Assembly: GCA_963847965.1 (NCBI GenBank)
Contig: CAWKCG010000043.1
Coordinates: 258,191 to 322,190, forward strand
Reading direction: 5' to 3'
Origin: an uncultured Actinomycetes bacterium
Lineage (GTDB): Bacteria; Actinomycetota; Actinomycetes; Streptosporangiales; Streptosporangiaceae
DNA length: 64,000 nucleotides
The notes beneath the pieces were generated by a model, which ran no database searches, was not told the DNA's origin, and saw only the letters and a list, made by a program, of their open reading frames with translations. How positions within the stretch are numbered: position 1 is the first letter of the stretch; the number at the start of each line of letters is the position of its first letter. Positions 1 to 64,000 of the stretch are shown here, piece by piece. Both the position numbers and the translations under genes were made by a program.

Positions 1-1097
1 GCCACGATCGCGCCTCCCTGGAGAGCCGTGGCCAGCAGGTGCCCTTGGCGTGCCGTGTCCGTTTCGGCCGATACGTGGGGAAAGAGAACGGCGCCAACAG
101 CTGACAGCATGGGAACGACTGCTCCGCTCCAGGAGACCGCGACAACGTATAGACCAAGTATGCGAGCTGGGAGAAAAGCAATGATCAGCAGCTGATCAAA
201 TCGGAGATTGATGGTCTGCGGAAGCGACGTGAGCGCCGAGGGAATCCCGAAGCGTAGCAACGCTGGTGCTGATCGTACGGCTGGCTTCAAAGGCCCCTGC
301 AATTTTCGTTTCACGACAATGAAGACGGGAAGACCGCATGCAAGGACTCCTGCTAGGTACCATCGTGAAAGTGGGATTGCACTGGGGTGGCCTAGACACC
401 ACGAAACAATGAGGATGCACAGCCATGCAAGGCCGGGGGCTATGCGAAGGAGGTTCCATGCGGTGAAGGCCCGGGCCCCTCGCAATGCTCCGTGGGGAAT
501 ACCGACCACCGCGAAAATTCCGCCGATCAGAAGGAATGTGCGCGCTGCCGACACAACTTGCCGCGGCTGCGCCGATAGAAGGTATGGCAGTAGAAACCAC
601 GCCACAGCAGCAACTGCCAGAAATGAGAGGAGGCAGATGAGAGTAGCAGTAGAGGTGAGCTGTTTCCCCTTATCGGGTTGGCGTGCAATGAAATAAACTA
701 GCGCCGAGTCCAGACCGAGCATGGCCAGTGTTCCCAGGAGAAGAGGCCAGGTTTGGATAGCGGTCAGCGCACCTTCCCCCGAAGGCCCCAAAATGCGAGC
801 TGCTATGATTCCCGTTGCCACTGCAAGCACGGCCAAAGCTATGTTCATGGCAAACGTACTTTGCAGTGCCTGGTTTGAAGAATCCTCCTCTTTTGCCCCC
901 TGACGACAAGGCGCGTGTGCGGAGGGATAATTTGATCGTGTGTTACTAACTCTCCGGTCGATCCTTGGATCACCCACCTCGCGATCGAGACTGGCGCGAT
1001 CTGTCTTAATTGTTTCTGGACCGATATATTGTCCCGGTTCTACTGTATTCCCTGCGGGCTCCTTGCCGTTCGAGCCAGGCTGGGTCGTTGTCGTCAT
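1..1097 (-). CDS. wzx: Wzx/MOP-family polysaccharide flippase, partial (3' end beyond left window edge)
   Basis: Absent from the ORF track because it runs off the edge. My minus-strand translation from ATG 848 reads MNIALAVLAVATGIIAARILGPSGEGALTAIQTWPLLLGTLAMLGLDSALVYFIARQ... and continues through further hydrophobic helices (LRFGIPSALTSLPQTINLRFDQLLIIAFLP...). The frame is open upstream to TGA at 1257-1259. Candidate starts are ATG 1097, GTG 977 and ATG 848 (848 would cut into helix 1). Confidence 0.7.
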   Translation of the reverse strand, partial: MTTTTQPGSNGKEPAGNTVEPGQYIGPETIKTDRASLDREVGDPRIDRRVSNTRSNYPSAHAPCRQGAKEEDSSNQALQSTFAMNIALAVLAVATGIIAARILGPSGEGALTAIQTWPLLLGTLAMLGLDSALVYFIARQPDKGKQLTSTATLICLLSFLAVAAVAWFLLPYLLSAQPRQVVSAARTFLLIGGIFAVVGIPHGALRGARAFTAWNLLRIAPGLAWLCILIVSWCLGHPSAIPLSRWYLAGVLACGLPVFIVVKRKLQGPLKPAVRSAPALLRFGIPSALTSLPQTINLRFDQLLIIAFLPARILGLYVVAVSWSGAVVPMLSAVGAVLFPHVSAETDTARQGHLLATALQGGAIV

Positions 1098-1347
1098 GCG
1101 CACGTGATACGACTTCTGCCGCTTGGCTATGGCAGCGTGATTTGCTCCTCGGCAGAGGAAGCGAATATTGGTTATGCCTTGGCTTGCCTGGGCGTGCATC
1201 AGGCGGGGTTCCGGCCCTTTACCACGCTCTTCAGTCGTAGTACGTTGGCGCTGGCTTCATATGGGGTGTTATAGAAAGGCAAGAGAATGATCGCCTCAGC
1301 CCTGAAGCGGATTGCACCTCCCGTCTGTGCACTGGCGACGTCCATTA

Positions 1348-3528
1348 TCAACGTGGCAGCCACTCGCCCTCCTTTTTGTCGACAGGCCTTGCAAAAGTTG
1401 CAGCCTGAATTGTTGCCCGCATCGTCCCAAGCATGGCCTGGGTCGGAATGTCGACTCCTCCTGCTACCGCCTGACGGAACGCAGCGGCATACGCTTCGTG
1501 CCCCTTGTTCTGGCGGCCCTTCCAGATCGTCTTGCCATCGATTTCGGCAGACCGGAAGTCCCTGATTACCGCGCGGTGCGGACCCGTTTGGACCTCTATC
1601 CACTCTTTACCAGCCACTGGCTCAGCGCTGCCGTACGCGATGGCGGCCAGCGAACTGTCGGCGAACCGGAGCGAGACGACGGCATCGTCGCCATGTTGAA
1701 CTCCCGGTCCGCCGCCGGGCAGACCGGTCACATCCTCGATCGGTGCCCCGACGAGGGCCTGGGCTGTGTCCACGAAGTGGCATACCTCGCCGAGGAGTCG
1801 CCCTCCCAGGCGGCGGTCACGATACCAGTGCTTATCTGGCACCCGGCCTGCCGCGACCCGATACACCACGAGCTTCGGGGTGGTCACCTCGCTCAGCATC
1901 TTGCGGACGGCGAGGAGGGCGGGAGACCAGCGCCGGTTGAAACCGATTGCGAGCTGACGCCCGGATTCGCGCCACGCCTCCTCGACCTCATCGAGTTCGG
2001 CCAGGGTCATCGCGAGGGGCTTCTCGCACCAGACATGCCGCCCGGCAGCCAGTGCCCGCGCGGTCAGGTCCGCGTGGGTATCGTGCGGGGTGGCGATCAC
2101 GACTACCTCGACGCCTACGTCACCGATGACCGCGTCCGCGCCGGAGACCGCCTTCTCGAAGCCATGGCGCTCCGCTACCCGGCGGGCGGTCACCCCGCTG
2201 GCGGACGCCACTGCAACGAATCGATCGAAGCCCGCGGCCCGGAAGGCGGGCAACAGTGTTCCGGTGGAGAACGCCCCGGCCCCAACCCAGCCAATGCCGG
2301 GTGACGAGCTCGCAGCCGGGGGAGCCTTCAGCCGAACCCCGCCGTCCGGCCGGGCACCACCACTCACAACCTTGCCCGGGGATGCTGGGTAGACCAGCCG
2401 GATGGCCAGGTAGGGCTCGGTGCCCCGCTCCATCAGCCGGTAAGCGGCATCCGCTTCCGCAATGTCAAAGGTGTGAGTGACCAGGTCCGAGACCTGGAGC
2501 CTGCCACTGGCCAGCAGGTCGAGGACCGCCTCGAAGTTGCGGCCCTCAGTCCACCGCACCTGGCCGACGGGAAAGTCCACGCCCCAGGCCTCATAGCTCA
2601 GCTCGTACCGGCCGGGACCATAGGACCGGGCGAACCGCAGCGAGAGTTCGCGCTCATAGAACGGGGTGCGGTCCAGCTGAAGCCCGACATCCCCGACAAT
2701 AACAACGGCGGCCCGGTCCCGGCACAGCACGGGCACCCGCATCACCGCATCGGAGGACCGGCCTGCAGCGCACACCAGTACGGCGTCCGCCCCCCGGCCG
2801 CGGGACCAGCCGAGCACCTGGTCCGTGGTGGCGTCGCCGCACTCGTCCAGGGCCAGCACTCCCGAGGCGGCCGCAACCTTCCGGGACGGCCCGGCGGGAT
2901 CGATGCCAGTCACCTCGCAACCGGCCGCGATGGCTAGGCGTGCGGCCAGCTGGCCGATCAAGCCGAGGCCGAGCACCACCACCTTGGACCCGGGACCCGC
3001 ATCGGCGAGCCGCAAGCCGTGCAGCGCGATGGCGGCGATCGTAGTAAAGGCCGCGTCCTGGGCGGGCACGCCGTCGGGAACCTTGGCACAGAGCAGGCCA
3101 GGTACCGCCTGGAACTCGGCATGGTTAGCCTTGCCCGCGCCGCCCGTGGCCACGAGCTGGCCTGGCCACACCCCGGTGACGGCCGGGCCCGCCTCGATCA
3201 CAATGCCAGCCGCAGAGTAGCCCAGCGGTAGGTCGCTGGCGAGTCGGCCCTGCACTACCTGCCTGGTGGCGGCCAGCCCATCGGACCGCGCCTTGCGGAT
3301 CACCTGCCGGACCAGGTCCGGCCGAGCCCGCGCCTTCGCGAGCAGGCCCGCTTGAGCGAGTGCGGTGAGTGCGCGCTCGGTGCCGGCTGAGATCACCGAC
3401 GCGACCGTACGCACCAGGACCTCGGTCGCATCCGGCACCGGCGGCGGCACGTCCAGTACAACGACTGGCCCGCCCGAGACTGGCTGGACGATCTGTTTCA
3501 CACGGCTCTCCAGGTCGTAACGAGGCAT
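1348..3528 (-). CDS. bi-domain oxidoreductase: N-terminal MDR/zinc-type alcohol dehydrogenase fused to C-terminal Gfo/Idh/MocA oxidoreductase
   Basis: ORF 1348..3609. The N-half has a Rossmann motif (VVVLGLGLIGQLAA) in an MDR-like core. The C-half has IGWVGAGAFSTG and HVWCEKPLA, typical of Gfo/Idh/MocA. The probable start is ATG 3528 or GTG 3501 (MKQIVQP..., with GGAGAG upstream), not TTG 3609. Confidence 0.85.
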   Translation of the reverse strand: MPRYDLESRVKQIVQPVSGGPVVVLDVPPPVPDATEVLVRTVASVISAGTERALTALAQAGLLAKARARPDLVRQVIRKARSDGLAATRQVVQGRLASDLPLGYSAAGIVIEAGPAVTGVWPGQLVATGGAGKANHAEFQAVPGLLCAKVPDGVPAQDAAFTTIAAIALHGLRLADAGPGSKVVVLGLGLIGQLAARLAIAAGCEVTGIDPAGPSRKVAAASGVLALDECGDATTDQVLGWSRGRGADAVLVCAAGRSSDAVMRVPVLCRDRAAVVIVGDVGLQLDRTPFYERELSLRFARSYGPGRYELSYEAWGVDFPVGQVRWTEGRNFEAVLDLLASGRLQVSDLVTHTFDIAEADAAYRLMERGTEPYLAIRLVYPASPGKVVSGGARPDGGVRLKAPPAASSSPGIGWVGAGAFSTGTLLPAFRAAGFDRFVAVASASGVTARRVAERHGFEKAVSGADAVIGDVGVEVVVIATPHDTHADLTARALAAGRHVWCEKPLAMTLAELDEVEEAWRESGRQLAIGFNRRWSPALLAVRKMLSEVTTPKLVVYRVAAGRVPDKHWYRDRRLGGRLLGEVCHFVDTAQALVGAPIEDVTGLPGGGPGVQHGDDAVVSLRFADSSLAAIAYGSAEPVAGKEWIEVQTGPHRAVIRDFRSAEIDGKTIWKGRQNKGHEAYAAAFRQAVAGGVDIPTQAMLGTMRATIQAATFARPVDKKEGEWLPR

Positions 3529-5362
3529 TTGCGCTAGCTGCCGCCTTAGCGCTGACGGCAGTGTTCGTGCCGGGAGCGGCGTTAGTGCTCGATGTTGTCG
3601 TGATGCCAATGGCTGAACGGCTCCCGGCGGCCAGCTGGCGATCCGTAACCTTCCGCCAGCCGGTGCTGATCAGCTGCGGCAGGGTTGAATAGATGGTGCA
3701 GGTCAGCACCGGCGCCTCGACCGTGCGCTGGAATCCGATGGCGATCAGGCCGGACTCGGCGGCCAGCGTGATGGGGGCATTCGCCGTGACGCTGACCCGG
3801 AACCTGCCTCCGCCCGGCCAGGTGACCACGGCCCCACCGGAGACCAGCCGCAGCACCGATCCGGGCGCGAAGTGCCAGCGGACGACGCTCGTGTGCGATC
3901 CAGAGCCAAGGACCATGTCCTCGACCTGGAGCCCGGCCTCGCTCAGCGACCAGCGGCGGCGGTGCCACGGATGGCCGGGTAGCTTCCGGTATCCGTCATG
4001 CGCGGCCTCGACGCTCAGCACACCCTGGTCAGCCTGAGTGAAGACATTGCTCACCCGGGCCCGGCGGCCGGCCCGGAACGCCCCCCACACCTCGGTCGAG
4101 TTAGCGCCGTCCACCTCGACGGTGTTGTGCGCCGCGGTGGACCGCTCGTGACCGCGTGTCGGGCCGAGCGCATAGGTCGACGTGCCGGTGTCCACTAGCA
4201 GCGGTACGCCATCCACGTGAAGCAAGCAGCTCAACGTGTCGGCATGGGCGTGCGCCGGCAGCTCGTCCGGGCAGGGCGCTCCGACGTCGGCCAGCAGGTG
4301 CCAGCCGCCCACTGCCGCCCGTACCAACCCGCTGTCCGGCATGACCTGCAACGGCTCAGTACCGGACGGTTCTGCCCGCAGGGCGGCTAGCAGCCCAGCG
4401 CTGACCGGATAGCCGTCGTTAAGCAGCGGCACCTGCCCGTCCGGAGATAGCACGCAGCCCAGCCAGTAGCGCATTCGCTGGATCGCCGTTAGCAGCTCCG
4501 GCCCGGGCTGGCGCTCGGTGGCCCGCAGCAAGCCCGAGATGTCGATCAGATCCGCGAGCACCTGACAGTGATAGGCGGGCGCCCGCTCGTAATGTCCTCC
4601 GTCGTCGAGCACCTGCACCGCGAGCTGCCGGACCAGCCGGTCCAGTGCCCAATCGAGCAACCGCTCGTCGGCGAAGAATACAGCCAACCCGGCTAGCGCC
4701 TTGAGGTCCTTGATCAGGTGGTTGCCGCCAACGTCGACTTCCAGGTTTCGGCGCAGGAAGCCGACATGGGTGGCGAGGCTGGCGAGAAAGGGGCCTTCGA
4801 TCTTGCTGTCCGCCACGAGCGGCCGGTACAGCCCGCAGAACGACCAGGCGCGCAGGGCCGATGGATACGGCAGCCATGCATCACCCCGGCCGACCGTTAC
4901 GGACTCCTGCCACGACCGCCACAGCACCGCGAACAAGTCCTGGGCCGCCGACCGGCCCGGCTCGCCGGTCAGCGTCCAGGCCCAGTCCCAGTAGTGCAGG
5001 TGGAACCGCCACAGCCGCGGCGCGCTGACCTGAGCCCAGTCGGCCTGCCAGTAGCCGTCGTCCCCGTACTGGTGCCGAGGCGGAAGGCCCAGGACCTTAG
5101 AAATTCCGAGCAGCGTGATGCGGCCGGACCGGAGCCCACCTAGTTCGGGCCGACGCCGCCAGACCCGTCCGTCTATTGGGCGGAACCGGGCAGGCCAGCC
5201 GACTGCGGATGCCGGGTCAGTGCCGGCCAGCAGCCAGCGGCCCGCCAGCCGGGAATGCCGCAGCAACGACCGCTGCGCGCGGAGCCTGGCCCGCTGTGTG
5301 ACCTGGCCAGGCTGCAGTAGGGCCGCGGTTCTAACGAGTGCCCTCAGCTCACCGACGGTCAT
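3125..5362 (-). CDS. heparinase II/III-family (alginate-lyase-like) protein; 3' end anomalous
   Basis: 745-aa ORF. The N-terminus is MTVGELRALVRTAALLQPGQ. Family-like blocks include YPSALRAWSF, GGNHLIKDLKAL, DGGHYERAPAYH, HAHADTLS and STAAHNTVEVDG. ATGA start/stop overlap with the upstream epimerase gene at 5359-5362. The last ~170 aa are Arg/Gly/Pro-rich and overlap the next gene. Confidence 0.75.
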   Translation of the reverse strand: MTVGELRALVRTAALLQPGQVTQRARLRAQRSLLRHSRLAGRWLLAGTDPASAVGWPARFRPIDGRVWRRRPELGGLRSGRITLLGISKVLGLPPRHQYGDDGYWQADWAQVSAPRLWRFHLHYWDWAWTLTGEPGRSAAQDLFAVLWRSWQESVTVGRGDAWLPYPSALRAWSFCGLYRPLVADSKIEGPFLASLATHVGFLRRNLEVDVGGNHLIKDLKALAGLAVFFADERLLDWALDRLVRQLAVQVLDDGGHYERAPAYHCQVLADLIDISGLLRATERQPGPELLTAIQRMRYWLGCVLSPDGQVPLLNDGYPVSAGLLAALRAEPSGTEPLQVMPDSGLVRAAVGGWHLLADVGAPCPDELPAHAHADTLSCLLHVDGVPLLVDTGTSTYALGPTRGHERSTAAHNTVEVDGANSTEVWGAFRAGRRARVSNVFTQADQGVLSVEAAHDGYRKLPGHPWHRRRWSLSEAGLQVEDMVLGSGSHTSVVRWHFAPGSVLRLVSGGAVVTWPGGGRFRVSVTANAPITLAAESGLIAIGFQRTVEAPVLTCTIYSTLPQLISTGWRKVTDRQLAAGSRSAIGITTTSSTNAAPGTNTAVSAKAAASANASLRPGEPCETDRPASLGRASRCTGRAAAGAGCDRGPGAYGRVGDLSRHRARTHRTRSSGPAREGAGSAGPGPAGDPQGAVRWAGRHQAGSAGPTRQRPTAGLLCGWHCDRGGPGRHRGVARPARGHGRRGQG

Positions 5363-6237
5363 CGGGCAAGCCCTAGGGCATGGGCCTCGGCGAGAATGCC
5401 GTCGGCGAACGGGCGGGGGGCGTAGCCAAGGTCGCGGACGGCATCATCGATGGCAAACGCCTTGTCCTCGGCCAGCCGTTGCAACTGCTCCGCGCTGATC
5501 GGGAAGCGACGGCCGAGCCGTTCGTAGCAGCGTGCGGCTGTCACGGCCGCGACAAGCGGCACCGGCACGAACCGGGCGCGGCTGTTCACCGCGTGGGCGG
5601 AAATCTGCAACAGGTCGGCGAACATCAACGGCATCGGGCCAGCCACGTCGTAAATGGTGCCTGCTGCGGCGGGCCGCTCCAGGGCGGCCAGCACCGCCCC
5701 GGCCAGGTCCGCCACGTGGACCGGCTGCTGGAGATGCTGCCCCCCGCCGGGTACCGGCACCACTAGGACGCGGTGGAGCACGGTGAGCAGTCGGGACAGA
5801 TTGCGGTCCTCGGGCGCGCCGTAGATCATGGTGGGCCGCAGGATTGTCCACTTCATCCCGGACTGCAGGATCAGCTGCTCGGCGTCCAGCCTGACTTGCT
5901 TCGTACGCGCCGACAGGCTCGTCGTTACGGCGGTCGTCGAGATAAAGACGCCGCGGCTAATGCCTGCCACGCGGGCCGCCTCCACAATCGCGGGGGCATG
6001 GCCGAAGCCGAGCGAGGCAAGATTGACTAGGGCGTCGCAACACGCCGCCGCGAATACCTCACCGAGCCCCACCGACTCGCCGAGATCACCGCGGGCAGGC
6101 TCCGCGCCGCGGTCGGCCACGATGCGGGCCGCCGCGTCGCTGCGTGCCAGGGCGACGCAGTGGTATCCGCGCCGGGTGGCCTCGGCCAGCACGTATCCGC
6201 CAAGGAAGCCGCTGCCTCCCGTGACCAGCACTCTCAT
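5359..6237 (-). CDS. NAD-dependent epimerase/dehydratase family (SDR-type) protein
   Basis: MRVLVTGGSGFLGGYV Rossmann N-terminus; 292 aa; sits in a sugar-modification context. Confidence 0.85.
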   Translation of the reverse strand: MRVLVTGGSGFLGGYVLAEATRRGYHCVALARSDAAARIVADRGAEPARGDLGESVGLGEVFAAACCDALVNLASLGFGHAPAIVEAARVAGISRGVFISTTAVTTSLSARTKQVRLDAEQLILQSGMKWTILRPTMIYGAPEDRNLSRLLTVLHRVLVVPVPGGGQHLQQPVHVADLAGAVLAALERPAAAGTIYDVAGPMPLMFADLLQISAHAVNSRARFVPVPLVAAVTAARCYERLGRRFPISAEQLQRLAEDKAFAIDDAVRDLGYAPRPFADGILAEAHALGLAR

Positions 6238-6295
6238 CGCGGCCTTCCATCCGCCACTTCTACAGACGCATCGGTCGCCTTGGCGGTGCCGTGCA

Positions 6296-7045
6296 TCATC
6301 TTTCCGTCGGGTTCACATGATCTGCGCCCTTGTGGGCCACGAACGTCAGGTTCTGGGTGACAATGTGGCCGCGCAGCATTCCTGTCTCGGCGGCTAGGGC
6401 GATCCGGTAGCAGGCGCTTACCACCTGCCAGGTCATGACGCGCGCCGCACTGACCAGCCCGTGCGCGACCGGTGGGGAAGAGCGTGCGAGGACTGAGTTG
6501 AAGCCGGCCGCGAGGGCGAGCTGACGGATGCTGCGCGCGGTGAACGACGTCTGATGCGTGAAGTCCCCGTCGCGGATATGCCCCCCGAGCGGGCTGACGG
6601 CGTTTGGGACCCGGCCCACGAAGACGCCGCCGGGCGCCAACGCCGCAGCCACGTCATCGAACGTCCGGAGAACCTCGGGCTTAGTGAAGTGCTCCAGCAG
6701 GTCGGTGGCCGTAACCGCGGCATAGTGACCAGGTTGCGCGGCGAGGACGGCCCGGAAGTCCCCCTGGCAGACCCGAGCCACGCCTGCCGCTCGGGCGAGT
6801 GCCGTCTGTTCAGGACTGATGTCAACGCCCTCTGCGTCAAAGCCGTCCGCCTCTAGTAGCCGGACCAACTCGCCGCGCCCGCAGCCGATGTCCACAACGG
6901 GGCCGGCTGCGGGCGGCGGCAGTAGGGGCCGAAGATCGCGGCGGTACACGAGAGCAGCCGCGTTGTCTCCACCGCGACCCGCATGCTGTGAGGCGTAGGC
7001 CTCGTAAAGCCGACTGCGCAGGTCGGTCAGGCTAGCGTCGATCAC
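6296..7045 (-). CDS. class I SAM-dependent methyltransferase
   Basis: Motif I VVDIGCGRGELV; acidic motif II (GVDISPEQ); 249 aa. Confidence 0.85.
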   Translation of the reverse strand: MIDASLTDLRSRLYEAYASQHAGRGGDNAAALVYRRDLRPLLPPPAAGPVVDIGCGRGELVRLLEADGFDAEGVDISPEQTALARAAGVARVCQGDFRAVLAAQPGHYAAVTATDLLEHFTKPEVLRTFDDVAAALAPGGVFVGRVPNAVSPLGGHIRDGDFTHQTSFTARSIRQLALAAGFNSVLARSSPPVAHGLVSAARVMTWQVVSACYRIALAAETGMLRGHIVTQNLTFVAHKGADHVNPTER

Positions 7046-7541
7046 ATTAGGATACTAGTCAAATACTCTCTGTAAGAAAAATCCTAATGCACGCACTCAG
7101 TCATTGATCATCCGCGGGTCTGTCGACCGTTCAGTTCCCGCACGAGCAACTCACCGGGCAGATTCGCTGATGGCTACCGTATTTCGGTGGTGCGTCGGCC
7201 ACCGCACTCGCTCATCGGGTGGGTAGCCACCGTCTCATGACCCCTTGCCCTAATTGTGTACATGTCGAAATAATCAGCATATCGCGCAAATGTACCTATG
7301 TAAGCTGATCTCTCGTAGATTTACCGATATTTCGTATATTTCTTTGCGGCGCAGCTGGTTACGAGTTATGATTATTGAATGTCCCCCGTCCGCGAAGGCA
7401 AGGCAGGCACTTGGTACGCTGACAGTGCGGTTAGTCGAGGTAAAGGCTAACGTCGTCTGCAGGTACTATCAGTGAATAGGCCCGTCTTCTAACTCGTCGG
7501 CGCCGGTTCAGAACCAAGCATCGCACTGGGGGAATTGCCCG

Positions 7542-8555
7542 ATGATAATAGGGGTTATCGGCTCGACGGGCCCAGATGATTTTGCTGACAACATCGCCGA
7601 TTCACTTCGCAGAATGGGCCACGTTGTGGCGCAGCTGGGGCCCGCTCAAGGCCAACATCGGGGAAGATTCACCAATAGAGCCGTCACTCTGACGAGGCAG
7701 GCTTTCCCCGCTCTCGATGAACAAATTCAACGTCGGATTGTACAGGCCGCTAAGCGCGCGGGCTGTGAAGTTGTTATCAATATCGATGCGCGCCTGACGC
7801 CAGACGCTGTAACTCGGCTCAGAAGCATTGGCGCTCGCGTGGTGCTCTGGTTTCCCGATCATGTGGCGAACATGGGGCGTCAGCTAATGTTGCTTTCGCC
7901 ATATGATGCCTTCTTTTTTAAGGAACCACATCTTGTCGAGCGCCTGCGGGCCAACCTAGGCATTCCTGTCTACTACATGCCCGAGGCATGCAATCCGAGA
8001 TGGCATCGACCGCTCGGTCCGGCAGGCATCGAACCGTATCTGGTCGTCGCGGGCAATATATATCCAAATCGAGTGCGCCTCTTGGATCGTTTGATCGCCA
8101 AAGGGATCCCGCTCAAGGTATACGGTCCTGGCATCCCGCGATGGATAAGAGACACCGCTTCCCGAGAATTTCATACCGGGCACTATATCGCTCGCGAGGA
8201 GAAATCAAAGATCTTTCGCTCTGCAGTCGGTGTCCTCAATACTATGTATCCAGCGGAGATTATGGGAGTCAACGCGCGCCTATTCGAGGCTGCCGGCTCT
8301 GGCGCTGCTGTGCTCACGGAGTTCCGTCCTGCCCTGCCCCACTTGTTCGAAGTTGGCAAAGAGGTTCTAGCGTTCGAGGATTTCGATGAATTGCTCTACC
8401 ATGCAATGCGTCTGCTAGAGGATGCTGATCTATCCGGGCGGATAGGAGATGCCGCAGCCTTGCGGGCCCATCGAGACCATACTTACGATCTCCGCCTCGC
8501 CGACATCTTGGAGAAAGTCTCGTTACGCTACGGATATGGTCCGGGGCGCGCATAG
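7542..8555 (+). CDS. CgeB-like glycosyltransferase (Glyco_trans_1_2 type C-terminal domain)
   Basis: 337 aa. The C-terminal block (GVNARLFEAAGSGAAVLTE...AFEDFDEL) resembles CgeB/DUF3880-type GTs. GGGGGAA sits 7-13 nt upstream of the ATG. The gene follows an AT-rich 0.5-kb intergenic region. Confidence 0.65.
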   Translation: MIIGVIGSTGPDDFADNIADSLRRMGHVVAQLGPAQGQHRGRFTNRAVTLTRQAFPALDEQIQRRIVQAAKRAGCEVVINIDARLTPDAVTRLRSIGARVVLWFPDHVANMGRQLMLLSPYDAFFFKEPHLVERLRANLGIPVYYMPEACNPRWHRPLGPAGIEPYLVVAGNIYPNRVRLLDRLIAKGIPLKVYGPGIPRWIRDTASREFHTGHYIAREEKSKIFRSAVGVLNTMYPAEIMGVNARLFEAAGSGAAVLTEFRPALPHLFEVGKEVLAFEDFDELLYHAMRLLEDADLSGRIGDAAALRAHRDHTYDLRLADILEKVSLRYGYGPGRA

Positions 8556-8583
8556 GAGCGTTCATGCGCTCGAACAAAACGTC

Positions 8584-8611
8584 CGCCTCTGGATCGAGAA
8601 CTCCAGAGGCG
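8584..8611. terminator. perfect 10-bp stem hairpin between convergent genes (candidate bidirectional terminator)
   Basis: CGCCTCTGGA-tcgagaac-TCCAGAGGCG read directly from the sequence; there is no U-tract. Confidence 0.4.
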
Positions 8612-8708
8612 AGGCAGATCCCTACCTCCACTGAGCAGCCGCTCACAGAGTTGCGGCCCGGGGAAGCCGACGCCGCCAGTGACGATGCCGCGCCTGATAG
8701 GGAAGCGG

Positions 8709-10046
8709 TCACCCGCCGAACCCAACAATAGTTAGTCCCGCATCTGCCGCCACGTCCTCAGCGATGACGCCGCGACCGTCGAGGATTAGGCGGCCCCTCA
8801 TATTCTCGCGGAGCTTGCGCAGGTCGAGCGCGGCAAAATGCGGCCACTCAGTAGCGATGACGACAGCGTTGGCTCGGTCGGCGGCGTCATATTCATCTGC
8901 CCCGATCCGCACCGGGACGTCGTGGAGCTCAGGGACCTCCTTGACGATCGGGTCATAGGCGCTAACTACCGCACCCGCCTTGTGCAGTCGACGGATAATC
9001 TCGATCGAGGGTGCGTCCCGAAGGTCGTCGGTATCCGGCTTGAAAGCGAGGCCGAACACCGCGATACGCCGGCCCTTCAGCGTCTTCAGCGCCGCCTGCA
9101 GCTTGCGCAGTACCAAGACCCGCTGGGCCTGGTTGACCTCGACGACCGCGCGAAGGATGGGCGTCCCATAACCGTAGTCGAGCCCGGTGGCGATGAGTGC
9201 GGCAACGTCCTTGCCGAAGCACGACCCGCCCCAGCCGATACCGTGCCTCAGAAACCGTGGCCCGATCCGGGAATCGGCGCCGATGGCCATAAGGACCTGC
9301 CGAGGATCCGCACCCACAAGCTCACAGATGTTGGCGATCTCGTTCGCGAACGAAATCTTGGTGGCGAGGAAAGCGTTGGCGGCGTACTTCACCATCTCCG
9401 CTGACGGCAGGTCGGTGCGGATCAACTGCGGCTGGTAGTCCGGTCGGCCGCCCTCAAAGTCCTGGCTGAGCAACCGGTGGTAGAGGTCCGCAACCACCTG
9501 CATACCCTTGTCCCTCCTGTCGCCGCCCAGGACGATCCGGTCCGGGTACAGGAAGTCCTCGACCGCTGCGCCCTCGCGCAGGAACTCTGGGTTCGACACA
9601 ACGTGGAACTCGACGCTGTCGGCATCGGGCAATGTCTCCTCGATCAAGGTATGGACCCAGTTACTGGACCCGACAGGTACCGTCGATTTGTTCACGACCA
9701 CGGCGCCCGACTTCAGGTGCGGCGCGATCGACCTCACGGCCGCCTCAACCTGGGACATGTCGGGAACCCCGCTGTTGCCAGTAGGTGTGCCGACGCACAG
9801 AAAGATCACGTCGGCGTTTCCGACAGCTGCCGCCGGGTCAGTGGTAAACGATAGCCGACCGGACTCTAGCGCCTGCTCTAGCCGCTCGGGCATACCCGGC
9901 TCATGAAACGGCACCTGCCCAGCTGCGAGTTGTTCAGCCCGGGTCCGATCGACATCAAGACCTACCACGTCATGGTCCAGCAATGCGAGACAGATTGCAG
10001 TAACCGTGCCGACGTAACCGGTGCCCACCACCGTCACGCGTACCAT
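8709..10046 (-). CDS. ugd: UDP-glucose 6-dehydrogenase
   Basis: N-terminal VTVVGTGYVGTVTA; catalytic GGSCFGKD; C-terminal FKPDTDDLRDAP; 445 aa. GAAAGGTAGG lies upstream of the ATG. Confidence 0.9.
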   Translation of the reverse strand: MVRVTVVGTGYVGTVTAICLALLDHDVVGLDVDRTRAEQLAAGQVPFHEPGMPERLEQALESGRLSFTTDPAAAVGNADVIFLCVGTPTGNSGVPDMSQVEAAVRSIAPHLKSGAVVVNKSTVPVGSSNWVHTLIEETLPDADSVEFHVVSNPEFLREGAAVEDFLYPDRIVLGGDRRDKGMQVVADLYHRLLSQDFEGGRPDYQPQLIRTDLPSAEMVKYAANAFLATKISFANEIANICELVGADPRQVLMAIGADSRIGPRFLRHGIGWGGSCFGKDVAALIATGLDYGYGTPILRAVVEVNQAQRVLVLRKLQAALKTLKGRRIAVFGLAFKPDTDDLRDAPSIEIIRRLHKAGAVVSAYDPIVKEVPELHDVPVRIGADEYDAADRANAVVIATEWPHFAALDLRKLRENMRGRLILDGRGVIAEDVAADAGLTIVGFGG

Positions 10047-10073
10047 GCCCGCCTACCTTTCGACTGCCTTAGG

Positions 10074-10213
10074 CACATTCCCCCAGCCAGAAAGTCGCCG
10101 CTGTCACCCGGCTCAGCCGAACGTTCCCTCCGCTCTACTACAGGGAAACCTTTAGTACATGATATATGACTTTAAGTGACTAGGGCAGCGGGCTCGCAGT
10201 CAACATGTCTACG
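10074..10213 (-). promoter_or_regulatory. conserved promoter/5' leader element, copy A (upstream of ugd)
   Basis: Reading the minus strand: TTGACT (10198-10203), 15 nt, TAGTCA (10177-10182), about 50 nt, palindrome GAACGTTC (10119-10126), 22 nt, then box GACTTTCTGGCTGGGGGAATGTG (10074-10096). The same order and spacing occur in copies B and C. Confidence 0.55.
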
Positions 10214-10388
10214 AATTGCTCTGCGTGCCGGTTGGGCCGTGGGCGTTGCCCGCTTGGGCACTAAACACTGAGATGACCCGTACGTCCCCAATTGCTCCGA
10301 TCATGACGGCTATGCCGCTTAAGCCCTCTAAGTGGAGGTAGTTTGTCCAGCCTTCGGCTGATGGCGCACCAAGGGGCCGTGAACCTCT

Positions 10389-12020
10389 TCAGGTTCGGCA
10401 CTCAGGCGAAGCCCCAGGAGAGGTCGTCGTCCAAAGGACGTACGTTACGCTGCTCTGCCCCGCGCTATTGAGCCCGGACGATACTTGGTCGTTGAACGTC
10501 GAAACCTGACGGAATCGATCTGGGAGATAACAGTACTCACGGTCGGGCTGGATCCCTGGAGGCAAAGCAAACCACGTTGGCTTGTACTGCTCTACGGCGC
10601 GGCGAAACTGGCCCTGAAGATTTGCGGTCTCGCCCCACCGCACCCCGTAGAGCAGTTGAAATTCGCGGAACTCAGCTCCGTCGGAGATGGCAGCGAAATA
10701 TACTCCCGGGATCCCCATGAGGTGCGCTCCGCGAGGAACGAATTGTTCGATATTTTTTGTAACCAAAATGGGGTCGCGCTGTCGGTAGAATTGATGGATC
10801 TCATAGGCGCGAAGCACTGGAAAAGCGAATCCATTCAGTAGTGCCATCAGGACAAGCCCACCTATCAGCTGGCGAAAACTCGTCCTCAGCTTTGTGCTCA
10901 GCAGTATTATTCCGACAGCGGCCGGAACCAATGAGATCAGGAATAGGAAGTCCATATAACTATCGGTACTCGCTGCGGCAACAACACCCGCACCTATGAG
11001 CGCCCCCGCTACATCAGGAGACATGCGCCACGGAAAGACGGCGAGACCGAGCAGAATCACTGCGACAATCGCAGGCGCGTACTTAACGACCTCAGCCACA
11101 TTACCCGCTTGTGCGCTCAGAAAACTTCCGTAATTTCCGGACCCTGCTGCGATAATGGAGTGCAAGAACTGGGACCGCCACTCATAGAAATGCAGTAGAC
11201 TCCAGACCCCGTACGGCAGCAGAACTAGTCCTGCACTTGCCAAGGCTCCCATCAGTGCAGCCCGACGCGAGATTCCGAGTCTCGCAGGACAGAAGATCAC
11301 GGCCACGATGATCCCAGCTGCTGGTCCGCCCAGAGCGGGATGTGTAAGGGTAGCGAGTAGCAAGAGCAGGAAACCTGCACTGACCCATATGGTTCTGTGA
11401 GTCTGCGCATGCGCCACCTTAACCTTGGAGACACTAAGCCAGCCCAGAAAGAGCAGCAGAACCCCGAGCCAATCACCTCTTGCGGATCGCGCCATCACGA
11501 TCGACTGCTCATTGAAAGCGAGTAGGAAAGCAGCTAGCAGGCCGGCAACTGAGGAGAGCAGCCTGCTAAGGCCGACCCGATTCGCTAGTGAGCGCGCAAG
11601 AAAGAAGCCTGCCACGATACCTGCGATATAGGGAGTCGCGCTACCAAGTCGAGCCACCGTTTCATTGAAGCCAAGAACCCGATATATTCCTGCCATTAGC
11701 AGAAAGTAAACAGGAGGTTGGATAAAAAAGTAATGATTAAGCCCGGCTATGTCGAAGAACATAGAGGCGGAGAGAGAACCGGAACTTGCAAGCATTCGGG
11801 CAGGTTCTGCGAAGAACACCTCGTCATCCCACGTCACTGGTGAGCGCGTGAGGCCGTACAGAACAAAGATGGCCGCTGTGCCGACGATGCCGATGAGCGC
11901 GAGCCAGATGTTGAGTGGTTCCCATCTTGTTAGCCAGTTATAGGCAATTTGACGTTGATTGCCGGAGTGTCTGGCAACATGACCGCGGTTCTGTGCCTGC
12001 GTCTGGGGAGCCCTGTCCAT
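10389..12020 (-). CDS. GT-C fold membrane glycosyltransferase (ArnT/PMT-like), polytopic
   Basis: 543 aa with more than 10 hydrophobic helices. An acidic loop motif (WDDEVFFAEP) follows helix 1. The C-terminal domain is soluble. GC is about 52% in a 60-nt sample, against about 75% in a topA sample. Confidence 0.6.
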   Translation of the reverse strand: MDRAPQTQAQNRGHVARHSGNQRQIAYNWLTRWEPLNIWLALIGIVGTAAIFVLYGLTRSPVTWDDEVFFAEPARMLASSGSLSASMFFDIAGLNHYFFIQPPVYFLLMAGIYRVLGFNETVARLGSATPYIAGIVAGFFLARSLANRVGLSRLLSSVAGLLAAFLLAFNEQSIVMARSARGDWLGVLLLFLGWLSVSKVKVAHAQTHRTIWVSAGFLLLLLATLTHPALGGPAAGIIVAVIFCPARLGISRRAALMGALASAGLVLLPYGVWSLLHFYEWRSQFLHSIIAAGSGNYGSFLSAQAGNVAEVVKYAPAIVAVILLGLAVFPWRMSPDVAGALIGAGVVAAASTDSYMDFLFLISLVPAAVGIILLSTKLRTSFRQLIGGLVLMALLNGFAFPVLRAYEIHQFYRQRDPILVTKNIEQFVPRGAHLMGIPGVYFAAISDGAEFREFQLLYGVRWGETANLQGQFRRAVEQYKPTWFALPPGIQPDREYCYLPDRFRQVSTFNDQVSSGLNSAGQSSVTYVLWTTTSPGASPECRT

Positions 12021-12395
12021 TAGGAAACTCGCAGATAGCGAGTTTCGTGCTCTGCGGCCGAGCCCGTGTCTTTATTCATAACGACTCCGTGATTGGTGGC
12101 TGTGTCTGGATCGGTCACCATGCTGGCGTTGAAGTTGATGACCTAGGCGCGACTGGCCCGGCGATCATAGGCGCCAACTCCGCTTCGCTTACTGCAGTCC
12201 TGCCCGGGACGATCCGCCATCAGGCGAACGATGTGGATTTATTGTAATATTGGGGTTAACCGTGCGGTTTCGGCGGTTCCTGGAATGCGGTATTCGCCAA
12301 GCACTTCGCCGCCAAACCGTTTTTGAGGCGCAGGAACGGTGATTCAATGAAACGATAAGATGCCGCAGCCACGATGAAGGTGGCTGCGACTGCGG

Positions 12396-13412
12396 CTATA
12401 TCGACCATGTCGAAGCCGATGTTATGCGCCACAGGCCAGGAGTACTATAAGCGCTGATGTAATGCTTGTAGGCTCCCCAGGCGCTGTGATAGACAATGTA
12501 ATGCCATAGATACAGACCGTAAGAGCGTCGACCGATCCACACCGCCGTCTTCGACGACAAAAGGCTGTCCAGGACCGGCGGCGCCGCGCCGGTCACGAGT
12601 CCCAACAGGATCAGGCCACTGGCCAGGGTGGCGACCGTTATTTCATACGGGACCTGGCCGGACGCGAATACGAAGACGGCCAGCAGAACGATCGTCCCGA
12701 TCCAGGTTGCAGCCCGCAGGGCCATGGCTGCGGGCTGCCGCAGTTGGGTCGATTCTCTCGAGGAGATCCAGAACGCCAGAGCGCAACCAACGATAAGTCC
12801 AGCAGAGTGGGTATCCGTGCCAAAATAGATGCGATCATGGTTGTAGTAACCGGCGGAGGCCATGACCTGACTGTATATCATTTCCGTCAAAGCAATAAGG
12901 GTCAGCGAGAGCGCGATGCGATTCCGGCGGAAGCCGCGCCGGGCGAGCAGGATGAAAAGCACAGGCCACGTGAAATAAAATTGTTCTTCGACGGCGAGAG
13001 ACCAGGTGTGCTGCATCCACCCCAGGTTCCCGGCTCCTATTCCGAATGCAGGGACAAAATTAGCAAGGTAAAAAACAACCCATGGAACCGCGGCAAACGT
13101 TTCTTGGGCGGCGGTGACCCCGACTCGACCCCCGGTCCGTTCCCCAAGCGCTACCAGCCCGACCGCGGCGACAATAAAACAGCAGAGGGCGGGGAATAGT
13201 CGCAGCGCTCTGCGCGCATAAAAGTTGCGGAGGCTGACGCTGCATTCATGGTTGTCCCATTCACCAATGAGTAGTGACGTGATAAGGAAGCCGGAGACCA
13301 CGAAAAATACATCAACCCCCCCGTAGCCACCCGAGTCAAAGTGGGGAAAATTGAGGTGGTAGATCATTACTGCCACTATGGCAACCGCCCGAAGGCCATC
13401 CAATGCTGGCAT
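12396..13412 (-). CDS. acyltransferase family 3 (O-acyltransferase) membrane protein; apparent frameshift near 12440-12460
   Basis: MPALDGLRAVAIVAVMIYH...GVDVFFVVSGFLIT...SYGLYLWH. The expected family C-terminus (AAVAATFIVAAASYRFIESPFLRLK) is encoded in another frame, down to the stop at about 12263. The track start at 13496 lies inside conserved leader copy B, so ATG 13412 is preferred. Confidence 0.7.
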   Translation of the reverse strand: MPALDGLRAVAIVAVMIYHLNFPHFDSGGYGGVDVFFVVSGFLITSLLIGEWDNHECSVSLRNFYARRALRLFPALCCFIVAAVGLVALGERTGGRVGVTAAQETFAAVPWVVFYLANFVPAFGIGAGNLGWMQHTWSLAVEEQFYFTWPVLFILLARRGFRRNRIALSLTLIALTEMIYSQVMASAGYYNHDRIYFGTDTHSAGLIVGCALAFWISSRESTQLRQPAAMALRAATWIGTIVLLAVFVFASGQVPYEITVATLASGLILLGLVTGAAPPVLDSLLSSKTAVWIGRRSYGLYLWHYIVYHSAWGAYKHYISAYSTPGLWRITSASTWSI

Positions 13413-13460
13413 ATACTGCTTCGACCGTGACCGGGCTGAGGACCCACGCTGCTGCGTCGA

Positions 13461-13602
13461 CACGTTCCCCCCAGTCGGAAAGTCTGCCGTTGTCACGATG
13501 CCCAGCCGGACGTTCCGTCTGCTGGATAGCTAGCTACCTTAAGTGTCCAATCTATCACTAACGGTGACTAGCGTAGCGGGCCCACAGTCAGCATGTCTAC
13601 GG
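13461..13602 (-). promoter_or_regulatory. conserved promoter/5' leader element, copy B (upstream of acyltransferase)
   Basis: CTGACT (13586-13591), 15 nt, TAGTCA (13565-13570), 49 nt, GGACGTTC (13508-13515), 23 nt, then GACTTTCCGACTGGGGGGAACGTG (13461-13484). Confidence 0.55.
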
Positions 13603-13865
13603 ATGCTCGACGGCCCTGGTCGGGCCGTTGGACGTGGCCCGTTCCCGCGGGGCTCGCACTGGCCACCTGAGCACGGACGCTCGCGGTTCTTCGCGGCCGG
13701 ATGCCGCCATGACGCGCAGGCACTGCGGAAATGGGGGGATTTAGATGGCTTGCGGAGTGGACTTCAACCTCCGAGGCGCGACCACCGAGCAATACGACCA
13801 GGTGACGCTTGGACTCAACAACGGGCAGCCCATGCACTCCCTGGCAGACTGACCGGGGAGGCGGA

Positions 13866-14223
13866 TGCGCCCATGCGTAGCAGCAGCTCGGCGACGCGGA
13901 TGGCGGGCGAATTGCGCGCGTCGCCGGTGTTCTTCTTGTAGGCGAGCCCCAGCAGCAGTATCCGGGACCCGATCACGAGCCGCCCGCGCTTGTTCAGGGC
14001 CAACAGCACCCGACGGACGACGTAATCCGGCATGTGGCTGTTGACGTCGTTGGCCAGCTCGACGAACCGGAAGCCCCGGCCCAGAGTCCGCTGCACCCGC
14101 CATGACAGGTACGACGGGTCAATAGGCAGGCTGTGGCCCCCACTCCTGGGGCGGGAGTGAACGGCATGAACCCGAACGGCTTGGTCAATGCCGCGTTGAT
14201 CGTCACCCACACGTCGACGCCGA
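13866..14223 (-). pseudogene. internal fragment of a nucleotide-sugar dehydrogenase (partial copy of 15232-15590)
   Basis: Aligned by eye, about 90% nucleotide identity over about 358 bp, including an identical run of roughly 85 nt. It translates as GGHSLPIDPSYLSWRVQRTLGRGFRFVELANDVNSHMPDYVVRR...LGLAYKKNTGDARNSPAIRVAELL. There is no N-terminal Rossmann domain and no C-terminus. Confidence 0.8.
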
Positions 14224-14260
14224 ATTGGCCATACCTCCACGTAGGGCCTCTGGTAACTAT

Positions 14261-14935
14261 CTAATTACGGTGTGTGCTTCGTTCGTAGATGAAGAAGTCT
14301 GCTCGACCAGGTTGAGAACTCGGGCCGCGGACTGTTTCCACGAGCTGCCATTGCGGGAAGTGTTCGTCCACCCATAGCGAAAAATTTCGATGACGCACGT
14401 GCGGGGCATCATCTTTTATCTGATTATTTGTAGAGTAGACCACGACGTATCGCTTACCCGCTGCGAATAGATGGTTCATGTAAGTGTGAAACACTTGATC
14501 TTCTACCAAATGATATATCACATCCAGCGAGAGAGCGGCATCTGCCGTGAACAATCCGGTGCGGTCGACGAAACAGTCGCCTTTATATAGGAAAAAACTC
14601 TTAGTTTGGTCATCGACGAACCGGGCCTTGCATAGTCCGATTGCAGCCGGCGATACGTCGAGTCCAATATAGCAAGGATAATTAGCCAGCGACAACTGGT
14701 GTCCGTCGCCGCATCCGAATTCGATTATGGAGCTTACTCGGTGGTCGCGGACGAATGCGTTCAGGAACTCTGCTTTACCGTGCCCCAGATCGCCATAGGA
14801 TCCCGGACCACTAGTGCGGCCCTTTGCATATTCCGACTCCCAGTAGCTGGCCGAGCTGCGGAAGTGCAACTGCTGACGCAGGATGGAGATCTGTCGCACT
14901 CCAGGAATCGGACGCACAACATCCTTAATGGTCAT
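14261..14935 (-). CDS. class I SAM-dependent methyltransferase
   Basis: Motif I IIEFGCGDGHQL; 224 aa; low GC. It lies between the dehydrogenase gene and its partial copy. Confidence 0.8.
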   Translation of the reverse strand: MTIKDVVRPIPGVRQISILRQQLHFRSSASYWESEYAKGRTSGPGSYGDLGHGKAEFLNAFVRDHRVSSIIEFGCGDGHQLSLANYPCYIGLDVSPAAIGLCKARFVDDQTKSFFLYKGDCFVDRTGLFTADAALSLDVIYHLVEDQVFHTYMNHLFAAGKRYVVVYSTNNQIKDDAPHVRHRNFSLWVDEHFPQWQLVETVRGPSSQPGRADFFIYERSTHRN

Positions 14936-15015
14936 CTATTCTCCCTTATTCTTAATGAGCACTATCCGGCGCTGTTAGATAGCGCAGCTTGGACGATAGA
15001 TCGCGTAGTCGCGCC

Positions 15016-16275
15016 TCACAGGGTCTCGACGTTCGGGCCGGACAGGACCTGCCGACAGTCCAGCACGTAACGCGCGTAGAGGCCTATATCGGTGGCCAGG
15101 AAGGCGTCATGGTCGGTGAGTAGCACCACGATGTCGGCGGCGGCGATCTCCCCGGGCGTAGCGTCAACGCGGGCGACGGCCGGGGAGATGGCGGTCGGCT
15201 CGGTCACCAGCGGGTCGGCTACCCGGACTTCTGCGCCCATGCGCATCAGCAGTTCGGCGACGCGGATGGCGGGCGAATTGCGCGCGTCGCCGGTGTTCTT
15301 CTTGTATGCGAGCCCCAGCAGCAGTATCCGGGACCCGATCATGGGCCGCCCGCGCTTGTTCAATGCCAAGAGCAGCCGGCGAACGACGTAATCCGGCATG
15401 TGGCTGTTGACGTCGTTGGCCAGCTCGACGAACCGGAAGCCCCGGCCCAGAGTCCGCTGCACCCGCCAGGACAGGTACGACGGGTCAATGGGCAGGCTGT
15501 GGCCGCCTACTCCCGGGCCGGGAGTGAACGGCATGAACCCGAACGGCTTGGTGGATGCGGCGTTGATCGCCTCCCACACGTCGACGCCGAGCTCGTGCCC
15601 GAACATCGCCAGCTCGTTCGCCAGCGCGATATTCACGTGCCGGAAGGTGTTCTCGATCAGCTTGGCCAGTTCCGCCACGCACGGCGAGGAGACCGGTACC
15701 GTCCGGTCCACAATTCCCTGGTAAAAGCTCTCCACCGCGGCCAGCGACTCATCATCAATGCCCGAAACGATCTTCGGCGTCGCGGCCAGGGTCCAGGATC
15801 CGTTTGCTGGGTCGATGCGCTCGGGGCTGTAGCCCAGGCGGAAATCGGTGCCCGCCGCCAGCCCGGACCCTTCTTCAAGCCAGGTGAGCACCTGCGCCTG
15901 GGTGGTTCCGGGGAAGGACGTGGACTCCAAGATCACCGTCGAGCCCGGGCGCAGGTAACGGGACAGCGTTCGGCTGGCCGCCTCGATGTAGGCCAGGTCG
16001 GGCAGGCCGTCCCGAAGCGGCGTGGGGACCGTGATCACGGCGACGTCGAAGCCGGTGCAGACGTCGGCATCCGCCGACAGCCAGAACCTTCCGGAGTTCA
16101 GCGCCGCGGCAAGCTCACAGGAGGACACGTCCTCGACGTACGATTCCCCGGCTTCCAGACGCTTTACCCGGACCGCGTCGGTGTCGTACCCGATAACCTC
16201 GTGCCCCACTGCGACGGCCCGGATCGCCAGCGGCAGACCCACGTATCCCAAGCCCGCCACCACTACCGCGGCCAC
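15016..16275 (-). CDS. nucleotide-sugar dehydrogenase (UDP-GlcNAc/UDP-ManNAc 6-dehydrogenase-like, WbpA/WecC type)
   Basis: VVAGLGYVGLPLA N-terminus; GGHSLPIDP catalytic region; LGLAYKKNTGDARNSPA C-terminal domain; GTG start; 419 aa. Confidence 0.88.
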   Translation of the reverse strand: MAAVVVAGLGYVGLPLAIRAVAVGHEVIGYDTDAVRVKRLEAGESYVEDVSSCELAAALNSGRFWLSADADVCTGFDVAVITVPTPLRDGLPDLAYIEAASRTLSRYLRPGSTVILESTSFPGTTQAQVLTWLEEGSGLAAGTDFRLGYSPERIDPANGSWTLAATPKIVSGIDDESLAAVESFYQGIVDRTVPVSSPCVAELAKLIENTFRHVNIALANELAMFGHELGVDVWEAINAASTKPFGFMPFTPGPGVGGHSLPIDPSYLSWRVQRTLGRGFRFVELANDVNSHMPDYVVRRLLLALNKRGRPMIGSRILLLGLAYKKNTGDARNSPAIRVAELLMRMGAEVRVADPLVTEPTAISPAVARVDATPGEIAAADIVVLLTDHDAFLATDIGLYARYVLDCRQVLSGPNVETL

Positions 16276-16403
16276 GAGCGTCCTCCCGCCGGACGCGACG
16301 CCATAGAAAGCTCACGATGCCGCCACGCGCAACACCGCCGGTGTGGCTGAATGGCGGTAGCCCAGTACAGCACGCATGATGAGGACTCAGGCCGCTCCTT
16401 AAC

Positions 16404-16541
16404 CACATTCCCCCCAGCCAGAAAGTCCGCCCCTGGTGTCGCCCAGCGAACGTTCACGCCCGCCGTTCGTCAGGCAACTCAAAGTACTTGATCTGCGACT
16501 TTCAGTAACTAGCTTAACGATCTGCTATCAGCATGTCCACG
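16404..16541 (-). promoter_or_regulatory. conserved promoter/5' leader element, copy C (upstream of dehydrogenase)
   Basis: CTGATA (16526-16531), 14 nt, TAGTTA (16506-16511), 50 nt, GAACGTTC (16448-16455), 20 nt, then GACTTTCTGGCTGGGGGGAATGTG (16404-16427). This copy sits about 130 nt from the GTG start. Confidence 0.5.
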
Positions 16542-16623
16542 TAGCTGAACTGCGAGAGCGTCGGCCCGCTGGGATAGGCTCCGTGCGGCAGCAGGTGTCC
16601 CCCTCAACCGGAAGGCACGGACG

Positions 16624-17652
16624 ATGCAGGTCCTGATCGCCGGGGGCGCAGGCTACATCGGCAGCACAATCGCCTCGGCTTGCTCGGATTCCGGCATCAA
16701 CCCAGTGATCCTGGACAGTCTCGTGACGGGCAGACGCGAGCTGGCGGCGGGCCGGGAGTTCTATGAAGGCGAAATCGCAGACGGCGAGTTGATCGATCGC
16801 ATCTTCGCGGAGCACCCGGACATCGGCGCGGTGATCCATTGCGCGGCCCTGATCGTGGTCCCCGATTCGGTAGCCGATCCGGTCGGGTACTACCGGGCCA
16901 ACGTGACCAAGAGCTTGGACTTCGCCGCGCATCTGCTGCGCAACGGTTGCGGACGGCTGATCTTCAGTTCGTCGGCCGCCATTTACCGGGTCAGCGAGGA
17001 CCTGAGCGTGGATGAGGACTCGCCGATCGATCCGCAGAGCCCGTACGCACGCACCAAGGCCGTGTGCGAGGCGATGTTCGCTGACATCGCCGCGACGCAG
17101 CCCATCCGCGTTATGTCCCTGCGGTACTTCAACCCGATCGGCGCGGATCCCAAGATGCGCACGGGCCTGCAACTTGCGCGGCCGACCCATGCGCTGGGCA
17201 AGATGATCCAGGCGCAAGAGGAGGGTGTTCCGTTCCTGGTCACCGGAACGGACTATCCGACGCGGGATGGGTCAGGCCTCAGGGATTACATCCACGTCTG
17301 GGACCTGGCCACGGCCCACGTGGCCGCGCTGGACAAGTTCGATGCCCTACCAGGGCCGACGACCGTAATCAACCTGGGGACTGGTCGGGGTACCACTGTC
17401 CGGGAGCTTCTAGACGCGTTCAACCATGTCGCCGAGAGGCCGATCGAGGCACGCGACGCCGCGCGTCGGCCGGGTGACATAGCTGGCGCCTACACCCGGA
17501 TCGACCGTGCGACGCGCCTTCTTGGTTGGCAGCCGCAATACGACATCACCACAGGCATCCGTCACTCGCTTCAGTGGGCCGCGATCCGCGACGAGATCCT
17601 CTCCGGAAATGCCGCCTCGCCAAACCATCGAATTAACTCTCCGGAGCGCTGA
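16624..17652 (+). CDS. galE: UDP-glucose 4-epimerase
   Basis: MQVLIAGGAGYIGS; SSSAAIY; YARTK catalytic YxxxK; RYFNPIGA; 342 aa. Confidence 0.9.
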   Translation: MQVLIAGGAGYIGSTIASACSDSGINPVILDSLVTGRRELAAGREFYEGEIADGELIDRIFAEHPDIGAVIHCAALIVVPDSVADPVGYYRANVTKSLDFAAHLLRNGCGRLIFSSSAAIYRVSEDLSVDEDSPIDPQSPYARTKAVCEAMFADIAATQPIRVMSLRYFNPIGADPKMRTGLQLARPTHALGKMIQAQEEGVPFLVTGTDYPTRDGSGLRDYIHVWDLATAHVAALDKFDALPGPTTVINLGTGRGTTVRELLDAFNHVAERPIEARDAARRPGDIAGAYTRIDRATRLLGWQPQYDITTGIRHSLQWAAIRDEILSGNAASPNHRINSPER

Positions 17653-17897
17653 CCCGGCTTTTCCGCTTCGCCACAGTCGGGTGGGTGAACGGCCACCGCG
17701 CCGGCGGGCTGGTGACACGGTGCGGTAGTGACGAATCGCCAGCGAACGAGTGCGCCGCGTGACATTATTGCCCTCGCAGTCACTCATTGTAGTTCCCTGA
17801 CGCCGCTAGCCTGCTGCCGTCTTGAGAAGATAATCAGACGTACGCCCAGCTTGTGGCCTTATCTCCTGCTAAGAGCAGGGAGGAAGGCAATACCTTC

Positions 17898-19628
17898 ATG
17901 ACCCAGGCCATGACCCGGCGTAACCTGCTCCGCCTCGGCCTTGGCGCAGGCGGTGCCGTCGCCCTGCTGCCCGTGGGCGGCCGGGCGCTCGCCGGTCCCG
18001 CAGCCCGCGCCGCGGGTGCCACGCCTCAGCCTTGGCCCGGCGAAGGCGGCCAGCTCGCCTACTTCGGGCGGATGTTCCCGAAGCTGCAGCCGTTCCGGCC
18101 GGACGCGGACGAGAACGTCACGCTGGCCAACCTGGCCACGCTGGCCGACGCGATGCTCGAGCCGGGCGGCGGGTTCGACACCACCCACGGCGCCGCCTAC
18201 ACCTACCTCGGCCAGTTCATCGACCACGACATAACCCTGGACCTGCAGCCCCAGCCCACGGCCAATTTCAGCTTCTCCGGACCGCGCGCCGACGACCCGC
18301 TGCTCGATCCGGCTGGCGACATCGTCTACGACTATGAGTCCAAGCGGCTGGACCTGTCGCAGATCTACGGTGGCGGCCCGAGCGTCTCCCCGCAGCTGTA
18401 CGAGCCGGACGGCCTGCACTTCCGGGTGCCGCTGAACGTCAACGGCGTGGTGGATCTCCCCCGCAATCCGGACGGGAGCGCAATCGTGGTGGAGAAGCGG
18501 GACGACGAGAACCAGATCATCTCCCAGCTGCACGTCGCCTTCCTGCTATTTCACAACGCGGTCGCCGACGCCCTCGGCAGCAACTTCCTGACCACCCAGC
18601 AGACGGTCATCAGCTACTACCAGCATGTCGTGCTGCATGACTTCATGCCGCTGGTGTTCGGCCAGAACGTGATCAACCAGATGCTGGCCGGGAAGCACCG
18701 CGTCTACGATCCCGGCGCTGTCGTGAGCCGGCCGGTCATGCCGGTCGAGTTCAGCGCCGCTGCCTACCGGTTCGGGCACAGCCTGACCCGCAACGCTTAC
18801 TCCTTGAACCCGGTGATCTCTCCCAACAACAAGAACGCCCGCAACAACCTGTTCTTGGGCGTGGGCGGGGCCACCGGCCCGGTCGGCGGGACGGGCGTGC
18901 CCATGACCCCAGCCGGCGACCTTCACGGCGGCTACCCGCTGACGTTGGACCACCAGATTGACTGGAGAAACTTCCACGAGAACCTGTTCGACTCCTCGGT
19001 GCCCGGCGCTTCCCTGCAGGTCCTCAAGCAGCCCGGCGCCGACGGGCTGCACATGATCTCACAGTCTCTGTTCGGCCAGCCGCCTGGCGTCCCCGCCGTC
19101 GGCACCGGGGCGGGCCTGCCGATCGGCGGGCCGTCCGGCGCCCAGCCGTCCGGGTCCAACTCGATCCAGTACCGGGATTTCGTACGCGGATTCTTCTACC
19201 AGCTCCCATCCGGCCAGGAGGTGGCGGCCGCGTACGGGCTCACCCCGATCGACCCGACGGTGGCGATCCCCGCCTCGATCCCCGGCTTCTCCACGGGCAC
19301 CCCGCTGTTCTTCTACGTCCTGTACGAGGCGTACCTGAACAACCAGGGCTCCGCTGCCACCAACGACTTCGACAACACCGGCACGGCCAGCGACTTTCAG
19401 CAGGCCCAACTCGGCCCGGTGGGTGCGCGGATCTGCGCGGACGTGCTGCTGCGGCTGATCCAACTGGACCCGTACGGCATCCTGCAGCAGCCGTTCACCC
19501 CGATGCCCCCGATCGCGCCAGAAGCCGGCCAGTTCGGCATCGCCGACCTGCTCCGGTTCGCCGGAGTAGTCCCGTCCGGCAGTTCGCCAGCTCCAGCGCT
19601 GAAACAGAATGCCGGGCCGCAACCGTGA
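17898..19628 (+). CDS. Tat-exported haem peroxidase of the peroxidase-cyclooxygenase (animal haem peroxidase) superfamily
   Basis: Distal-His block YLGQFIDHDITL; RDDENQIISQLHVAFLLFHN block; proximal-His block AAYRFGHSL. Twin-arginine leader MTQAMTRRNLLRLGLGAGGAVAL. GGGAGGAAGG lies upstream of ATG 17898. Confidence 0.8.
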   Translation: MTQAMTRRNLLRLGLGAGGAVALLPVGGRALAGPAARAAGATPQPWPGEGGQLAYFGRMFPKLQPFRPDADENVTLANLATLADAMLEPGGGFDTTHGAAYTYLGQFIDHDITLDLQPQPTANFSFSGPRADDPLLDPAGDIVYDYESKRLDLSQIYGGGPSVSPQLYEPDGLHFRVPLNVNGVVDLPRNPDGSAIVVEKRDDENQIISQLHVAFLLFHNAVADALGSNFLTTQQTVISYYQHVVLHDFMPLVFGQNVINQMLAGKHRVYDPGAVVSRPVMPVEFSAAAYRFGHSLTRNAYSLNPVISPNNKNARNNLFLGVGGATGPVGGTGVPMTPAGDLHGGYPLTLDHQIDWRNFHENLFDSSVPGASLQVLKQPGADGLHMISQSLFGQPPGVPAVGTGAGLPIGGPSGAQPSGSNSIQYRDFVRGFFYQLPSGQEVAAAYGLTPIDPTVAIPASIPGFSTGTPLFFYVLYEAYLNNQGSAATNDFDNTGTASDFQQAQLGPVGARICADVLLRLIQLDPYGILQQPFTPMPPIAPEAGQFGIADLLRFAGVVPSGSSPAPALKQNAGPQP

Positions 19629-19661
19629 ACCACTCGCGAACGGCCACGCGTCGTAGTTCAT

Positions 19662-19738
19662 CGGATGCAACCGTCCATATCGGTTGATAGCCGCTTGGCT
19701 CCTGTGCTCTGCTTTCCCAGACAGTCGCGAATCCCGCG
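19662..19738 (+). repeat. upstream repeat R1 (leader/promoter-like), 5' of the sortase region
   Basis: GGATGCAACCGTCCATATCGGTTGATAGCCGCTTGGCTCCTGTGCTCTGCTTTCCCAGACAGTCGCG matches the 3' half of R3 (23424-23489). Confidence 0.7.
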
Positions 19739-19857
19739 GCGACGGGAGCAACATGGGCGAGCAAGGCGGCCGTGGCATGCCGTCCGGGAGTGTCCCTCCC
19801 GGCGGCCAGGCCGGGCCCGCGCCCATCCCGATGACATCGGCATGCGCCGCGGGAAAT

Positions 19858-20087
19858 CCATCGTGGGCCCAGGTCCTGGGCACCACCATCCGCCTGTGGC
19901 TGGCCCGGCGAATGCCGCGCATCAGCATCGAATGGCCAGACATGTCGTCGGGCCAGGCGGCGGTCGGCCACTCGGCGCCTGTGCCCGTCCTGAGAACGCC
20001 GCGTGGATCCATCCTGGGGACAGGTCCTTCTCACGACCATCCGCCTATGGCTGGCCCGCCGAATGCCGCGCATCAGCATCGAATGGC
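19858..20087 (+). repeat. 151-bp-period tandem duplication of the 5' coding end of the sortase gene
   Basis: 19858-19936 and 20009-20087 align at about 88% identity (ccatcgtgggcccaggtcctgggcaccaccatccgcctgtggctggcccggcgaatgccgcgcatcagcatcgaatggc vs ccatcctggggacaggtccttctcacgaccatccgcctatggctggcccgccgaatgccgcgcatcagcatcgaatggc). The offset of 151 is not a multiple of 3. Confidence 0.85.
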
Positions 20088-20785
20088 AGCACCCTGGCCG
20101 CTTCTCCCGCGGTGGCCTTCCGCGGTCCGCCCGGGGTTCGGCTCAGCGGGGTTCGTTCGGGCGGCTGCTGGCCGCTTCGGCGCTCGGCCTCGGGCTGCTG
20201 GCCGTAGGGGCCGGGACGGCCGGGATGGTCGTGGCCAGCAGTTCGGCCGGACCAGCGGTGCGCTTGCCCGCCAGGCCGACGCCGGTCCCTGCTCCATCGG
20301 GCCGGACGGTGGCGCCGGTCTGGCTGACCACCGTGCAGCGGACCGCGCAGCCGGATTTGCTGACCATTCCGGCCATCGGGGTGCGGACCAAGCTGGTGGA
20401 CCTCGGTCTCAACCGCAACGGCACGCTCCAGGTACCAGCCAGCACCGCGGTGGCCGGCTGGTATAGCGGCAGCCCGCCGCCCGGCGCGGTCGGGGCCGCG
20501 GTCATCGCCGGCCACGTCGACTCCCGCGCCGGGCTGGGTGTCTTCTTCTGGCTGCGGACCCTCCGTCCCGGCGACCGCGTGTACGTCGGCCGCTCGGACG
20601 GGACCACGGTCGTCTTCACGGTGACGAGCGTCCAGATGTACGCGAAGGACCAGTTTCCGACGGCCGCGGTGTACGGTGCCGTTCCGGACGCGGAACTGCG
20701 GCTGATCACGTGCGGCGGAACCTTCGACCGATCCCTCGGCAGTTACCTCAGCAACGTCGTGGTATTCGCGCGACTGACCGGCTGA
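20003..20785 (+). CDS. class F sortase
   Basis: N-terminal TM helix (LLAASALGLGLLAVGAG); IAGHVD His block; LRLITCGG (TLxTC-type Cys motif); 260 aa from GTG 20003. No obvious SD precedes this start. Confidence 0.75.
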   Translation: MDPSWGQVLLTTIRLWLARRMPRISIEWQHPGRFSRGGLPRSARGSAQRGSFGRLLAASALGLGLLAVGAGTAGMVVASSSAGPAVRLPARPTPVPAPSGRTVAPVWLTTVQRTAQPDLLTIPAIGVRTKLVDLGLNRNGTLQVPASTAVAGWYSGSPPPGAVGAAVIAGHVDSRAGLGVFFWLRTLRPGDRVYVGRSDGTTVVFTVTSVQMYAKDQFPTAAVYGAVPDAELRLITCGGTFDRSLGSYLSNVVVFARLTG

Positions 20786-20835
20786 TGCCGTCCTACGCGA
20801 GCCGATCGGCAGGGCCTCCGGCTCGCCGGTAAACC

Positions 20836-20902
20836 GTGCGCCCATGTACCGATAAGCGACCAGACCACTGCGCACCGCAGTATCTCGGATGCAATCTTCC
20901 AT
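20836..20902 (+). repeat. upstream repeat R2 (copy of the 5' half of R3) stranded between convergent genes
   Basis: GTGCGCCCATGTACCGATAAGCGACCAGACCACTGCGCACCGCAGTATCTCGGATGCAATCTTCCATA is near-identical to 23372-23438. Confidence 0.75.
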
Positions 20903-20997
20903 AAAAGCGCGGGTCGCAGCCGAGCCACGCGAACTCCACCCCTCCAGACTATCGACCGGGCGACGCAACCATCGCCGAACTGGCCGTCATGGTCTGC

Positions 20998-21888
20998 TCA
21001 CTGGCCGGCTGCGCTGGCCGTCCGGCGTGACCGGCGCAGGCTGGCGAACCCGGCCATGGTCAGCAGCGCGCCGACGGTGATGGTCAGCAGCCACGGCGCG
21101 GGATTCCCGGGCAGGCGGGGCGCGGTCCCGCCGAAGCCGGTGTTGGCTCCGCCCTGCGGCATGATCTGGCTGCCCACCGCGTCGGTGAGGGTATCTACCT
21201 TCAGCCCCGACGAGTCGTCAAGCACCACGATGGTGTGAATCGTGTTAGCGGCGAGGTCGACCGACATGGCGGCGTGCTCACCCGGCGCCGTGAACTGCAC
21301 GGTCCGGGTGCCTGGTGAGACGGCCACGTACGAGGTGGCCGAGCCGAAGGGAAGTTGCTGCGCCAGGACGTCCGGTCCGTAGCTGACCGTCACCCGAGGC
21401 TCCTTGAGCGAGGCCTGGAACACCCGGACAAGCACCTGTCCGGCCGGTGCGGTCATCTGGTCTTCGAGCACCTCCACCCGCAGGCCTGGATCGGGGCCGA
21501 GCGCAGCCACGGTGTAGGCCTTCCCCGCGCTCACCGTGAAACTCGTGCTCAGCGCGGGAGCGCTTGACGCCGGCGCGCCGAAGCCCCGCATCGCCACCGT
21601 GTACTGGCCGGGGCTGACCGCCATGTAGGCGGAGACGTCGCCGTAGCTGACGTCTCTCAGTACGGTCGCGTGGCCGGGGTTGCTGAATGTATACAGGTAC
21701 ATGTCCATCGCCGGCGCCTTAGGGGACAGATGGGCAATCCTGACCCAGCCATCCTGCGAGGCCGCGGGTGCGGCGGAAGCCGTGGAAGCGGCGTATGCCG
21801 CGGGTGATGTGGCCGCGACCAGGGCAGCGGTGCCCGCCAGCAGCGTCGCGATCGTAGCCAGCCGGGCACCAAGCCAGAGCAGCCTCAT
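20998..21888 (-). CDS. DUF4397-domain surface protein with signal peptide and C-terminal sorting-signal-like tail
   Basis: Signal peptide MRLLWLGARLATIATLLAGTAALVAATSPAAYA. Repeated GWVR..HLSP / Y.V..G.YTV blocks. C-terminus GGANTGFGGTAPR, then a hydrophobic helix, then RRSRR. Confidence 0.8.
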   Translation of the reverse strand: MRLLWLGARLATIATLLAGTAALVAATSPAAYAASTASAAPAASQDGWVRIAHLSPKAPAMDMYLYTFSNPGHATVLRDVSYGDVSAYMAVSPGQYTVAMRGFGAPASSAPALSTSFTVSAGKAYTVAALGPDPGLRVEVLEDQMTAPAGQVLVRVFQASLKEPRVTVSYGPDVLAQQLPFGSATSYVAVSPGTRTVQFTAPGEHAAMSVDLAANTIHTIVVLDDSSGLKVDTLTDAVGSQIMPQGGANTGFGGTAPRLPGNPAPWLLTITVGALLTMAGFASLRRSRRTASAAGQ

Positions 21889-21901
21889 GGTTCCTTACCT
21901 C

Positions 21902-23227
21902 TCAGTCGATTAGTGTCTTGCGGGCACGTATTGGGCCGGCGATCGGGAAGGTGCGCGCCGGGACGCGCTGTTGGTCAACGGCCAGGACCGCCGTCAGCAG
22001 CCCCAGCGGGCTCGGTGCCGCGAACTCGATGGTCAGCGCGGCCTGGTCGGCCGCCGGGTGGATGATCACGGCGCGAGCGGGCTGGTACGGAGGGTCCTGC
22101 GCGTTCACCAAGGCGAGGGCTGCCGCAAGCTCGGCCGTTCCGTCAGCGCTGCCGCCGCTCGTCACGGTCACTTCCCGGTACAGCACCTGAACGCCGGGAG
22201 AGGCGTCGCCGAACGCCGTCACCCGGAAGGAGTACTGGGACGCCAGGGCAGCGAGCGTCGCCAGCAGCCGGGAATCCACCGCACCCGCCCGCAGCTGCGC
22301 GGCATCCTGCCTGGTGAACTGGATACGCCAGTTTCGGAGCAGCTGAGCGCCCGCGCTCTCGCGGGCGGCTAGATCGGCCCGCAGCGCGGATCTGTAGGCG
22401 GCCGCTCCGCCGGGCTCGGTCGCGCGGACGTCCACCCGGGTCCCGCCCGAACCGAAGCTCGCGATAACCGCAGGCGCGTACTCATCGGCGAGCTGGCTGC
22501 TCATCGGCGATGAGGTTACGACCACGCTGGCGCCGAGCGGATTGTCCGACCCGGGCCGCATCGGCAGCACGCGACTCCCGATGACGCCCTGCGCCTGCAG
22601 CGCGGCGCACATGGCAGGGTCACACGCGATGATCGCCCCGCTGCTCACCTGGCTGACGATCCAGGCAACGGCCTGTTCCGCGGCCGCCGCAGCTAGGGAA
22701 GATGTACCGGGAGTGCCCGCCCGGTCGCCGTTGCCTACGGAGGAATTGCCCGCGGAGGGCATTCGCCCGGCCGATGGCGCGGTCCGGCTAAGCTCGGCGA
22801 ACCCGAGGGCGGCCGCCGCGATGACCGCCAGAGCCAGGACGAGGACGGCCAGCTGCCAGCGCCGGGCGGCCACGTGACCCAGATGGCCAAGACGCCAACG
22901 GAACCAGCTCCGGTGTTCCGGTCCGGGTCCGCGTTCCCGTCCGGAACCGAGGGGCCTCACCCGCCTCAACACCCAGAGCTTGATGGTGGTGGCCAGGATC
23001 CGGCTCCACGACGGCTGCGTCGGGGCACCCGGGGCAGGAGCCGCCGCATGTACCGAAGGCACCCCCAGGGCTAGCGCGGGTTCCGCCGTGTCACTGGACG
23101 GCGATCTTGTTCCCGCAGCGTGTCCCCGCGAGCCCGGAGGAGGCGACGTCGCGCGCTCCGGCACGGTCGGCGTCCCGGAGCTAAGGACTCTTCCTGGCAG
23201 GACCGAGTGGCGGTCGTCATCGCCCAC
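21902..23227 (-). CDS. uncharacterised single-pass membrane protein (paralogue of 23508..24602)
   Basis: About 55% identity by eye to the 23508 product (IIACDPAMCAALQA, FGDASPG, IEFAAPSPLGLL). N-terminal PSWSRILATTIKLWVLRR motif followed by a TM helix. The track ORF up to 24079 is a shadow extension. GTG 23227 is preferred (GGAGAGG 8 nt upstream); GTG 23062 is an alternative. Confidence 0.6.
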   Translation of the reverse strand: MGDDDRHSVLPGRVLSSGTPTVPERATSPPPGSRGHAAGTRSPSSDTAEPALALGVPSVHAAAPAPGAPTQPSWSRILATTIKLWVLRRVRPLGSGRERGPGPEHRSWFRWRLGHLGHVAARRWQLAVLVLALAVIAAAALGFAELSRTAPSAGRMPSAGNSSVGNGDRAGTPGTSSLAAAAAEQAVAWIVSQVSSGAIIACDPAMCAALQAQGVIGSRVLPMRPGSDNPLGASVVVTSSPMSSQLADEYAPAVIASFGSGGTRVDVRATEPGGAAAYRSALRADLAARESAGAQLLRNWRIQFTRQDAAQLRAGAVDSRLLATLAALASQYSFRVTAFGDASPGVQVLYREVTVTSGGSADGTAELAAALALVNAQDPPYQPARAVIIHPAADQAALTIEFAAPSPLGLLTAVLAVDQQRVPARTFPIAGPIRARKTLID

Positions 23228-23371
23228 ATCCGCCACCTCTCCGCCACCCCCGCGGCCCTGCAGGTCATGTGCGACAGGACAGCACAAGAGCACGCCGACG
23301 GCAACCAATATCACCGATTGGTTATAAAGGCGTGCGACTCGACCAGATCTTCGTGTGCCTGCCGGTGGACG

Positions 23372-23489
23372 GTGCGCCCATGTACCGATAAGCGACCAGA
23401 CCACTGCGCACCGCAGTATCTGGGATGCAATCTTCCATATCGGTTGATATGGGCTAAGCTCCTGTGCTCTTCTGTCCCAGACGGTCACG
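23372..23489 (+). repeat. upstream repeat R3 (full-length copy; R2 half plus R1 half)
   Basis: Contains small hairpins ACTGCG-cac-CGCAGT and CCATATC-ggtt-GATATGG. It ends 19 nt before GTG 23508. A weaker inverted copy (R4) lies at 23269-23319, facing the 21902 gene. Confidence 0.7.
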
Positions 23490-23507
23490 CTTGGTCGAGG
23501 GGCAGGG

Positions 23508-24602
23508 GTGAGATCAACCAGAGTCGCAGAACCCGCGCCGGCCACTGTCGAGCAAGGAATGCGCGCTCTCGCGGAGCCATCGTGGGGCCGGGTCATGGCG
23601 ACGACGGTCAGTCTCTGGCTGTCGCGGCGGTGGCCGCGTGTCGGCCTCGGACGGCCGCGTGGCGTCAGCCGGCCCTCCCGGCACCTTTCCCGCCGAACCG
23701 CCCGTGGCCTGCGACTTGCCGTCCTTCTCTTGGCCCTGATCGCCGTCGCCGTGACCGCCCTCCGGCTCACCGGCACCTCGGCCTCGGCCGCCCGGTCATC
23801 CTCGGCGGGCCGTCCCCATCCGGCCCGCGGCCGCCAGGCCGCGTCCGTCGGTGCCGCCGCGACGGTCCGGGCCCAGGCCGCTGCCTGGATTGCGGGCCAG
23901 GTAGGCAGCGACGAGATCATCGCGTGCGATCCCGCCATGTGCGCCGCGCTGCAGGCGCGAGGCGTGGCCGCGGGCCGCCTGCTCCCGGTGGGGCCGACCA
24001 CGACGAGCTTGTCGAACGCTGACGTTATCGCGGCTTCCCCGGCGATCCGCAGCCAGTTCGGACGCCAGCTCAGCGGCAACTACGCGCCGATGCTGCTCGC
24101 GAGCTTCGGGTCCGGCGCCAGCCTGATCGACGTTCGCGCCGCCTTCCCGGGCGGGGTAGCGGCCTACAACTCAGCACTGCGGGCCGACTACGCCTCGCGT
24201 AAGAGCGCCGGCACGCAGCTGCTCCGCAGCCGACGCGTCATGGTGAGCCCTCAGGCCGCCGGGCAGCTCGAGGCCGGTGCCGTAGACACTCGCCTGCTGG
24301 TCATGCTCGCGGCGCTGGCGTCGCTGCAACCGCTGCAGGTGGTCGCCTTCGGCGACGCTTCCCCCGGCGCGGAGGTACCTGCCGCGGACCTGCCGCTCAG
24401 GGAGGTCACCCTCACCAGCGCGGACGGCCGGGGTGGAGCGGCTGGCCTGGCGCCCGTTCTGGCCATGGTGCGCGCGCAGCGCGCGCCATACCAGCCCGCT
24501 TTCGCCTCGATCGTCGACTCGGCGGCCGGACAGGCCGAACTGCTCATCGAGTTCGCCGCGCCGAGCCCTCTCGGGCTACTCACAGGTGGGAACCAACCAT
24601 GA
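23508..24602 (+). CDS. uncharacterised single-pass membrane protein (paralogue of 21902..23227)
   Basis: GAGGGG SD 5 nt before the GTG. N-terminal EPSWGRVMATTVSLWLSRR motif; TM helix LRLAVLLLALIAVAVTAL; extracytoplasmic domain with a CDPAMC pair. ATGA overlap with the downstream DUF4397 gene. Confidence 0.65.
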   Translation: MRSTRVAEPAPATVEQGMRALAEPSWGRVMATTVSLWLSRRWPRVGLGRPRGVSRPSRHLSRRTARGLRLAVLLLALIAVAVTALRLTGTSASAARSSSAGRPHPARGRQAASVGAAATVRAQAAAWIAGQVGSDEIIACDPAMCAALQARGVAAGRLLPVGPTTTSLSNADVIAASPAIRSQFGRQLSGNYAPMLLASFGSGASLIDVRAAFPGGVAAYNSALRADYASRKSAGTQLLRSRRVMVSPQAAGQLEAGAVDTRLLVMLAALASLQPLQVVAFGDASPGAEVPAADLPLREVTLTSADGRGGAAGLAPVLAMVRAQRAPYQPAFASIVDSAAGQAELLIEFAAPSPLGLLTGGNQP

Positions 24603-25504
24603 GGCTACGCAGGTGTTTCGCCCGGCTCGCCGCGATAACTACGCTGCTCGGCAGCGCCATTGCCTGCCTCGCGGCCTCACCGCCTGCGGCATCCGCCGCC
24701 GCGACGGGTGCGGCTGGCGCGGCTGGCGCCGCGGGCACAGCCGCGACGAATGACGGGTGGGTGCGGTGCGCCAACCTGTCCCCAGGCACGCCGGCCGTTG
24801 ACATCTACCTCTACGCGTTCGGCAACCCCGGGCATCCGACCATCCTGAGGCACGCTGACTACGGCAACGTGTCCAGCTACATGGCGGTGAGCGCAGGCGA
24901 GTACACGGTCGCGATGCGCCCCGTCGGCGCGACGGCGTCAAGCCCGCCCGTAGTTTCGACCAACTTCATGGTGAGCGCCGGGTCGGCCTACACCGTGGCC
25001 AGCATCGGATCGTCCGCGGCGCGCCGGGCACTGGTCCTGACCGACCAGATGGCCGCGCCGAAAGGCCAAGCGCTGGTCCGGGTTATCCAGGCGTCGGTAA
25101 AGCAGCCGCAGGTCACCGTCGACGATGGGCAGGACGTCCTCGCCCAGCAGTTGACCTTCGGCTCGGCGACCTCGTACATGGCCGTGCAGCCCGGCACGCA
25201 GACCGTGCAGTTCATCGCGTCGGGTGAGAAGACCTCCATGTCCGTCACCCTGACCGGCGGCTCGGTCCACACGATTGTCGTCCTGGACGGCTCCTCGGGG
25301 CTGAAGGTCGACATCCTGACCGACGCGGCAGGCAGCCAGGTCGCGCCGACCGGGGGCGCCGCCACGGGCCTGGGCGGGACAGCGCCGCGCGACACCGACC
25401 TGATCCCGTGGGCGGGCACGCTGGCGGCCGGGTTGCTGCTTGTTACCGCCGGTGTCATCGGGCTGCGCAGGTCTCGCCGAACCGCAGCCGTAGGGCACGA
25501 GTAA
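24599..25504 (+). CDS. DUF4397-domain surface protein with signal peptide and C-terminal sorting-signal-like tail
   Basis: About 60% identity by eye to the 20998 product. C-terminus GGAATGLGGTAPR, then a hydrophobic helix, then RRSRR. Confidence 0.8.
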   Translation: MRLRRCFARLAAITTLLGSAIACLAASPPAASAAATGAAGAAGAAGTAATNDGWVRCANLSPGTPAVDIYLYAFGNPGHPTILRHADYGNVSSYMAVSAGEYTVAMRPVGATASSPPVVSTNFMVSAGSAYTVASIGSSAARRALVLTDQMAAPKGQALVRVIQASVKQPQVTVDDGQDVLAQQLTFGSATSYMAVQPGTQTVQFIASGEKTSMSVTLTGGSVHTIVVLDGSSGLKVDILTDAAGSQVAPTGGAATGLGGTAPRDTDLIPWAGTLAAGLLLVTAGVIGLRRSRRTAAVGHE

Positions 25505-25665
25505 GGGGAAAGTCCCGGGCTGGCCACTTCTCCCCTGAGCCCTGCGACGCCAGGCCAAGCAATCGTTTGCGCTGCAACCGGCCTGCAACTTTCCGGCGAA
25601 CCGTGCCGCTACCCCCGCCAACGATTGTGAAAGGAGAAGCAGTACCACCCGGAAGGGACCCGACC

Positions 25666-26169
25666 ATGAAGCCCACCCGCATCGCCGGCGCGATCACCGC
25701 CACCGCCGCCGCCATCGCCATCCTCTCCGGGTGCGGCCTCACCCACCACACCGCCGCCATCCCAGCCCACCCCGCCACTCCGCACCAGGCCCGCACCGCC
25801 GCCCAGGCCATCCGCCCCGTCAACCCGGCCCTAGCCTGGCTCGACTCGGCCGGCGGCCAGGCCCAGGTCACCTTCAACCAGGACGTCGACCTGCTGGCCG
25901 GCGACCTGATCATCGAGAACCAGGCCGACGGCACCGCCAACCACCTGGCCTTCGAAGCCGACGCCCGCGCCGTCCGCGCCCAGGCCCGCGCCATCCTGGC
26001 CGACCCCGCCCTGCTCCCCGCCGTCCACCGCGCCGCCTACCAGGCCATGCTGAACGACTTCATCACCGTCGCCGACATGCTCCAGCCGGGCCTGGACTAC
26101 GGCACCACCGCCCAGGACTACACCGCCTGGTACACCGCCCTCCGCGCCACCAACATCACCGTCTCCTGA
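25666..26169 (+). CDS. putative lipoprotein, function unknown
   Basis: MKPTRIAGAITATAAAIAILSGC lipobox. GGAAGGGA lies upstream of ATG 25666. The longer track ORF from 25408 is not needed. Confidence 0.6.
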   Translation: MKPTRIAGAITATAAAIAILSGCGLTHHTAAIPAHPATPHQARTAAQAIRPVNPALAWLDSAGGQAQVTFNQDVDLLAGDLIIENQADGTANHLAFEADARAVRAQARAILADPALLPAVHRAAYQAMLNDFITVADMLQPGLDYGTTAQDYTAWYTALRATNITVS

Positions 26170-26184
26170 ACGGTTCAGAGACAC

Positions 26185-26211
26185 GAAATGGCCGGTCCTG
26201 CCGGCCATTTC
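26185..26211. terminator. perfect 11-bp stem hairpin between convergent genes
   Basis: GAAATGGCCGG-tcctg-CCGGCCATTTC. Confidence 0.55.
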
Positions 26212-26232
26212 GCATGTCTGCCGGTTCTGGAC

Positions 26233-26910
26233 TTACACGGCCCACTCAAGGCGACGGCGCAGAGGCGCACCAGGCAGTTGCGGGCTGGGATCACGGCCGC
26301 GCGTGGCTTCGGCGGTGTACGGATCACCAGGATCGATCGGCGGGAACGGCCCCGCGGGGCCCGCCGACCGCGGGCGCTGGGATGCCTGACCATCCGGGCC
26401 CGATCCCGGCCGCGTCGGGAACCGCCCGTGGGAGCGCTTGCGGTGGCGAGACTCGATCATCAGGACCGCGCCTACGACCGAGCCTACGAATGCAGAGGCC
26501 GCGGCCGCGAGCATCACGATGAATACCGCCATGACCACGCCGGCCACGGGCTGGCCGAGCGCCACCGCCGTAACGCTGACCCCGAAAATCATTGCCGCGA
26601 TCGCGCCGACGCCGGACTTGACCGGCCTGCTCGCTGCCCAGCTCACCGGCCGCGGCGCCGGGGCGGGTGGCAGCGGCTTGGCTAGGTTCGAGCCGGCCGG
26701 GATGTCGGCGGTGACCTCAGCCAGTTCGTCATAGGTCCGCGCCGCGAGCGTTCGGCCCACCCGCGCGTCCAGTTCGTCCTTGGTCAGGCGGCCCTGCACG
26801 AAGGCGGTCTTGAGGGTGTCGATGACCAGGTTGCGGTCGGCGTGCGACGCCCGCAGGGAGCCACGGCGTGCCTCAGGTCCCACCATCTCGCCTTCCGCGC
26901 CCGACATCAT
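26233..26910 (-). CDS. DUF1707 (SHOCT-like) domain membrane protein
   Basis: LRASHADRNLVIDTLKTAFVQGRLTKDELDARVGRTLAARTYDELAEVTADIP followed by two hydrophobic helices. Confidence 0.75.
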   Translation of the reverse strand: MMSGAEGEMVGPEARRGSLRASHADRNLVIDTLKTAFVQGRLTKDELDARVGRTLAARTYDELAEVTADIPAGSNLAKPLPPAPAPRPVSWAASRPVKSGVGAIAAMIFGVSVTAVALGQPVAGVVMAVFIVMLAAAASAFVGSVVGAVLMIESRHRKRSHGRFPTRPGSGPDGQASQRPRSAGPAGPFPPIDPGDPYTAEATRGRDPSPQLPGAPLRRRLEWAV

Positions 26911-27026
26911 CGACGCCTCCTCACCAAGACGATGCTGGCACAGGTAGCGCGCCCGGCACTACACGCTGACCGAAGGCGAGCGTGGCCGGCCTCTGGCTAC
27001 CGCCTTGACCTCGGCTGACCTGCGCC

Positions 27027-27063
27027 GTGACGTCTTGACAACCCTACGTATTCAAGACGTCAC
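27027..27063. promoter_or_regulatory. perfect 12-bp inverted repeat (candidate operator) in a divergent intergenic region
   Basis: GTGACGTCTTGA-13 nt-TCAAGACGTCAC. It embeds TTGACA. TAGAGT lies at 27071-27076. Confidence 0.4.
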
Positions 27064-27156
27064 AGCCTGCTAGAGTGCTCAGCCGGGGGGACGGCCCGCA
27101 GATCTCAGCGTCCCACCATCTCGCGATTACGCGAAGACACTAGATCGGAGGATGCG

Positions 27157-28065
27157 ATGCGAAGATTGCTGCGGTTGACCGCGATAACGCCGCTGGTTCT
27201 GGCGACTGTCATTACGGGAGCCACTGCAGCGGCAGCCGGTGAGGCTTATCCGCAAGGCAACACATGCAGCGGCACGACGGGGTCACCGGGCGTGCTGGCC
27301 GGTTTCTACGCCGGCAATGTGGTCGTCACCGGCGTCTGCGACGTCGACGGCGGCGCGGCGCTGATCACCGGAAACCTGACTCTTGCGCCCGGCTCGGCCC
27401 TGAACGCCACATTTGCGCTCAACGACGTGGCCGGGAAGGGAAAGTCCAGCCTGACCGTCTTCGGTAACGTCAGCGTGGGATCCGGCGCGGTCATGGCCAT
27501 GGGCTGCGAACCGAACTACTTCCCCTGCTCAGACGACCCGAACGCCGGCACCGGTGGCACACTGACCAGCCAGGACCACGTTAACGGTTACGTCGAGGCG
27601 AGTCAGGCACTGACCGTCATCATCCATGCCACCACGATCAGCGGGAGCCTGACCTACAGCGGCGGAGGCGGCGGCCTGAGCTGCGACGTCCCCGTCAGCG
27701 GGATCTTGGCGCCCCCGGCCTTGGACTCCCCGCCATACTTTGACGCCGAGGACAACACCGTCGGCGGCAACCTCTCCATCACCGGACTCCAGACCTGCTG
27801 GATGGGGGCGCTGCGCAACCACGTGCGGGGGGACCTCGTCGACTCGAACAACACGATGGGCGACCCTGACGGGGATGAGGTACTGGCCAATGTCGTCAGC
27901 GGTGGCATCGCCTGCTTCAGCAACAGCCCGGCGGTGCAATACGGCGACTCCGATAGTTCCCCGAATCAGGTACGGGGCGCCGCGTCCGGCGAGTGCGCTT
28001 TCAACGTGAAGCAGCCGGACCCGGCTCCCTCAGGAACGCCGGAGCCGATCTCCGTCAAGAGCTGA
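27157..28065 (+). CDS. secreted Gly/Asn/Cys-containing protein, function unknown (possible beta-helix)
   Basis: Signal peptide MRRLLRLTAITPLVLATVITGATAAAAG. Repetitive G-N-(L/V)-(S/T)-(L/V/I) segments. Followed by an intrinsic terminator. Confidence 0.6.
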   Translation: MRRLLRLTAITPLVLATVITGATAAAAGEAYPQGNTCSGTTGSPGVLAGFYAGNVVVTGVCDVDGGAALITGNLTLAPGSALNATFALNDVAGKGKSSLTVFGNVSVGSGAVMAMGCEPNYFPCSDDPNAGTGGTLTSQDHVNGYVEASQALTVIIHATTISGSLTYSGGGGGLSCDVPVSGILAPPALDSPPYFDAEDNTVGGNLSITGLQTCWMGALRNHVRGDLVDSNNTMGDPDGDEVLANVVSGGIACFSNSPAVQYGDSDSSPNQVRGAASGECAFNVKQPDPAPSGTPEPISVKS

Positions 28066-28078
28066 CCTGCATACCGAA

Positions 28079-28116
28079 CGCTGGGCCACCCCCGAAGGGT
28101 GGCCCAGCGGCTTTTT
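28079..28116 (+). terminator. intrinsic terminator
   Basis: 13-bp GC-rich stem (cgCTGGGCCACCC-ccgaa-GGGTGGCCCAGcg) followed by gcTTTTT. Confidence 0.7.
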
Positions 28117-28141
28117 GGCCTTAGGCGTGAAACTGGTGGTG

Positions 28142-28214
28142 AGCCCCGTCACGGATTCGAACCGTGCACCTTTCCCTTACGAGGGGAATGCTCTGCCGAA
28201 TGAGCTAACGGGGC
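28142..28214 (-). tRNA. tRNA-Thr (anticodon CGT)
   Basis: Folded by hand. Acceptor GCCCCGT/ACGGGGC; D arm GCTC/GAGC; anticodon stem TTCCC/GGGAA with loop CTCGTAA; T arm CACGG-TTCGAAT-CCGTG; 73 nt; CCA not encoded. Confidence 0.9.
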
Positions 28215-28328
28215 ATGGCGCCGCCCAGCGTACCTGAAGGTTCGCCGAGGGCGCCCCGCGCGCCCCACTGGACGACCCGGTGAGTCTACCGGATCGGCAG
28301 GCGGCGCGGACGCCGTACCATCCTCAGC

Positions 28329-28748
28329 GTGAAGCTTCCCGAGGACGACGCGCGCACCCGGTTCGCCACCGCCGCCGTGGCGCGCCTGGGGACCGCCGAC
28401 GCCCAGGGGCGACCCCATGTTGTCGTGGTCACTTTCGCGGTCGACGGTGACGTCATCTACACGGCGGTCGACCAGAAGCCGAAGTCCGGCACCAACCTCA
28501 AGCGGCTGCGCAACGTCGCCGAGAACCCGCGGGTCACCGTGCTCACCGACCACTACTCCGACGACTGGGACACGCTCTGGTGGGTCCGCGCCGACGGCAG
28601 GGCGGAAATACTGACCGATCCACCCCGGATGGCCGCGCCGCTGAACCTGCTGGCCAGCCGCTACCGGCAGTACCGCCAGGCACCGCCCACCGGTCCCGTG
28701 ATAGCGGTCACCGTCGAACGGTGGTCGGGCTGGGCCGCAGCACTCTAG
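28329..28748 (+). CDS. PPOX-class F420-dependent oxidoreductase (TIGR03668-like)
   Basis: ARLGTADAQGRPHVVVVTFAVDGDVIYTAVDQKPK...LKRLRNVAENPRVTVLTDHYSDDWDTLWWVRADG. Confidence 0.8.
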   Translation: MKLPEDDARTRFATAAVARLGTADAQGRPHVVVVTFAVDGDVIYTAVDQKPKSGTNLKRLRNVAENPRVTVLTDHYSDDWDTLWWVRADGRAEILTDPPRMAAPLNLLASRYRQYRQAPPTGPVIAVTVERWSGWAAAL

Positions 28749-28966
28749 ATAGCGACAACGGGGGGCTGGGGGCACGAGGCTACAGACACGGGGCTGACCA
28801 GAAAGTTACCGAACGTAACCGGGCGCGCACCCGCGTGCGGACGCCGACGAAGGTGAGGGGGCCCCGGCGGACGGCGACCCAAGCCGTTGGTGACAATTAG
28901 TGATCACATCTTAACAATGGGTATAACAGCGGGGACTAGGTGTGATTGTCGGGGGAAGAGGTAGCG

Positions 28967-31408
28967 ATGGCGCTTGAAACCCGGGATGTGTCGACGGGGC
29001 TGCGGGCCGAGTTTCCGGACGCGCTGCGGAGCGGGCAGCTGGTGGCCTATTTTCAGCCCGAGTTCGATCTGTCGTCCGGCCAGGTAGTGGCGGCGGAAGC
29101 GCTGGCCCGATGGGAGCACCCCGAACTCGGCACCGTGGGACCCGACGTGTTCGTCCCCATCGCCGAGCAACTGCGACTGACCAGCGAGCTTACCCGCCTG
29201 ATGCTCGGGCTGTCGCTCGCGCAGCACCGGGCCTGGGTCGCCGGCGGGTGGAACATCCCTGTCTCGGTCAACGTCGGGCCTGGTTGCGTGAGCGATCCCG
29301 GATTCCCCGCCGTCATCGGGGGGGTGCTGCGGAGCGAGCGGGTACCCGGCCGCATGCTCATCCTCGAGGTGAGTGAGCAGACCGGGACCTCCGTCGTGAG
29401 CGCGAGCTTCTTCGCGCAGCTCACCGAGCTCGGCGTCCGCGTCTCGCTGGACGACTTCGGCACGGGCTTCGCCTCGCTGGAGAGCCTCGGCGGCTGGCCG
29501 ATCGATGAGCTCAAGCTCGACATGTCGCTGGTGCGGCCGATAGTGAGCAGCTCGAGCTTCCGGGCGATCGTCGGCCACACCATCGATCTCGCCCATCAGC
29601 TCGGAGTCAAGGTCGTGGCCGAGGGAGTCGAGTCCGAGGGCGTCTGGTCCGAACTGCAGGCCCTTGGCTGTGACGTCGCGCAGGGCTTCCTGCTCGGGCG
29701 GCCGATGCCAGCCGACGTGTTCGCGGAATGGCTGCGTCACAGGGAACGGCTCGCGCACCGACGGCGCGTGCCAGGCCAGCCCAACCTACGGTCGGCTACC
29801 GGCGCGGCGGTCGCCGAACGCGCCGACGCGCAGCCGGTCGGCGCCTACCGGCGACTGACCCGCGCGAGCCGCAGCGTCGCGGACCGGGTGGGCGGTCCCA
29901 CGCTTGCCGCCGCCGCCACGATGCTCGTCGGCTACGGACTGTGGCAGGTGTTCCGCTGGGGCGGTCGTCAGCATCAGGCACTGATCGGCGATCTCGCCTT
30001 CTTCCCGGTGAACGGGGCGGCGGCCCTGTGGGCCTGGCGGGTATCCCTGCGCAGGGCTTTCGGGGCGCCGACCTGCCGGGCGTGGCGCCTGCTGTCCGTC
30101 GCCCTCTGGCTGTTCCTACTCGGTGACGGGCTGCAGCTCATCTACGAGTGCGTGCTACACAAGAGGGCCTACCCGACCTGGGCCGACGCCGCGTACCTGA
30201 GCTTCTACGTCGTCGCCCTATTCGGCATCCTCTCCTTCCCGGCCCGGCGCCGGAACCGGCGAGAGCGGTTCCGTGCCCTGCTCGACATGGGGACCGTGTT
30301 CACCGGCGGAGTCACGCTCATCTGGTACGTGGCGCTCGGGCCGGCGGTGGCCTCCGCGACCGGCGGCTTCGACCTGGCCAACCTGGTGACCTTCGCCTAC
30401 CCGGTCGGTGACCTGCTGCTGTTGTTCGGGGTGCTGTCGCTGCTGTGGCGCGGAGTCCCGCGCCTGAGCGTGGGGTCGCTGCGGATCCTCGCGTGCGGCC
30501 TGGTGGTGTTCATCGCGGCCGACGTCTCCTACGACTACATCACGGTGAACTCGGGCTACCTCGGCGGCGACCCGGTCGACACGCTGTGGATCGTGGCGCT
30601 GATCATCCTGTTCGTGGCGGCCGGATACCAGCTGCGCGTCAAGCCGGCCGGGGAGTTCGCACTGCCAGCGAGGGCTCCGGCGACGCGTCCCAGCATCCTG
30701 CCTTTCCTCGCGGTCGCGGCCAGCTACCTCCTGCTCACCATCGTGGGCCTGAAGAATGTCAGCTTCAACCCGCTGGGAGGCGTCCTGATCGGCGCGGTGG
30801 TGCTGACGATCCTGGTCAGCGTGCGGCAGTTCGCCGCCTTGCGCGATAACAACCGGCTCGCGGTCCGGTACCAGGAACTCGCTTCGATCGACGGGATGAC
30901 TGGCCTGTACAACAGGCGCTACTTCATGGACGTGGCCGAGGGCGCCTTCGCGCATGCGCAGTGGTTCAGCCAGCCTCTCGTCGCGCTGATGATCGACGTA
31001 GACCACTTCAAGGAGATCAACGACGTATACGGCCATGCCGTGGGCGACAGGGTGCTCGCTGACCTGGCCCAGTCCTGCCGTGAGCACGTCCGGCCTGACG
31101 ATATCGCAGGGCGTTACGGCGGCGACGAGTTCATCATCATGATCGCGGGGACCACCGGCCTCCGGGCGACCCAGATCGCGGCCAGGCTGACCGCGGCGCA
31201 CGTGACCGCCAGCGACGGGACGCCGGTGCCCTTCACGGTCAGCATCGGTATCGCGGAATCCGCCGCATGCCGTGACCTACCGAGCCAGTTGGCCCGCGCT
31301 GACCTGGCCATGTACGAGGCGAAGCGGGCGGGCGGAGGCTGCTGGCGCGTCTTCGAGGGCACCGAACCAGGGCCGGATCCTATTCTCCCGGCCCCTCGGT
31401 CACACTGA
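28967..31408 (+). CDS. c-di-GMP protein with the order EAL, polytopic membrane region, GGDEF
   Basis: EAL-domain residues AAEALARWE, VSVNV, LILEVSE, DDFGTGFASL, ELKLD, AEGVES and QGFLLGRP. About 8-10 helices follow. GGDEF-domain residues DVDHFKEINDVYGH and RPDDIAGRYGGDEF (I-site RxxD plus GGDEF). ATG 28967 follows GGAAGAGG. Confidence 0.85.
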   Translation: MALETRDVSTGLRAEFPDALRSGQLVAYFQPEFDLSSGQVVAAEALARWEHPELGTVGPDVFVPIAEQLRLTSELTRLMLGLSLAQHRAWVAGGWNIPVSVNVGPGCVSDPGFPAVIGGVLRSERVPGRMLILEVSEQTGTSVVSASFFAQLTELGVRVSLDDFGTGFASLESLGGWPIDELKLDMSLVRPIVSSSSFRAIVGHTIDLAHQLGVKVVAEGVESEGVWSELQALGCDVAQGFLLGRPMPADVFAEWLRHRERLAHRRRVPGQPNLRSATGAAVAERADAQPVGAYRRLTRASRSVADRVGGPTLAAAATMLVGYGLWQVFRWGGRQHQALIGDLAFFPVNGAAALWAWRVSLRRAFGAPTCRAWRLLSVALWLFLLGDGLQLIYECVLHKRAYPTWADAAYLSFYVVALFGILSFPARRRNRRERFRALLDMGTVFTGGVTLIWYVALGPAVASATGGFDLANLVTFAYPVGDLLLLFGVLSLLWRGVPRLSVGSLRILACGLVVFIAADVSYDYITVNSGYLGGDPVDTLWIVALIILFVAAGYQLRVKPAGEFALPARAPATRPSILPFLAVAASYLLLTIVGLKNVSFNPLGGVLIGAVVLTILVSVRQFAALRDNNRLAVRYQELASIDGMTGLYNRRYFMDVAEGAFAHAQWFSQPLVALMIDVDHFKEINDVYGHAVGDRVLADLAQSCREHVRPDDIAGRYGGDEFIIMIAGTTGLRATQIAARLTAAHVTASDGTPVPFTVSIGIAESAACRDLPSQLARADLAMYEAKRAGGGCWRVFEGTEPGPDPILPAPRSH

Positions 31409-32257
31409 CCTCGAGTCCGCTCCGCCCGACCTCGCCGTGCCGTGCATCTCCTCGTAGGCCTGGCGCGACCCGCACACGCTGGCCTTCGGGCACGCGCACG
31501 CCCGCCCGTCCGCGGAAAGCTTCACCACCACCGTGTCCGAGGGCACGTTGTGCCCCACGACCGTCCCCGGCCCGGCCGGCGAGGTGACCGCCGAACCTAT
31601 CGGAGGTGCGTCCTTCCGGAATTCCTGGTACAGCGGATGCTCGTACTTCAGGCAGCACATGAGCCGGCCGCACGCCCCGGCGATCCGCAGCGGGTTCACC
31701 GGCAGGTCCTGGTCCTTGGCCATCCGGACCGACACCGGCTCGAAGTCCTTCAGGAACGTGGCGCAGCACAGGTCGCGCCCGCAGGGCCCGATCCCGCCCT
31801 GCAGCCGCGCCTCGTCCCGCGGGCCGATCTGCCGCAGTTCCACCCGCGCCCTCAGCCGCCCGCCTAGGTCCCGGACCAGGGCGCGGAAGTCCACCCGGTG
31901 CGGCGCGCTGAAGTAGACGACGAATACGTTCTCGGACCAGAGGTAGTCGACCGCGGTGACCTTCATCGGCAGCCCGTGCTCCCGGATCAGCCTGCGCGCG
32001 GCCAGTCGCCCCTCCGCTCGCCGGCGGCGGTTCTCCTCGTCACGGGCCAGGTCGTCCTCCCTCGCCAGCCCCTCGCACACCGGCAGCCCGCCAATGTCCT
32101 CCGGCACCCATTGCGGCGCCCACACGCACTCGGCCACCTCGGGCCCGGAGTCGGTGGGCACGAGCACCTTGTCGCCGATCGCCGGCAAATGCGCGCCCGG
32201 GTCGAGGTAGTACAGCCGCCCGTACCGCTCGAAACTGACCGCCATCATCATGCCCAC
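31400..32257 (-). CDS. PSP1-domain protein (RicT/YaaT-like)
   Basis: FERYGRLYYLDPG...CGRDLCCATFL...CGRLMCCLKYE. Conserved position downstream of holB. Confidence 0.85.
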   Translation of the reverse strand: MGMMMAVSFERYGRLYYLDPGAHLPAIGDKVLVPTDSGPEVAECVWAPQWVPEDIGGLPVCEGLAREDDLARDEENRRRRAEGRLAARRLIREHGLPMKVTAVDYLWSENVFVVYFSAPHRVDFRALVRDLGGRLRARVELRQIGPRDEARLQGGIGPCGRDLCCATFLKDFEPVSVRMAKDQDLPVNPLRIAGACGRLMCCLKYEHPLYQEFRKDAPPIGSAVTSPAGPGTVVGHNVPSDTVVVKLSADGRACACPKASVCGSRQAYEEMHGTARSGGADSRSV

Positions 32258-32283
32258 AAGGCCAGACTACGTTGCCTGGGAGC

Positions 32284-33465
32284 TCAGCCTTCTACGAGGG
32301 ACAGGGTCATCTCTTCCACAGCCAGCAGCGGGGCCACGTTCAATCCGAGGCGCTCGCGGCAGCGCATGATGGCCTGCATACGGCGCAGGGTCGAATCCGG
32401 CGACGACGAAGAACCCACCTGCCGCAGGTCACCGGCCCGGTCGGAGTTCGCGAGCTCGACGTCGGCGCCTAGCTGCACCATCAGGACGTCGCGGTAGAAC
32501 ACCGCCAGGTCGAGCAGCGCCTGGTCGAGGGTGTCCCGCTTGACCCTGGTGGCGCGCGACTTCTGCCGGTCTTCGAGGTCCTTCATGGCCCCGGCCATGC
32601 CGCGCATCGCCTTGGCCACGCCCTTGCCGGTCGACCCCTCGCCGAACGCCCGGCGCAGCGCCTCCCGCTCAGGCTCGTCCAGTTCCTCGGTGACCGCCCG
32701 GGCCTCCTCCTCGGCCGTCCGCACCAGGGAAGCCGCCAGCGACAGGGCGGAGCCGAGCGACGTAGCAGACAGCGGCACGCGCAGCACCTCGGCACGGCGC
32801 GCCGCCGCGGAGGCGTCCGAAGCCAGGCGCCGGGCGCGGCCCACGTGTCCCTGCGCCGCGCGGGCCGCGGCCAGCGCGGCCTCGGGATCTATGCCATCCC
32901 GCGAAACCAAGACCTGAGCCACCGCCTCCGAGGCCGGGACGACCAGCGGGACCACCCGGCACCGTGACCGGATCGTCGGCACCATGTCCTCGGCCGACGG
33001 CGCGCACAGCAGCCAGACGGTCCGCGGCGTCGGCTCCTCGATCGCCTTGAGCAGCGCGTTCGCCGCCTGCTCGGTGCACCGGTCGGCGTCTTCGAACAGC
33101 ACGACCAGCCAGCGTCCTCCGGTCGGCGCCCCCGCCGCGCGCAGCACAAGCTCCCGAGTCTGCCGGACCCCGTACGACAGCCCCTCGGGCCGGACGAGCA
33201 GCAGGTCGGCGTGCGTCCCGGCGCGCACCTGCCGACAGCACGGACACGAACCGCAGCCGCCGGACGGGCACAAGAGCGCGGCCGCGAAGGCCCGCGCCGC
33301 CACCGACCGACCCGACCCGGGAGGGCCGGTGAACAGCCACGAGTGCGACATCGCGCCCGGCTCAGGCCGGCCCCCGGCCAGCACCAAGGCGGCCCCAGCC
33401 GCGGCGCGCTCCAGCTGCGCGACCACGGCGTCCTGGCCCGCGAGCTCGTCGAACATCCCGCTCAA
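32284..33465 (-). CDS. holB: DNA polymerase III subunit delta'
   Basis: SHSWLFTGPPGSGRS Walker A and a CPSGGCGSCPCC zinc module; 393 aa. Confidence 0.9.
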   Translation of the reverse strand: MSGMFDELAGQDAVVAQLERAAAGAALVLAGGRPEPGAMSHSWLFTGPPGSGRSVAARAFAAALLCPSGGCGSCPCCRQVRAGTHADLLLVRPEGLSYGVRQTRELVLRAAGAPTGGRWLVVLFEDADRCTEQAANALLKAIEEPTPRTVWLLCAPSAEDMVPTIRSRCRVVPLVVPASEAVAQVLVSRDGIDPEAALAAARAAQGHVGRARRLASDASAAARRAEVLRVPLSATSLGSALSLAASLVRTAEEEARAVTEELDEPEREALRRAFGEGSTGKGVAKAMRGMAGAMKDLEDRQKSRATRVKRDTLDQALLDLAVFYRDVLMVQLGADVELANSDRAGDLRQVGSSSSPDSTLRRMQAIMRCRERLGLNVAPLLAVEEMTLSLVEG

Positions 33466-35663
33466 GCGATCTCTTCCGTGATGGCAGGAAAGCTGCCCGT
33501 CGCCGCCTCGGCGACGGAGGGGACGGGATCGGGGAGCAGGCCGCGGATCCGGTCCTGGATGGCCCGCGTGGTCTCGTCCGGCGGGCGTTCCGCGTCAAGC
33601 ACCAGGTAACGCCCGGGCTCCGCCTGGGCCAGCGCGAGGAACCCGTCGCGGACCCGGCGGTGGAAGGCCAGCGGCTCGGCCTCCAGCCGGTCCGCCGAAC
33701 GCGCGCGGCGCGTCAGACCGGCGATGGGGTCCATGTCCAGCAGCACGGTGAGGTCAGGGACGCGCCCGCCCGTCGCCCACCGGTTGAAGCTGGCGATGTC
33801 CTCCACCGGCAGGTTCCGCCCGGCGCCCTGGTAGGCGAGCGAGGAGTCCACGTACCGGTCGGTGATGACGATCGCGCCGCGGTCGAGCGCAGGCCCGATG
33901 ACCGAGGCGACGTGCTCGGCGCGGTCGGCCGCGTACATCAGCGCCTCCGCCCGCGGTGACATGCCCGTGTGCGTGGTGTCGAGCAGCAGCGCCCGCAGCC
34001 GCATCCCGACCTTCGTCGCGCCGGGCTCGTGCGTGGTCACCACGTCGTAACCGAGCCCGCGCAGCCAGATCGCGATCAGCCTGGCCTGCGTGGTCTTGCC
34101 CGTGCCCTCCCCGCCCTCCAGCGCGATCAGCAGCCCGGGCGGCGGCAGAGGCGGCGTGTTCCCGTTGGCATGCGCCGCCTCCGGCAGGGGCGCGAACGGC
34201 ACGCCCCGGATGGCGGACAGCAGGTCCTCCCGCAGCGGTACCCCCTTGCGGTCGTCCATGCGCCGGTAGGAGCTCACCCCGAGGACGGCCGCCACGACCG
34301 CGGCGAGCAGGACGACCGCGTTCTGCCCGACCGAGGTGTAGACGACGTGGGCGAACCGGATGTCGCCGGACCCCGTGATCCCGGCGATCAGCTTGGTCAG
34401 GGCGGCGGACAAGAACCCGACCGCGGCGATGACCACGAGCAGGATGACCTGGATCGACGACTGGAAGAACGCGAACACCCGGCCGCGGGTGTCGTCGTCG
34501 ACCTCGAGCCCCACGATCGTGAACCCGGTCGCGTAGGCGATGCCGGACAGCGCGCCGAGGACGACGACGAACACCGTGACCAGGATGAGGTTCGGCACCA
34601 GGCCGATCAGCGCGAGCGGCACGGCCGCGGCCGCGATCGTGAGCCCGAACAGCCGGCGCAGGCTGAGCCCCCCCAGCAAGCGCGGGCCGACGAGCATGCC
34701 GAGGGCGATGCCGACGAAGATCGCGGCGAACACCAGCCCGAACCCGGCGTTGCCGCCCTTCAGCGTGAACTTGATGTAGGGGTACGCGAGCCCGACCACC
34801 ACGCCGGCCGCGGCGAACGCGCCGATCATCCCGATCACCAGGCCGCGCACCACCGGGGTCTGGCCGATGAACCGCCAGCCCTCCCAGATGGCCTTGGCGG
34901 TCGACCCGACGGAGATCTTCCCGCTCGCGCTCCGCTTGGGAATCTCGCGCAGGAAGTAGACGGTGATCGCGGAGACGAAGTACGACGCGGCGTTGATGTA
35001 CAGGGCCAGCGTGACCGGATCGGTCTTGAGGAACGGGATCACATGGCTGAACGCCTGGCTGACCAGGGCGAGCACGCTGAACAGGCCGGCCGCGAGCGGC
35101 GCCGTGCCGTACGTGCCGAGCAGGCTGTACTGGTTGGCCCGCTCCAGCTTGTCCTTCGGCACCAGGTTGGGTATCGACGCCGCGGTCGCCGGGTTCCAGA
35201 ACAGCGAGGCGATCCCGGCCAGGAACTTCGCCGCGTACAGCCAGGTCAGGTTGGGGAACAGCGGGATGGAAAGGAACAGCAGCCCGCGGATGACGTCCCC
35301 GATGATCATCGTCCGCCGCCGGTCGAGCCGGTCGGCGATCGCCCCCGCCAGCGGGCCGAGCAGCAGTGCGGGCAGCAGGGTCGCGACCCAGACCCCGCTG
35401 ACCGCCGCCGTCTGCGCCGCGGCCGCCCCGGTGATGGACTGCCCGGCGGTGTGCTTCTGCGTCAGGTCCGCCGCCAGCGCGAGCAGCGCGAAGATGCTCA
35501 GCCAGTCGCCGAGGCTGGACAGCGACAGGGCGATCCACAGCCGGCGGAACGGCTTGATGGCCAGCACGCTGGGCACGCGCACGTGATTACGCCGCGTGGC
35601 GCCGTTCCCGAGCTTCTTCCCCCGGTCGGCGCCGCGGTGCGGGTCTGCGGCGCGGAAGTTCAC
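33462..35663 (-). CDS. tmk: fusion of an MFS-like membrane domain and dTMP kinase
   Basis: The N-terminal ~450 aa contain about 12 helices. The C-terminus (LLIALEGGEGTGKTTQARLIAIWLRGLGYDVVTTHEPG...DRY) is thymidylate kinase. Confidence 0.85.
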   Translation of the reverse strand: MNFRAADPHRGADRGKKLGNGATRRNHVRVPSVLAIKPFRRLWIALSLSSLGDWLSIFALLALAADLTQKHTAGQSITGAAAAQTAAVSGVWVATLLPALLLGPLAGAIADRLDRRRTMIIGDVIRGLLFLSIPLFPNLTWLYAAKFLAGIASLFWNPATAASIPNLVPKDKLERANQYSLLGTYGTAPLAAGLFSVLALVSQAFSHVIPFLKTDPVTLALYINAASYFVSAITVYFLREIPKRSASGKISVGSTAKAIWEGWRFIGQTPVVRGLVIGMIGAFAAAGVVVGLAYPYIKFTLKGGNAGFGLVFAAIFVGIALGMLVGPRLLGGLSLRRLFGLTIAAAAVPLALIGLVPNLILVTVFVVVLGALSGIAYATGFTIVGLEVDDDTRGRVFAFFQSSIQVILLVVIAAVGFLSAALTKLIAGITGSGDIRFAHVVYTSVGQNAVVLLAAVVAAVLGVSSYRRMDDRKGVPLREDLLSAIRGVPFAPLPEAAHANGNTPPLPPPGLLIALEGGEGTGKTTQARLIAIWLRGLGYDVVTTHEPGATKVGMRLRALLLDTTHTGMSPRAEALMYAADRAEHVASVIGPALDRGAIVITDRYVDSSLAYQGAGRNLPVEDIASFNRWATGGRVPDLTVLLDMDPIAGLTRRARSADRLEAEPLAFHRRVRDGFLALAQAEPGRYLVLDAERPPDETTRAIQDRIRGLLPDPVPSVAEAATGSFPAITEEIA

Positions 35664-35765
35664 GGCGTAAAGCGTATCGGCACTGTTAGCCGGATATCGG
35701 GTGAGTCCTTGATCGTGATTTTAACCCAGCTAACAGATTTGACCACCAGCGGGGTTCTTGAATAA

Positions 35766-38537
35766 TCAAGATCTCTTAGGGGCCGAACGAGCGGTGGTGC
35801 CCGTCTTCCGCCGTGTCGTGGCTACCCGTCGGCGCGGAGCCGGTGGTGCGGCGCGCCGGTCGGCGAGGAGCTCAGCGGCCCGGACGACGGTGATCGAGGC
35901 CACGTCATCGCCCTTGCGGAGCGAGGCGTTGGTCTCCCCGTCGGTGACGTAGGGGCCGAACCGGCCCTCCCTGATCACCATCGGCTTGCCGGTCGCCGGA
36001 TCCTCGCCGAGCTCGCGCAGCGGCGGTGCCGCGGCCCCGGAGCGCCGGCCTCGGGTCTTCGGCTGGGAGAACAGCTCCTTGGCTTCGGCCAGGGTCATGG
36101 TGAACAGCCGGTCTTCCGATTCAATGGACCGGCTGTCCGAGCCCTTCTTGACGTAGGGCCCGTACCTGCCGTTCTGCGCGGTGACCTGCTCGCCGTCCAG
36201 CTCGCCGAGCACCCGCGGCAGGGTGAGCAACCGCAGCGCGTCCTCCAGCGTGACCGTGTCCAGCGACATGGACTTCAGCAGGGACGCGGACCTGGGCTTG
36301 GCCAGGGCGGGCGCATCGTCGGCGGGCTGCTCGGTCACGTAGGGCCCGAACCGCCCGGCCTTGGCGACTACCACCTGGCCGGTGAGCGGGTCGCTGCCGA
36401 GGACCCGGCCGCCGTTCGGCGTATTAAAGAGCTCTTCTGCCTTTTCTACGGTCAGCTCGTCCGGTGCAATGTCCTCGGGGACGTTCACCCGCTGCCCGTC
36501 GCGCTCCAGGTAGGGGCCGTACCGGCCGACCCTGACCACGATGTCGGTGCCGGCCAGCGGGAACGAGCTGACCTCCCGCGCGTCGATGTCGCCGATGTCG
36601 CCGACCAGCGACTTCAGCCCCCGTTCCTGGCCGGCGCCGTCGCCGTCGGTGCCGAAGTAGAACCTGCGCAGCCACGGCACCCGCTCGGCCTCGCCCCTGG
36701 CGATCTCGTCCAGGACGTCTTCCATCCGGGCGGTGAACTCGTAGTCCACGAGCTGGCCGAAGTGCCGTTCCAGGAGGGTGACGACGGCGAAGGCGAGAAA
36801 CGAGGGGACGAGCGCCGGACCCCGCTTGAACACGTAGCCGCGATCCAGGATGGTGCCGATGATCGTCGCGTAGGTGGACGGCCGGCCGATCTCCCGGTCC
36901 TCGAGCTCCTTGACCAGCGACGCCTCGGTGTAGCGGGCCGGCGGCTTGGTCGAGTGGTCGGCGGGGGCCAGCCTGAGCACGTCGAGCGGGTCGTTCTCGG
37001 CGAGCGCCGGCAGCCTGCGCTCGCGGTCGTCGAGGTCGGCGGTGGGGTCGTCGGCGCCCTCGACGTAGGCCTTGAGGAACCCGTAGAAGCTGATCACCTT
37101 GCCGGTCGCGCCGAACTCGGCGCGCTCGCCCGCGCTGGACGTGCCCGCCACCCGGACCGATATCGACTCGCCGGTGGCGTCCTTCATCTGGGAGGCGACG
37201 GTGCGCTGCCAGATCAGCTCGTACAGGCGGCGTTCGTCAGAGCTCAGGCCGTCCCGCGCCACCTGGGCCGGGGTGCGGAAGCTGTCGCCGGCGGGCCGGA
37301 TGGCCTCGTGCGCCTCCTGGGCGTTCTTGACCTTGCTCTGGTAGAGGCGGGGCGCGTCGGGCACGTAGGAGGCACCGTAGAGTTCGGCTGCCTGCCGGCG
37401 GGCCGCGGTGATCGCCTCACGGGACAGCGTGACCGAGTCGGTGCGCATATAGGTGATGTAGCCGTTCTCGTACAGCCGCTGCGCCGTGGACATCGTGTGC
37501 TTGGCGGAGAACCCGAGCTTGCGCGACGCCTCCTGCTGCAGGGTGGTGGTGCGGAACGGCGCGTACGGCGAGCGCCGGTAGGGCTTGCGCTCGACGCTGG
37601 CCACCGAGAAGCTCGCCCCGTCGAGCCGCTCCGCCAGGGCGGCCGCGGCCGGCGCGTCCAGGTGCAGGACGCTGGCGGTGCGCAGTTCGCCGACGGAAGA
37701 GAAGTCGCGGCCCTGAGCGACCCGGCGGCCGTCCACGGCGACCAGGCTGGCGGTGAACGAGGTGGGCTCGCCGTCCTGGCGCTGGCCGTGGTCGCGGGTG
37801 GCGAACTCGGCTTCCAGGTCGGAGTAGCTGGCCGCGCGGAACGCGATCCGCTCGCGTTCCCGGTCGACGATCAGCCTCGTGGCGACCGACTGCACGCGCC
37901 CGGCCGACAGCTTGGGCATGACCTTCTTCCACAGCACGGGCGAGACCTCGTACCCGTACAGCCGGTCGAGCACGCGGCGCGCCTGGTAGGCGTCGACCAG
38001 GCCCTGGTCGACCTCGCGCGGGCTGGCGATGGCGCGGGAGATCGCCTCCGGCGTGATCTCGTGGAAGACCATCCGGTGCGTCGGCACCTTGGGCTTGAGC
38101 TCCTCGACCAGGTGCCAGGCGATGGCCTCGCCCTCGCGGTCCTCGTCCGTCGCGAGGAGCAGTTCGTCCGCGTCCTTCAGCAGGCTCTTGAGCTTGGAGA
38201 CCTGCTGCCGCTTGCCGCTCTGGACGACGTACAGCGGCGCGAAGTTGTCGTCCACGTTGACGCCGAGCCTGGCCCACGGCTCGGTGCGGTACTTGGCCGG
38301 GATCTCCGCCGCGCTGTCGGGCATGTCGCGGATGTGGCCGACGCTGGACTCCACCACGTAGCCGCGGCCGAGGTACCCGGCGATGGTCCTGGCCTTGGAC
38401 GGGGACTCGACGATGACCAGCGTGGTGCCATGGCCGTCACCCGATCCGGCTCTCGCCTTCGCACCGCCGGTCTTCGCCCCCGTGGCCCGGGGACCGGTCC
38501 CCGTCTTCGCCTTTGCCGCCGTTGTCCTTGCTGGCAC
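35766..38537 (-). CDS. topA: DNA topoisomerase I
   Basis: Toprim block TLVIVESPSKARTI...DEDREGEAIAWH; catalytic ITYMRTDS; C-terminal repeated GRFGPYV modules and a basic tail; 923 aa. Confidence 0.95.
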   Translation of the reverse strand: MPARTTAAKAKTGTGPRATGAKTGGAKARAGSGDGHGTTLVIVESPSKARTIAGYLGRGYVVESSVGHIRDMPDSAAEIPAKYRTEPWARLGVNVDDNFAPLYVVQSGKRQQVSKLKSLLKDADELLLATDEDREGEAIAWHLVEELKPKVPTHRMVFHEITPEAISRAIASPREVDQGLVDAYQARRVLDRLYGYEVSPVLWKKVMPKLSAGRVQSVATRLIVDRERERIAFRAASYSDLEAEFATRDHGQRQDGEPTSFTASLVAVDGRRVAQGRDFSSVGELRTASVLHLDAPAAAALAERLDGASFSVASVERKPYRRSPYAPFRTTTLQQEASRKLGFSAKHTMSTAQRLYENGYITYMRTDSVTLSREAITAARRQAAELYGASYVPDAPRLYQSKVKNAQEAHEAIRPAGDSFRTPAQVARDGLSSDERRLYELIWQRTVASQMKDATGESISVRVAGTSSAGERAEFGATGKVISFYGFLKAYVEGADDPTADLDDRERRLPALAENDPLDVLRLAPADHSTKPPARYTEASLVKELEDREIGRPSTYATIIGTILDRGYVFKRGPALVPSFLAFAVVTLLERHFGQLVDYEFTARMEDVLDEIARGEAERVPWLRRFYFGTDGDGAGQERGLKSLVGDIGDIDAREVSSFPLAGTDIVVRVGRYGPYLERDGQRVNVPEDIAPDELTVEKAEELFNTPNGGRVLGSDPLTGQVVVAKAGRFGPYVTEQPADDAPALAKPRSASLLKSMSLDTVTLEDALRLLTLPRVLGELDGEQVTAQNGRYGPYVKKGSDSRSIESEDRLFTMTLAEAKELFSQPKTRGRRSGAAAPPLRELGEDPATGKPMVIREGRFGPYVTDGETNASLRKGDDVASITVVRAAELLADRRAAPPAPRRRVATTRRKTGTTARSAPKRS

Positions 38538-38712
38538 GCTCTTCCCGTCCTCGCCTTCGCGTCATAACCGTCTCACGGTACCGCCGGTCAGACGCCACCC
38601 TTCAGCTGTAACCTTCGGCCCGGTTCGGCGTGTTCCCTCCCGTTCGCGGAACAAGCCGGACATTCTGCCACCGCAGGTTGAACCACCGGTGAACTCAAGC
38701 AGAATAGGACCG

Positions 38713-38907
38713 ATGGCCGAGTATGCCTACCTCGTTGTCTACCTGCCGCGCGGAATGTCCCGAGACGCTCGCGACACCGCGAGGCGGATCCTAGCCGAGC
38801 ACGCCGAGTACGGGGACTGGGAACTGTCCAGGCTCCGGCTCAACGCGGACGGCAGCAGGAAGGCTACCCTACGAAGGCGGATCATACGCCCAGTCCGCAC
38901 GCTGTGA
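38713..38907 (+). CDS. DUF5703-like small conserved actinobacterial protein
   Basis: MAEYAYLVVYLPRGMSRDARDTARRILAEHAEYGDWELSRLRLNADGSRKATLRRRIIR. The family name is recalled from memory. Confidence 0.55.
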   Translation: MAEYAYLVVYLPRGMSRDARDTARRILAEHAEYGDWELSRLRLNADGSRKATLRRRIIRPVRTL

Positions 38908-38976
38908 ACTCATCCGGCGACATGTCGGATCGGACACGGCTCCTACCTGCGGAAAGCCGACCATCGCGGTCAAGCG

Positions 38977-40287
38977 TCAGCAGAGATCGAGAAACCTGTC
39001 AAGGACCCTCGTGCCGAATCGCAAGCCGTCGACCGGGACTCTCTCATCGATCCCGTGGAACATGCCCGAGAAGTCCAGATCCGGCGAGAGCCGCAGCGGG
39101 GTGAACCCGAAGCAGCGCATGCCGAGCCGGCTGAACGACTTGGCGTCGGTGCCACCGGACATGCAGTAAGGAAGGACCCGGGCACCCGGGTCTTCCCCGG
39201 TCAGCGCGCTGGTCATCGCGGCGTACAGGTCGCCGTCCGGCGTCGTCTCCAGGGCGATGTCGGTGTGGATGAACTCGCGGGTCACGCCCGGGCCTAGGAC
39301 GCGGTCCAGTTCGGCAAAGAACTCCTCCTCATGCCCGGGAAGGAAGCGCCCGTCGATTTCGGCCTCCGCGGTCTGCGGCACCACGTTGACCTTGTACCCG
39401 GCGCGGAGAACGGTCGGATTCACCGTGTTCCTCAGCGTCGCGCCGATGAAGCGGGAGATCGCGCCGATCTTGCCGAGCGCCAGCCCCGGATCGTCCTCGG
39501 CGAACTCGATGCCGAGCGCCTCGCAGACTCCCTCGAGGAACGCCCGGGCCGAAGGGATCAGCCGCGTCGGCCAGTCGTGCCGCCCCAGCCTGGCGATCGC
39601 CTCGGCCAGCGTGGTCACCGCGTTGTCCGGCTGGATCATCGAGCCGTGCCCGGCCGTGCCGCGCGCCGTCAGCCGCATCCAGGCCATCCCCTTCTCCGCG
39701 GTCTGCAGCAGGTAGAGCCGCTGCCCGGCGAGGGTCAGGCTGAACCCGCCGACCTCGCCCACCGCCTCGGTGACGCCGTCGAACAAGCCCGCGTGGCTGT
39801 CCACCAGCCACCGGGCCCCCCAGGTCCCGCCCGCCTCCTCATCCGCGGTGAACGCCAGCACGACGTCGCGGGCCGGCGGGCGGCCTTCGCGCTGCCGCTG
39901 CCGCACCACGGCGAGGATCATCGCGTCCATGTCCTTCATGTCGATCGCGCCACGCCCCCACACGCACCCGTCGGCGACGTCCGCGGCGAACGGGTCGTGC
40001 CGCCAGTCCGGCGCGTTGGCCGGGACCACGTCGAGGTGACCGTGGACGAGCAAGCCCGGCCGTTCGGCGTCGCGGCCGCTGATCCGCGCCACCACGCTCG
40101 CGCGCTTCGGGTGCGACTCCAGGATCACGGGGTCGAGCCCGGCCTCGGACAAGAGCCCCGCCACGTGCTCCGCGGCCAGCCGCTCCCCCGGACCCGAATG
40201 ATCCCCCGGGTTCGACGTGTCGATCCTGATGAGGTCCCGGCATATGTCCACGACCTCGTCCTGCGCGGTCACCTGGTTCGCTGTCAC
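38977..40287 (-). CDS. M20/M25/M40 family metallopeptidase
   Basis: LLVHGHLDVVPA, GRGAIDMKD, FTADEEAGG. GTG 40287 is preferred; the track start at 40428 would abut the tRNA. Confidence 0.85.
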   Translation of the reverse strand: MTANQVTAQDEVVDICRDLIRIDTSNPGDHSGPGERLAAEHVAGLLSEAGLDPVILESHPKRASVVARISGRDAERPGLLVHGHLDVVPANAPDWRHDPFAADVADGCVWGRGAIDMKDMDAMILAVVRQRQREGRPPARDVVLAFTADEEAGGTWGARWLVDSHAGLFDGVTEAVGEVGGFSLTLAGQRLYLLQTAEKGMAWMRLTARGTAGHGSMIQPDNAVTTLAEAIARLGRHDWPTRLIPSARAFLEGVCEALGIEFAEDDPGLALGKIGAISRFIGATLRNTVNPTVLRAGYKVNVVPQTAEAEIDGRFLPGHEEEFFAELDRVLGPGVTREFIHTDIALETTPDGDLYAAMTSALTGEDPGARVLPYCMSGGTDAKSFSRLGMRCFGFTPLRLSPDLDFSGMFHGIDERVPVDGLRFGTRVLDRFLDLC

Positions 40288-40436
40288 CGCTCCATCGTCC
40301 CACTCCGGCTGCCGGGGCGCCCGGGCGCACCGCCTGGCCGCCCCACCCCGGGCCCGCAGATTCGCCGCCCCAGCCACTTCGCCTGAGGCCCCTCGGTTTG
40401 CTAAGGTAAGCCAGCCGGCGTACCACACCGTCGAGC

Positions 40437-40521
40437 GTCCGGGTGGCGGAATAGGCAGACGCGCTAGCTTGAGGTGCTAGTGCCCGTTAAGGGCATGGGG
40501 GTTCAAGTCCCCCCTCGGACA
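40437..40521 (+). tRNA. tRNA-Leu (anticodon GAG)
   Basis: Folded by hand. Acceptor GTCCGGG/CTCGGAC (one G-T pair); anticodon stem CTAGC/GCTAG with loop TTGAGGT; long variable arm TGCCCGTTAAGGGCAT; T arm GGGGG-TTCAAGT-CCCCC; 85 nt. Confidence 0.9.
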
Positions 40522-40595
40522 CTTTTTCGAAAAAGATGCTGTTAACTGCCGTTAAGCTGAACGCCTGCTGGGTTCAGCGCCGGATCTGGGGTGTG

Positions 40596-40865
40596 TCAGG
40601 CGGCGACGAGCGGATGGGCCTTCGCCTGCTCATAGAGGGGTTCTGGTGCGAGGTCGATACCGCCGGGCCAGGCGATAGTTCCCGCCTCCGGGTCCACCCG
40701 GACCTGGGCGAAGTAGGCCGGGTCATCCAGCGGCTCCAGGACGCCCGTCCATGGCTCAGCCGAGAAGTCGACATCGCCGGCTGTGGCGTCGCTGAACAGC
40801 AGCCGGAGCACCTGGTCGCCGACCACGGCGACACCTACCACGACCGGCAGGTAGTTCTCACTCAC
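40596..40865 (-). CDS. DUF2442-like small protein
   Basis: GTG 40865, 10 nt after the DUF4160 stop. VSENYLPVVVGVAVVGDQVLRLLFSDATAGDVDF...IDLAPEPLYEQA. Confidence 0.55.
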   Translation of the reverse strand: MSENYLPVVVGVAVVGDQVLRLLFSDATAGDVDFSAEPWTGVLEPLDDPAYFAQVRVDPEAGTIAWPGGIDLAPEPLYEQAKAHPLVAA

Positions 40866-40875
40866 ACCCACAATC

Positions 40876-41139
40876 CTACGGCAGCGGCTCGATCCCGAGC
40901 AGAGGCTCGTTCCGCCTGGCCCGCTCCCAGTTCGCCAGAATCTCCTCCCTCCGCAGGCTGGCCCACTCCCTGACGAACTGAAGCGCCCGAGGTTCCAGGC
41001 TGCCGGCAAGCACGTCTCCGTTCATCGAGACCGAGGCGCGGCGCCCGGCATGGTACGCATGAAAGTGCACCACTGGGTGGTCCCGCTCGTTCCAGTACAT
41101 GTAGATCACCACTCCGTAGAATGCGCTGATCCGCGGCAC
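40876..41139 (-). CDS. DUF4160-domain protein
   Basis: MPRISAFYGVVIYMYWNERDHPVVHFHAYHAG...LEPRALQFVREWASLRREEILANWERA. Confidence 0.75.
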   Translation of the reverse strand: MPRISAFYGVVIYMYWNERDHPVVHFHAYHAGRRASVSMNGDVLAGSLEPRALQFVREWASLRREEILANWERARRNEPLLGIEPLP

Positions 41140-41250
41140 GGCACGACAATAACCGGATTGCCCTCATCGCTCCCGAGGAGCGCCCCAAATCGTCGCCAGG
41201 CGCAGACGAGCCGCCATCGAGGCGCGGGCGTCCTGCGGACTCGCGAGTGA

Positions 41251-43044
41251 ATGACCGCGCCAGGTCGAACGTGCGTTTCCCGGGTCGGCCGCGGGCCGCG
41301 GGCTGCGGCGCGAACGTTGCCGCCCGTCAGGCTCCGGGTTACCGTCGGGCGTGTGAACGAGCTAGATGGCGGCGCCGGTGCCGTCGGCCGGGAGCTGGGC
41401 CATGATCCACCCGATCAGGCGCGGCTGCGTCAGCTTGCTGAAGAGCAGGCGGCGTTGCGCCGGGTCGCGACGCTGGTGGCACGCGGGACGGCACCGGAGC
41501 AAGTGTTCGCGGCGGTCATCGAGGAGGTCGGGCGACTGCTTCCGGTCGATGTGGTGAGCATGAGCCACTACCAGGAAGAGGGTGTGCTCACCTTCGCCGC
41601 CAGGTGGGGCAAGCGAGCCAGCCACTTTCCCGTCGGCTACCGATTGGCGCTTGGAGGACGCAACGTGGGCACGCTGGTCTTCGAGACCGGCCGTCCGGCC
41701 CGGGTCGACGGCTATGCCGGCAGCTCCTCGGGCCCGATCGGTGCAGTTTCCCGCGAGGCCGGCCTCCAATCGTCGGTCGGGTCGCCGATTATCGTCGACG
41801 GCAGCCTGTGGGGCGTGATCGCCGCCGGCTCGACCCTGGCGCCGCTACCGGCGGACACCGAGGCGCGACTGGCGTCGTTCACCGAACTCGTGGCGACCGC
41901 GATCGCCAACGCCGAGAGCCGCGCCGCCCTGGCCCGGCTGGCCGAGGAGCAGGCCGCGTTGCGGCGCGTCGCGACGCTCGTCGCGGGCGGGACGTCGCCG
42001 GACATGGTATTCGCGGCGGTCGCCGGGGAGATCAGGCAGCTGCTTCCGGTGGACGTGGCCAGCATGTGCCGCTACGAGCCCGGCGGTGTGCTCACCTACC
42101 TCGCTGTCCTGGGCAGTGCGGGCGAGCACTTTTCCGTTGGCAGCCGGCAGACGCTCGGAGGGAAGAACCTAGCCACCCTGGTGTTCGATACCGGCCGTCC
42201 GGCCCGGATCGACCGCTACGTCGATACCTCTGGCCCGATCGGTGCTGCCTCTCGCGAGGCGGGCATGAGCTCCGCGGTCGCCGTACCGGTCATCGTCGAG
42301 GGCCGCCTTTGGGGCGCGATCGTCGCCGGCTCGACCTTGGAGGAGCCGTTGCCGCCGGACGCCGAGGAGCGCCTGGTCTCGTTCACCGAGCTGGTGGCCA
42401 CGGCGATCGCGAACGCTGACAGCCGGGCGGAGCTGCTGGCCTCCCGCGCGCGGATCGTCGCCGCTGCCGACGAGGCGCGGCGGCGGATCGAGCGTGACCT
42501 GCACGACGGCACCCAGCAGCAGCTGGTGTCGGTGCTGCTGGACCTGCGGGCGGTGCAGGCGGCGGTGCCCCCGCAGCTCGGCGAGCTGGACGGCGGGCTG
42601 GCGCGCATCGCCGAGCGGGTCACCGGCGTGTTTGAACAGGTGCGGGAGATATCCCACGGGATTCACCCCGCGATCTTGTCGGAGCGGGGCCTGCAGGCCG
42701 CACTGAAGATGCTGGCGCGCCGGTCCGCGGTGCCGGTGGAGCTGGATCTGCGCACCGGGCCGCGGCTGCCCCGGCCGGTCGAGGTCGCGGCGTACTACGC
42801 GGTGTCCGAAGCGCTGGCCAACGCGGCCAAGCACGCGCACGCTTCCGCCGTGCACGTCGAACTCGATACGCCGGACACGGCGCTGCGGCTGGCGATCCGC
42901 GACGACGGGATCGGCGGAGCCGACCCTGCCAAGGGATCCGGGCTGACAGGGCTCCGCGACCGCATCGAGGCGGTCGGAGGCACGCTCGACGTGACCAGCC
43001 CGGCCGGCGGCGGCACCACGCTGCTCATCGACATCCCGATCTAG
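41251..43044 (+). CDS. cytoplasmic GAF-GAF sensor histidine kinase (HisKA_3/NarL-type), orphan
   Basis: Two GAF repeats, each opened by EEQAALRRVATLVA. H-box ERDLHDGTQQQL. HATPase N and G boxes (EALANAAKHA, DDGIGGAD, GLTGLRDR). The start is uncertain; GTG 41353 is possible. Confidence 0.85.
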   Translation: MTAPGRTCVSRVGRGPRAAARTLPPVRLRVTVGRVNELDGGAGAVGRELGHDPPDQARLRQLAEEQAALRRVATLVARGTAPEQVFAAVIEEVGRLLPVDVVSMSHYQEEGVLTFAARWGKRASHFPVGYRLALGGRNVGTLVFETGRPARVDGYAGSSSGPIGAVSREAGLQSSVGSPIIVDGSLWGVIAAGSTLAPLPADTEARLASFTELVATAIANAESRAALARLAEEQAALRRVATLVAGGTSPDMVFAAVAGEIRQLLPVDVASMCRYEPGGVLTYLAVLGSAGEHFSVGSRQTLGGKNLATLVFDTGRPARIDRYVDTSGPIGAASREAGMSSAVAVPVIVEGRLWGAIVAGSTLEEPLPPDAEERLVSFTELVATAIANADSRAELLASRARIVAAADEARRRIERDLHDGTQQQLVSVLLDLRAVQAAVPPQLGELDGGLARIAERVTGVFEQVREISHGIHPAILSERGLQAALKMLARRSAVPVELDLRTGPRLPRPVEVAAYYAVSEALANAAKHAHASAVHVELDTPDTALRLAIRDDGIGGADPAKGSGLTGLRDRIEAVGGTLDVTSPAGGGTTLLIDIPI

Positions 43045-43325
43045 CCGGGACCTAAAGCTTCCGGCCCTGTCCGCATCGGCCATGACCGGGACAGAGTGAG
43101 CAAGCTCATCGGTGACTCCAATCGGTGCTCATGGGCAACCGGACGAGTACTGCGTCCCGGCTCGGCCGATGTGCTGTCCGTATCGCGTTATCCCCAGCCC
43201 CGCGCTTCCCGGCGCTCTCGTCGTTGCAGCCGGCGGGCCTCGATGCGTTCGTGCCGACGGGCATGAAGGTGATCGTGAGCGCCGGGCCGGGCCGGGATGG
43301 CCGTACCGCGGCCGGCGGCTGACTT

Positions 43326-44973
43326 AGTGGGTGACGCCGGAAGTTCGTCGGGGGTCGTCAGGCTGCCTGCGGTAGTTCGGCCGGTAGTGGGGCGGCGTGC
43401 TTGCGGGCGCTGATCCGGTGGAGGAGCCGGGTCAGGTCCGCGGCGGTGAATTTCCAGTTGAACGGGCGGGCGGTCTGGTTGTAGCGGTCCGCGAACGCGA
43501 GCAGGGTGCTGGCGAGTTCATCCAGGCTGGCAAAGTCGTTGGGCGAGATGACTTTCTTCTGGGTGATGGAGAAGAAGATTTCCGCTTGGTTCAGCCAGGA
43601 GGCGTGGACCGGGGTGTGGATCATGATGGCGTTCGGCCAGGCGTCCTGCAGCCGCTGGACGGCGGCCTGGCCGCGGTGGTCTGAGCCGTTGTCCACGATG
43701 ACGAACACCCGGGGCGCGTCCTTGTACTCCGGCGGGCTCATGACCTGGCCGATGAGGTCCATGAACGGGGCAATGCCGGTGGTGGCCGGGGTGGCGGCGA
43801 ACACTGTCCCGGTGTGCACGTCGAGCGCGGCCAGCAGGGCGAGGGCACCGTGCCGGACGTATTCGTGCTCGACCCGCACGGGCTTGCCGGGCCCGGCCGG
43901 GCGGGTGGGGCGGCAGCGGCCGCGGGCCTGGATGGACGGCTTGGCGTCCACGGACAGGATGCGGTCACCGCGCCGCAGCCGCTTGCCTTGGTAAAACCCC
44001 TGGTACAGGTCGAGGATGACCGATGCCCTGGCGGCGAAGTCCGGGTCGCGCGGACTGATCCACGACTGGTACTGCCACGGCTTGACCGGGTGCTCAGCCA
44101 GGATCCGCAGCACCGAAGACACCGAGAGCTGGCGGGCCAGCCCGGCCTTGGCGATCTCGGCCTGCAGTTCCGGACCGGTCCAGCGCGACAGCGGCACCCC
44201 GGTCGCGGCGGGCAGCTGGCAGGCCAGCGCGACGACTGTGGCCCGGGTCAGCTCGCTGATCCGCCGCGGCCGCCCCGAGCGAGGCAGATCAGCCAGCCCG
44301 GCCAGGCCGCGGGCGGCGAACCGGCCCCGCCACTTACGTACCGTGTCCTGGCTGATGCCCAGGTCACGGGCGATCCGGGCGTTGTCCCGGCCGCGCGCGG
44401 CAGCCAGCACGATCTGCGCCCGCAGCCGGTCCCGGTGCGCCGTCTTCGCCCCCCGGACGCGGTTATTCAAGGTGATGCGCTCGCCGGCGCTCAGCACGAC
44501 CGGCACAGCGACGGGCAGCGGCATGGCAGCTCCGAGGCAGATTACGGCGATGTAATCCGCTCCCGGGCACGGGATCCTAACCGGCCCGGACACCCTCGCG
44601 CGGCATGATGGGGCACATGCCCGCCATCCCGGAATCGACCCGCAGCTCGATCACCGTGCGGCTGCTGGATCACGCCGAGAAGAACTGGCCGCAGCTGGCC
44701 AGAATCCGCGCCAGGTACCACGGCAGCTTCGCCTACATCACCGGCGTGCTCCGCACCGGCGAGCAGATCCCGCTGTTCCGGCTCCGCTACGGCGGCTCCG
44801 CCCACTCCTTCGGCTTCGCGATCTATTCCGCCGCCCGCGACCGCTACGAAGACGCCGTCCTGCGCACCGGACTCCCGACCGGCACCCCGCAAGAAGCCCT
44901 CGACACCGCCTGCACCGTCCACCTGGCCGACGCCGAACCCCAAGACCCCGACGAATTAACGGGGCCTCCCACT
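43326..44973 (-). mobile_element. IS630-family insertion sequence with a divergent passenger ORF
   Basis: 28-bp imperfect terminal inverted repeats, 22/28 matches: AGTGGGTGACGCCGGAAGTTCGTCGGGG at 43326-43353 against the reverse complement of 44946-44973. No clean TA duplication is seen. Confidence 0.55.
43358..44524 (-). CDS. IS630-family (DDE_3) transposase
   Basis: HTH region ARIARDLGISQDTVRKWRGRF...RSGRPR. Catalytic region DNGSDHRG...HASWLNQAEIFF. ATG 44524 with GGAG upstream. Confidence 0.85.
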   Translation of the reverse strand: MPLPVAVPVVLSAGERITLNNRVRGAKTAHRDRLRAQIVLAAARGRDNARIARDLGISQDTVRKWRGRFAARGLAGLADLPRSGRPRRISELTRATVVALACQLPAATGVPLSRWTGPELQAEIAKAGLARQLSVSSVLRILAEHPVKPWQYQSWISPRDPDFAARASVILDLYQGFYQGKRLRRGDRILSVDAKPSIQARGRCRPTRPAGPGKPVRVEHEYVRHGALALLAALDVHTGTVFAATPATTGIAPFMDLIGQVMSPPEYKDAPRVFVIVDNGSDHRGQAAVQRLQDAWPNAIMIHTPVHASWLNQAEIFFSITQKKVISPNDFASLDELASTLLAFADRYNQTARPFNWKFTAADLTRLLHRISARKHAAPLPAELPQAA

Positions 44974-45219
44974 CACCGGCCCGCCTGCGGCAAGCGGCGG
45001 CGCGGCGTTCATCCGCACCGCCGTGACGGCGTTCTGCGCCGCGAAGCTCAGCGCCAGCGTGACCAGCACCGCTCCCAGGCCCGAGGCGTCACGGTGGCCG
45101 AGGGCGGCATCGAGGCCGTACAGCAGGCCGCGCGCCACGATCAGCGCGCCCCCACAGGGCCAGCGTGCGCACCGATCCCTGGCGCCACCAGGTGCCGTCG
45201 GCGTCCCGCCACACTTTGA
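44605..45219 (+). CDS. conserved hypothetical (IS-associated passenger); the ORF reads through the IS terminus
   Basis: ITVRLLDHAEKNWPQLARIRARYHGSFAYITGVL...FRLRYGGSAHSFGFAIYSAARDRYEDAVL. After about residue 120 the sequence turns Arg-rich and overlaps the opposite-strand gene. Confidence 0.45.
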   Translation: MMGHMPAIPESTRSSITVRLLDHAEKNWPQLARIRARYHGSFAYITGVLRTGEQIPLFRLRYGGSAHSFGFAIYSAARDRYEDAVLRTGLPTGTPQEALDTACTVHLADAEPQDPDELTGPPTHRPACGKRRRGVHPHRRDGVLRREAQRQRDQHRSQARGVTVAEGGIEAVQQAARHDQRAPTGPACAPIPGATRCRRRPATL

Positions 45220-45460
45220 TGGTCTGGCCGCGCCACACGCCCAGTCCCACCGACACCGCCGCGCTGACCGCGAGCAGCCCGAGATCGGCGGGCACGTGCC
45301 AGGTCGAGGCGGGCATACTGCGGATCCCGAAGTAGGCCAGGACCAGCGGCGCCAGCAGCAGCAGCCGCGGCTTGACCCGGGCCAGCCGTATCTGCCGGGC
45401 CAGGACCCAGACCACCGCGGCGGCTATCAGCAGCACGTCGGCTGTGATGTCAACGTTCAT
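44956..45460 (-). pseudogene. 4-TM membrane protein (paralogue of 45518..46075), frameshifted and 3'-truncated by the IS
   Basis: ORF 45089..45460 continues in ORF 44956..45138 if one base is removed from the 5-C run at 45149-45153 (..TLALWG|ALIVARGLLYGLDAALG..). The stop TAA at 44956-44958 lies inside the IS terminal repeat. Confidence 0.5.
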
Positions 45461-45517
45461 AACCCCTGTCCTGACAACTCGTCAGTACGTGATCGCTGAG
45501 TCACGAGGCGGGTCGTA

Positions 45518-46075
45518 TCAGCGGGCGGCACGGCTGGCGTCCCACTCCGGCGTGGCGATCGGCTGCGGCGGGGAGGCGGGCGGCTGGTGGACCACGTGGA
45601 CCCGGCGGATCTGCAGGACGCCCACCCGGGCCAGCACCTGACCGAAGGCCATCAGGACCAGCGCGGCCGTCCAGATGCCGGCGCCGGCGATGTCATGACG
45701 GACCGAGAAGCTCGCGACGGCGGGACCGCCGCCATGGTAGGCGTAATAGGCGAACCCGAACCGGAACCCCATGCCGGCCACCCACGTGATGACCGAGATG
45801 ACGCCCGCCCGGAACATCAGCCGCTGCTCCTGATCGAACCAGATGCGGTCGGCCAGGCCGCTGAGCACGCCCAGGACAACGCCGACGGCGGCCAGGATGA
45901 GGATGAGGGCCAGGTCGTTGCCGCCGAGCGTGAACGGCCGCAGGTAAATGATGCCCGCGACGGCGAGCAGGACCAGCGGCAGCAGCGCCGCGCGGGGGGT
46001 GAGCTGGTGCGGGCGCACCTGGCGGAAGATGACCAGGATGAGCAGGATGTCTATGACGTAATCGGTGATGCTCAT
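45518..46075 (-). CDS. 4-TM membrane protein, function unknown
   Basis: MSITDYVIDILLILVIFRQVRPHQLTPRAALLPLVLLAVAGIIYL... Similar topology and N-terminus to the 45460 gene. Confidence 0.7.
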   Translation of the reverse strand: MSITDYVIDILLILVIFRQVRPHQLTPRAALLPLVLLAVAGIIYLRPFTLGGNDLALILILAAVGVVLGVLSGLADRIWFDQEQRLMFRAGVISVITWVAGMGFRFGFAYYAYHGGGPAVASFSVRHDIAGAGIWTAALVLMAFGQVLARVGVLQIRRVHVVHQPPASPPQPIATPEWDASRAAR

Positions 46076-46468
46076 GGCATGCTCCTGAAAGCTAACGGGC
46101 CGACCGTTCCGGCGGAGTCGAGAGACGGTAGCCGCCGGCCGGTGAACACTGCCTTGTCAGCCTGCTGATGGTTCTCCGCGGGCACCGGAAGCAGGACCCA
46201 AGCCGATGGATACATCCCATGGCCACGACTATCCTGAGTTCCCCGCTGGGAATCATCGCCACCAGCACCCACCGGCCCTACCGGCTGGCGGTAACCGGCC
46301 GGTGCCTGCCAGCCGGAATGCCGGCAGTAAAGCCAGCACCAGCCAACGACGGGCGCTGGCCGCGATGCGCCACCCGGCGGCCGGAGCGACCCTTGTGCTC
46401 AGCGCCCCGGCCGAGTGACCCGAGCCGACCGGAGCGTTCCACATAGCCGCAGGAAACAGGAGACCGGC

Positions 46469-46690
46469 ATGGAGCGTACCGACTGGATGAACGGGGGCCT
46501 GAACCCGGCCCACGCCCGGTTCCTCATGCTCACGGCGATCACCCATTACCGATTCACCTCGCCGGCCTGGGGGAGCACGAGGTCCGCAAAGCTCCATGAC
46601 GAACTCGCCGCGTTCGACGCGCTGGCGGCCCGGGTGGTCAGTGACCACTGCGCGGCCCGAGATGCCCGGCGCTGGCCGGGCATCCGCTGA
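46469..46690 (+). CDS. hypothetical small protein
   Basis: AGGAGA lies 6 nt before ATG 46469. Third-codon positions are about 88% G/C by my count. No recognisable family. Confidence 0.35.
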   Translation: MERTDWMNGGLNPAHARFLMLTAITHYRFTSPAWGSTRSAKLHDELAAFDALAARVVSDHCAARDARRWPGIR

Positions 46691-46774
46691 CCGGGCCGTT
46701 GTGGGTACACAGCACATATTCCGGCTACCCGCAATGCGCAGGCGCCGCCGGACTGCCACGCTAATCTCGTGCTG

Positions 46775-47134
46775 ATGCGCTGCCTGCTGGTAGACGACAA
46801 CGCTGCCTTCCTCTCCAGCGCGCGGACGCTGCTCGGCCGGCAGGGCGTGACGGTCGTCGGCACCGCCTCTACCAGCGCCGAGGCGCTCCGGCTGGCCGCC
46901 GCGCTCGGGCCGGATGTCGTTCTGGTGGATATCTCGCTCGGCGATGAGAACGGCTTCGACCTAGCCCGCCGCCTGGCCGAGAGCAACGGCGACGGGGCCG
47001 CCATGGCGGTAATCATGATCTCCACGTCGGCCGAATCCGATTACGCGGACCTGGTCGCGGAGAGCCCGGCCGCGGGTTTCCTGCCGAAGACGGAGCTGTC
47101 GGCGGCGGGCATCCAGCGGATCCTAGGCCGGTGA
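46775..47134 (+). CDS. stand-alone response-regulator receiver domain protein
   Basis: MRCLLVDDNAAF...DVVLVDISLGDENGFDL...GFLPK. Confidence 0.75.
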   Translation: MRCLLVDDNAAFLSSARTLLGRQGVTVVGTASTSAEALRLAAALGPDVVLVDISLGDENGFDLARRLAESNGDGAAMAVIMISTSAESDYADLVAESPAAGFLPKTELSAAGIQRILGR

Positions 47135-47140
47135 GCCCCG

Positions 47141-47800
47141 CTACTGGGCGCCGAGGAAGGTGAGCACGGCGAGCACCCGGCGGTGCATGTCGTCGGCGTC
47201 CGGCAGGTGCAGCTTCATCAGGATGCTCCGCACGTGCTTCTCGACCGTTCCCTCGGTCACCCACAGCTCCCGCGCGATGCCGCTGTTGGAGCGGCCCTCG
47301 GCCATCAGGGCGAGCACCTCGCGTTCGCGGGAGGACAGCACGTCGAGCGGATCCTCTACCCGGCGGGCCGCGACGAGTTCCTTGACCAGTTCGGAATCGA
47401 TGACTGAACCACCCCGGACGACACGCCGGAGCGTCTCGATAAAGTCGGTCACGTTGACGACCCGGCTCTTCAGCAGGTAACCGGTCCGCTGCCCGCTGGC
47501 CAGCAGGTCCATCGCGTGCTCGACCTCGACGTGGGCCGACAGCACCAGGATGGCGGTGTCTGGGAACTGCGCGCGGATCTCCCGGGCCGCGTCGAGACCC
47601 TCGGTCGAGTGGCCGGGCGGCATCCGGATATCCACGATGACCAGCTCCGGCCGCAGCTCCCGGACCATAGCCACGAGCTGCCCCGCATCGCCCGCCTGTC
47701 CTGCGACGTCGAAGCCGGAGCGCTCCAGCAGGCTGGCCAGACCCTCGCGGAGCAGGATGTCATCGTCGGCCACCACCACGCGAGTCCGTTCGTCGCTCAC
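47141..47800 (-). CDS. NarL/LuxR-family response regulator
   Basis: Receiver VVVADDDILLREGL...LVIVDIRMPP. LuxR HTH LSSREREVLALMAEGRSNSGIARELWVTEGTVEKHVRSILMKL. GTG 47800 is preferred. Confidence 0.85.
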   Translation of the reverse strand: MSDERTRVVVADDDILLREGLASLLERSGFDVAGQAGDAGQLVAMVRELRPELVIVDIRMPPGHSTEGLDAAREIRAQFPDTAILVLSAHVEVEHAMDLLASGQRTGYLLKSRVVNVTDFIETLRRVVRGGSVIDSELVKELVAARRVEDPLDVLSSREREVLALMAEGRSNSGIARELWVTEGTVEKHVRSILMKLHLPDADDMHRRVLAVLTFLGAQ

Positions 47801-47989
47801 CCTCACGATTATCGTCCGCCCGCCGCCCAGATCATCAGAACCGCGTGATGCCGGCACACCAACCCCCAATTGCGTACCAGGTCGGCGAAGGCGCACGTCT
47901 TGATTGGCCAGCTCGCAGCGAGCAAGCTGGGCGTTTGGCGAGCAGGCGGCATCGCTGCCGCCGGGGCGGAGGCCTGTTGACCACCCGAT

Positions 47990-48180
47990 CAGGCGGCCAG
48001 ATCGCAGGGGAGCAGGCTGCGCTGCGGCGAGTGGCTACGCTGATCGCGAGGGGGGCGCCTCCAGAAGAGGTATTTACCGCGGTCTCCGCGGAGGTCGGCC
48101 GGCTGCTCGAGGCTGACTTCGCGGCCCTGATCCGGCACGGCCCCCAGGACGCGATCACGGTGGCCGGCACGGCCTATTGA
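47990..48180 (+). pseudogene. N-terminal fragment of a GAF sensor histidine kinase
   Basis: GEQAALRRVATLIARGAPPEEVFTAVSAEVGRLLEADFAALIRHGPQDAITVAG matches the start of the GAF repeats of the 41251 kinase, then stops. Confidence 0.55.
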
Positions 48181-48364
48181 CCGGCCGCCGGACTGGGTGG
48201 GGCGCGCACCAGGGCTGGCGATCCTCGGTGTTGGATTCGAGGCCGTCCGCCGTGGTGAGGGAGCGGTGGTCTGGGTTGAGGGCGAGCCCGGTATCGGCAA
48301 GCCGTCCCTGGTCGCCGAGGCCTTGGCGGCAGGGAGCCGGCGGATGGGTCGGTCTTCCAGCTAG
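48176..48364 (+). pseudogene. N-terminal fragment of a LAL/LuxR-type AAA ATPase regulator
   Basis: My translation gives WVGRAPGLAILGVGFEAVRRGEGAVVWVEGEPGIGKPSLVAEALAAG, with a stop 10 codons later at 48362-48364. It starts exactly where the kinase fragment ends. Confidence 0.45.
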
Positions 48365-48566
48365 CAGGTAGTGGAAATGGGTGCCTGGGGTGAAGACGGA
48401 GCGCCAGCCCGCGTGCCATGGTGAGCCGAATCGGGATTCGCCAAGTCATTAGGAGGCTGCCGTGAGCAGATCCGGCGTCGAAGCATGCTGACCGCAGGAT
48501 CTCTGCCCGGCAGACCCGCCCGAACGGGATGCCAGCTGGCGTCCGCTAACCCGAAGGGAACTAGCA

Positions 48567-49952
48567 ATGGCTGATCAGAACCGCTTCCTGCACGGCCCGT
48601 TTGCGCCTGTTGAGGAGGAGATCACCGCGTTCGACCTGCCGGTGACCGGCAGCGTGCCGGCCGGGCTGTCCGGGCGCTATCTGCGCAACGGGCCCAACCC
48701 GCTGGGCCTGGAGGATCCCGGTTACCGGTTCTGGGAGGGGCACTGGTTCCTGGGCCCGGGCATGGTGCACGGCGTGCGGCTGGCCGATGGCAAGGCCGAG
48801 TGGTACCGCAACCGCTGGGTCCGCTCCCGCCAGCTGGCCGAGGCGCTGGGCGAGACATGGCCGGCCGGGCCGGTGCACGCGGACATGGACTTCGCCGCGA
48901 ACACCCACATCATCGCCCACGCCGGGCGCTTGCTGGCCACGGTGGAGGCCGGCCCGCTGCCCTACGAGCTGTCCGGTGAGCTGGACACGCTCGGGCCGTG
49001 CGACTTCGGCGGGACGCTGCGCGGCGGCTTCGCCGCGCATACCAAGCTCGACCGCCGCACAGGGGAGTTGCACGCCATCGCTTACTTCTGGGCCTGGGAC
49101 CATGTCCAGCACGTCGTCATCGGCACCGACGGCCAGGTGAGCCGCACCACGGACATCCCCGTCCCCGGCGGGCCGATGATGCACGACTTCGCGCTGACCG
49201 CCAGCTACGTGGTCCTGCTCGACCTGCCGGTCACCTTCAGCATGGACGCGGTATCGGCCGGGCTGAAGCTGCCCTACACCTGGAACCCGGCGCACCAGGC
49301 CCGGGTCGGCCTGCTGCCCCGCGATGACCCTGCAGCTGGCGTCCGCTGGTTCGAGGTGGACCCCTGCTGGGTCTTTCACACCCTCAACGCCTATGACGAC
49401 GGCGGCCGGGTCGTGGCCGACCTGGTCCGCTACGAAGGCGCCTACGATGTCTCCACGCTATCGGGGCACGGCCCCCTGACGCTGGACCGGTGGATCATCG
49501 ACCCGGCCGCCGGGAAAGTCACCCAGCAGCGCCTTGATGACCGCCCCCAGGAATTCCCCCGCATCGATGACCGGGCCATCTCCCAGCCGCACCGCTACGG
49601 CTACAGCGCCGTCATCGGCGCCGTCGGCCGGGCCACCGTCTCACCCGGCGGCGAGTTCGCCGACGACGCGTTCACCAACGCCCTGCTCAAACACGACCTG
49701 GCCGCCGGCACCGTGCAGGCGCATCAGTTCGGCAGCAACGCCACCGCCGGCGAGGCGGTCTTCGCCCCGGCCGCACCCGACGCCACCGAGGACGACGGCT
49801 ACGTCATGGCCTTCGTCCACAACCCCGACCGCGGCGCCGCCAACCTGGTCATCCTCGCCGCACAAGACTTCACCGGCCAGCCAGTGGCACGCGTCCACCT
49901 GCCCGCCCGGATCCCGCTCGGCTTCCACGGCAGCTGGATTCCCGACCAGTGA
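48567..49952 (+). CDS. carotenoid oxygenase family protein (carotenoid/apocarotenoid cleavage dioxygenase)
   Basis: FAPVEEEITAFDLPVTGSVPAGLSGRYLRNGPNP, MVHGVRL and conserved His blocks (NTHIIAHAG, FAAHTK, MMHDF, FHGSW). Confidence 0.9.
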   Translation: MADQNRFLHGPFAPVEEEITAFDLPVTGSVPAGLSGRYLRNGPNPLGLEDPGYRFWEGHWFLGPGMVHGVRLADGKAEWYRNRWVRSRQLAEALGETWPAGPVHADMDFAANTHIIAHAGRLLATVEAGPLPYELSGELDTLGPCDFGGTLRGGFAAHTKLDRRTGELHAIAYFWAWDHVQHVVIGTDGQVSRTTDIPVPGGPMMHDFALTASYVVLLDLPVTFSMDAVSAGLKLPYTWNPAHQARVGLLPRDDPAAGVRWFEVDPCWVFHTLNAYDDGGRVVADLVRYEGAYDVSTLSGHGPLTLDRWIIDPAAGKVTQQRLDDRPQEFPRIDDRAISQPHRYGYSAVIGAVGRATVSPGGEFADDAFTNALLKHDLAAGTVQAHQFGSNATAGEAVFAPAAPDATEDDGYVMAFVHNPDRGAANLVILAAQDFTGQPVARVHLPARIPLGFHGSWIPDQ

Positions 49953-50144
49953 CCCCCGTCAGCGATGTCGTCTTGATCACACGGCGGATCGAAGGAGCTG
50001 CTGAATGCAGGACAACGGCGCGAGAATGCGGACCCGCTGGCCAGCAACCGCACGCTGCTGGCCTGGCTGCGCACCGCTCTTGCCTACGCCGGGCTCGGGT
50101 TCGTAGTTGCCAAGTCCGGCCGGGACAGCAGATAGGAGATCACT

Positions 50145-50549
50145 ATGACCTATGACGATTCAGCAGGCCAGTCAGGCATCATCACCAAGCTCAGCCCCCG
50201 GCCGGTCAATGAGACTTTCTCGCGCCTGACCAGCATGATCGCTGCGAAGGGCATGCGGCTGTTCGCCGTGATCGACCAGAGCGCCGAGGCGGCCCAGGCC
50301 GGTCTGCAGCTGCGGGAAACCACGCTCGTGATCTTCGGCAGCCCTGCCGCGGGCACCCCGGTGATGGCAGCCGCGCCGCTGGCCGCCCTCGACCTGCCCC
50401 TGAAGGTGCTGATCTGGGATGACGACGGGCAGGCGAAGGTCTCCTACTCCGCGCCCGCATGGCTCGCCGCCCGGTATCAGCTCAGCGACGAACTGGCCGC
50501 CAACCTGGCCGGCATCGATCCGCTCACCGACGCGCTCACCAGCCGGTAA
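50145..50549 (+). CDS. DUF302-domain protein
   Basis: 134 aa; ...VIFGSPAAGTPVMAAAPLAALDLPLKVLIWDDDG... Confidence 0.75.
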   Translation: MTYDDSAGQSGIITKLSPRPVNETFSRLTSMIAAKGMRLFAVIDQSAEAAQAGLQLRETTLVIFGSPAAGTPVMAAAPLAALDLPLKVLIWDDDGQAKVSYSAPAWLAARYQLSDELAANLAGIDPLTDALTSR

Positions 50550-50581
50550 CAACCACGGCCATTCCCGGACGGAGGAACCAG

Positions 50582-51016
50582 ATGACGGAGAACTCGGCCA
50601 CGCGCACGGAAACCAACCGGGAGATCATCCGCCAGGCCTTCGATGCCTGGCGGCAGGGAACCGGTGCCATCACCGGCGTGTTCGCCCCCGGCATGGTCTG
50701 GCGCATCGAGGGACACTCGGCCGCATCCAAGCAGTACCGCAGCAAGCAGCAGTTCATCGATGAGGTCCTGGCCCCGTTCGGCGCCCGGTTCACAGTGTCA
50801 GAGCCATTCCGCCCGGTCACGATCCGCGCGGTCTACGCCGACGACAACACCGTCATCGTCATCTGGGACGGCCGCGGGATCGCCAGCGACGGCCAGCCCT
50901 ACCAGAACAGCTACGCCTGGATCATGAAACTCGCTGACGGCAAGGTCATCGACGGCACCGCGTTCTACGACAGCATCTCCTTCAACGACCTCTGGGCTCG
51001 CGTCCAGCCCCGCTGA
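50582..51016 (+). CDS. SnoaL/NTF2-like fold protein
   Basis: GGAGGA SD before ATG 50582. NREIIRQAFDAWRQG...NSYAWIMKLADGKVIDGTAFYDS. Confidence 0.7.
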   Translation: MTENSATRTETNREIIRQAFDAWRQGTGAITGVFAPGMVWRIEGHSAASKQYRSKQQFIDEVLAPFGARFTVSEPFRPVTIRAVYADDNTVIVIWDGRGIASDGQPYQNSYAWIMKLADGKVIDGTAFYDSISFNDLWARVQPR

Positions 51017-51203
51017 GCCCGACCAGCAAGACCCGGCGGTGAACCAGGCGAACGGCACCCAATTGAGCCGGATCTTTAACCCGAAGTTACGGGGCTTCCG
51101 AGTAGGAATCTCGTGCCTGACTAGGCACGCGAGCCTCTCTGCGGCTACAGAGTGTAGCCAGGAAAATTCTGGCGTGTCGCCGTGTCTCCGACGCTGTGTA
51201 CTG

Positions 51204-52217
51204 TTACGGCTGCCGGTTCCACACCTGGCGGCCCGTGTACCGCGGGTTGGCCAGGATGGCCGCCACCGTCCTCAGCGTCCACGCGGTCCCGGTCCGGTGC
51301 GGGTTCCGTCCCGGGTCTGCCGCTGATGGGCACGGCACCCCGGCGTCGTTCAGCGCCCGGGTGATCCGGGCGACGCTGTGGCCGGCCAGCCGCTGTGCGA
51401 ACATCCACCGCACCACCGGCGCTGTGGCCGGGTCGGGTTCCAGCCGGTGCGCCCGCCGGCCCCACGCCGCGTGCGCTTTGTTCGGATGCGGCCCTGCATC
51501 CGCGAGCCGGTACCCGTACGGCGGCCGGCCCCCGAGATACCGGCCCTGTTCCAGGGTCTGGGCTGCCATCGCGGTACGGACCCGGATCCTGGTGCGGGTG
51601 ATCTCCCGCTTGGACGACAATCCCAGTGCCAGCATGGTCTGCTCGTGGTCCTCGGCGTGCCAGTCGACCCGCCCGCCTACTTCCGGTAGCCACAGCGAGA
51701 TGCCGTAGTGCTCGAACAGCGGGGCCATCGACGCGTACTGGCTGGCGTAGAACGCCCGCTCGTATTCCCCGATCACGATCGCGTCCCATCCCCGGCCCGG
51801 ATCGGCCAGGGCGGCCACCAGCGCGGCGGCCTGCGGGCGCCGCGCCCAAGGCAACGTCCGGCTTTCCCCGGCATCGAAGAACTCGGCCACGATCGTGCCG
51901 TGCCCGGCAACCAGCATCGCCGCCTGCTGCAGCTGCCGCATCCGCGACGTCTCCGGCTCCTGCCAGTCCTCGGTCGACACCCGCCCGTAAAACGCGAACC
52001 GCAGGCACCCGCGGCGATACGTCCCTCTCCGGCGGCGGCCGAGATTGTCCGCCCACGCCGCTAGCGCGTCAGCATCACCGCTTGTGCCAGATCCAGCGGG
52101 AACAACGCTAGATGATCGCCCAGCCCGGCTTTGGGTCACCGGAGCCGCCCGGGTGTGCACTATGTCAGCCGGTCGGTTGTTGCGGGGCGTGTTCGCGCAG
52201 CCCGAGCAGGTCTGCAA
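51204..52217 (-). pseudogene. large serine recombinase, C-terminally truncated
   Basis: Resolvase core FAFYGRVSTEDWQ. Recombinase domain GGRPPYGYRL...ILANPRYTGRQVWNRQ, followed immediately by a stop. The zinc-ribbon/coiled-coil region expected downstream is missing. The start is unclear. Confidence 0.65.
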
Positions 52218-53225
52218 GCGCCGGGATGTCCTCGTATCGGGCCGGAGCCAGGTGCGGGAATCCTGGCACCACCGCGTTGGGCGAGGTGGTTACGCCGAGT
52301 TGGTCGCCGACCAGCAGCGACAGCGTGGTTCCGAACGCGTCGTCGTGAAGGCCGCGGCCGTTACCCGTGCCGGGCGCGAAGCGCGCCGGCTGGCCGGGCT
52401 GGTAGCGCAGCAGATCGGGAAGGAACGCAGCGACCACCGTCGCAGCGTGCTCGTCGGGGTTGGTGGCACGACTCAGTTTCGCTACCTGCGCCGCAGTCCG
52501 CCGCACGGCCCCGCCGAACGTTGCGACATCGCCGGCCGCGCGCCGGCGTTGAGCGCCTCGGTGTCCGCGCCAGGCTGCGGGAAGAACAACGCCCGCAACA
52601 TCGGATTGGCCGCTCGGCTTACCTGCCGCTGGGGACCGTGCCCGTACAGGCTGATCCGGGCCCACATGGCGACGTCGGTGCCGCCGAACGTGACGTCCGG
52701 GACCCGAAGGGCGATGGCGGTGACGTTCCGGCCGGCCAGCAGGTTGCCGGGGGTCGCGGTGAACAACTCGGGATGGTACTGGTTCTTGGCCAGGCCCTGA
52801 GTGAACGCGAACAGCGCGGGGGCGTCGCCCCAGAACGGGTCGCCCGCCGGGCCGAACCACGCCGTTCCGCCATTGTCAAGCGCGAAGGCTTCCCCGGTAC
52901 GGCCGACGCCGAGTTCGGTGCCCTCCGGACCAGGCCGACTCGGCCCGCCGGCGGCGTAGCTGACCCGCATCTCCTGGTCCCCGTCAGCGTCCGGCTCGCT
53001 GAAGCTCATCCGGAACGCTCGGTCTTCGTCTGTGCCGCCATCGCTGGCGATGACCAACTCGTATAGGGCGTCCGCCCGGAACGTGGTCGGGGAGGACCGC
53101 CCGGAGTCCGGGTTGACGGTGAGCACCAGCGTCGATGTGCCCGGCGCCTCCGGAAACACGTACACGTCCAGCAGGTTGAGCCGACCATCCTCGATCGCCG
53201 TCGGACTGTCGAAATGGTGGGACAT
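52165..53225 (-). pseudogene. DUF4331-domain protein with a frameshift near 52545-52560
   Basis: The N-part (MSHHFDSPTAIEDGRLNLLDVYVF...) is in the frame of 52482..53258. The C-part (...FLPDLLRYQPGQ...GNGRGLHDDAFGTTLSLL...FPHLAPA) is in the frame of 52165..52860. Confidence 0.6.
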
Positions 53226-53293
53226 GCCCTCTCCTCGTCGGGTGATGGCGCCTGGCACAGTTGGAGCAGCAGGCGGGGCATAGCGGGTTCGGA

Positions 53294-53588
53294 TTAGGTG
53301 GCCCGTCGTCGGGGCTGGACGTCGAAGCCGAGCTTCCCGAGCACCTTCACGGCACCGGCCTTCCCGCCCTCGAAGTCACCCGAGGCAAGGCGCTGCCCGG
53401 TGGCGAATTGATAGGCGGTGCCCAGGATTGCCTTGGGCGGATATCGACCTCCGTCCCAGAACAAGGTCATAAGTCGTGGTCGGCGCAAAGCCGTGCGTCG
53501 AGAAGAACGCTTCCGGTCCCAGCCGGTCGTACTCCTGCAGGGCACGCAACACATCGGTCTTGGTCACGTGCTCCCAGTTGACGTTCAT
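53294..53588 (-). pseudogene. small protein resembling an McrA/HNH-associated N-terminal DNA-recognition module, frameshifted near 53460
   Basis: MNVNWEHVTKTDVLRALQEYDRLGPEAFFSTHGFAPTTTYDLV in one frame. WDGGRYPPKAILGTAYQFATGQRLASGDFEGGKAGAVKVLGKLGFDV in the next. The family assignment is from memory only. Confidence 0.35.
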
Positions 53589-53726
53589 CCGGTTCTCCCC
53601 GGCCGTAGCAAGGACATGGGCAGCTCCTATCGGCATGAAGCCAGCAGGATCCAGCGCACCTGCGGGGTGCTGGCTTGTGAAAGCGCGGCTCCGCGGACGG
53701 CTGATGGCGCGGTGCCATTGGTCTCG

Positions 53727-54461
53727 TCAGGTCCCGCCGAACCGCTCGGTCTTGACGCGTTCCGGTGGATAGCCGAGTTCAATGAGGTCCCCGGCGACCG
53801 CCTCGACGAAGCTGGTGGGACCGCAAATGAACGCGAGCGGATGCTGGCTGGCTGGCCAGGCGGTTTCTGTCAGCATCGCGGCGTTCACTCGGCCGGAGTA
53901 ACCGGTCCAGCCGGGAGGCTGACTGCTGGTGAGCGTCCAGATCACCCGCACGCCGTCACGGTATTGGTCAAGTTCGCCGCGGTAGATCACGTCGGGCAGC
54001 GTGCGGGATGAGTACAGCAGGCGGGCCGGGACATCACTGCCGGTGCGCAGGCGGTGCCGTAGCATGGAGCGCAGCGGAACGACGCCCGACCCGCCTGCGA
54101 TCAGCATCAGCGGGCTATCGTCTGAAGGTTCCCACACGAAGTACCCGCCGATCGGACCGCGCAACTCCAGTACGTCGCCAACTCGCAGTTCCTCGGTAAG
54201 GTACGGCGACACCTCGCCGTTCTCGAGCCGCTGCACGGTGATGGCCAACGGCTCGCCGGGTGCTGAGGCGATCGAGTACGACCGCTCGGCGGCGTAGCCG
54301 TCTTCGGCGGTCAGCCGCACATCCAGATGCTGCCCGGCGCGATGCCCGGGCCAGTCGGGCGGCTTCAGCTCGATGGTGGCCACCGCGTCCGTTTCCCTGG
54401 CGATGGAGGTGACGGCGGCAGTCTGCCAGGTCAGTCGCCGGCGTACCGCTGTTGCTTCCAT
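53727..54461 (-). CDS. ferredoxin-reductase-type FAD/NAD(P)-binding oxidoreductase
   Basis: RSYSIAS FAD motif; MLIAGGSGVVPL NAD motif; ATG 54461 overlaps the upstream gene by 31 nt. Confidence 0.8.
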   Translation of the reverse strand: MEATAVRRRLTWQTAAVTSIARETDAVATIELKPPDWPGHRAGQHLDVRLTAEDGYAAERSYSIASAPGEPLAITVQRLENGEVSPYLTEELRVGDVLELRGPIGGYFVWEPSDDSPLMLIAGGSGVVPLRSMLRHRLRTGSDVPARLLYSSRTLPDVIYRGELDQYRDGVRVIWTLTSSQPPGWTGYSGRVNAAMLTETAWPASQHPLAFICGPTSFVEAVAGDLIELGYPPERVKTERFGGT

Positions 54462-55039
54462 GGGTCCCCATATATGTGGTAGCCGTAGCTTTCCCAGAAG
54501 CCGGGCGCGTCGTGGTCGCGCAGTTCCAGGCCGCGTACCCACTTGGCGCTCTTCCAGAAGTACAGGTGCGGCACTAGCAGCCGCGCTGGCCCACCGTGCT
54601 CAGGCTTGAGCGGCCCGCCGTCGTAGCCGAAGGCCACCCATGCCTTGCCGCCGGTGATGTCCTCGGTTGGCAGGTTGGTGGTGTAGCCGCCGTCGCAGAA
54701 CGCCAGCACGTAGGGGGCTCTGGCATCCACCTGATCCAGCAGCGTGTCCACCGACACGCCGCGCCACCGGGTGCCGAGCTTGGACCAGCGGGTGACGCAA
54801 TGGATGTCCACGGTAGCGGTCTCGGCCGGCAGCGCCTGCATCTCCTGCCAGGTCCAGGACCTGAGCGTGTTGCCGCCCTGGGTGATCGAGAATGTCCACT
54901 CCGCCAGGGGCGTGTGTGGTGTCGGGCCGGCGGAGAGCACCGGATAGTCCATGGTCACGTGCTGACCCGGCGGAACCCGGGCGTCTTCTCCGGCCGGTAT
55001 GCGGCTTCGGCCGCGAAAACCACGCGAAACAGGGCTCAT
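54431..55039 (-). CDS. sulfite-oxidase-like molybdopterin oxidoreductase
   Basis: VDIHCVTRWSKLGTRWRGV...GGPARLLVPHLYFWKSAKWVRGLEL. Confidence 0.8.
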   Translation of the reverse strand: MSPVSRGFRGRSRIPAGEDARVPPGQHVTMDYPVLSAGPTPHTPLAEWTFSITQGGNTLRSWTWQEMQALPAETATVDIHCVTRWSKLGTRWRGVSVDTLLDQVDARAPYVLAFCDGGYTTNLPTEDITGGKAWVAFGYDGGPLKPEHGGPARLLVPHLYFWKSAKWVRGLELRDHDAPGFWESYGYHIYGDPWKQQRYAGD

Positions 55040-55209
55040 GGCCGGGCAACTCCCTTCCTGCTACGCGGGGGCTGAACCCCGTGGCAGGAAGAATCCCCGC
55101 GGCCAAGGCTGTCCACATCGTCAAGGTGGCTCATTCCGCAGGGGCACGCGCGAGTGCGGAGTGCCTTGCGAAGGATTCGGCAGAGCGGCGGTGCGAGAAG
55201 ACCGGTGAG

Positions 55210-57876
55210 TCAGCGCTGATGCGCGGACGGGGCGAGCAGGCCCAGGCCGCGAGCGGACTCGACCGCCTCGGCCCGGCTGTGCACGCCGAGCTTGACGTAC
55301 AGGTTGCGCAGGTGGGTCTTGACGGTGGTGGTTGAGACAGATAGTTCGCTGGCGATCTGCGGCGCCGACAGGTGGGTCGGCAGGTAGCGCAGCACTCGGA
55401 TCTCGCTTTTGCTGAGCGGTTCGGACGGCGGCTGCGGCCCGGCGGGCGGCGCAGGCCTGTTCCCGGCCAGCAGGCCGAGGATCTCGGCGCTCAGGGCCGC
55501 GTGTGCGGTGCCCTGCCGGACGTGACGCTCGAGCAGGCCGGGAGCGGGGTGGATCAAGAACCACAACAGCGCGCCGTCGGGCTCGGCCAGGTCGAGCGCG
55601 CGTTCGAGCGCGCGTCCGGCGGCCGGGTCGCCGAGCGCGTCCCGGGCGATCGCCTCGAGCAGGAATGCTTCCACCAGCCAGGATCGCCAGCCTACTCGGG
55701 CGGAGCCGTCCAGGACCGGCGCGAGTGCCACGATCGCCGCGTGCGGATCGTCCTGAGCGAGCCGTAGCATCGCAGCGGCAATGCGCATCTCCCCGCGGTC
55801 GCGGTCGCGGTCGCTGAGGCCGGCGAAGGCCCGGTCGGTCTCGCCGGCGCGCACCAGGGCGCGCACAAGCCAGGCCCGCAGGGGCCTGGCGAGCGGATGC
55901 GGCCCGGCGAGCCGCTGGGCGGACCGGAACGCGGCCACCGCGTTGGCGGCCCGGCCACGGCCCAACTCGAGCTGGCCGCGGACGTACTGGCCCCCCATGG
56001 CCGCCGCCGGGTTGGCTTCCGCTCTGAAAGTACGCTCGGCGCGCTGGACCCAGGCCTCCGCCTCGTCCAGCCGCCCCTGCCAGGCCAGGGCGGATCCAAG
56101 CGTCATGGAGGCGAAGCCCGCGAACAGATCGTCGGTCCAGCCATGCCGTTCGGCCAGGTCGATCGCCTGCCTGCTCAGCTCCGCCGCCCGCGGGAAAGAG
56201 GGCCGGTTGAGCTCGATCTCCGCCCTGTATACCAGGCCCATGAACTCGAGATAGGGCCGCCCGATCCGGCGCGCCAGCGCGGCCGCTTGCTCCAGGTGCG
56301 ACTCGGCCTGGTCGAGCCGGCCTGTCCACGTCTCGCTGTCGCCGATTTCGACCAGCGCCAGCCCGCGCAGCTCGTCGCCCAGGCCAGGCCGCACCGCCTC
56401 CGGGGCCTCCGTCGCCACCAGCAAGAGCTGTGCCTGCTCGGCCCGCGCCGAGAAGTTCCCGCCCCGCGCGACCACTAGCAGCCGGACCACCCCCCGCAGC
56501 ATTTGCGCCTGCCTGCGCCGGGTCTCCGGCACTGATGCCGCCGCCCGCTCGGCCAGCCTCAGGTACCGCTCCGCCGCCTCCAGCGACCCGCAGGCCAGCT
56601 CGTCGGCCGCGGCCACCGCCGCCAGCTCGGCATCGGCCGCGGGTGTCCCGGCGGGGAACCCGGCCATAAGCGCATGCACGGTCGCCTCCTGCCCGCCCAG
56701 GTACAGACTCGGCCAGTGGTCGGCCAGCAGCCGGGCGGCCAGCCCCCAGTCCCGCGCCGCCTGCGCGTGCCGGACCGCCTCCACCGCGAGGCCGCGCCCC
56801 GCAAACCACCCGGCCGCCAGCTCGTGCAGAGCGGCCTCCTCTACCGTCTCGGTGCGCCGCAGCTGCAGCCGCAGCAGGCCGGCGAACAGGTGGTGGTAGC
56901 GGAACCACGACCGTGCCGGGTCCAGCGACACCACGAACGCGTTCGCCTCCTCCAGATCCTGCAGCACCCGCTCCCCGCCGCTGCCCCCCGTGAGCAGGTC
57001 AGCCAGCTCGCCGTTGACCCGCTCCAGCACGCTGGTCCGCAGCAGCAGCCGCCTGACTTGCTCGCCCTGCCGGTCCAGCACCTCGGCCAGCAGGTACTCC
57101 GCGACCGTCCGTTCGGTGCCGGAGAACTCCGCCGCGAACCGGTCCGGATCCGGATGGGCAGCCAGCGACAACGCCGCCAGCCGCAACCCCGCCACCCACC
57201 CCTCAGTCCGCTCCACCAGCATCCCCACCGCCGGGTCGGACAGCTGCACCCCCGCCGCGGCGAACAGGGCCCGCGCCTCAGCCGCGGTGAACCGCAGGTC
57301 ATCCGCGCGGATCTCGGCCAGCTCCCCCTGCAGCCGCAACCGGTGCAGGCCCAGCCGCAGGTCATGCCGGGTAGCCAGCACGAACCGCAGCCTCTCGGGC
57401 GCCCGCATCACCAGCAGTTCCAGCTGCCGCAGCGCCTGGTCCGGGCCCAGCTCGTGCACGTCGTCGATCACCAGCCAGACCCGGTCCCCCAGCGGCGCCA
57501 GGTCCTCCAGCAGCCGCTCCACGATCGCCCACCCGTCCAGGTCCGGCGCCGCCGTCAACTCGCGTACCAGCGCTGATCCCAGATCCGTCTGGCGCAGCGC
57601 GTCCAGCACCGCCAGCCAGAACCGCTGCGGATCCCGCTCATCGCGCTCCACCGGCACCCACGCGGTGCACTCGGCCAGGCCCGCCACGCCGATCCAGGAC
57701 CGCAGCAGCACCGTCTTGCCGCTGCCCGGCGGGGCCGACACCACCGTTACCCGTGCCGCCCCGCCCAGCAGCTCAAACAGTCCCGGACGAGAGACAACTC
57801 CCCCCGGACCAGGACGAGCGAGGACCGGGGGACCGACCGGGAGGTGGCGGTACGCGGTCGCGTCCTTACGGCTCAT
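55210..57876 (-). CDS. LAL-family (large ATP-binding LuxR) transcriptional regulator
   Basis: Walker A SAPPGSGKTVLL; Walker B WLVIDDVHEL; TPR-like middle region; C-terminal LuxR HTH LSKSEIRVLRYLPTHLSAPQIASELSVSTTTVKTHLRNLYVKLG. Confidence 0.9.
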   Translation of the reverse strand: MSRKDATAYRHLPVGPPVLARPGPGGVVSRPGLFELLGGAARVTVVSAPPGSGKTVLLRSWIGVAGLAECTAWVPVERDERDPQRFWLAVLDALRQTDLGSALVRELTAAPDLDGWAIVERLLEDLAPLGDRVWLVIDDVHELGPDQALRQLELLVMRAPERLRFVLATRHDLRLGLHRLRLQGELAEIRADDLRFTAAEARALFAAAGVQLSDPAVGMLVERTEGWVAGLRLAALSLAAHPDPDRFAAEFSGTERTVAEYLLAEVLDRQGEQVRRLLLRTSVLERVNGELADLLTGGSGGERVLQDLEEANAFVVSLDPARSWFRYHHLFAGLLRLQLRRTETVEEAALHELAAGWFAGRGLAVEAVRHAQAARDWGLAARLLADHWPSLYLGGQEATVHALMAGFPAGTPAADAELAAVAAADELACGSLEAAERYLRLAERAAASVPETRRRQAQMLRGVVRLLVVARGGNFSARAEQAQLLLVATEAPEAVRPGLGDELRGLALVEIGDSETWTGRLDQAESHLEQAAALARRIGRPYLEFMGLVYRAEIELNRPSFPRAAELSRQAIDLAERHGWTDDLFAGFASMTLGSALAWQGRLDEAEAWVQRAERTFRAEANPAAAMGGQYVRGQLELGRGRAANAVAAFRSAQRLAGPHPLARPLRAWLVRALVRAGETDRAFAGLSDRDRDRGEMRIAAAMLRLAQDDPHAAIVALAPVLDGSARVGWRSWLVEAFLLEAIARDALGDPAAGRALERALDLAEPDGALLWFLIHPAPGLLERHVRQGTAHAALSAEILGLLAGNRPAPPAGPQPPSEPLSKSEIRVLRYLPTHLSAPQIASELSVSTTTVKTHLRNLYVKLGVHSRAEAVESARGLGLLAPSAHQR

Positions 57877-57927
57877 GGGGACTCCCGTGCCTGGATGTCG
57901 TCGCGGTGGTGGTTTTGGTCAGGGCGC

Positions 57928-58548
57928 TCAGGCGGTGGTCCCGCGGTGGCGCTGATAGTGGCGGGCGGCGCGGGCGCGGTTGCCGCAGGCCGCGGAGCAC
58001 CACTCACGGCGGGGATGGTTCTTGACGAAGTACAGGACGCATCCCGGGGCCAGACAGGCGCGAAGGCTTCGCCGGTCGCCGCGGCAGAACAGCACGATCG
58101 ATTCCTCGGCGATGGCGGACAGGGCCGCGCAGGCCACCGGGCCGCTGGCGCGGACGGTCCGCGCGGGTTCCTGGCCGGGGGCCCAGGTGAGGGCCGACCA
58201 GCGAGGTGCGGCGCCGGCCGCCTCGTTGAGCGCGCTGACGGCAGCGCGCAGGTCGCGGGTGCCCGAGACGGCGGCCGGGCGGGGGTCAGCGGTGGCCTCG
58301 GCGGCTAGGCGGCGTAGCGCGTCACGCAGGTCGATCAGCCGGTGGCCGGGCAAGTCGAGGTCGGCGTTGCTAAGGATGCCGGGGCTACCCAACATCATGA
58401 CGTCGAGGCGAGGGGAGACGGCGCTCAGCCAGGCCTGCGTGCCGTCAGGATCACGCAGCGCGTCGTGCACACCGTCCCGGTCGGCCCAGATGGTATTCAT
58501 CAGCTCGACGGGGAGCGGTTCGTTCAGCAAGGGCGCGTTCGTGGCCAT
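57928..58548 (-). CDS. CGNR zinc-finger (ABATE) domain protein
   Basis: C-terminal CLAPGCVLYFVKNHPRREWCSAACGNRARAARHYQRH. Confidence 0.8.
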   Translation of the reverse strand: MATNAPLLNEPLPVELMNTIWADRDGVHDALRDPDGTQAWLSAVSPRLDVMMLGSPGILSNADLDLPGHRLIDLRDALRRLAAEATADPRPAAVSGTRDLRAAVSALNEAAGAAPRWSALTWAPGQEPARTVRASGPVACAALSAIAEESIVLFCRGDRRSLRACLAPGCVLYFVKNHPRREWCSAACGNRARAARHYQRHRGTTA

Positions 58549-59058
58549 GGCAGCCAGGATAACTCACTTCTAATGGTTGGGAGTAGCTCTATCCGTTGAC
58601 AGACGTCGCCGCGGTGTGCATGTCAGTCCTAACGTTTAGACACGCGGGGACAAGCACCACGTCCGTTCTGAAAAGGACTTTCTTCTTCCCGAACGGGCGG
58701 CGGGTTCCCGATGCCGGTTTCCGCAGTTTGCGATCCGCACTGGGCGACACCATGCAATTACCTGACCTAACGATGTGCGGCGCAGATCACGAGGCGACAC
58801 TGGCTCTCGCAATCAGCGGGCCGATGAGCAGCCCCGGAGGGGAGGACTCATGACTGCCGGCGGTTCGGGAGCCCGCGAGCAGAACCCGACGATCTTTCAG
58901 AAAGCGCTGGCCCTGAACGACTTCACGGCCCCGGCGGGCGCTGGCAGTACCCGATGGGCCAGACCAGATGTTTGGCAAGTCCGATGAGCACCCGCGGTGC
59001 GGCACCGTCCCCGGGCCAGCCCCGCACACCCCGCACACCCGAAGAGGGACCTCTCGCG

Positions 59059-60852
59059 ATGCCGAACATCGAAGACTACGCCCTGCTAGGCGACCTGCAC
59101 ACGGCTGCCCTGGTGAGCACTGCGGGGTCAGTCGACTGGCTGTGCCTGCCGCGTTTCGACTCGCCGGCCGCGTTCGCCGCGCTCCTGCACAACGACGACG
59201 CGGGACACTGGACTCTCGCCCCAGCGGATACGAGCACCTGCACGACCCGCCGGTACGCCGGTAACACCCTGATCCTCGAGACGGACTGGGTAACCGCGAA
59301 CGGCGCCGTGAGGGTCATCGACTTCATGCCGCCGCGGGCGGGCACCCCGCACCTCATCCGCATCGCCACGGGACTCAGCGGCGAAGTCACGATGCGATCG
59401 AGGCTGCGCCTGCGCTTCGACTACGGCCGCGTCGTTCCGTGGGTTCGGCACCTTGGCACCCAAGTCCAGGCGATCGCCGGGCCCGACCGCGTCCGGCTTA
59501 CGTCCGCGGTTCCTATGCGAGGCAACCATCGGGACACGCTCGCCGATTTCACCGTGCGTAAGGGCGATCGGTTTTCGTTCGTCATGTCGTGGGCGCCCAG
59601 CCACGAGCCTGAAACGCCGCATGTAGACCCGGAGCAGGCACTTTCCGCTACGGAGGAGTTCTGGACCGAGTGGTCCGGCCGGGCGGTGTACCAGAGCGGG
59701 CCGTACCGCGACGCCGTCGACCGGTCGCTCATCACCCTGAAGGCCCTGACCTACGAACCGACGGGCGGCATCGTCGCGGCCGCGACCACCTCGCTGCCGG
59801 AGGAGATCGGCGGGGTCCGCAACTGGGATTACCGCTACTGCTGGCTACGCGACGCCACCTACACGCTGCAGGCGCTTCTCGCGGCCGGTTTCAAATCCGA
59901 AGCCAGCGCGTGGCGCGACTGGCTGCTGCGCTCCATAGCGGGCCAGCCGGAGACACTGCAGATCCTGTACAGCATCGACGGCGCGCGCCGGCTTCCCGAG
60001 GTCGAGCTGCCCTGGCTGTCCGGCTATGAAGGTAGCAGTCCGGTCCGCACCGGCAACGCCGCGTCCGGTCAGTTCCAGCTCGACGTCTGGGGCGAGACGC
60101 TGGATGCCTTGTTCCTGGCCCGGCAGGCCGGTCTTCCCGCCGACCGCGACGCATGGGCGGTGCAGGTCGCCTTGATGAACTACCTCGAATCAGCCTGGCG
60201 CGAACCGGACAACGGGCTGTGGGAAGTGCGCGGCGACCGGCGCCACTTCACCCACTCCAAGGTCATGGCGTGGGCTGCCGCGGACCGGATGGCACGATCG
60301 GTCCGCACCCAGGGCCTGCCCGGCCCCGCGTCGCGGTGGGAACAGCTCCGCGATCAGATCCATCACGATGTCGTCACCCACGCATTCGACGCCGGACGCA
60401 ACACCTTTACCCAGGCTTACGGGTCGGCCGCGCTCGACGCCAGCCTGCTGCTGATCCCGCGCGTCGGTTTCCTGCCGGCCACGGACCCGCGGGTGCTGGG
60501 CACGATCTCCGCGGTCCGCCGCGAACTGAGCGAGGGCGGCCTCGTCAAGCGCTACCAGACCGCTGAGACCGACGACGGCCTCAAGGGCAGCGAGGGCCTG
60601 TTCATCGCCTGCTCGTTCTGGCTGGTGGACGCTCTGCACGCGTCCGGGCAGCAACGGGACGCCATCGACCTGTTCGAGCGCCTGCTCTTGCTACGCAACG
60701 ACCTCGGGCTGCTGAGCGAGGAGTGGGACCCAGCCGCGCAGCGCCAGCTGGGCAACACCCCCCAGGCGTTCAGCCACTTCGCCCTGGTCGTCAGCGCCCT
60801 CCAGCTGCACATGGGGCACCCGGCCCGCAGCGACAACCCGATGCCGATGTGA
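59059..60852 (+). CDS. glycoside hydrolase family 15 (glucoamylase/trehalase-like)
   Basis: MPNIEDYALLGDLHTAALVSTAGSVDWLCLPRFDSPA...NWDYRYCWLRDA...GNAASGQFQLDVWGE. Confidence 0.9.
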   Translation: MPNIEDYALLGDLHTAALVSTAGSVDWLCLPRFDSPAAFAALLHNDDAGHWTLAPADTSTCTTRRYAGNTLILETDWVTANGAVRVIDFMPPRAGTPHLIRIATGLSGEVTMRSRLRLRFDYGRVVPWVRHLGTQVQAIAGPDRVRLTSAVPMRGNHRDTLADFTVRKGDRFSFVMSWAPSHEPETPHVDPEQALSATEEFWTEWSGRAVYQSGPYRDAVDRSLITLKALTYEPTGGIVAAATTSLPEEIGGVRNWDYRYCWLRDATYTLQALLAAGFKSEASAWRDWLLRSIAGQPETLQILYSIDGARRLPEVELPWLSGYEGSSPVRTGNAASGQFQLDVWGETLDALFLARQAGLPADRDAWAVQVALMNYLESAWREPDNGLWEVRGDRRHFTHSKVMAWAAADRMARSVRTQGLPGPASRWEQLRDQIHHDVVTHAFDAGRNTFTQAYGSAALDASLLLIPRVGFLPATDPRVLGTISAVRRELSEGGLVKRYQTAETDDGLKGSEGLFIACSFWLVDALHASGQQRDAIDLFERLLLLRNDLGLLSEEWDPAAQRQLGNTPQAFSHFALVVSALQLHMGHPARSDNPMPM

Positions 60853-61218
60853 CAACCAGACCGCAGGTGGCGATCTACCGGGTCACCATGATCGTGTCGG
60901 ACCCTGACCGGGCAGAACATGACTATGTCAAGACCTTCGGGTGCCGCGTCGAACAACGCGGTGACCTTGAACCTTGACTGATTCACGTACTGTGCCACCC
61001 GCTGGAACTGCTCGCCTTTGCGCCGGGACGCATACCAGAGGGATGACGCGTCGCAGATTGAATTGCCGCTGCCGCTGGTCGCAAACAGGAACTGCCGGTC
61101 CGCGGTGAGGATTACGTTGTCGGTGCCTTCGAAGGCCTCTGGCGTGCTCCCCGGGCCGCTGACCGGGTTGTAGCTCCCGGTATCGGCGCTTACGACGAAG
61201 ATGCGAGCCTACCCGCCA

Positions 61219-61788
61219 TCACATGGGGTCCTGGTCCGGCTTACCCATGGACATGGGGTCCTGGTCCGGCTGGCCCATGGACATGGGGTCCTGGTCCGGC
61301 TGGCCCATCGACATGGGGTCCTGGTCCGGCTGGCCCATCGACATGGGGTCCTGGTCCGGCTGGCCCATCGACATGGGGTCCTGGTCCGGCTGGCCCATCG
61401 ACATGGGGTCCTGGTCCGGCTGGCCCATCGACATGGATTCTTCGTGTGACATGCTGATCCCTTCCCTGGTCCTTATCTGCGTGCTCGCCCGGCACGCAGG
61501 CGTGTGCTGAGTCCCGCCTGCCGGGATAAAGGCTGATCCTGGTTGGCTCAAGTTGGCCAGCCCGGAGAGGTCGACGCTGGTCACGTCCAGGCGCCTGACC
61601 AGCACCATGAGGACGCTGCCGCAGGTTCGGCAGCGGACGACGGTACCGGGCGCCTGCCGGTAGACGACGAGCTCGGCCACCGGCCTGTTGGCACCACACG
61701 TTGCGCAGGTGCTGCCCGCAGCGGTCATCTCCGCGCCGAAGACGTCGATCAGCAGGCCGCCGATCGCATTGCCGTCCACTGGGTCCAT
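61219..61788 (-). CDS. DUF6510-like zinc-ribbon protein fused in frame to a (MSMGQPDQDP)x7 tail
   Basis: MDPVDGNAIGGLLIDVFGAEMTAAGSTCATCGANRPVAELVVYRQAPGTVVRCRTCGSVLMVLV... There is no stop before TGA 61219-61221. An internal ATG (MSHEES..., 61449-61451) has GGGAAGGGA upstream. Confidence 0.55.
   Translation of the reverse strand: MDPVDGNAIGGLLIDVFGAEMTAAGSTCATCGANRPVAELVVYRQAPGTVVRCRTCGSVLMVLVRRLDVTSVDLSGLANLSQPGSAFIPAGGTQHTPACRASTQIRTREGISMSHEESMSMGQPDQDPMSMGQPDQDPMSMGQPDQDPMSMGQPDQDPMSMGQPDQDPMSMGQPDQDPMSMGKPDQDPM
61221..61437. repeat. 30-bp tandem repeat, 7.2 copies, near-perfect
   Basis: Unit ACATGGGGTCCTGGTCCGGCTGGCCCATCG. Copies 3-7 are identical. Copies 1-2 differ at 1-3 positions. 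Confidence 0.95.
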
Positions 61789-62163
61789 CAGTGCCCTCCT
61801 GTCCCGCTGAACCGCTCGGTCTTCACCCCGGTCAGCTCCTCCCCCATCAGCGGGCCGTCCTGCGAGGTATGAGTCCACCTTCGCCCCGCCCCTGGAAGCC
61901 CACATCGTCAAGAGTGCTAAATGCACTGTTCACCCCGAATCCAGCCGGTCAGGCCCGGCATCGTCCATCACCTTTTCGACTAGGGCGCTGTCTTAGGTTG
62001 AACCGGTCGGCGGCCGTCACAGCCCAAAAGCGAGTGCCGCCAGATTTGCCGCAGTCCGTGCCGTACAGGCAACGGCGGGCCGGACGGCCACACCCCGTCT
62101 GGCTAATTCGGTGGGATCACGCCGGCCAGCGGCCGGCCGTCGGCCAAGCCTGGGAGCCGTCCT

Positions 62164-62895
62164 TCACGTGAGGGGTTCGCCGCCGTCGATGTGCAGCGTC
62201 TGGCCGGTCAGGAACGTGCTGGTCAGGGCGAACAGGACGCCCTGGGCGATGTCCTCGGCGGTGCCGATCCGCCGCGCAGGATTGCGCGCGCTGATGCCGG
62301 CGAAGTAGTCCGCCTTGCCCTGCTCGCCGAGGGCGTCCCAGGCGCCGGTGTCGATCACGCCCGGGGAGATGGCGTTGACCCGGATCGGGGCCAGTTCCAG
62401 GGCCAGGGAGCGGGCCAGGGTGTCGGCGGCGGCGTTGGTGATGGCCACGCCCATGGTCCCGACCGCGATCTTGGCCGCGGCGACGCCGGAGAAGATGACG
62501 AACGAGCCACCCTCGTTCATCCGGGGGGCCAGGTGCTTGGCCAGCATCAGCGGGCCGATCACCTTGGTGTCGAACGACAGCCGGATCGCGTCCCGGTCCA
62601 GGTCGGCGAGCCGACCGCGGACCCGGGCGGAGGCGGTGGAGACCACGTGGTCGACCGTGCCGAGCCGCTCGCCGAGCGCGGCGATGGAGGCCTCGTCGGT
62701 CAGGTCGACGATCTCGGTGCTGACGCCGGGCTCGCCCGCGTAGGCCGCGCGCAGGGTCTCCTGGTTACGTCCGGCCGCCACGACGCGCGCTCCGGCGTCC
62801 AGCGCGGCCAGGGTAATCGCCCGGGCCAGCCCGCTGCCCCGCCCGACGACCAGGACGGTCTTGTCCTTCAGCGAGCCGTCCGGTGATGTGATCAT
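62164..62895 (-). CDS. SDR-family oxidoreductase
   Basis: KTVLVVGRGSGLARAI cofactor motif; 243 aa; C-terminal GQTLHIDGG. Confidence 0.88.
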   Translation of the reverse strand: MITSPDGSLKDKTVLVVGRGSGLARAITLAALDAGARVVAAGRNQETLRAAYAGEPGVSTEIVDLTDEASIAALGERLGTVDHVVSTASARVRGRLADLDRDAIRLSFDTKVIGPLMLAKHLAPRMNEGGSFVIFSGVAAAKIAVGTMGVAITNAAADTLARSLALELAPIRVNAISPGVIDTGAWDALGEQGKADYFAGISARNPARRIGTAEDIAQGVLFALTSTFLTGQTLHIDGGEPLT

Positions 62896-63090
62896 GGCAG
62901 TTCTCCGTCCCTGGAAGCGGCCGTTGATGACCGCGGTTTAGAGGTGGCTCTCGAGCTGGCCGTCGATGTCCTTCGCAGCGTGCCCGCACGATTCGTCTTC
63001 GTCGCTGATCGGTCCCAAGTCTCGTACTCGGCCGGATGAGGTCGCCTCGTACGATCCGGAGGATCTCCGGCGAGCCGCGAGCCTGGCGAT

Positions 63091-63300
63091 CTACGGCGAC
63101 GACAGGTAGGTCGGCAGGTAGCGCAGCACGCGGAGTTCACTGTTGCTGAGCGGTTCGAGTGGCGGCCGCGGCCAGGCGGGCAGAGGCGCCCGCCTGTTCC
63201 CAGCGAGCAGGTCGAGGATCTGGGCGAGCAGGGCGGCGTGCGTGGTGCCCTGCCGAGCATGGCTCTTAAGCAGTCCCGGCGCGGAGTGCTTCAGGAACGC
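63091..63300 (-). pseudogene. C-terminal fragment of a LAL/LuxR regulator, ended by an in-frame TAG within the HTH
   Basis: FLKHSAPGLLKSHARQGTTHAALLAQILDLLAGNRRAPLPAWPRPPLEPLSNSELRVLRYLPTYLSSP* aligns with residues FLIHPAPGLLERHVRQGTAHAAL...SKSEIRVLRYLPTHLSAPQ of the 55210 gene. TAG replaces the expected CAG (Q). Confidence 0.55.
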
Positions 63301-63334
63301 CGAGGCGGCGCGCACCCGGCGGGAGGGGCTCTTC

Positions 63335-63526
63335 GAACCGCTGACCGACAGGGAGCTTGCAATATTGCGGATGCTGTCCGCTCCGGGTTCGCTGCGCGAA
63401 CTCGCGGCAGACCTGTTCGTCACGCCCAACACTCTGAGGACCCATCTGCGGGCGATCTACCGCAAGCTCGGCGCCGAATCCCGGGAGGAAGCGGTGATCC
63501 GGGCCCGTGGAGGTGGCCTGATCTAG
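63335..63526 (+). pseudogene. isolated LuxR-type HTH domain fragment
   Basis: EPLTDRELAILRMLSAPGSLRELAADLFVTPNTLRTHLRAIYRKLGAESREEAVIRARGGGLI*. The upstream part of the ORF is antisense to the previous fragment. Confidence 0.45.
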
Positions 63527-63801
63527 CCCTCAGCCGCAGGCGGTTCGGCGGGCACGCTGACTCCATAGGCCGGGGGGGACACCGCGACGAAGATGCCTAT
63601 ACCCGACGCGATGCCGAGTCCGCCGGTGTGCCGAACCACTGCGGAGCAGCTCACTGCGGCCCGCTGGCATGCACTATTAGCCGGTTTGACGATGCGAACG
63701 TCGGGTGAAGTGGCGAGCTTGCTAGGTGCGGGCCTGAGCTGGTCAGTTGCGGGACCGCACCGCAGCGGCAGCGGCCCGCGACCAGCCACCGAAGGAGACA
63801 C

Positions 63802-64000
63802 ATGCGGAGTGATGTAGCAGTGGGCATACGGAAAGCGCGCGCAATGGGCGCTAGCGGTCAGGCAGCTCGACCACCACGAGACGGGAGCGCCCGGCGGGCG
63901 ATCTCGCACCTGATCCGTGCGGTGATGGCGGGTGGGATCGGGCTTGCCGCGGTGGGCGGGATAGCAGCTTTCGCTGGCCCAGCGCAGGCCGCTGACGGCC
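63802..64000 (+). CDS. secreted protein, partial (5' end only)
   Basis: Not in the track because it runs off the right edge. GAAGGAG lies 5 nt before ATG 63802. MRSDVAVGIRKARAMGASGQAARPPRDGSARRAISHLIRAVMAGGIGLAAVGGIAAFAGPAQAADG (signal peptide with an AQA cleavage site). Confidence 0.5.
   Translation, partial: MRSDVAVGIRKARAMGASGQAARPPRDGSARRAISHLIRAVMAGGIGLAAVGGIAAFAGPAQAADG

Follow-up and report, generated by a model that had tools for sequence, protein, structure and literature searches.

The window analysed here, the whole stretch of 64,000 nucleotides, contains a surface-sugar locus in which ugd, an acyltransferase gene and a UDP-HexNAc dehydrogenase gene (hereafter DH) each head a transcription unit and are each preceded by a copy of the same element. 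The three copies, which we call A, B and C (Table 1), lie where the original prediction placed them, all on the minus strand, and their blocks follow one another in the order and with the spacing it described: a hexamer, 14-15 nt, TAGT(C/T)A, about 50 nt, GAACGT(T/C)C, 22-25 nt and a G-rich box. The palindrome in copy B reads GAACGTCC, however, rather than GGACGTTC as first noted. The repeats are far beyond chance. The degenerate 17-mer GACTTTCYGRCTGGGGG has three exact matches, as does CGTRGACATGYTGA; with up to three mismatches allowed, GACTTTCYGRCTGGGGG has five matches against 0.71 expected, a count reached in none of 100 shuffles. Profile HMM scores for the window copies range from E = 1e-32 to 1e-46, and the profile HMM found no fourth copy in the 64-kb window.

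The copies extend beyond the limits originally given. In local alignments, copies A and B match over 10252-10074 and 13641-13461, similarity between B and C reaches down to 13437 and 16380, and similarity between A and C reaches down to 10067 and 16397. The sequence between the blocks, described earlier as not conserved, has a mean column identity of 76% and includes an AT-rich inverted repeat between the second and third blocks. "Triplicated", the term first used for the element, implies recent duplication in situ; the copies are only 58-71% identical in pairwise comparisons, and copy B resembles neither A nor C as closely as it does the copy at locus L013 of another organism (82%).

Table 1. 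Positions of the three copies and associated features (positions in the window; all on the minus strand)
Feature	Position	Strand	Remarks
Copy A, whole repeat	10067..10252	-	Precedes ugd, whose ATG is at 10046; nhmmer E = 2.5e-32 to 6.7e-42
Copy A, proposed -35, TAGACA	10206..10211	-	A4 columns 18-23; 5/6 matches to TTGACA
Copy A, -10 position, TGCCCT	10182..10187	-	Degenerate; G for A at position 2
Copy A, AT-rich imperfect inverted repeat, ACTTAAAGTC-N10-TACTAAAGGT	10148..10177	-	Predicted +1 to +32
Copy A, palindrome GAACGTTC	10119..10126	-	Third block of the original prediction
Copy A, G-run (putative Shine-Dalgarno 10084-10080), AAT spacer, GTG 10076-10074	10074..10084	-	Homologous to the DH Shine-Dalgarno of L017 and L018
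Copy A, 7-codon upstream ORF, VPKAVER and stop	10053..10076	-	
Copy B, whole repeat and upstream flank in common with L013	13437..13746	-	Fused to the acyltransferase gene
Copy B, proposed -35, TAGACA	13594..13599	-	
Copy B, proposed -10, TACGCT	13570..13575	-	Fits TANNNT; 18-nt spacer
Copy B, inverted repeat, ACCGTTAGTG-N10-CACTTAAGGT	13536..13565	-	
Copy B, G-run (putative Shine-Dalgarno 13472-13467), AAC spacer, GTG 13463-13461	13461..13472	-	
Second DH gene fragment (pseudogene), upstream of copy B	13866..14223	-	94% identity to 15232-15590
Copy C, repeat proper	16380..16541	-	Divergent intergenic region between a galE-like gene (16624, plus strand) and the DH unit
Copy C, proposed -35, TGGACA	16534..16539	-	
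Copy C, proposed -10, TAAGCT	16511..16516	-	Fits TANNNT; 17-nt spacer
Copy C, inverted repeat, ACTGAAAGTC-N10-TACTTTGAGT	16477..16506	-	
Copy C, G-run 16415-16410, GTG 16406-16404 and 47-codon upstream ORF	16263..16415	-	

Distribution in relatives and junctions in the window

The element occurs in eight related metagenomic loci, with one copy per locus. DH lies downstream of it in L006, L013 and L016-L020, and the gene downstream in L015 has no assigned identity. Three of these loci (L006, L013 and L015) were found by DNA pattern; a DNA-pattern search of 185,579 species genomes gave 12 matches, of which one, L006, was true. For the other five, DH orthologues were fetched by protein identity only (88-93% amino-acid identity for L016-L018 and 82-83% for L019 and L020), and the element lies upstream of DH in L016, L017 and L018 and, in a diverged form, in L019 and L020. 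Copy C is orthologous to the copy in L016, with 89% identity through the element and DH. The original prediction had considered that the blocks might show no conservation in orthologous loci; the element is conserved there.

The genes downstream of copies A and B present a different picture. In ugd orthologues with 85-90% identity (L023-L028), the element is absent upstream and homology to the window ends at 10069; in the acyltransferase orthologue (L029), it is likewise absent upstream, and homology to the window begins at 13436, inside the native ORF. Both positions coincide with the edge of the element. Given that the element precedes DH orthologues and is absent in front of the ugd and acyltransferase orthologues, we take the front of DH to be its native place. 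Sequence comparison thus identifies copies A, B and C as paralogues of the native DH upstream region, with C as the putative native copy.

Copy A would have taken the place of the native ugd promoter as far as a point 23 nt short of the ATG, and its junction leaves the native ugd ribosome-binding site intact. The short upstream ORF of copy A ends with a TAG that lies within the ugd Shine-Dalgarno sequence (GAAAGGTAGG), 6 nt before the ATG. Copy B would have replaced the native promoter, the start codon and the first seven codons of the acyltransferase gene, which encode MMIAQGE; its GTG and eight further codons join acyltransferase codon 8 in frame at 13437/13436. The odds of such a fusion being in frame by luck are 1 in 3. 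There is also an apparent frameshift near the 3' end of the acyltransferase gene. Upstream, the window is 80% identical to L013 over 13746-13431, and L013 keeps an intact arrangement of DH, methyltransferase, element and DH. The second DH fragment in the window records the recombination event that introduced copy B. The earlier suggestion that the blocks might be "remnants of one duplicated gene fragment" holds to the extent that A and B would be captured DH 5' ends, but their junctions preserve function.

Putative promoter, leader and ribosome-binding site

From an alignment of 11 sequences (A4), which is the basis of all promoter and block conservation counts, we assigned by conservation alone a putative promoter consisting of a -35 hexamer T(A/G)GACA, a spacer of 17-18 nt and a -10 hexamer TANNNT. 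T(A/G)GACA has a mean of 4.9 of six matches to TTGACA (five matches in 10 of the 11 copies, four in L006), and its distance from the -10 falls within the 16-19 nt expected of a sigma-70/HrdB-type promoter. A4 contains a single column-conserved TANNNT window, which holds in 10 of the 11 copies, with T, A and T fixed and the three N positions variable. Actinobacterial housekeeping promoters have a -10 element TANNNT and a -35 element resembling NTGACC or TTGACA (PMC4895711). The elements share with housekeeping promoters of this kind the fixed T, A and T of the -10 and a TTGACA-like hexamer 17-18 nt upstream; they differ in that the -35 region is conserved across 8 nt, CGT(A/G)GACA, which exceeds the need of a -35 hexamer alone. 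Moreover, in copy C and L015 the element takes up the space between two divergent genes and must therefore contain the promoter of the gene downstream. Copy A is the only one of the 11 that fails TANNNT; since the critical A is missing from TGCCCT at its -10 position, its promoter may be weak or dead, in which case ugd may be read through from the upstream gene. Transcription is predicted to start inside a conserved AGT(T/C)AC just downstream of the -10, near 10176 (A), 13564 (B) and 16505 (C). Metagenome and metatranscriptome contigs from related organisms span the G-rich box and carry no 5' ends.

The original prediction took the G-rich box to be a novel motif akin to ops. Its position points instead to translation initiation, since in L017 and L018 it occupies the DH Shine-Dalgarno position and is followed by the start codon: GGGAGG or GGGGGG is followed by AATGCR, such that the box lies 6 nt before the DH GTG, within the 5-10 nt expected of a Shine-Dalgarno stretch, and the N-terminus encoded downstream is the conserved VAAVVVAGLG. 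The same direct junction between G-rich box and DH is found in a metagenomic contig labelled "transcriptomic". In all nine remaining copies, a start codon lies 3 nt after the G-run; this is GTG except in L016, which has ATG. We therefore read the box, by conservation alone, as a putative Shine-Dalgarno site and the GTG after it as the likely start codon. Ribosomes may also use this GTG in the window copies, in which the 3-4 nt that separate it from the G-run are few for efficient initiation.

In copy C, L016, L013 and L019, this start codon opens an upstream ORF of 43-47 codons that reaches the DH start or runs into it. The overlap takes the form GTGA in L013 and L019; in copy C and L016, the TAG (16265-16263 in copy C) falls 8 nt inside DH, the GTG of which is at 16275 in the window. 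Close to the 3' end of the copy C upstream ORF is a second DH Shine-Dalgarno sequence, GGCGGGAGGA. An overlapping stop and start, for example GTGA, goes with translational coupling between an upstream ORF and the gene that follows, and the position of these ORFs is similar. They differ from coupling ORFs in that their peptides bear no sign of selection of the coding type (105/84/93 differences at the three codon positions) and in that not all copies have the ORF. Indeed, L017 and L018 lack it, the ORFs of L015, L020 and copy A are truncated, and those of copy B and L006 are fused. The ORF is therefore dispensable, and duplication of a Shine-Dalgarno region may have produced it incidentally. 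In a GC-rich genome, a frame of about 45 codons may well stay open by chance.

The palindrome GAACGTTC, originally proposed as a shared operator, is unlikely to have that role because it is intact in only 4 of the 11 sequences. The AT-rich inverted repeat, at about +1 to +32 relative to the predicted transcription start, is the sole block that lacks an explanation. Of all the blocks it is the strongest candidate for a control site common to the three units, and it may act either as an operator that blocks initiation or as a 5' hairpin that stabilises the mRNA. Covariation in its helix is not above that in shuffled controls, and there is no enrichment of G-U pairs (7) relative to A-C pairs (5).

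A proposed captured expression cassette and its alternatives

We propose, with a probability of about 0.7, that the elements are three diverged copies of the DH expression cassette, spliced by recombination in front of three surface-sugar genes. The cassette would consist of a housekeeping-type (sigma-70/HrdB-like) promoter, the predicted transcription start, an untranslated 5' leader, about 110 nt long, with the inverted repeat at its start, the G-run Shine-Dalgarno and the GTG. Its native place would be before the DH gene that heads a variable surface-glycan block in uncultured soil and peat actinomycetes, and in this genome two further diverged versions would have been joined by recombination to ugd and to the acyltransferase gene.

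The original prediction saw in the same sequences a TTGACT/TAGTCA promoter, a GAACGTTC operator and, in the G-rich box, a novel ops/JUMPstart-like site at which an elongation or antitermination factor would be recruited, so that the three units are coordinated. ops acts on the non-template strand of the leaders of polysaccharide operons, together with NusG paralogues of the RfaH or LoaP type. Four collinear blocks are indeed present in all three window copies, and the elements resemble JUMPstart in position, as conserved non-coding leader elements that head surface-polysaccharide units; they may also resemble it in offering a patch of homology for cassette exchange. The sequences are unrelated, however, and the most conserved 3' box here appears to be a Shine-Dalgarno site and start codon rather than a pause or recruitment site. 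The ops sequence GGCGGTAGnnTG is not found on the minus strand of the elements (window-wide, there are 6 matches with at most one mismatch, against 6.4 expected), and Pfam scanning of about 40 window ORFs detected no NusG/KOW protein. TTGACT/CTGACT does resemble the Streptomyces -35 motif NTGACC (PMC4895711), but TTGACT averages 3.0 of six matches to TTGACA across the 11 sequences and is not conserved in L006, L015, L017 or L018. TAGTCA lacks the invariant final T of a -10, its counterparts being TGGTTA in L006 and L015 and TAACTA, TAATTA or TGACTA in L016-L018, and the 14-15 nt between the two hexamers is a short spacer. Together with the incomplete palindrome and the place of the G-rich box in L017 and L018, these observations make this reading quite improbable. 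Very unlikely, in our view, is a structured cis-regulatory RNA, similar to a riboswitch or attenuator, that senses a metabolite or protein and gates the G-rich ribosome-binding site. The conserved leader is long, recurring GCTGG and CCAGC near the ribosome-binding site could pair alternatively, and some copies allow a GAAAGTC/GACTTTC helix, with a folding-energy (MFE) z-score of -3.35 in L006. Nonetheless, 8 of the 11 leaders have z-scores near 0, from +0.2 to -0.7 (L016 has -1.35 and L020 -2.42), predicted folds vary between copies, the consensus fold is weak, the sole consistent helix shows no more covariation than shuffled controls, and Rfam gives no match, whether the gathering or the E-value threshold is applied.

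An alternative possibility, which we consider unlikely, is that copies A and B are non-functional debris, DH 5' fragments that successive recombination events left in a hypervariable glycan island. Pieces of DH genes lie scattered about the window locus and L017, the island has a GC content of 54-61% against about 70%, the -10 of copy A is degenerate and the acyltransferase gene after copy B looks frameshifted. By contrast, the layout at both junctions is a working one, with the ugd ribosome-binding site kept at A and the cassette start in frame at B. Both copies also keep the -35, the inverted repeat, the G-rich box and the GTG despite overall divergence of about 30-40%, which indicates continued purifying selection. 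A miniature mobile element with an outward-facing promoter, similar to a MITE or Correia element, could account for several copies before unrelated genes in one locus, and transposase and integrase genes are common in the related loci. This is extremely unlikely, since the copies have neither terminal inverted repeats nor target-site duplications in common, number only three in 64 kb and one per related locus, gave a single true match in the pattern search, and are more diverged than a recently active mobile family.

For the captured DH cassette, the closest known parallel is with putative mobile promoters, which are called when the regions upstream of genes that share a genome but are not paralogues match over 50 nt or more with an identity of 80% or higher (Matus-Garcia, Nijveen and van Passel 2012; PMC3575422). 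Common to both are homologous non-coding sequences upstream of unrelated genes in one genome, no recognisable linked mobile element and an inferred effect of expression rewiring. ugd and the acyltransferase gene are not paralogues; DH and ugd are distant family members. The copies in the window differ in their lower overall identity, and their best 50-column windows (80% for A-B, 76% for A-C and 76% for B-C) are borderline against this threshold. In addition, the cassette would also span the 5' untranslated region, ribosome-binding site and start codon, it is translationally fused to its new gene in copy B, and its source gene, DH, can be identified.

The original prediction of a DNA/RNA-level element with promoter and leader thus stands, and three units of the glycan locus lie under homologous control sequences. 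We interpret this as promoter reuse rather than a new kind of regulatory signal. Since homologous transcription and translation start signals precede all three units, they are probably expressed in parallel and may be co-regulated.

Copies of the element and their distribution in related loci

The three copies of the element, upstream of ugd (copy A), an acyltransferase gene (copy B) and a UDP-HexNAc dehydrogenase (DH) gene (copy C), are all on the minus strand where the original prediction placed them. Mean column identity in a three-way alignment is 76%. The 17-mer of the G-rich box (G-box) and the CGTRGACATGYTGA block each have three exact matches in the window; with up to three mismatches the 17-mer has five matches against 0.71 expected, a count reached by no shuffle. 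Profile-HMM E-values of the copies are 1e-32 to 1e-46, and the same search detected no fourth copy in the window. The predicted location of each copy held, but not its extent, since similarity reaches further in pairwise alignments: 10252-10074 aligns with 13641-13461 (A-B), B-C similarity reaches down to 13437 with 16380, and A-C similarity down to 10067 with 16397. The three are 58-71% identical to one another; the nearest relative of B is in the metagenome locus L013 (82%), and that of C (69%) is in L016, a locus with a DH orthologue. These copies are old.

Our exact-pattern scan used one genome per species for 185,579 species genomes. Of the 12 matches, L006, which precedes a DH orthologue, is the only true homologue; two (L007 and L008) are inside coding sequence, and the nine others are from unrelated phyla, their number fitting the estimated ~16 chance matches. 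A metagenome scan yielded two true homologues, L013, which precedes a DH gene, and L015, as well as a match that is probably due to chance (L014). The latter, on an unrelated metagenome contig, has a GACTTTCGGGCTGGGGGTAAGGTG box at 2650-2750, ~25 nt downstream of a promoter-like TTGACG-N17-TAGAAA pair; with an nhmmer E of 0.006, it is due to chance or else related very distantly to the G-box region. As an unbiased test, we fetched DH orthologues on protein identity only. The element is directly upstream of DH in all three loci with 88-93% amino-acid identity (L016, L017 and L018), and diverged versions are present in two with 82-83% identity (L019 and L020); in L021 only remnants are left, and no element is present in L022, whose DH gene is inside an operon. 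Conservation in orthologous loci, on which the original prediction depended, was thus found. The element is absent from all six loci with ugd orthologues (L023-L028; three different orthologues, 85-90% identity), where homology to the window ends 23 nt upstream of the ugd ATG, at 10069. The element is also missing from L029, with an acyltransferase orthologue, where homology to the window starts at 13436, inside the acyltransferase ORF of L029 itself. Because the element is found at DH orthologues and is missing at ugd and acyltransferase orthologues, we infer from this distribution that DH is its native site and that ugd and the acyltransferase gene captured it in this genome. The order DH, methyltransferase, element, DH in L013 explains why a DH fragment lies upstream of copy B. 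Lacking both ends of the gene, the fragment is a pseudogene remnant. L017 has similar DH fragments at 4851-5222 and 13633-14031.

Features around the three copies (A, B and C) of the element
Feature	Coordinates	Strand	Remarks
ugd	8709-10046	minus	downstream of copy A
Membrane protein, 543 aa, multi-pass	10389-12020	minus	directly upstream of copy A; no Pfam match
Acyl_transf_3 O-acetylase	12396-13412 or 12396-13463	minus	downstream of copy B
DH-gene fragment, internal, 358 nt	13866-14223	minus	upstream of copy B; 94% identical to 15232-15590
DH	15016-16275	minus	downstream of copy C
galE-like gene	at 16624	plus	divergent from copy C, which is in the intergenic region

Putative promoter, ribosome-binding site and upstream ORFs

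We aligned copies A, B and C with the eight homologous elements (L006, L013 and L015-L020). CGT(A/G)GACA is nearly invariant across the 11 sequences and would include the -35 hexamer: T(A/G)GACA matches TTGACA at a mean of 4.9 of 6 positions, as compared to only 3.0 of 6 for the TTGACT position originally taken as the -35. The putative -10 hexamer is 17-18 nt further downstream, with T1, A2 and T6 fixed and positions 3-5 variable (TACGCT, TAAGCT, TACTCT, TACCAT, TACTGT, TAGGCT). TANNNT, an actinobacterial -10 signature (PMC4895711), is column-conserved at this place in the alignment only, and is present in 10 of the 11 copies; copy A has TGCCCT, a degenerate -10 that is a weak point of a cassette model. 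TAGTCA, the -10 of the original prediction, is directly downstream of TANNNT and would correspond to the start-site region. Since the element fills the divergent intergenic region in copy C and in L015, the promoter must be inside the element. Scanning for a simple sigma-70 consensus gave no match within the elements, which we attribute to E. coli-type criteria being too strict for actinomycetes. By eye, an ECF-type reading (GGAAC...CGTT) of the GGAACG box and a SigB/SigF-type reading (GTTT...GGGTAT) of the GGGGAAT box both have the wrong spacing and misfit copy C, and were rejected. Metatranscriptome contigs compared with copy C were all fragments from related organisms, and none supplied a 5' end.

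In L017 and L018, GGGAGG or GGGGGG, followed by AATGCR, stands 6 nt upstream of the GTG that begins the conserved DH N-terminus, and a related "transcriptomic" metagenome contig has the same G-box-to-DH junction. By this position, the G-box, originally interpreted as a novel leader signal, is the Shine-Dalgarno sequence in L017 and L018, and probably so, with its start codon, in the other copies. The remaining nine copies have a start codon 3 nt after the G-run (GTG in eight, ATG in L016). The gap from G-run to GTG, just 3-4 nt, is a weak point of the model. The GTG position opens an upstream ORF of 43-47 codons in copy C, L016, L013 and L019, ending either as GTGA on the DH start or with TAG 8 nt inside DH; shorter upstream ORFs are found in L015 (19 codons), L020 (6) and copy A (7), with the stop in copy A inside the ugd Shine-Dalgarno sequence. 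In copy B, the GTG and 8 further codons are in frame with acyltransferase codon 8, a fusion that displaces both MMIAQGE and the start codon of the native gene. A selected leader peptide was ruled out: differences over the 43-47 codons are spread evenly across codon positions (105/84/93), indicating that the peptide itself is not under selection. The DH Shine-Dalgarno sequence (CCGGCGGGAGGA), which lies at the 3' end of the upstream ORF, is similar to the G-box (CCGGCTGGGGGGAA). This similarity suggests that duplication or deletion between the two repeats converts either DH-start architecture into the other. L006 has an 8-nt tandem duplication (GGTCGTAG GGTCGTAG) at its DH start (~7540-7580, minus strand) that places a stop in the normal DH frame and brings the G-box upstream ORF into frame, giving a 456-aa fused ORF; the upstream start may truly rescue the gene here, or the MAG may be misassembled.

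Genomic setting and other features of the window

The organism is an uncultured high-GC actinomycete of soil or peat. Related sequence occurs only in metagenome runs, and among named homologues the closest are Streptosporangiaceae MAGs. GC content is 54-61% across 7-15 kb as compared to ~70% around it; this low-GC island (7000-15000), with genes for a glycosyltransferase, ugd, the 543-aa membrane protein, the acyltransferase and a methyltransferase, is typical of a variable glycan-locus segment that is exchanged horizontally. The membrane protein may represent an undescribed family of glycan polymerases or glycosyltransferases; its nucleotide homologue in L018 is 88% identical, and the gene appears to be split there. 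The acyltransferase ORF stops at 12396, and nucleotide homology to L029 runs on to 12162 (12162-12396, minus strand); the orthologues are ~60 residues longer and keep a conserved YRFIESPF motif. The 3' end is therefore probably frameshifted, making the gene a pseudogene or reflecting an assembly error; this possible frameshift is a further weak point of the cassette model.

Elsewhere, a duplicated module (19647-20087 and 23361-23655) has two DUF4397 genes in opposite orientation (20998-21888, minus; 24599-25504, plus), and its repeated 80-nt segments, 72-95% identical, span upstream regions and the N-terminal codons of a sortase-linked ORF. A tandem array of ~9 copies of a 30-nt unit (61191-61475; 92-97% identity), inside a DUF6510 gene (61219-61926, minus), encodes a 10-residue protein repeat. 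Segments 55349-55561 and 63083-63298 are paralogous (74-87% identity); the former is within a large LuxR/MalT-type regulator gene (55210-57876), suggesting a second such regulator near the end of the window.

A proposed portable expression cassette and its possible control

The most conserved non-promoter block in all 11 copies, in a lineage of ~70% GC, is an AT-rich imperfect inverted repeat, ACTnAAAGT-N12-ACTTTnAGT, at predicted positions +1 to +32. The palindrome GAACGTTC originally described as one of the conserved blocks is intact in only 4 of the 11, and copy B has GAACGTCC, not GGACGTTC. The inverted repeat is 75% paired, as compared to 25-41% with one arm slid. By pair counting in the aligned sequences, covariation did not exceed that of shuffles, and there was no enrichment of G-U pairs (7) over A-C (5), such that an RNA hairpin and a DNA operator are indistinguishable. 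We consider the inverted repeat the best candidate for a control site common to the three units. It could be that the inverted repeat and the remainder of the leader form an undescribed cis-regulatory switch (a repressor or nucleoid-protein operator, or an RNA element), carried in a portable cassette and putting newly acquired surface-glycan genes of uncultured soil actinomycetes under one circuit; we regard this as unlikely. Consensus folding (RNAalifold), folding against shuffles and pair counts gave nothing beyond sequence conservation for a structured RNA: leader folding-energy z-scores are +0.2 to -0.7 in 8 of the 11 copies (L016, -1.35; L020, -2.42; L006, -3.35), predicted folds are inconsistent from copy to copy, and the consensus fold is weak. 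Rfam searches of the whole window at the gathering threshold, and of 9500-17500 at a permissive E-value, returned only two tRNAs and noise. The proposed analogy to JUMPstart/ops leaders fits in position, but the elements contain no ops motif, and Pfam scans of ~40 ORFs in the window found neither a NusG paralogue nor an adjacent regulator. The copies have no terminal inverted repeats in common.

We propose that each copy is a portable cassette comprising a housekeeping-type promoter, a ~110-nt leader, a Shine-Dalgarno sequence and a start codon. As the native copy, copy C would drive the DH unit, with copies A and B driving ugd and the acyltransferase gene following promoter capture at precise junctions; the shared signals would give parallel expression of the three units. 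The closest concept is promoter reuse, or "putative mobile promoters" (PMC3575422); the cassette differs in being more diverged (the best 50-nt stretch is 76-80% identical) and more complete, with a ribosome-binding site and start codon. It reveals no new regulatory principle. Nonetheless, it would be a clean natural example of expression for genes shuffled into a hypervariable surface-glycan locus, in which the full promoter, leader and ribosome-binding-site cassette of a neighbouring gene is joined base-pair-precisely, in one case by a transcriptional fusion and in the other by an in-frame translational fusion. It also illustrates that a strikingly conserved "G-rich box" can be just a Shine-Dalgarno sequence and start codon. 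Lastly, for a group of uncultured actinomycetes abundant in soil and peat, it yields a ready-made expression cassette specific to the lineage, together with an inverted repeat that may be regulatory.

Follow-up and report, generated by a model that had tools for sequence, protein, structure and literature searches.

The locus lies in a 64,000 nucleotide stretch of DNA (the window) from a soil actinomycete lineage with relatives that are MAGs labelled Streptosporangiaceae or Trebonia. It carries a class F sortase gene (srtF) beside two inverted two-gene modules, in each of which the first gene encodes a single-pass membrane protein, here labelled Mem (MemA and MemB), and the second a DUF4397 cargo protein (DUF4397-A and DUF4397-B). 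An ORF check of the window places all five ORFs where the earlier note had put them, and the tight coupling it described is present in both modules, as a 13 nt gap between DUF4397-A and MemA (21889-21901) and an ATGA overlap between MemB and DUF4397-B (24599-24602). The features are, in order:

19640..19730, plus strand: upstream element, srtF copy; window repeat with the core GGATGCAAyCgTCCATATCGGTTGATA...GCTCnTGTGCTCTGCTGTCCCAGAC
19753..20002, plus strand: probable srtF 5' part; conserved ATGGGCGAG start preceded by a GGGAG Shine-Dalgarno sequence, alignment with L001 and L002, motif census
20003..20785, plus strand: SrtF ORF, class F; NF033748 186.4 bits (cutoff 166, residues 113-259), Pfam Sortase E 1.3e-22, transmembrane scan
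20825..20903, plus strand: memB-upstream remnant, 79 nt, 95% identical to 23361-23439
20998..21888, minus strand: DUF4397-A cargo; signal peptide, two DUF4397 repeats, GANTG at 21136-21150, C-terminal transmembrane helix, RRSRR
21902..23227, minus strand: MemA, single-pass; PSW motif at 22961-23014, transmembrane segment at residues 126-144, outer domain
23265..23327, minus strand: upstream element, memA copy, diverged; aligns with the other window copies and with the sequence 5' of the memA-type genes in L008 and L015
23400..23490, plus strand: upstream element, memB copy; window repeat, conserved in relatives
23508..24602, plus strand: MemB; PSW motif at 23577-23630, transmembrane segment at 23706-23762, outer domain at ~23820-24587 with C-D-P-x-M-C
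24599..25504, plus strand: DUF4397-B cargo; signal peptide, two DUF4397 repeats, GAATG at 25355-25369, transmembrane helix at 25409-25465, RRSRR

Judged by alignment, the paralogy of the two modules is well above chance level (MemA/MemB E 1e-75, DUF4397-A/DUF4397-B E 2e-111), so that they are genuine paralogues as had been claimed. The identity of 55-60% given previously fits the DUF4397 pair (60%), but that of MemA to MemB is slightly lower (51%). The DNA arms of the modules are 72-77% complementary across 140-348 nt. The stop-to-stop ORF of MemA extends to 24079, but alignment of the GTGGGCGAT context with the L008, L015 and L001 starts supports GTG 23227 as its start; the GTG start of MemB is kept in relatives.

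The assignment of the sortase to class F holds. Its translation contains the catalytic His (in AGHVDS) and Cys (in LITCGG), and the usual Arg position is occupied by Asn (YLSNVVV), a swap that is frequent among actinobacterial class F enzymes (PMC6998099). The srtF start, in contrast, needs correction, as alignment indicates that it is most likely ATG 19753 and not 20003 as in the earlier note. The segment 19753-20002 contains a first copy of the N-terminal motif described below (19858-19911), and the SrtF ORF has a second (20009-20062) and a transmembrane segment at residues 60-78. Nucleotide alignment shows both copies in frame in L001; in the window a 1 nt insertion near 19995-20003 puts the 5' part in a different frame from the sortase ORF.

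A motif and a DNA element common to SrtF and Mem

The conserved cytoplasmic N-terminal motif ascribed to Mem, PSWGxVLATTxxLWxSRR (the PSW motif), is present, but its occurrence in the sortase as well had been missed. Both SrtF and Mem carry it in the window and in L001-L004, L006, L007, L009, L014, L020, L021, L023 and L036, and no other ORF does so in the window and 31 genome loci (~0.5 Mb). The genes also have an upstream element in common, for which a pattern search of the window gave 2 matches against 0 expected, and which is kept 5' of srtF and memB in L001, L002, L003, L006 and L023. Since srtF, memA and memB have this DNA element in common, they are probably switched on together. New here are the PSW motif common to SrtF and Mem, the upstream element common to srtF, memA and memB, and the probable srtF start at 19753 with a frameshift near 20000.

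Mem proteins are 350-440 residues long and, as predicted earlier, single-pass, the transmembrane scan finding one strong segment in each paralogue with the N-terminal side richer in positive charge. No family could be named for them in the earlier note, nor could we name one: MemA and MemB have no match in Pfam and NCBIfam profile searches, 95 family members have no recurring Pfam match, searches of PADLOC and of PDB sequences gave no match, and structure comparison reached no characterised family. Mem, which comprises 1761 clusters, is a family without description to date. The sequence blocks previously quoted as invariant are all found in both paralogues, but across the family (95-132 members) only a subset is invariant or nearly so, namely W127, C140-D-P-x-M-C145, F200-G-x-G, G257-x-V-D260-x-R262 and P352-x-P-x-G-L. 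C145 is invariant and C140 nearly so across 95 members.

Conserved linkage and the cargo tail

We surveyed the gene neighbourhood in 118 other loci, of which the 31 genome loci were an early subset. SrtF, DUF4397 and Mem co-occur far outside this genome, in three gene orders and at identities down to ~40-50%; distant members have the order srtF-mem-DUF4397 in L036 and mem-DUF4397-srtF in L037 and L038. A DUF4397 gene follows the MemB-type gene in 68 of the 70 cases with at least 400 nt downstream, and of the 40 with sufficient sequence on the 5' side, 34 have srtF directly upstream on the same strand and another 2 on the downstream side. The near-constant pairing suggested earlier stands for Mem with DUF4397 but not for the full triad; MemA-type modules are mostly without a sortase. 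Seven of 27 MemA-type genes have no DUF4397 gene, and in L012, L013, L016 and L026 the next gene after Mem is an acyltransferase-3 gene. Mem and DUF4397 agree in A or B type in every module of the 31 genome loci that has both; among the later loci, the cargo beside a MemB-type gene scored as A-type in L037, L038 and L114. Outside close relatives there are no other conserved neighbour genes. Because Mem-DUF4397 pairs occur without a sortase, the core job of Mem cannot be sortase-specific.

Both cargo proteins belong to DUF4397 (PF14344, cutoff 30.6 bits; scores of 134.9 and 118.6, two stretches each). The signal peptide and sorting-signal-like tail attributed to them are present, the tail consisting of three parts: a motif with the consensus GGA(A/N)TG(F/L)GGTAP, also written GGAATG(L/F)GG(T/M)AP, a 19-residue hydrophobic segment, and RRSRR. 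The cargo tails have no canonical LPXTG or LAXTG; GAATG or GANTG stands instead, with TG alone in common. GVDTG_CTERM (NF058571) likewise describes a C-terminal G-x-x-T-G motif followed by a helix and a basic tail, and aligns over 42-44 residues with DUF4397-A (26.2 bits) and DUF4397-B (18.9 bits). With both scores under its cutoff of 29, the cargo tails count as relatives, not members.

The Thr of the tail motif is present in 83 of the 84 pattern-matching tails among the top 120 DUF4397-B homologues. It accompanies the sortase: 54 of 56 sortase-linked tails have it, and 7 of 8 unlinked tails carry Ala at this position (Fisher p = 4.5e-7, a statistic that ignores shared ancestry, many unlinked loci being close relatives). 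The exceptions are L063 and L070, where sortase-linked cargo has Ala, and L011, where unlinked cargo has Thr. In sortase-free MemA modules the cargo has mostly lost the sorting-motif Thr. We propose GGAATGLGGTAP as a candidate SrtF recognition peptide with predicted cleavage GAAT|G, and the DUF4397 protein is probably fastened to the cell wall by SrtF via this unusual GAATG signal.

Proposed assembly and alternatives

The reading we favour, with confidence evenly balanced, is that SrtF anchors the DUF4397 protein to the wall and that Mem is a dedicated partner sitting with both, for which the earlier note suggested the role of chaperone, maturase or anchor. The analysis shows the linkage of the genes, the motif common to SrtF and Mem, the three-part tail, the correlation of Thr or Ala with the sortase, and that Mem falls into no known family. 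From the sequences we infer cleavage by SrtF, a complex of Mem and cargo, motif-driven co-localisation and the biochemical role of Mem, in an assembly that would run as follows. The two-repeat DUF4397 protein, remotely AlgF-like, would leave the cell via its signal peptide and be retained in the membrane by the C-terminal helix and RRSRR, until SrtF cut after the Thr of GGA(A/N)TG and joined it to the cell wall. Mem, whose N terminus lies inside the cell and whose outer domain has 250 residues, would be an obligate partner for this cargo, the two being co-produced from coupled genes and co-diverging. The PSW motif would form an amphipathic cytoplasmic helix in SrtF and Mem, presumably gathering sortase, partner and substrate at one membrane site. 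In modules without a nearby sortase, mostly MemA-type and usually with Ala for Thr, the cargo would stay membrane-anchored and the pairing with Mem would be kept. Counting against this reading are that GAATG is no known sortase motif, the Thr/Ala exceptions (L063, L070, L011), the Mem-DUF4397 pairs that have no sortase, the MemA-type genes that have no DUF4397 gene, the occurrence of the Mem outer domain in STAND NTPase-TPR fusions, and the Actinoplanes deletion described below.

Such an arrangement recalls the known sortase-substrate clusters (class B with IsdC, class C with pilins, class E with LAXTG chaplins), in which the gene of a membrane Cys transpeptidase likewise sits beside that of a secreted protein whose C terminus comprises a motif ending in TG, a hydrophobic helix and a basic tail. 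Here, however, the motif, GA(A/N)TG followed by (F/L)GGTAP, differs from LPXTG and LAXTG, the sortase is of class F, and a third conserved gene, of an undescribed family, is always there. A precedent for Mem is SafA of Actinomyces and Corynebacterium, also a membrane protein linked genetically to an actinobacterial sortase, which binds and stabilises its sortase through direct contact near the membrane (PMC9282373). SafA is set apart by its architecture, being small with an FPW motif on the outer face, whereas Mem has a large folded outer domain and a cytoplasmic PSW motif; Mem also follows the cargo more closely than the sortase.

In many actinomycetes class F sortases outnumber the other sortases. 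In actinomycetes these enzymes have no known physiological role, substrate or phenotype (PMC13251363, PMC6998099); a 2026 study in Actinoplanes found no phenotype when all four srtF genes were deleted (PMC13251363), and the sole characterised class F sortase, that of P. acnes, recognises LPXTG (PMC8225981). The locus gives this question a testable form, with DUF4397 as candidate substrate, GAAT|G as candidate motif and the Thr-to-Ala paralogues as a natural negative control. It also brings in Mem, an unstudied partner family with no structural relative, while the common N-terminal motif and upstream element suggest a route to co-localisation and co-regulation of a sortase and its accessory protein. 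As the host lineage is mostly uncultured, what the locus would offer is a sharp hypothesis, not a result.

A more speculative extension, which we think unlikely to hold as a whole, would make Mem a new extracytoplasmic family, possibly with a new fold, acting as a substrate-specific class F co-factor, with the PSW motif as an assembly tag that unites sortase and co-factor in the membrane and the outer domain serving elsewhere as the external sensor of transmembrane STAND NTPases.

Among the alternatives, the one that fares best, though still improbable, is an envelope complex of Mem and DUF4397 that needs no sortase and acts on a glycopolymer of the wall, with, for instance, the part of an AlgF-like adaptor in O-acylation or export, the sortase being a late add-on in one branch that altered only the cargo tether. 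The wider spread of the Mem-DUF4397 pair than of the triad and the mostly sortase-free MemA-type modules are consistent with this. AlgF is the periplasmic mediator of alginate O-acetylation, in which it mediates protein-protein contacts (PMC10641220). Its profile (PF11182) matches DUF4397-B at 25.7 bits (E 9e-6) and DUF4397-A at 16.4 bits (E 0.0066), both under the Pfam cutoff of 34.4, and most homologues carry a precomputed AlgF match; on these scores the likeness is a remote similarity only. Unlike AlgF, the cargo has a C-terminal sorting signal, the hosts are Gram-positive actinomycetes and there are no alginate genes nearby. In one Mem subfamily the next gene downstream is an Acyl_transf_3 gene, whose sequence shows an SGNH-like C-terminal region, but this adjacency may be a single event, as it is seen at one syntenic position beside dnaB, and no polysaccharide genes are conserved beside the modules. 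A glycopolymer complex would in any case overlap with SrtF-mediated anchoring and not exclude it.

Less probable again is a role for Mem as a transmembrane sensor or transducer, in which the ligand of the outer domain is external or derived from the wall, the PSW helix or a STAND NTPase provides the output, and DUF4397 is a co-sensor or ligand presenter. In several members the outer domain and transmembrane segment are indeed fused to cytoplasmic AAA_16/NACHT and TPR domains (STAND NTPase), and the one such locus examined, L035, stands alone with neither cargo nor sortase nearby. The lack of an invariant His in 95-132 sequences, and of an obvious catalytic set, is also in its favour. However, the cytoplasmic part of the short Mem forms, at only ~20-70 residues, contains no domain recognisable as an output, the modules have no regulator as a consistent neighbour, and signalling leaves the PSW motif in common with the sortase unexplained.

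We give very little credence to Mem being an enzyme, such as a Cys-dependent maturase, peptidase or transferase acting on the DUF4397 protein or the wall. C140 and C145 of C-D-P-x-M-C do lie at a strand-to-helix junction with D260, R262 and Y220 conserved, but a structural disulfide in an exported domain explains the two Cys equally well. Foldseek gave no convincing structural relative for the confident AlphaFold model of the outer domain (pLDDT 90). The only recurrent match is the Hedgehog N-terminal domain (~120-130 aligned columns, probability 0.7-0.9), a weak likeness (E 0.03-0.1, target-normalised TM-score ~0.4, rmsd 5.5-6.5 Å), and no bacterial fold members or peptidases are among the 50 matches listed. 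The Hedgehog N-terminal domain has a zinc DD-peptidase fold, which we do not regard as established for Mem, given the TM-score and because the zinc ligands, including a conserved His, are not kept. It is just as improbable that srtF adjacency is incidental, the tail a plain membrane anchor and the SrtF substrates others, for although GAATG is non-canonical, the tails score below the GVDTG_CTERM cutoff and unlinked modules work with Ala for Thr, srtF adjoins 36 of the 40 informative MemB loci in three gene orders, the Thr is almost invariant only with a linked sortase, and SrtF has the PSW motif and upstream element in common with Mem.

To return to SrtF-mediated anchoring, the ancestral home of the sortase is the MemB module, with srtF-memB-DUF4397B on one strand. 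In L001 and L002 the sequence of the 79 nt remnant lies directly between srtF and memB. In the window this remnant is probably the scar of a rearrangement that put the memA module between srtF and memB.

The srtF locus and its two modules

All five open reading frames named in the earlier note were found where it had placed them:

20003-20785, +, srtF, class F sortase (SrtF)
20998-21888, -, DUF4397-A, cargo gene next after memA
21902-23227, -, memA, single-pass membrane protein (MemA)
23508-24602, +, memB, paralogous single-pass membrane protein (MemB)
24599-25504, +, DUF4397-B, cargo gene next after memB

The sortase scores 186.4 bits against the NCBIfam class F cutoff of 166, each cargo protein clearly belongs to DUF4397 and has two repeats, and the tight coupling of cargo to mem gene, by a 13-nt gap (A) and an ATGA overlap (B), is as had been claimed. 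A PDB sequence search gave no relatives of DUF4397-B or SrtF. Protein alignments and the DNA arms of the A and B modules, 72-77% complementary, establish the modules as true paralogues; the identity of 55-60% first put forward fits the DUF4397 pair (60%, E 2e-111) but is too high for MemA and MemB (51%, E 1e-75). Each Mem protein has one strong hydrophobic segment with the N-terminal side richer in positive charge, and the predicted topology, N terminus cytoplasmic and C terminus outside as in the sortase, therefore fits. An srtF-memB-DUF4397B unit appears ancestral. The window has the memA-DUF4397A module between srtF and memB, and 79 nt of the memB upstream region remain as a copy 3' of srtF (20825-20903, 95% identical to 23361-23439); in L001, one of the loci compared, the A module is located on the other side of srtF.

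Upstream of srtF and memB, and in a diverged version upstream of memA, lies an element some 90 nt long, which is kept in the same positions in at least 7 other genomes:

19640-19730, window, upstream element, srtF copy
20825-20903, window, upstream element, remnant
23265-23327, -, upstream element, memA copy, diverged
23400-23490, window, upstream element, memB copy

An RNA leader or riboswitch was considered and rejected, RNAalifold giving -0.19 kcal/mol and 3 pairs over 14 copies and Rfam giving nothing at its gathering threshold and nothing relevant at E <= 1. The sigma-70 consensus has 0 matches in the element. With neither a predicted RNA structure nor an Rfam match, a promoter or operator acting at the DNA level and common to srtF, memA and memB is the likelier reading.

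The conserved cytoplasmic N-terminal motif ascribed to Mem is present, as PSWGxVLATTxxLWxSRR (the PSW motif), and recurs at the N-terminal end of SrtF, both in the window (20009-20062) and in L001-L004, L006, L007, L009, L014, L020, L021, L023 and L036. Outside Mem and SrtF, it was found in none of the ORFs of the window or of the 31 genome loci, some 0.5 Mb in all. The sortases of L037 and L038, encoded by the third gene of the operon, are without it. The spacing of its Trp, Leu and Arg residues suggests an amphipathic helix beside the membrane. A second conserved block, likewise cytoplasmic, (L)PEDWWDPAWQ, lies upstream of PSW in the sortases of L004, L007, L014, L020, L023 and L036, and is missing from that of the window.

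The sortase genes of L001, L002 and L003 start at a conserved ATGGGCGAG 3' of GGGAG and encode two tandem PSW copies. The same start is found in the window at 19753, and from its sequence srtF appears to extend further 5' and to hold two tandem PSW copies (19858-19911 and 20009-20062), with a 151-nt repeat unit separating them. The two copies are thrown into different frames by a 1-nt insertion near 19995-20003; in L001 both are in one frame. Since the L002 gene has a frameshift differing from the window's, and ORFs are split in several MFD-labelled MAG loci, the window frameshift may be a (nanopore) assembly error; alternatively, it could be a real 5' truncation.

Co-occurrence of sortase, Mem and DUF4397

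Our gene-neighbourhood census comprised 31 genome loci, 10 loci from exact-protein look-up and 80 metagenome loci, annotated by phmmer with the window's five proteins as queries, and clearly places the three gene types together outside this genome. The pairing of Mem with its cargo, earlier called constant, is close to that: MemB-type genes are followed by a DUF4397 gene in 68 of the 70 cases with at least 400 nt downstream available, and MemA-type genes in 20 of 27. With at least 2300 nt upstream available, srtF lies directly upstream on the same strand in 34 of 40 MemB-type genes and downstream in a further two; a sortase is near only 4 of 20 MemA-type genes, each time on the opposite strand. 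Mem and cargo type (A or B) are concordant in every module having both among the 31 genome loci, and three modules in later loci (L037, L038 and L114) have a MemB-type gene with cargo scored A-type. Distant members, at about 43-51% identity, keep the triad in other gene orders (srtF-mem-DUF4397 in L036, mem-DUF4397-srtF in L037 and L038).

No other neighbours are conserved beyond close relatives; haem peroxidase, epimerase, lipoprotein and DUF1707 genes, considered as module members, were rejected as common only to the closest relatives, L001 and L002. The haem peroxidase gene (17853-19628, +) lies between the epimerase gene and srtF and is missing there in the close relative L002; its 591-aa product carries both an animal haem peroxidase domain (E 9e-15) and a signal of twin-arginine-like type, RRNLLRLGLGAGG. 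The DUF1707 (SHOCT-like) membrane protein gene (26233-26910, -) is downstream of the module and kept in L001 and L002.

The cargo tail as a candidate sorting signal

According to the papers searched, neither a function nor a substrate is known for class F sortases in actinomycetes (PMC13251363, PMC6998099, PMC8225981). The sorting-signal-like tail proposed for the cargo is borne out: all cargo tails have P-x-G-G-A-(A/N)-T-G-(F/L)-G-G-(T/M)-A-P, followed after about 8-12 residues by a hydrophobic helix and then RRSRR, the same three parts that make up a cell-wall sorting signal. The NCBIfam model GVDTG_CTERM aligns to both tails below its cutoff (26.2 and 18.9 bits against 29). The candidate SrtF cleavage peptide is PTGGAATGLGGTAP, with the predicted cut after Thr. 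Among the top DUF4397-B homologues, 84 match the tail pattern, and 83 of these have Thr at this putative scissile position. Thr is likewise there in 54 of 56 tails of sortase-adjacent modules, and Ala in 7 of 8 tails with flank enough to rule out a neighbouring sortase (Fisher p = 4.5e-7, in a test that ignores phylogeny); the exceptions are L063 and L070, sortase-linked with Ala, and L011, unlinked with Thr. Such a pattern would be expected if Thr is retained for sortase cleavage. Literature searches found no paper joining DUF4397 with sortase, and for GVDTG chance peptide matches only.

Clusters of sortase and substrate are of a known kind, and DUF4397, class F sortase and the GVDTG-type sorting domain are already database models. 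The novelty lies in an unnamed third component with its family, in the link of a GAATG-type signal to a class F sortase, in a motif and an upstream element common to sortase and Mem, and in the natural Thr/Ala contrast of the cargo tails.

The Mem family and the role of the module

That the membrane protein has no nameable family was upheld in profile, PADLOC and PDB sequence searches: MemA and MemB have no Pfam or NCBIfam match, and 95 diverse members give no recurrent Pfam match even at E <= 1. The family has 1761 representatives (50% identity) at E <= 1e-3 and 738 at E <= 1e-30, every relative named "hypothetical protein" at source, chiefly from Streptosporangiaceae or Trebonia-type soil MAGs. 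From 132 sequences AlphaFold predicts the outer domain confidently (pLDDT 90.2, pTM 0.82), with an order of long helix, α/β unit, second long helix and second α/β unit, the first α/β unit bearing a nearly invariant C-D-P-x-M-C. Among PDB structures only the Hedgehog N-terminal domain recurs as a match to this model, at E 0.03-0.1, a target TM-score of about 0.4 and rmsd 5.5-6.5 Å; as this match is weak and the family alignment has no conserved His, we treat the fold as unassigned. A viral structure library gave no match, and an internal duplication (two βαββαβ halves) found no support in the sequence, hhalign giving a probability of 0.7%.

We give an even chance to the reading in which SrtF anchors DUF4397 to the wall with Mem as dedicated partner. 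The DUF4397 protein would be exported and then held by its C-terminal helix; we infer that SrtF would cut it after the Thr of GAATG and link it to the wall, that Mem, from the coupled upstream gene and diverging with the cargo, would be its dedicated partner outside the membrane, and that the PSW helix common to Mem and SrtF would bring the partners together. SafA is a precedent for a sortase-linked membrane protein acting through direct contact (PMC9282373).

One rival has Mem and DUF4397 form a complex that acts on wall polymers independently of the sortase; in its favour, DUF4397 is remotely similar to AlgF (PMC10641220) and one Mem subfamily adjoins acyltransferase-3 genes. At L012 9011-10471, L013 1765-3756, L016 9206-11089 and L026 10066-12384, members of this subfamily lack a DUF4397 neighbour, and the gene after them codes for an Acyl_transf_3 protein, as Pfam confirms for L012, L013 and L016, whose C-terminal region is SGNH-like; these loci adjoin dnaB, and L013 is additionally near rplI and ssb. 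A sensor role for Mem is suggested by STAND NTPase-TPR fusions that bear the Mem outer domain behind a transmembrane segment. The domain is there the C terminus of 680-990-aa proteins (P0181, P0182, P0200, P0260, P0150, P0155, P0215 and P0228) having a cytoplasmic STAND NTPase (AAA_16/NACHT) and/or TPR, an architecture that would amount to a STAND protein whose outer part is extracellular; the one fusion locus examined (L035 3095-6058) has neither sortase nor DUF4397 nearby. An anti-phage defence role, prompted by these fusions, was rejected, PADLOC giving generic TPR only. Alternatively, the conserved Cys pair of Mem would have an enzymatic role. The last rival takes the adjacency of the sortase as incidental.

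Elsewhere in the window, 1-2000 and 6001-16000 have a G+C content of 56-62%, against about 68-74% over most of it, and may be foreign or otherwise atypical. Rfam identifies two tRNA genes, 28142-28214 (-) and 40437-40521 (+), the first of them some 2.6 kb downstream of the module. A large membrane protein with putative EAL-like and GGDEF-like motifs is encoded at 28946-31408 (+).

What the first reader, a model, noticed from the sequence alone, without database searches (positions are those of the whole stretch)
61219..61788. Seven perfect decapeptide repeats (MSMGQPDQDP) fused to a DUF6510-like zinc-ribbon protein
A 30-bp unit is repeated 7.2 times (61221-61437) and five copies are identical, which implies recent expansion or ongoing slippage. 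The repeats are in frame with, and not separated by any stop from, a DUF6510-like domain with two CxxC pairs. An internal ATG (61449-61451) with a good SD (GGGAAGGGA) could also produce the repeat peptide alone (MSHEES + repeats, 76 aa). The Met/Asp/Pro-rich M-x-M pattern resembles the methionine-rich Cu(I)-binding stretches of copper-resistance proteins. All three frames on the opposite strand are also open, simply because of the periodicity. Copy number is likely to vary between isolates. The stop codon sits exactly at the repeat border.
Basis: partly seen in the sequence, partly recalled or inferred. Interest (0 to 1): 0.65.

Follow-up and report, generated by a model that had tools for sequence, protein, structure and literature searches.

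The report
Methionine-rich repeat mini-gene beside DUF6510
The 30-bp repeat array is real, but comparison with about 70 related soil actinobacterial loci shows that it belongs to a small gene of its own, encoding a 77-residue methionine-rich acidic repeat peptide, which in this genome happens to lie in frame with the upstream DUF6510 zinc-ribbon gene.

Summary
The array is real: 7 units of 30 bp on the minus strand (61434-61225), five of them identical. It encodes 6x MSMGQPDQDP plus 1x MSMGKPDQDP and is in frame, without a stop, with a DUF6510 domain (Pfam E 1.4e-26).

The fusion is incidental. Among 70 related loci with a determinable state, 18 are fused, 43 have a stop before the repeats and 9 overlap out of frame. 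The three relative frames occur at 35, 19 and 16. Spacer indels are almost never multiples of 3.

What is conserved is a Shine-Dalgarno site (GGGAAGGGA), an ATG (61452-61450), an MSHEES leader and an M-S-M-G-x-P-D-x-E-x repeat. This defines a separate 77-aa, 21% Met, acidic, disordered peptide. Its units show coding-type constraint.

The start is orthologous to that of a 430-aa lactonase-type beta-propeller gene in sister loci. The window keeps only a decaying fragment of that gene after the stop. Copy number ranges from 1 to 9 and differs between near-identical loci.

The usual context is a molybdopterin oxidoreductase (PF00174), an FNR-like flavoprotein, DUF6510 and then the peptide. No copper genes lie nearby. 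The best functional guess is a cytoplasmic methionine redox sink analogous to MrpX/MsrP. Cu(I) binding or a functionless relic remain possible. No function has been tested.

The parts
61534..61788 (-). DUF6510 gene proper: an 85-codon Zn(Cys)4-type small protein (MDPVDGNAIGG...VDLSGLANLSQPG). In this genome its ORF reads on to 61219 because the spacer has no stop.
   Evidence: Pfam PF20120 E 1.4e-26, 92.6 bits. Invariant C28, C31, C53, C56. The AF2 domain model has pLDDT 85.5. Homologues without repeats are 79-104 aa long.
61788..61828 (-). Remnant of the 3' end of an FNR-like flavoprotein gene (...GVKTERFSGTGGH*). Its TGA overlaps the DUF6510 ATG (TGATG).
   Evidence: Translation compared with the L003 FNR-like C-terminus ...ERVKTERFGGTGGH. 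Contigs of relatives diverge from the window exactly at 61828.
61467..61533 (-). Spacer between DUF6510 and the peptide gene. It is open in frame here but is not protein-constrained. It contains the TAA (in another frame) that ends DUF6510 at 104 aa in many relatives.
   Evidence: Gaps in pairwise spacer alignments: 477+70 not a multiple of 3 against 13 that are. Spacer identity of 0.81 is close to the third-codon-position identity of the domain, 0.79. AF2 pLDDT is below 50 for residues 81-117. Three different reading frames are used by homologues.
61458..61466 (-). Shine-Dalgarno sequence GGGAAGGGA, 5 nt upstream of the peptide's ATG.
   Evidence: Conserved (GGAAGGGA / GAAGGGA / GAAGGAG) before the ATG in all inspected loci, including loci where the ATG starts a 430-aa propeller gene.
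61219..61452 (-). Small ORF of 77 codons plus stop: MSHEES + 6x MSMGQPDQDP + MSMGKPDQDP + M. It has 16 Met (21%), 14 Asp, 14 Pro and 13 Gln, no hydrophobic or Cys residues and no signal peptide.
   Evidence: The start is conserved in 74 loci. Units show coding-type constraint (identity 0.865 at codon positions 1+2 against 0.756 at position 3), similar to the DUF6510 domain (0.909 / 0.79). Called as a stand-alone protein elsewhere: P0121, P0320, P0356.
61225..61434 (-). Tandem array of 7 x 30 bp. Five units are identical, one has a synonymous change, and the last has a synonymous change plus Q>K.
   Evidence: TRF and exact unit list.
61053..61208 (-). Pseudogene fragment of a lactonase-type 7-bladed beta-propeller gene (..*ARIFVVSADTGSYNPVSGPGSTPEAFEGTDNVILTADRQFLFATSGSGNS..). 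It lies in the +1 frame relative to the peptide, is preceded by TAG and has no start. Weak similarity continues to about 60860.
   Evidence: tblastn of the L121 430-aa protein: residues 56-107, 58% identity, E 6e-13. Translation. Pfam PF10282 for the full-length relative. Equivalent fragments in about 17 other loci carry frameshifts and stops.
54431..55039 (-). Intact 202-aa molybdopterin oxidoreductase (sulfite-oxidase/YedY fold), 6.2 kb away on the same strand. This is the gene that heads the operon in relatives.
   Evidence: tblastn 74% identity to L003 MoCo. PF00174 for the orthologue. Best NCBIfam similarity is to MsrP, E 1.7e-9, far below cut-off.
53727..54542 (-). Intact FNR-like flavoprotein (FAD_binding_6 + NAD_binding_1). 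Here it is not followed by a DUF6510 gene.

Best explanation
Two genes lie here, not one fusion gene.

Gene 1 is an ordinary DUF6510 zinc-ribbon-like protein of about 85 residues.

Gene 2 starts at its own Shine-Dalgarno site and ATG (61452). It encodes a 77-residue, cytoplasmic, intrinsically disordered, acidic peptide made of M-S-M-G-x-P-D-x-(E/D)-x decapeptides, 21% Met.

In this genome the roughly 110-nt spacer happens to contain no in-frame stop. Ribosomes that translate DUF6510 will therefore also produce a 189-aa read-through product. That product is an accident of indels in a non-coding spacer, and relatives show every frame relation.

The peptide gene shares its ribosome-binding site, ATG and MSHEE codons with a 430-aa beta-propeller gene that follows DUF6510 in sister lineages. 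In the window's lineage the propeller body was lost and a decaying fragment remains. The Met-rich head survived as a small gene whose 30-bp unit expands and contracts by slippage or unequal recombination.

Shown here: the gene anatomy, independent translation signals, coding-type constraint, copy-number instability and the genomic association MoCo oxidoreductase > FNR-like reductase > DUF6510 > peptide.

Inferred function: the peptide is a methionine-based redox buffer. Its exposed Met residues are oxidised sacrificially to Met sulfoxide and then re-reduced. The reducing system may be the neighbouring sulfite-oxidase-fold molybdoenzyme, fed by the FNR-like flavoprotein, with the 4-Cys DUF6510 as a possible electron carrier or adaptor. 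This would make it a cytoplasmic actinobacterial analogue of the periplasmic MrpX/MsrP(YedY) system.

I put the anatomical part at about 0.85 and the functional part at about 0.35.
For: Anatomy:
- Census of 161 loci: 74 have the Met-rich ORF after DUF6510. Of these, 18 are fused, 43 are separated by a stop (frame 0: 17, +1: 13, +2: 13), 9 overlap out of frame and 4 run off the contig.
- SD+ATG+MSHE is conserved in all of them.
- Spacer gaps are 547 non-3n against 13 that are 3n.
- DUF6510 without repeats is 79-104 aa long.
- Stand-alone gene calls exist: P0121, P0320, P0356.

Selection:
- Unit identity among 20 lineages is 0.865 at codon positions 1+2 and 0.756 at position 3. The DUF6510 domain gives 0.909 and 0.79. 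The adjacent propeller fragment has 0.70 gapped identity, with frameshifts and stops.
- An unforced unit profile gives M1 0.77, S2 0.82, M3 0.89, G4 0.80, P6 0.92, D7 0.76 and E/D9 0.84.
- Ser2 varies mostly at the synonymous position.

Origin:
- The full-length propeller with an MSHEEAPSMQEPQAQMMQ... head occurs in L115, L121, L122, L128, L138 and L151.
- Fragments lie after the peptide stop in the window and about 17 other loci.

Disorder: AF2 predicts no secondary structure in the repeats and pLDDT below 50 in the linker.

Context:
- FNR-like lies directly upstream of DUF6510 in 96 of 131 loci.
- 29 peptide loci have the complete PF00174 + FNR-like + DUF6510 + peptide order.
- The best NCBIfam similarity of the molybdoenzyme is to MsrP.
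- A Met-rich N-terminal tail also occurs on the SDR gene that follows DUF6510 in L054 and L067.

Precedent:
- MrpX is a small protein with 20% Met and 44% charged residues. It is encoded in the yedY1-yedZ1-mrpX operon, oxidised by hypochlorite and re-reduced by YedY (PMC4436054).
- Msr enzymes prefer unfolded, polar, Met-clustered substrates (bioRxiv 10.1101/243626).
Against: - There is no expression or protein evidence for the peptide. Metatranscriptome contigs of relatives about 90% identical cover only the DUF6510 and FNR part.
- The molybdoenzyme is far below the MsrP model cut-off (37 bits against 207), so its substrate is unknown.
- MrpX and MsrP are periplasmic, whereas this peptide has no signal peptide.
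- In the window and in L002, L004, L005, L006, L009 and L014 the upstream MoCo and FNR genes are deleted or truncated while the peptide gene is kept. This argues that the peptide does not strictly depend on them.
- Some lineages have only one unit or none (L012, L015, L132, L139).
- Some arrays in nanopore-derived MAGs are frameshifted (L005, L006, L008).
- Concerted evolution within arrays and shared ancestry inflate the apparent conservation.
- The direction of evolution is not resolved. The peptide could be a relic of the propeller 5' end, or the propeller could have captured the peptide gene's start.
Confidence: 0.5

Rival explanations
1. The peptide is a soft-metal (Cu(I)/Ag(I)) buffer or chaperone. 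Each unit offers two thioethers (M-x-M) plus carboxylates or His, so an array would bind several Cu(I) ions.
For: The MxM spacing is conserved (M1 0.77, M3 0.89), and Asp7 and Glu/Asp9 are conserved. Some lineages have His at position 7 (MQMGAPHEES). The Cu5 site of CueO uses 2 Met + 2 Asp, and Met-rich disordered domains recruit Cu(I) (PMC11494321). A unit here has exactly 2 Met + 2 Asp.
Against: The peptide has no signal peptide or any hydrophobic segment (median LIVFWYC fraction 0). It is therefore cytoplasmic, whereas known Met-rich Cu sites are extracytoplasmic. No HMA (GMTCxxC), DKTGT or CPC motifs occur in real ORFs in 414 kb around 72 loci, including the whole 64-kb window. Neighbours are a molybdoenzyme, FNR-like, SDR, GH15, LuxR/MalT, BON and TetR genes. 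The peptide has no Cys.
Confidence: 0.15
2. The small ORF has no function of its own. It would be the leftover 5' end of a dead beta-propeller gene, still preceded by a good ribosome-binding site, whose internal 30-bp repeat drifts in copy number like a minisatellite. The apparent conservation would come from recent common ancestry, concerted evolution and GC-rich ORF persistence.
For: The window has a propeller pseudogene fragment directly after the stop, in another frame and with a TAG. Copy number is hypervariable, differing in 25 of 33 near-identical pairs. Some lineages have reduced it to one unit or lost it. All six frames of the unit are open, so ORF length is no evidence. The upstream operon genes are also decayed in the window and several relatives.
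Against: In the same lineages the propeller fragment has accumulated frameshifts and stops and shows no codon-position asymmetry (0.55 / 0.58 ungapped; 0.70 gapped). The repeat unit keeps a coding pattern as strong as that of DUF6510. AT-rich ATG codons are kept twice per unit in a 68% GC genome across lineages whose DUF6510 third positions are only 79% identical. The peptide gene persists in two different downstream contexts: with a propeller fragment plus GH15, and with an SDR and no detectable fragment. The SD and ATG are kept in 74 loci.
Confidence: 0.2
3. The DUF6510-repeat fusion is the functional product. On this view the Met-rich tail is a C-terminal extension of DUF6510, for example a tethered substrate or a docking arm.
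For: The 189-aa ORF is uninterrupted in the window, and 17 other loci are also fused. Many fused proteins of 128-199 aa are in the protein database. Recurrent tolerated fusion of neighbours hints that the two products act in the same place (Rosetta-stone logic, an inference).
Against: At least 52 of 70 loci are not fused, and the frames are close to evenly distributed (35/19/16). The loci were ranked by similarity to the fused query, which favours fused ones. The linker is unconserved, frameshift-tolerant and predicted to be disordered. The same start also serves a 430-aa propeller gene.
Confidence: 0.08
4. The array is a multi-core precursor of a ribosomally made, post-translationally modified peptide, or it acts at the DNA or RNA level as an iteron-like set of binding sites or a structured RNA.
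For: The core-like units are identical and repeated. A weak 6-7-bp hairpin lies in the spacer, 72.6% paired with some covariation.
Against: No maturase-type genes are conserved nearby. The variation has codon periodicity, which points to protein-level constraint. There is no Rfam hit. The spacer fold z-score is -0.08, and RNAalifold finds no consensus structure.
Confidence: 0.03

Closest known systems
MrpX, the methionine-rich peptide of the yedY1-yedZ1-mrpX (MsrPQ) operon of Azospira suillum (PMC4436054)
   Same: Both are small proteins with about 20% Met, with the rest mostly polar or charged. Both are predicted or known to be unstructured. Both are encoded at the end of an operon headed by a sulfite-oxidase-fold (PF00174) molybdoenzyme and its electron donor.
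   Different: The window peptide has no signal peptide, so it is cytoplasmic. It has a strict tandem decapeptide architecture with unstable copy number. It is acidic and rich in Pro and Gln rather than rich in Lys, Glu and Asp. The partner reductase is a soluble FNR-like flavoprotein plus DUF6510 instead of the membrane haem protein MsrQ. The molybdoenzyme is a short 202-aa form that does not reach the MsrP model cut-off. No sequence homology was shown or tested, and no experimental data exist.
Met-rich Cu(I)-recruiting segments of copper-resistance proteins (CueO Met-rich domain, PMC11494321; CopA/PcoA, CusF MxM, from general knowledge)
   Same: Both have clustered M-x-M motifs with Asp or His in a flexible segment. 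The unit carries 2 Met + 2 Asp, the same ligand set as the CueO Cu5 site.
   Different: Those segments are parts of exported proteins within copper operons. This one is a free-standing cytoplasmic peptide with no copper-homeostasis gene in its neighbourhood.
DUF6510 (Pfam PF20120) small 4-Cys proteins of Actinomycetota
   Same: The upstream gene is a clear member, with an HMM score of 92.6 bits, four invariant Cys and the usual position directly after an FNR-like gene.
   Different: Ordinary members are 79-104 aa long. Here the ORF is 189 aa only because it reads through a spacer into the next gene. No paper mentions the family. The confident AF2 model has no significant PDB neighbour, with best E 0.35 and only weak beta-tent-like hits.
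N-terminal Met/Gln-rich tail of the lactonase-type beta-propeller gene that follows DUF6510 in sister loci (L121, L128, L138)
   Same: They share an orthologous SD, ATG and MSHEE leader and a Met-rich low-complexity head (alignment A3).
   Different: There the head is 20-26 residues long and leads into a 430-aa propeller. Here the propeller is reduced to a pseudogene fragment, and the head is expanded to seven decapeptides and ends at a stop.

Membership tests
DUF6510 (PF20120) | Match to the Pfam HMM above the gathering score | tested here: met
   92.6 bits against a cut-off of 26.4, E 1.4e-26, profile positions 4-83 of 86.
DUF6510 (PF20120) | Two conserved CxxC pairs | tested here: met
   C28, C31, C53 and C56 are invariant in A1 (31 sequences) and A2 (97 sequences).
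DUF6510 (PF20120) | Single-domain protein of about 80-105 aa | tested here: not met
   The window ORF is 189 aa. Comparison shows the excess is read-through into the next gene.
MrpX-like sacrificial Met-rich peptide | Small protein with about 20% Met and otherwise polar or charged residues | tested here: met
   77 aa with 16 Met (21%). The family median is 18% Met and 25% Asp+Glu, with hydrophobic residues near 0. Charged residues make up about 23% in the window, against 44% in MrpX.
MrpX-like sacrificial Met-rich peptide | Signal peptide / periplasmic location | tested here: not met
   The N-terminus is MSHEESMSMG, and no hydrophobic stretch occurs anywhere in the peptide.
MrpX-like sacrificial Met-rich peptide | Encoded in one operon with a YedY/MsrP-type molybdoenzyme and its redox partner | tested here: inconclusive
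   29 related loci have the order PF00174 enzyme, FNR-like, DUF6510, peptide on one strand. However, the enzyme is not a confirmed MsrP (37 bits against a cut-off of 207), MsrQ is absent, and in the window the pair lies 6.2 kb away.
MrpX-like sacrificial Met-rich peptide | Oxidised by reactive chlorine or oxygen species, re-reduced by the reductase, and induced by the stress | not testable with these tools
   This needs biochemistry or a cultured host.
MrpX-like sacrificial Met-rich peptide | Sequence homology to MrpX | not tested
Given the low complexity, homology would in any case be hard to establish.
Met-rich Cu(I)-binding segment of copper-resistance systems | MxM / MxxM motifs with His or Asp co-ligands | tested here: met
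   M1-x-M3 together with D7 and E/D9; His7 in some lineages.
Met-rich Cu(I)-binding segment of copper-resistance systems | Extracytoplasmic location, and part of or adjacent to copper-homeostasis genes | tested here: not met
   There is no signal peptide. No HMA, DKTGT or CPC motifs occur in real ORFs in 414 kb of flanks of 72 loci. The neighbours that were identified are unrelated to copper.
Met-rich Cu(I)-binding segment of copper-resistance systems | Measured Cu(I) binding | not testable with these tools
   This needs metal titration of a synthetic peptide.
Conserved DUF6510-repeat fusion architecture | Same reading frame and no stop between the domain and the repeats across relatives | tested here: not met
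   18 fused, 43 separated by a stop and 9 out-of-frame overlaps. Spacer indels are 547 non-3n against 13 that are 3n.

The most novel reading that the evidence does not exclude
Soil Streptosporangiales-like actinomycetes may carry an undescribed cytoplasmic methionine-sulfoxide repair and scavenging module. It would consist of a short sulfite-oxidase-fold molybdoenzyme, an FNR-like NAD(P)H reductase, the 4-Cys DUF6510 protein as electron carrier or adaptor, and a dedicated Met-rich decapeptide-repeat 'sponge'. The sponge gene would have been born from the 5' end of a decayed beta-propeller gene, and its capacity would be tuned by rapid gain and loss of 30-bp units.
Probability: 0.2. Interest if true: 0.75.

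Novelty: new variant of a known kind. Interest (0 to 1): 0.5.

Why it matters
Three points would matter if the reading is right.

First, it corrects an annotation artefact. The 128-199-aa 'DUF6510' proteins in public databases are read-throughs of two genes, and the real second gene is usually missed or merged.

Second, it defines a conserved family of small proteins, at least 70 loci in uncultured soil Actinomycetota. The family has a clear sequence rule (M-S-M-G-x-P-D-x-E-x)n and a fixed genomic partner set. This offers a first handle on the function of DUF6510 and of the short cytoplasmic sulfite-oxidase-fold enzymes, neither of which is characterised.

Third, it is a clean natural example of a small gene that persists, and expands by tandem duplication, after the body of its parent gene has decayed.

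If the methionine-redox reading holds, the MrpX/MsrP principle of a sacrificial Met-rich peptide would extend from the proteobacterial periplasm to the actinobacterial cytoplasm.

Tried and rejected
- **Read support for copy number.** Only short-read Logan contigs hold the region, with at most 34% of the words. They break at the array, and no nanopore run is listed. Copy number in this assembly stays unverified.
- **Transcription.** Soil metatranscriptome contigs from relatives about 90% identical cover the DUF6510 and FNR part only. They say nothing about the repeats.
- **Exact-protein look-up of the 189-aa product.** It is not on record.
- **Word-indexed protein search with the peptide alone.** It returned a single hit, P0121.
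- **Exhaustive phmmer search.** It gave 197 hits, mostly unrelated low-complexity repeats, and only a few family members.
- **Pfam and NCBIfam on the peptide.** Nothing was found. In some searches I supplied the peptide one base out of frame. One search used the correct sequence for Pfam; NCBIfam was not repeated with the correct sequence.
- **RNA element in the spacer.** The fold z-score is -0.08, there is no Rfam hit and RNAalifold finds no consensus. A hand-drawn 7-bp stem is 72.6% paired with weak covariation, which is not convincing.
- **Promoter and terminator scans.** They returned no hits.
- **Structure of DUF6510.** The domain-only model is good (85.5), but Foldseek against the PDB gives nothing significant (best E 0.35; cereblon isoform 4, LGP2 CTD, Hfq). 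A profile search of PDB sequences also gave nothing. The recurring weak beta-tent hits (cereblon/CULT, MsrB, Gfa, Yippee) are only a lead.
- **Literature.** There are 0 papers on DUF6510. Nothing was found on actinobacterial Met-rich repeat small proteins or on short cytoplasmic sulfite-oxidase-fold enzymes.
- **RiPP precursor, iteron and programmed frameshift ideas.** These were rejected for lack of any supporting feature.
Full report
**1. The observation**

The sequence and Tandem Repeats Finder (61216-61436, period 30, 7.4 copies, 97% matches, score 407) confirm the array.

On the minus strand the units start at 61434, 61404, 61374, 61344 and 61314. All five are ATGTCGATGGGCCAGCCGGACCAGGACCCC. 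The unit at 61284 has TCC for TCG, a synonymous change. The unit at 61254 has TCC plus GGT AAG, which gives Q>K. These are followed by ATG TGA.

The peptide repeats are therefore 6x MSMGQPDQDP plus 1x MSMGKPDQDP, not seven perfect copies.

The minus-strand ORF 61219-61926 has no stop between a DUF6510 domain and the array. The Pfam match is PF20120, 92.6 bits against a cut-off of 26.4.

GC at the third codon position is 0.8-1.0 in this frame through both parts, with GC2 near 0.4. This is the usual pattern of a 68% GC actinobacterial gene.

It is preceded by GGGAAGGGA (61466-61458) and a 5-nt spacer. The stand-alone product is 77 aa. No other such array exists in the window.

**2. The fusion is incidental**

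A protein search with the 189-aa ORF gave 236 relatives. Many were 128-199 aa with lengths stepping by 10 residues, but others were 104-aa forms that stop in the 'linker'. Still others read the repeats in another frame, giving HVDGPAGPG....

I fetched DNA for 80 species-representative genomes, all uncultured soil Actinomycetota (Streptosporangiaceae, Trebonia, Actinocrinis and Danish 'MFD' bins). I also fetched 80 JGI soil-metagenome contigs.

A census found a Met-rich ORF after DUF6510 in 74 loci:
- 18 are fused in frame, including the window and L020.
- 43 are separated by a stop (relative frame 0: 17; +1: 13; +2: 13).
- 9 overlap out of frame.
- 4 run off the contig.

Because loci were ranked by similarity to the fused query, 18 of 70 is an upper bound.

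In pairwise alignments of the spacer, 547 gaps are not multiples of three and 13 are. Spacer identity (0.81) equals that of the third codon positions of the domain (0.79). AlphaFold gives pLDDT below 50 for residues 81-117. DUF6510 genes without repeats are 79-104 aa long.

The spacer therefore behaves as non-coding DNA that in some genomes happens to lack a stop.

**3. What is conserved**

In every locus a purine-rich SD (GGAAGGGA, GAAGGGA or GAAGGAG) precedes an ATG that opens with MSHE, MPHE or MSDE.

An unforced profile was built from 188 units in 59 arrays, excluding the anchor unit. It gives M1 0.77, S2 0.82, M3 0.89, G4 0.80, P6 0.92, D7 0.76 and E/D9 0.84.

Among 20 lineages (180 pairs), the unit consensus is 0.865 identical at codon positions 1+2 and 0.756 at position 3. 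The two codons fixed by my pattern were excluded. The DUF6510 domain gives 0.909 and 0.79. Ser2 varies almost only at the synonymous site. Position 2 is the most conserved, which also discriminates the sense frame from the antisense frame that shares its wobble positions.

The family median is 18% Met and 25% Asp+Glu, with essentially no hydrophobic residues. AlphaFold predicts no secondary structure in the repeats.

Gene callers have called the peptide separately elsewhere: P0121 at 43 aa, P0320 at 67 aa and P0356 at 48 aa.

**4. Origin and instability**

In L115, L121, L122, L128, L138 and L151 the ORF that starts at the orthologous SD+ATG+MSHEE is a 430-aa protein. It reads MSHEEAPSMQEPQAQMMQAPQGHMMQ-DGHLYIQTNEV... 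and matches Pfam PF10282, the lactonase 7-bladed beta-propeller.

The window keeps residues 56-107 of that protein directly after the peptide's stop. The fragment is in the +1 frame, is preceded by TAG and has no start. About 17 other loci keep the same fragment, with different frameshifts and stops. Its gapped identity is 0.70 with no codon asymmetry.

The neighbour is therefore decaying while the peptide gene is maintained.

A short-sequence tree nests the full-length propeller loci within the peptide loci. I cannot say whether the peptide gene is the surviving head of the propeller gene, which I favour, or whether the propeller captured the peptide's start.

Copy number ranges from 1 to 9. 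It differs in 25 of 33 pairs of loci whose DUF6510 DNA is at least 97% identical.

**5. Context**

In relatives the order on one strand is as follows:
- A 202-aa molybdopterin oxidoreductase (PF00174).
- A 247-aa FNR-like flavoprotein (PF00970 + PF00175).
- DUF6510, whose ATG overlaps the FNR stop.
- The peptide gene.

FNR-like directly precedes DUF6510 in 96 of 131 loci with enough upstream sequence. Of the peptide loci, 29 have the complete four-gene order.

The window is a rearranged version. Only the last 13 codons of an FNR-like gene remain before DUF6510 (61788-61828), and an SDR gene lies upstream. Contigs from other soils that are 95-99% identical share this junction, so it is not a chimera.

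An intact MoCo and FNR-like pair sits 6.2 kb away (53727-55039) without a DUF6510 gene after it. Several relatives also carry internal deletions in the upstream pair.

The molybdoenzyme's best NCBIfam similarity is to MsrP, but it falls far below the cut-off. Its PDB relatives are sulfite oxidases at E about 1e-4.

In L054 and L067 the gene after DUF6510 is an SDR with a Met-rich N-terminal extension.

No copper-homeostasis signatures occur in 414 kb of flanks.

**6. DUF6510 itself**

No paper mentions the family. With a 97-sequence alignment the domain model is confident (pLDDT 85.5, pTM 0.75). It has an N-terminal helical hairpin and then a beta-sheet carrying the four Cys.

Foldseek against the PDB finds nothing significant (best E 0.35, TM 0.37). 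A profile search of PDB sequences also finds nothing.

Weak top hits in both runs fall in the Zn(Cys)4 beta-tent group: cereblon isoform 4, the LGP2 C-terminal domain and, in the first run, MsrB1 and Gfa. I treat this only as a lead.

**7. Mechanism**

Shown: two genes, independent translation signals, protein-level constraint on the repeat, slippage-type copy-number change, and linkage to a molybdoenzyme, FNR-like and DUF6510 cluster.

Inferred: the peptide is a cytoplasmic methionine redox sink. The precedent is MrpX of Azospira suillum. MrpX is a small protein with 20% Met and 44% charged residues, encoded after yedY1-yedZ1. It is oxidised by hypochlorite and regenerated by the PF00174 enzyme YedY/MsrP (PMC4436054). 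Msr enzymes prefer unfolded, polar, Met-clustered substrates (10.1101/243626).

Differences from MrpX are the cytoplasmic location, the strict repeats, a different electron donor, and retention of the peptide gene where the enzyme genes are lost.

The copper reading is chemically plausible, since the unit has 2 Met + 2 Asp like the CueO Cu5 site (PMC11494321). It lacks any contextual support. A functionless relic cannot be excluded, but it fits poorly with the contrast between the maintained unit and the decaying fragment next to it.

**8. Verdict**

The feature is an undescribed family of Met-rich repeat small proteins. In kind it is closest to MrpX, so I class it as a new variant of a known kind. 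Interest is moderate (0.5). The function is untested, but the family is well defined, it gives DUF6510 and a class of short molybdoenzymes a testable partner, and it documents a small gene outliving its parent gene.

Noticed in passing
window 53727-55039 (minus) and 61788-61828: An intact molybdopterin oxidoreductase and FNR-like pair has no DUF6510 gene after it. Meanwhile the DUF6510 gene 6.2 kb away is preceded by only the last 13 codons of an FNR-like gene. This looks like two paralogous operons, one of them deleted down to a stump. The junction at 61828 is shared by contigs from four soil metagenomes that are 95-99% identical to the window.
   Followed up: partly
window 61843: All four metagenome runs with close relatives lack one base here relative to the window. 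The site is in non-coding sequence upstream of DUF6510. It could be a lineage difference or a single-base assembly error in the window.
   Followed up: no
L054 about 6170-7100 and L067 (loci from genome contigs): In these more distant DUF6510 loci the next gene is a short-chain dehydrogenase with a Met-rich N-terminal extension (MAEQMTSPQMGSPQMGEPTMAEQMGRPHVGAPMAEPMASPMTMPM...). This is a second, independent case of a Met-rich head on the gene that follows DUF6510.
   Followed up: partly
L115 3001-4630: Here DUF6510 is fused in frame to the full-length 430-aa beta-propeller, giving a 542-aa ORF. It is another accidental read-through across the same spacer.
   Followed up: no
proteins P0253, P0280, P0309: An unrelated-looking family of small secreted proteins has a signal peptide followed by tandem decapeptides (I/V)-x-M-G-(T/S)-P-D-x-(D/E)-P. 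These share the core MG-x-PD-x-DP with the window's unit. Their source organisms are unknown.
   Followed up: no
window 61490-61520 (minus), alignment A4: A short inverted repeat in the spacer (GCAGGCG ... CGCCTGC) is 72.6% paired across 42 loci, with some A-U, G-U and G-C exchanges at one pair. However, RNAalifold finds no consensus and the fold energy is no better than that of shuffled sequence.
   Followed up: yes
window 61534-61788 (DUF6510 model mc06d3a7dc4e0): The confident AlphaFold model (pLDDT 85.5) has no significant PDB neighbour. The weak top hits recur in Zn(Cys)4 beta-tent folds (cereblon isoform 4/CULT, LGP2 CTD, MsrB1, Gfa). DUF6510 may be a structurally undescribed small metal-binding fold.
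   Followed up: partly
L005, L006, L008 (MFD long-read MAGs): The repeat arrays in these assemblies contain internal frameshifts that go out of frame and back in. These may be homopolymer errors of nanopore assemblies rather than biology. They warn against reading single-locus frames from such MAGs.
   Followed up: no
window 55210-58548 (minus): An 888-aa MalT/LuxR-type regulator (AAA, TPR, GerE) and an ABATE/CGNR zinc-finger protein lie between the peptide locus and the intact MoCo and FNR-like pair. The large regulator recurs near DUF6510 in 15 of 20 inspected loci (cluster C1).
   Followed up: no
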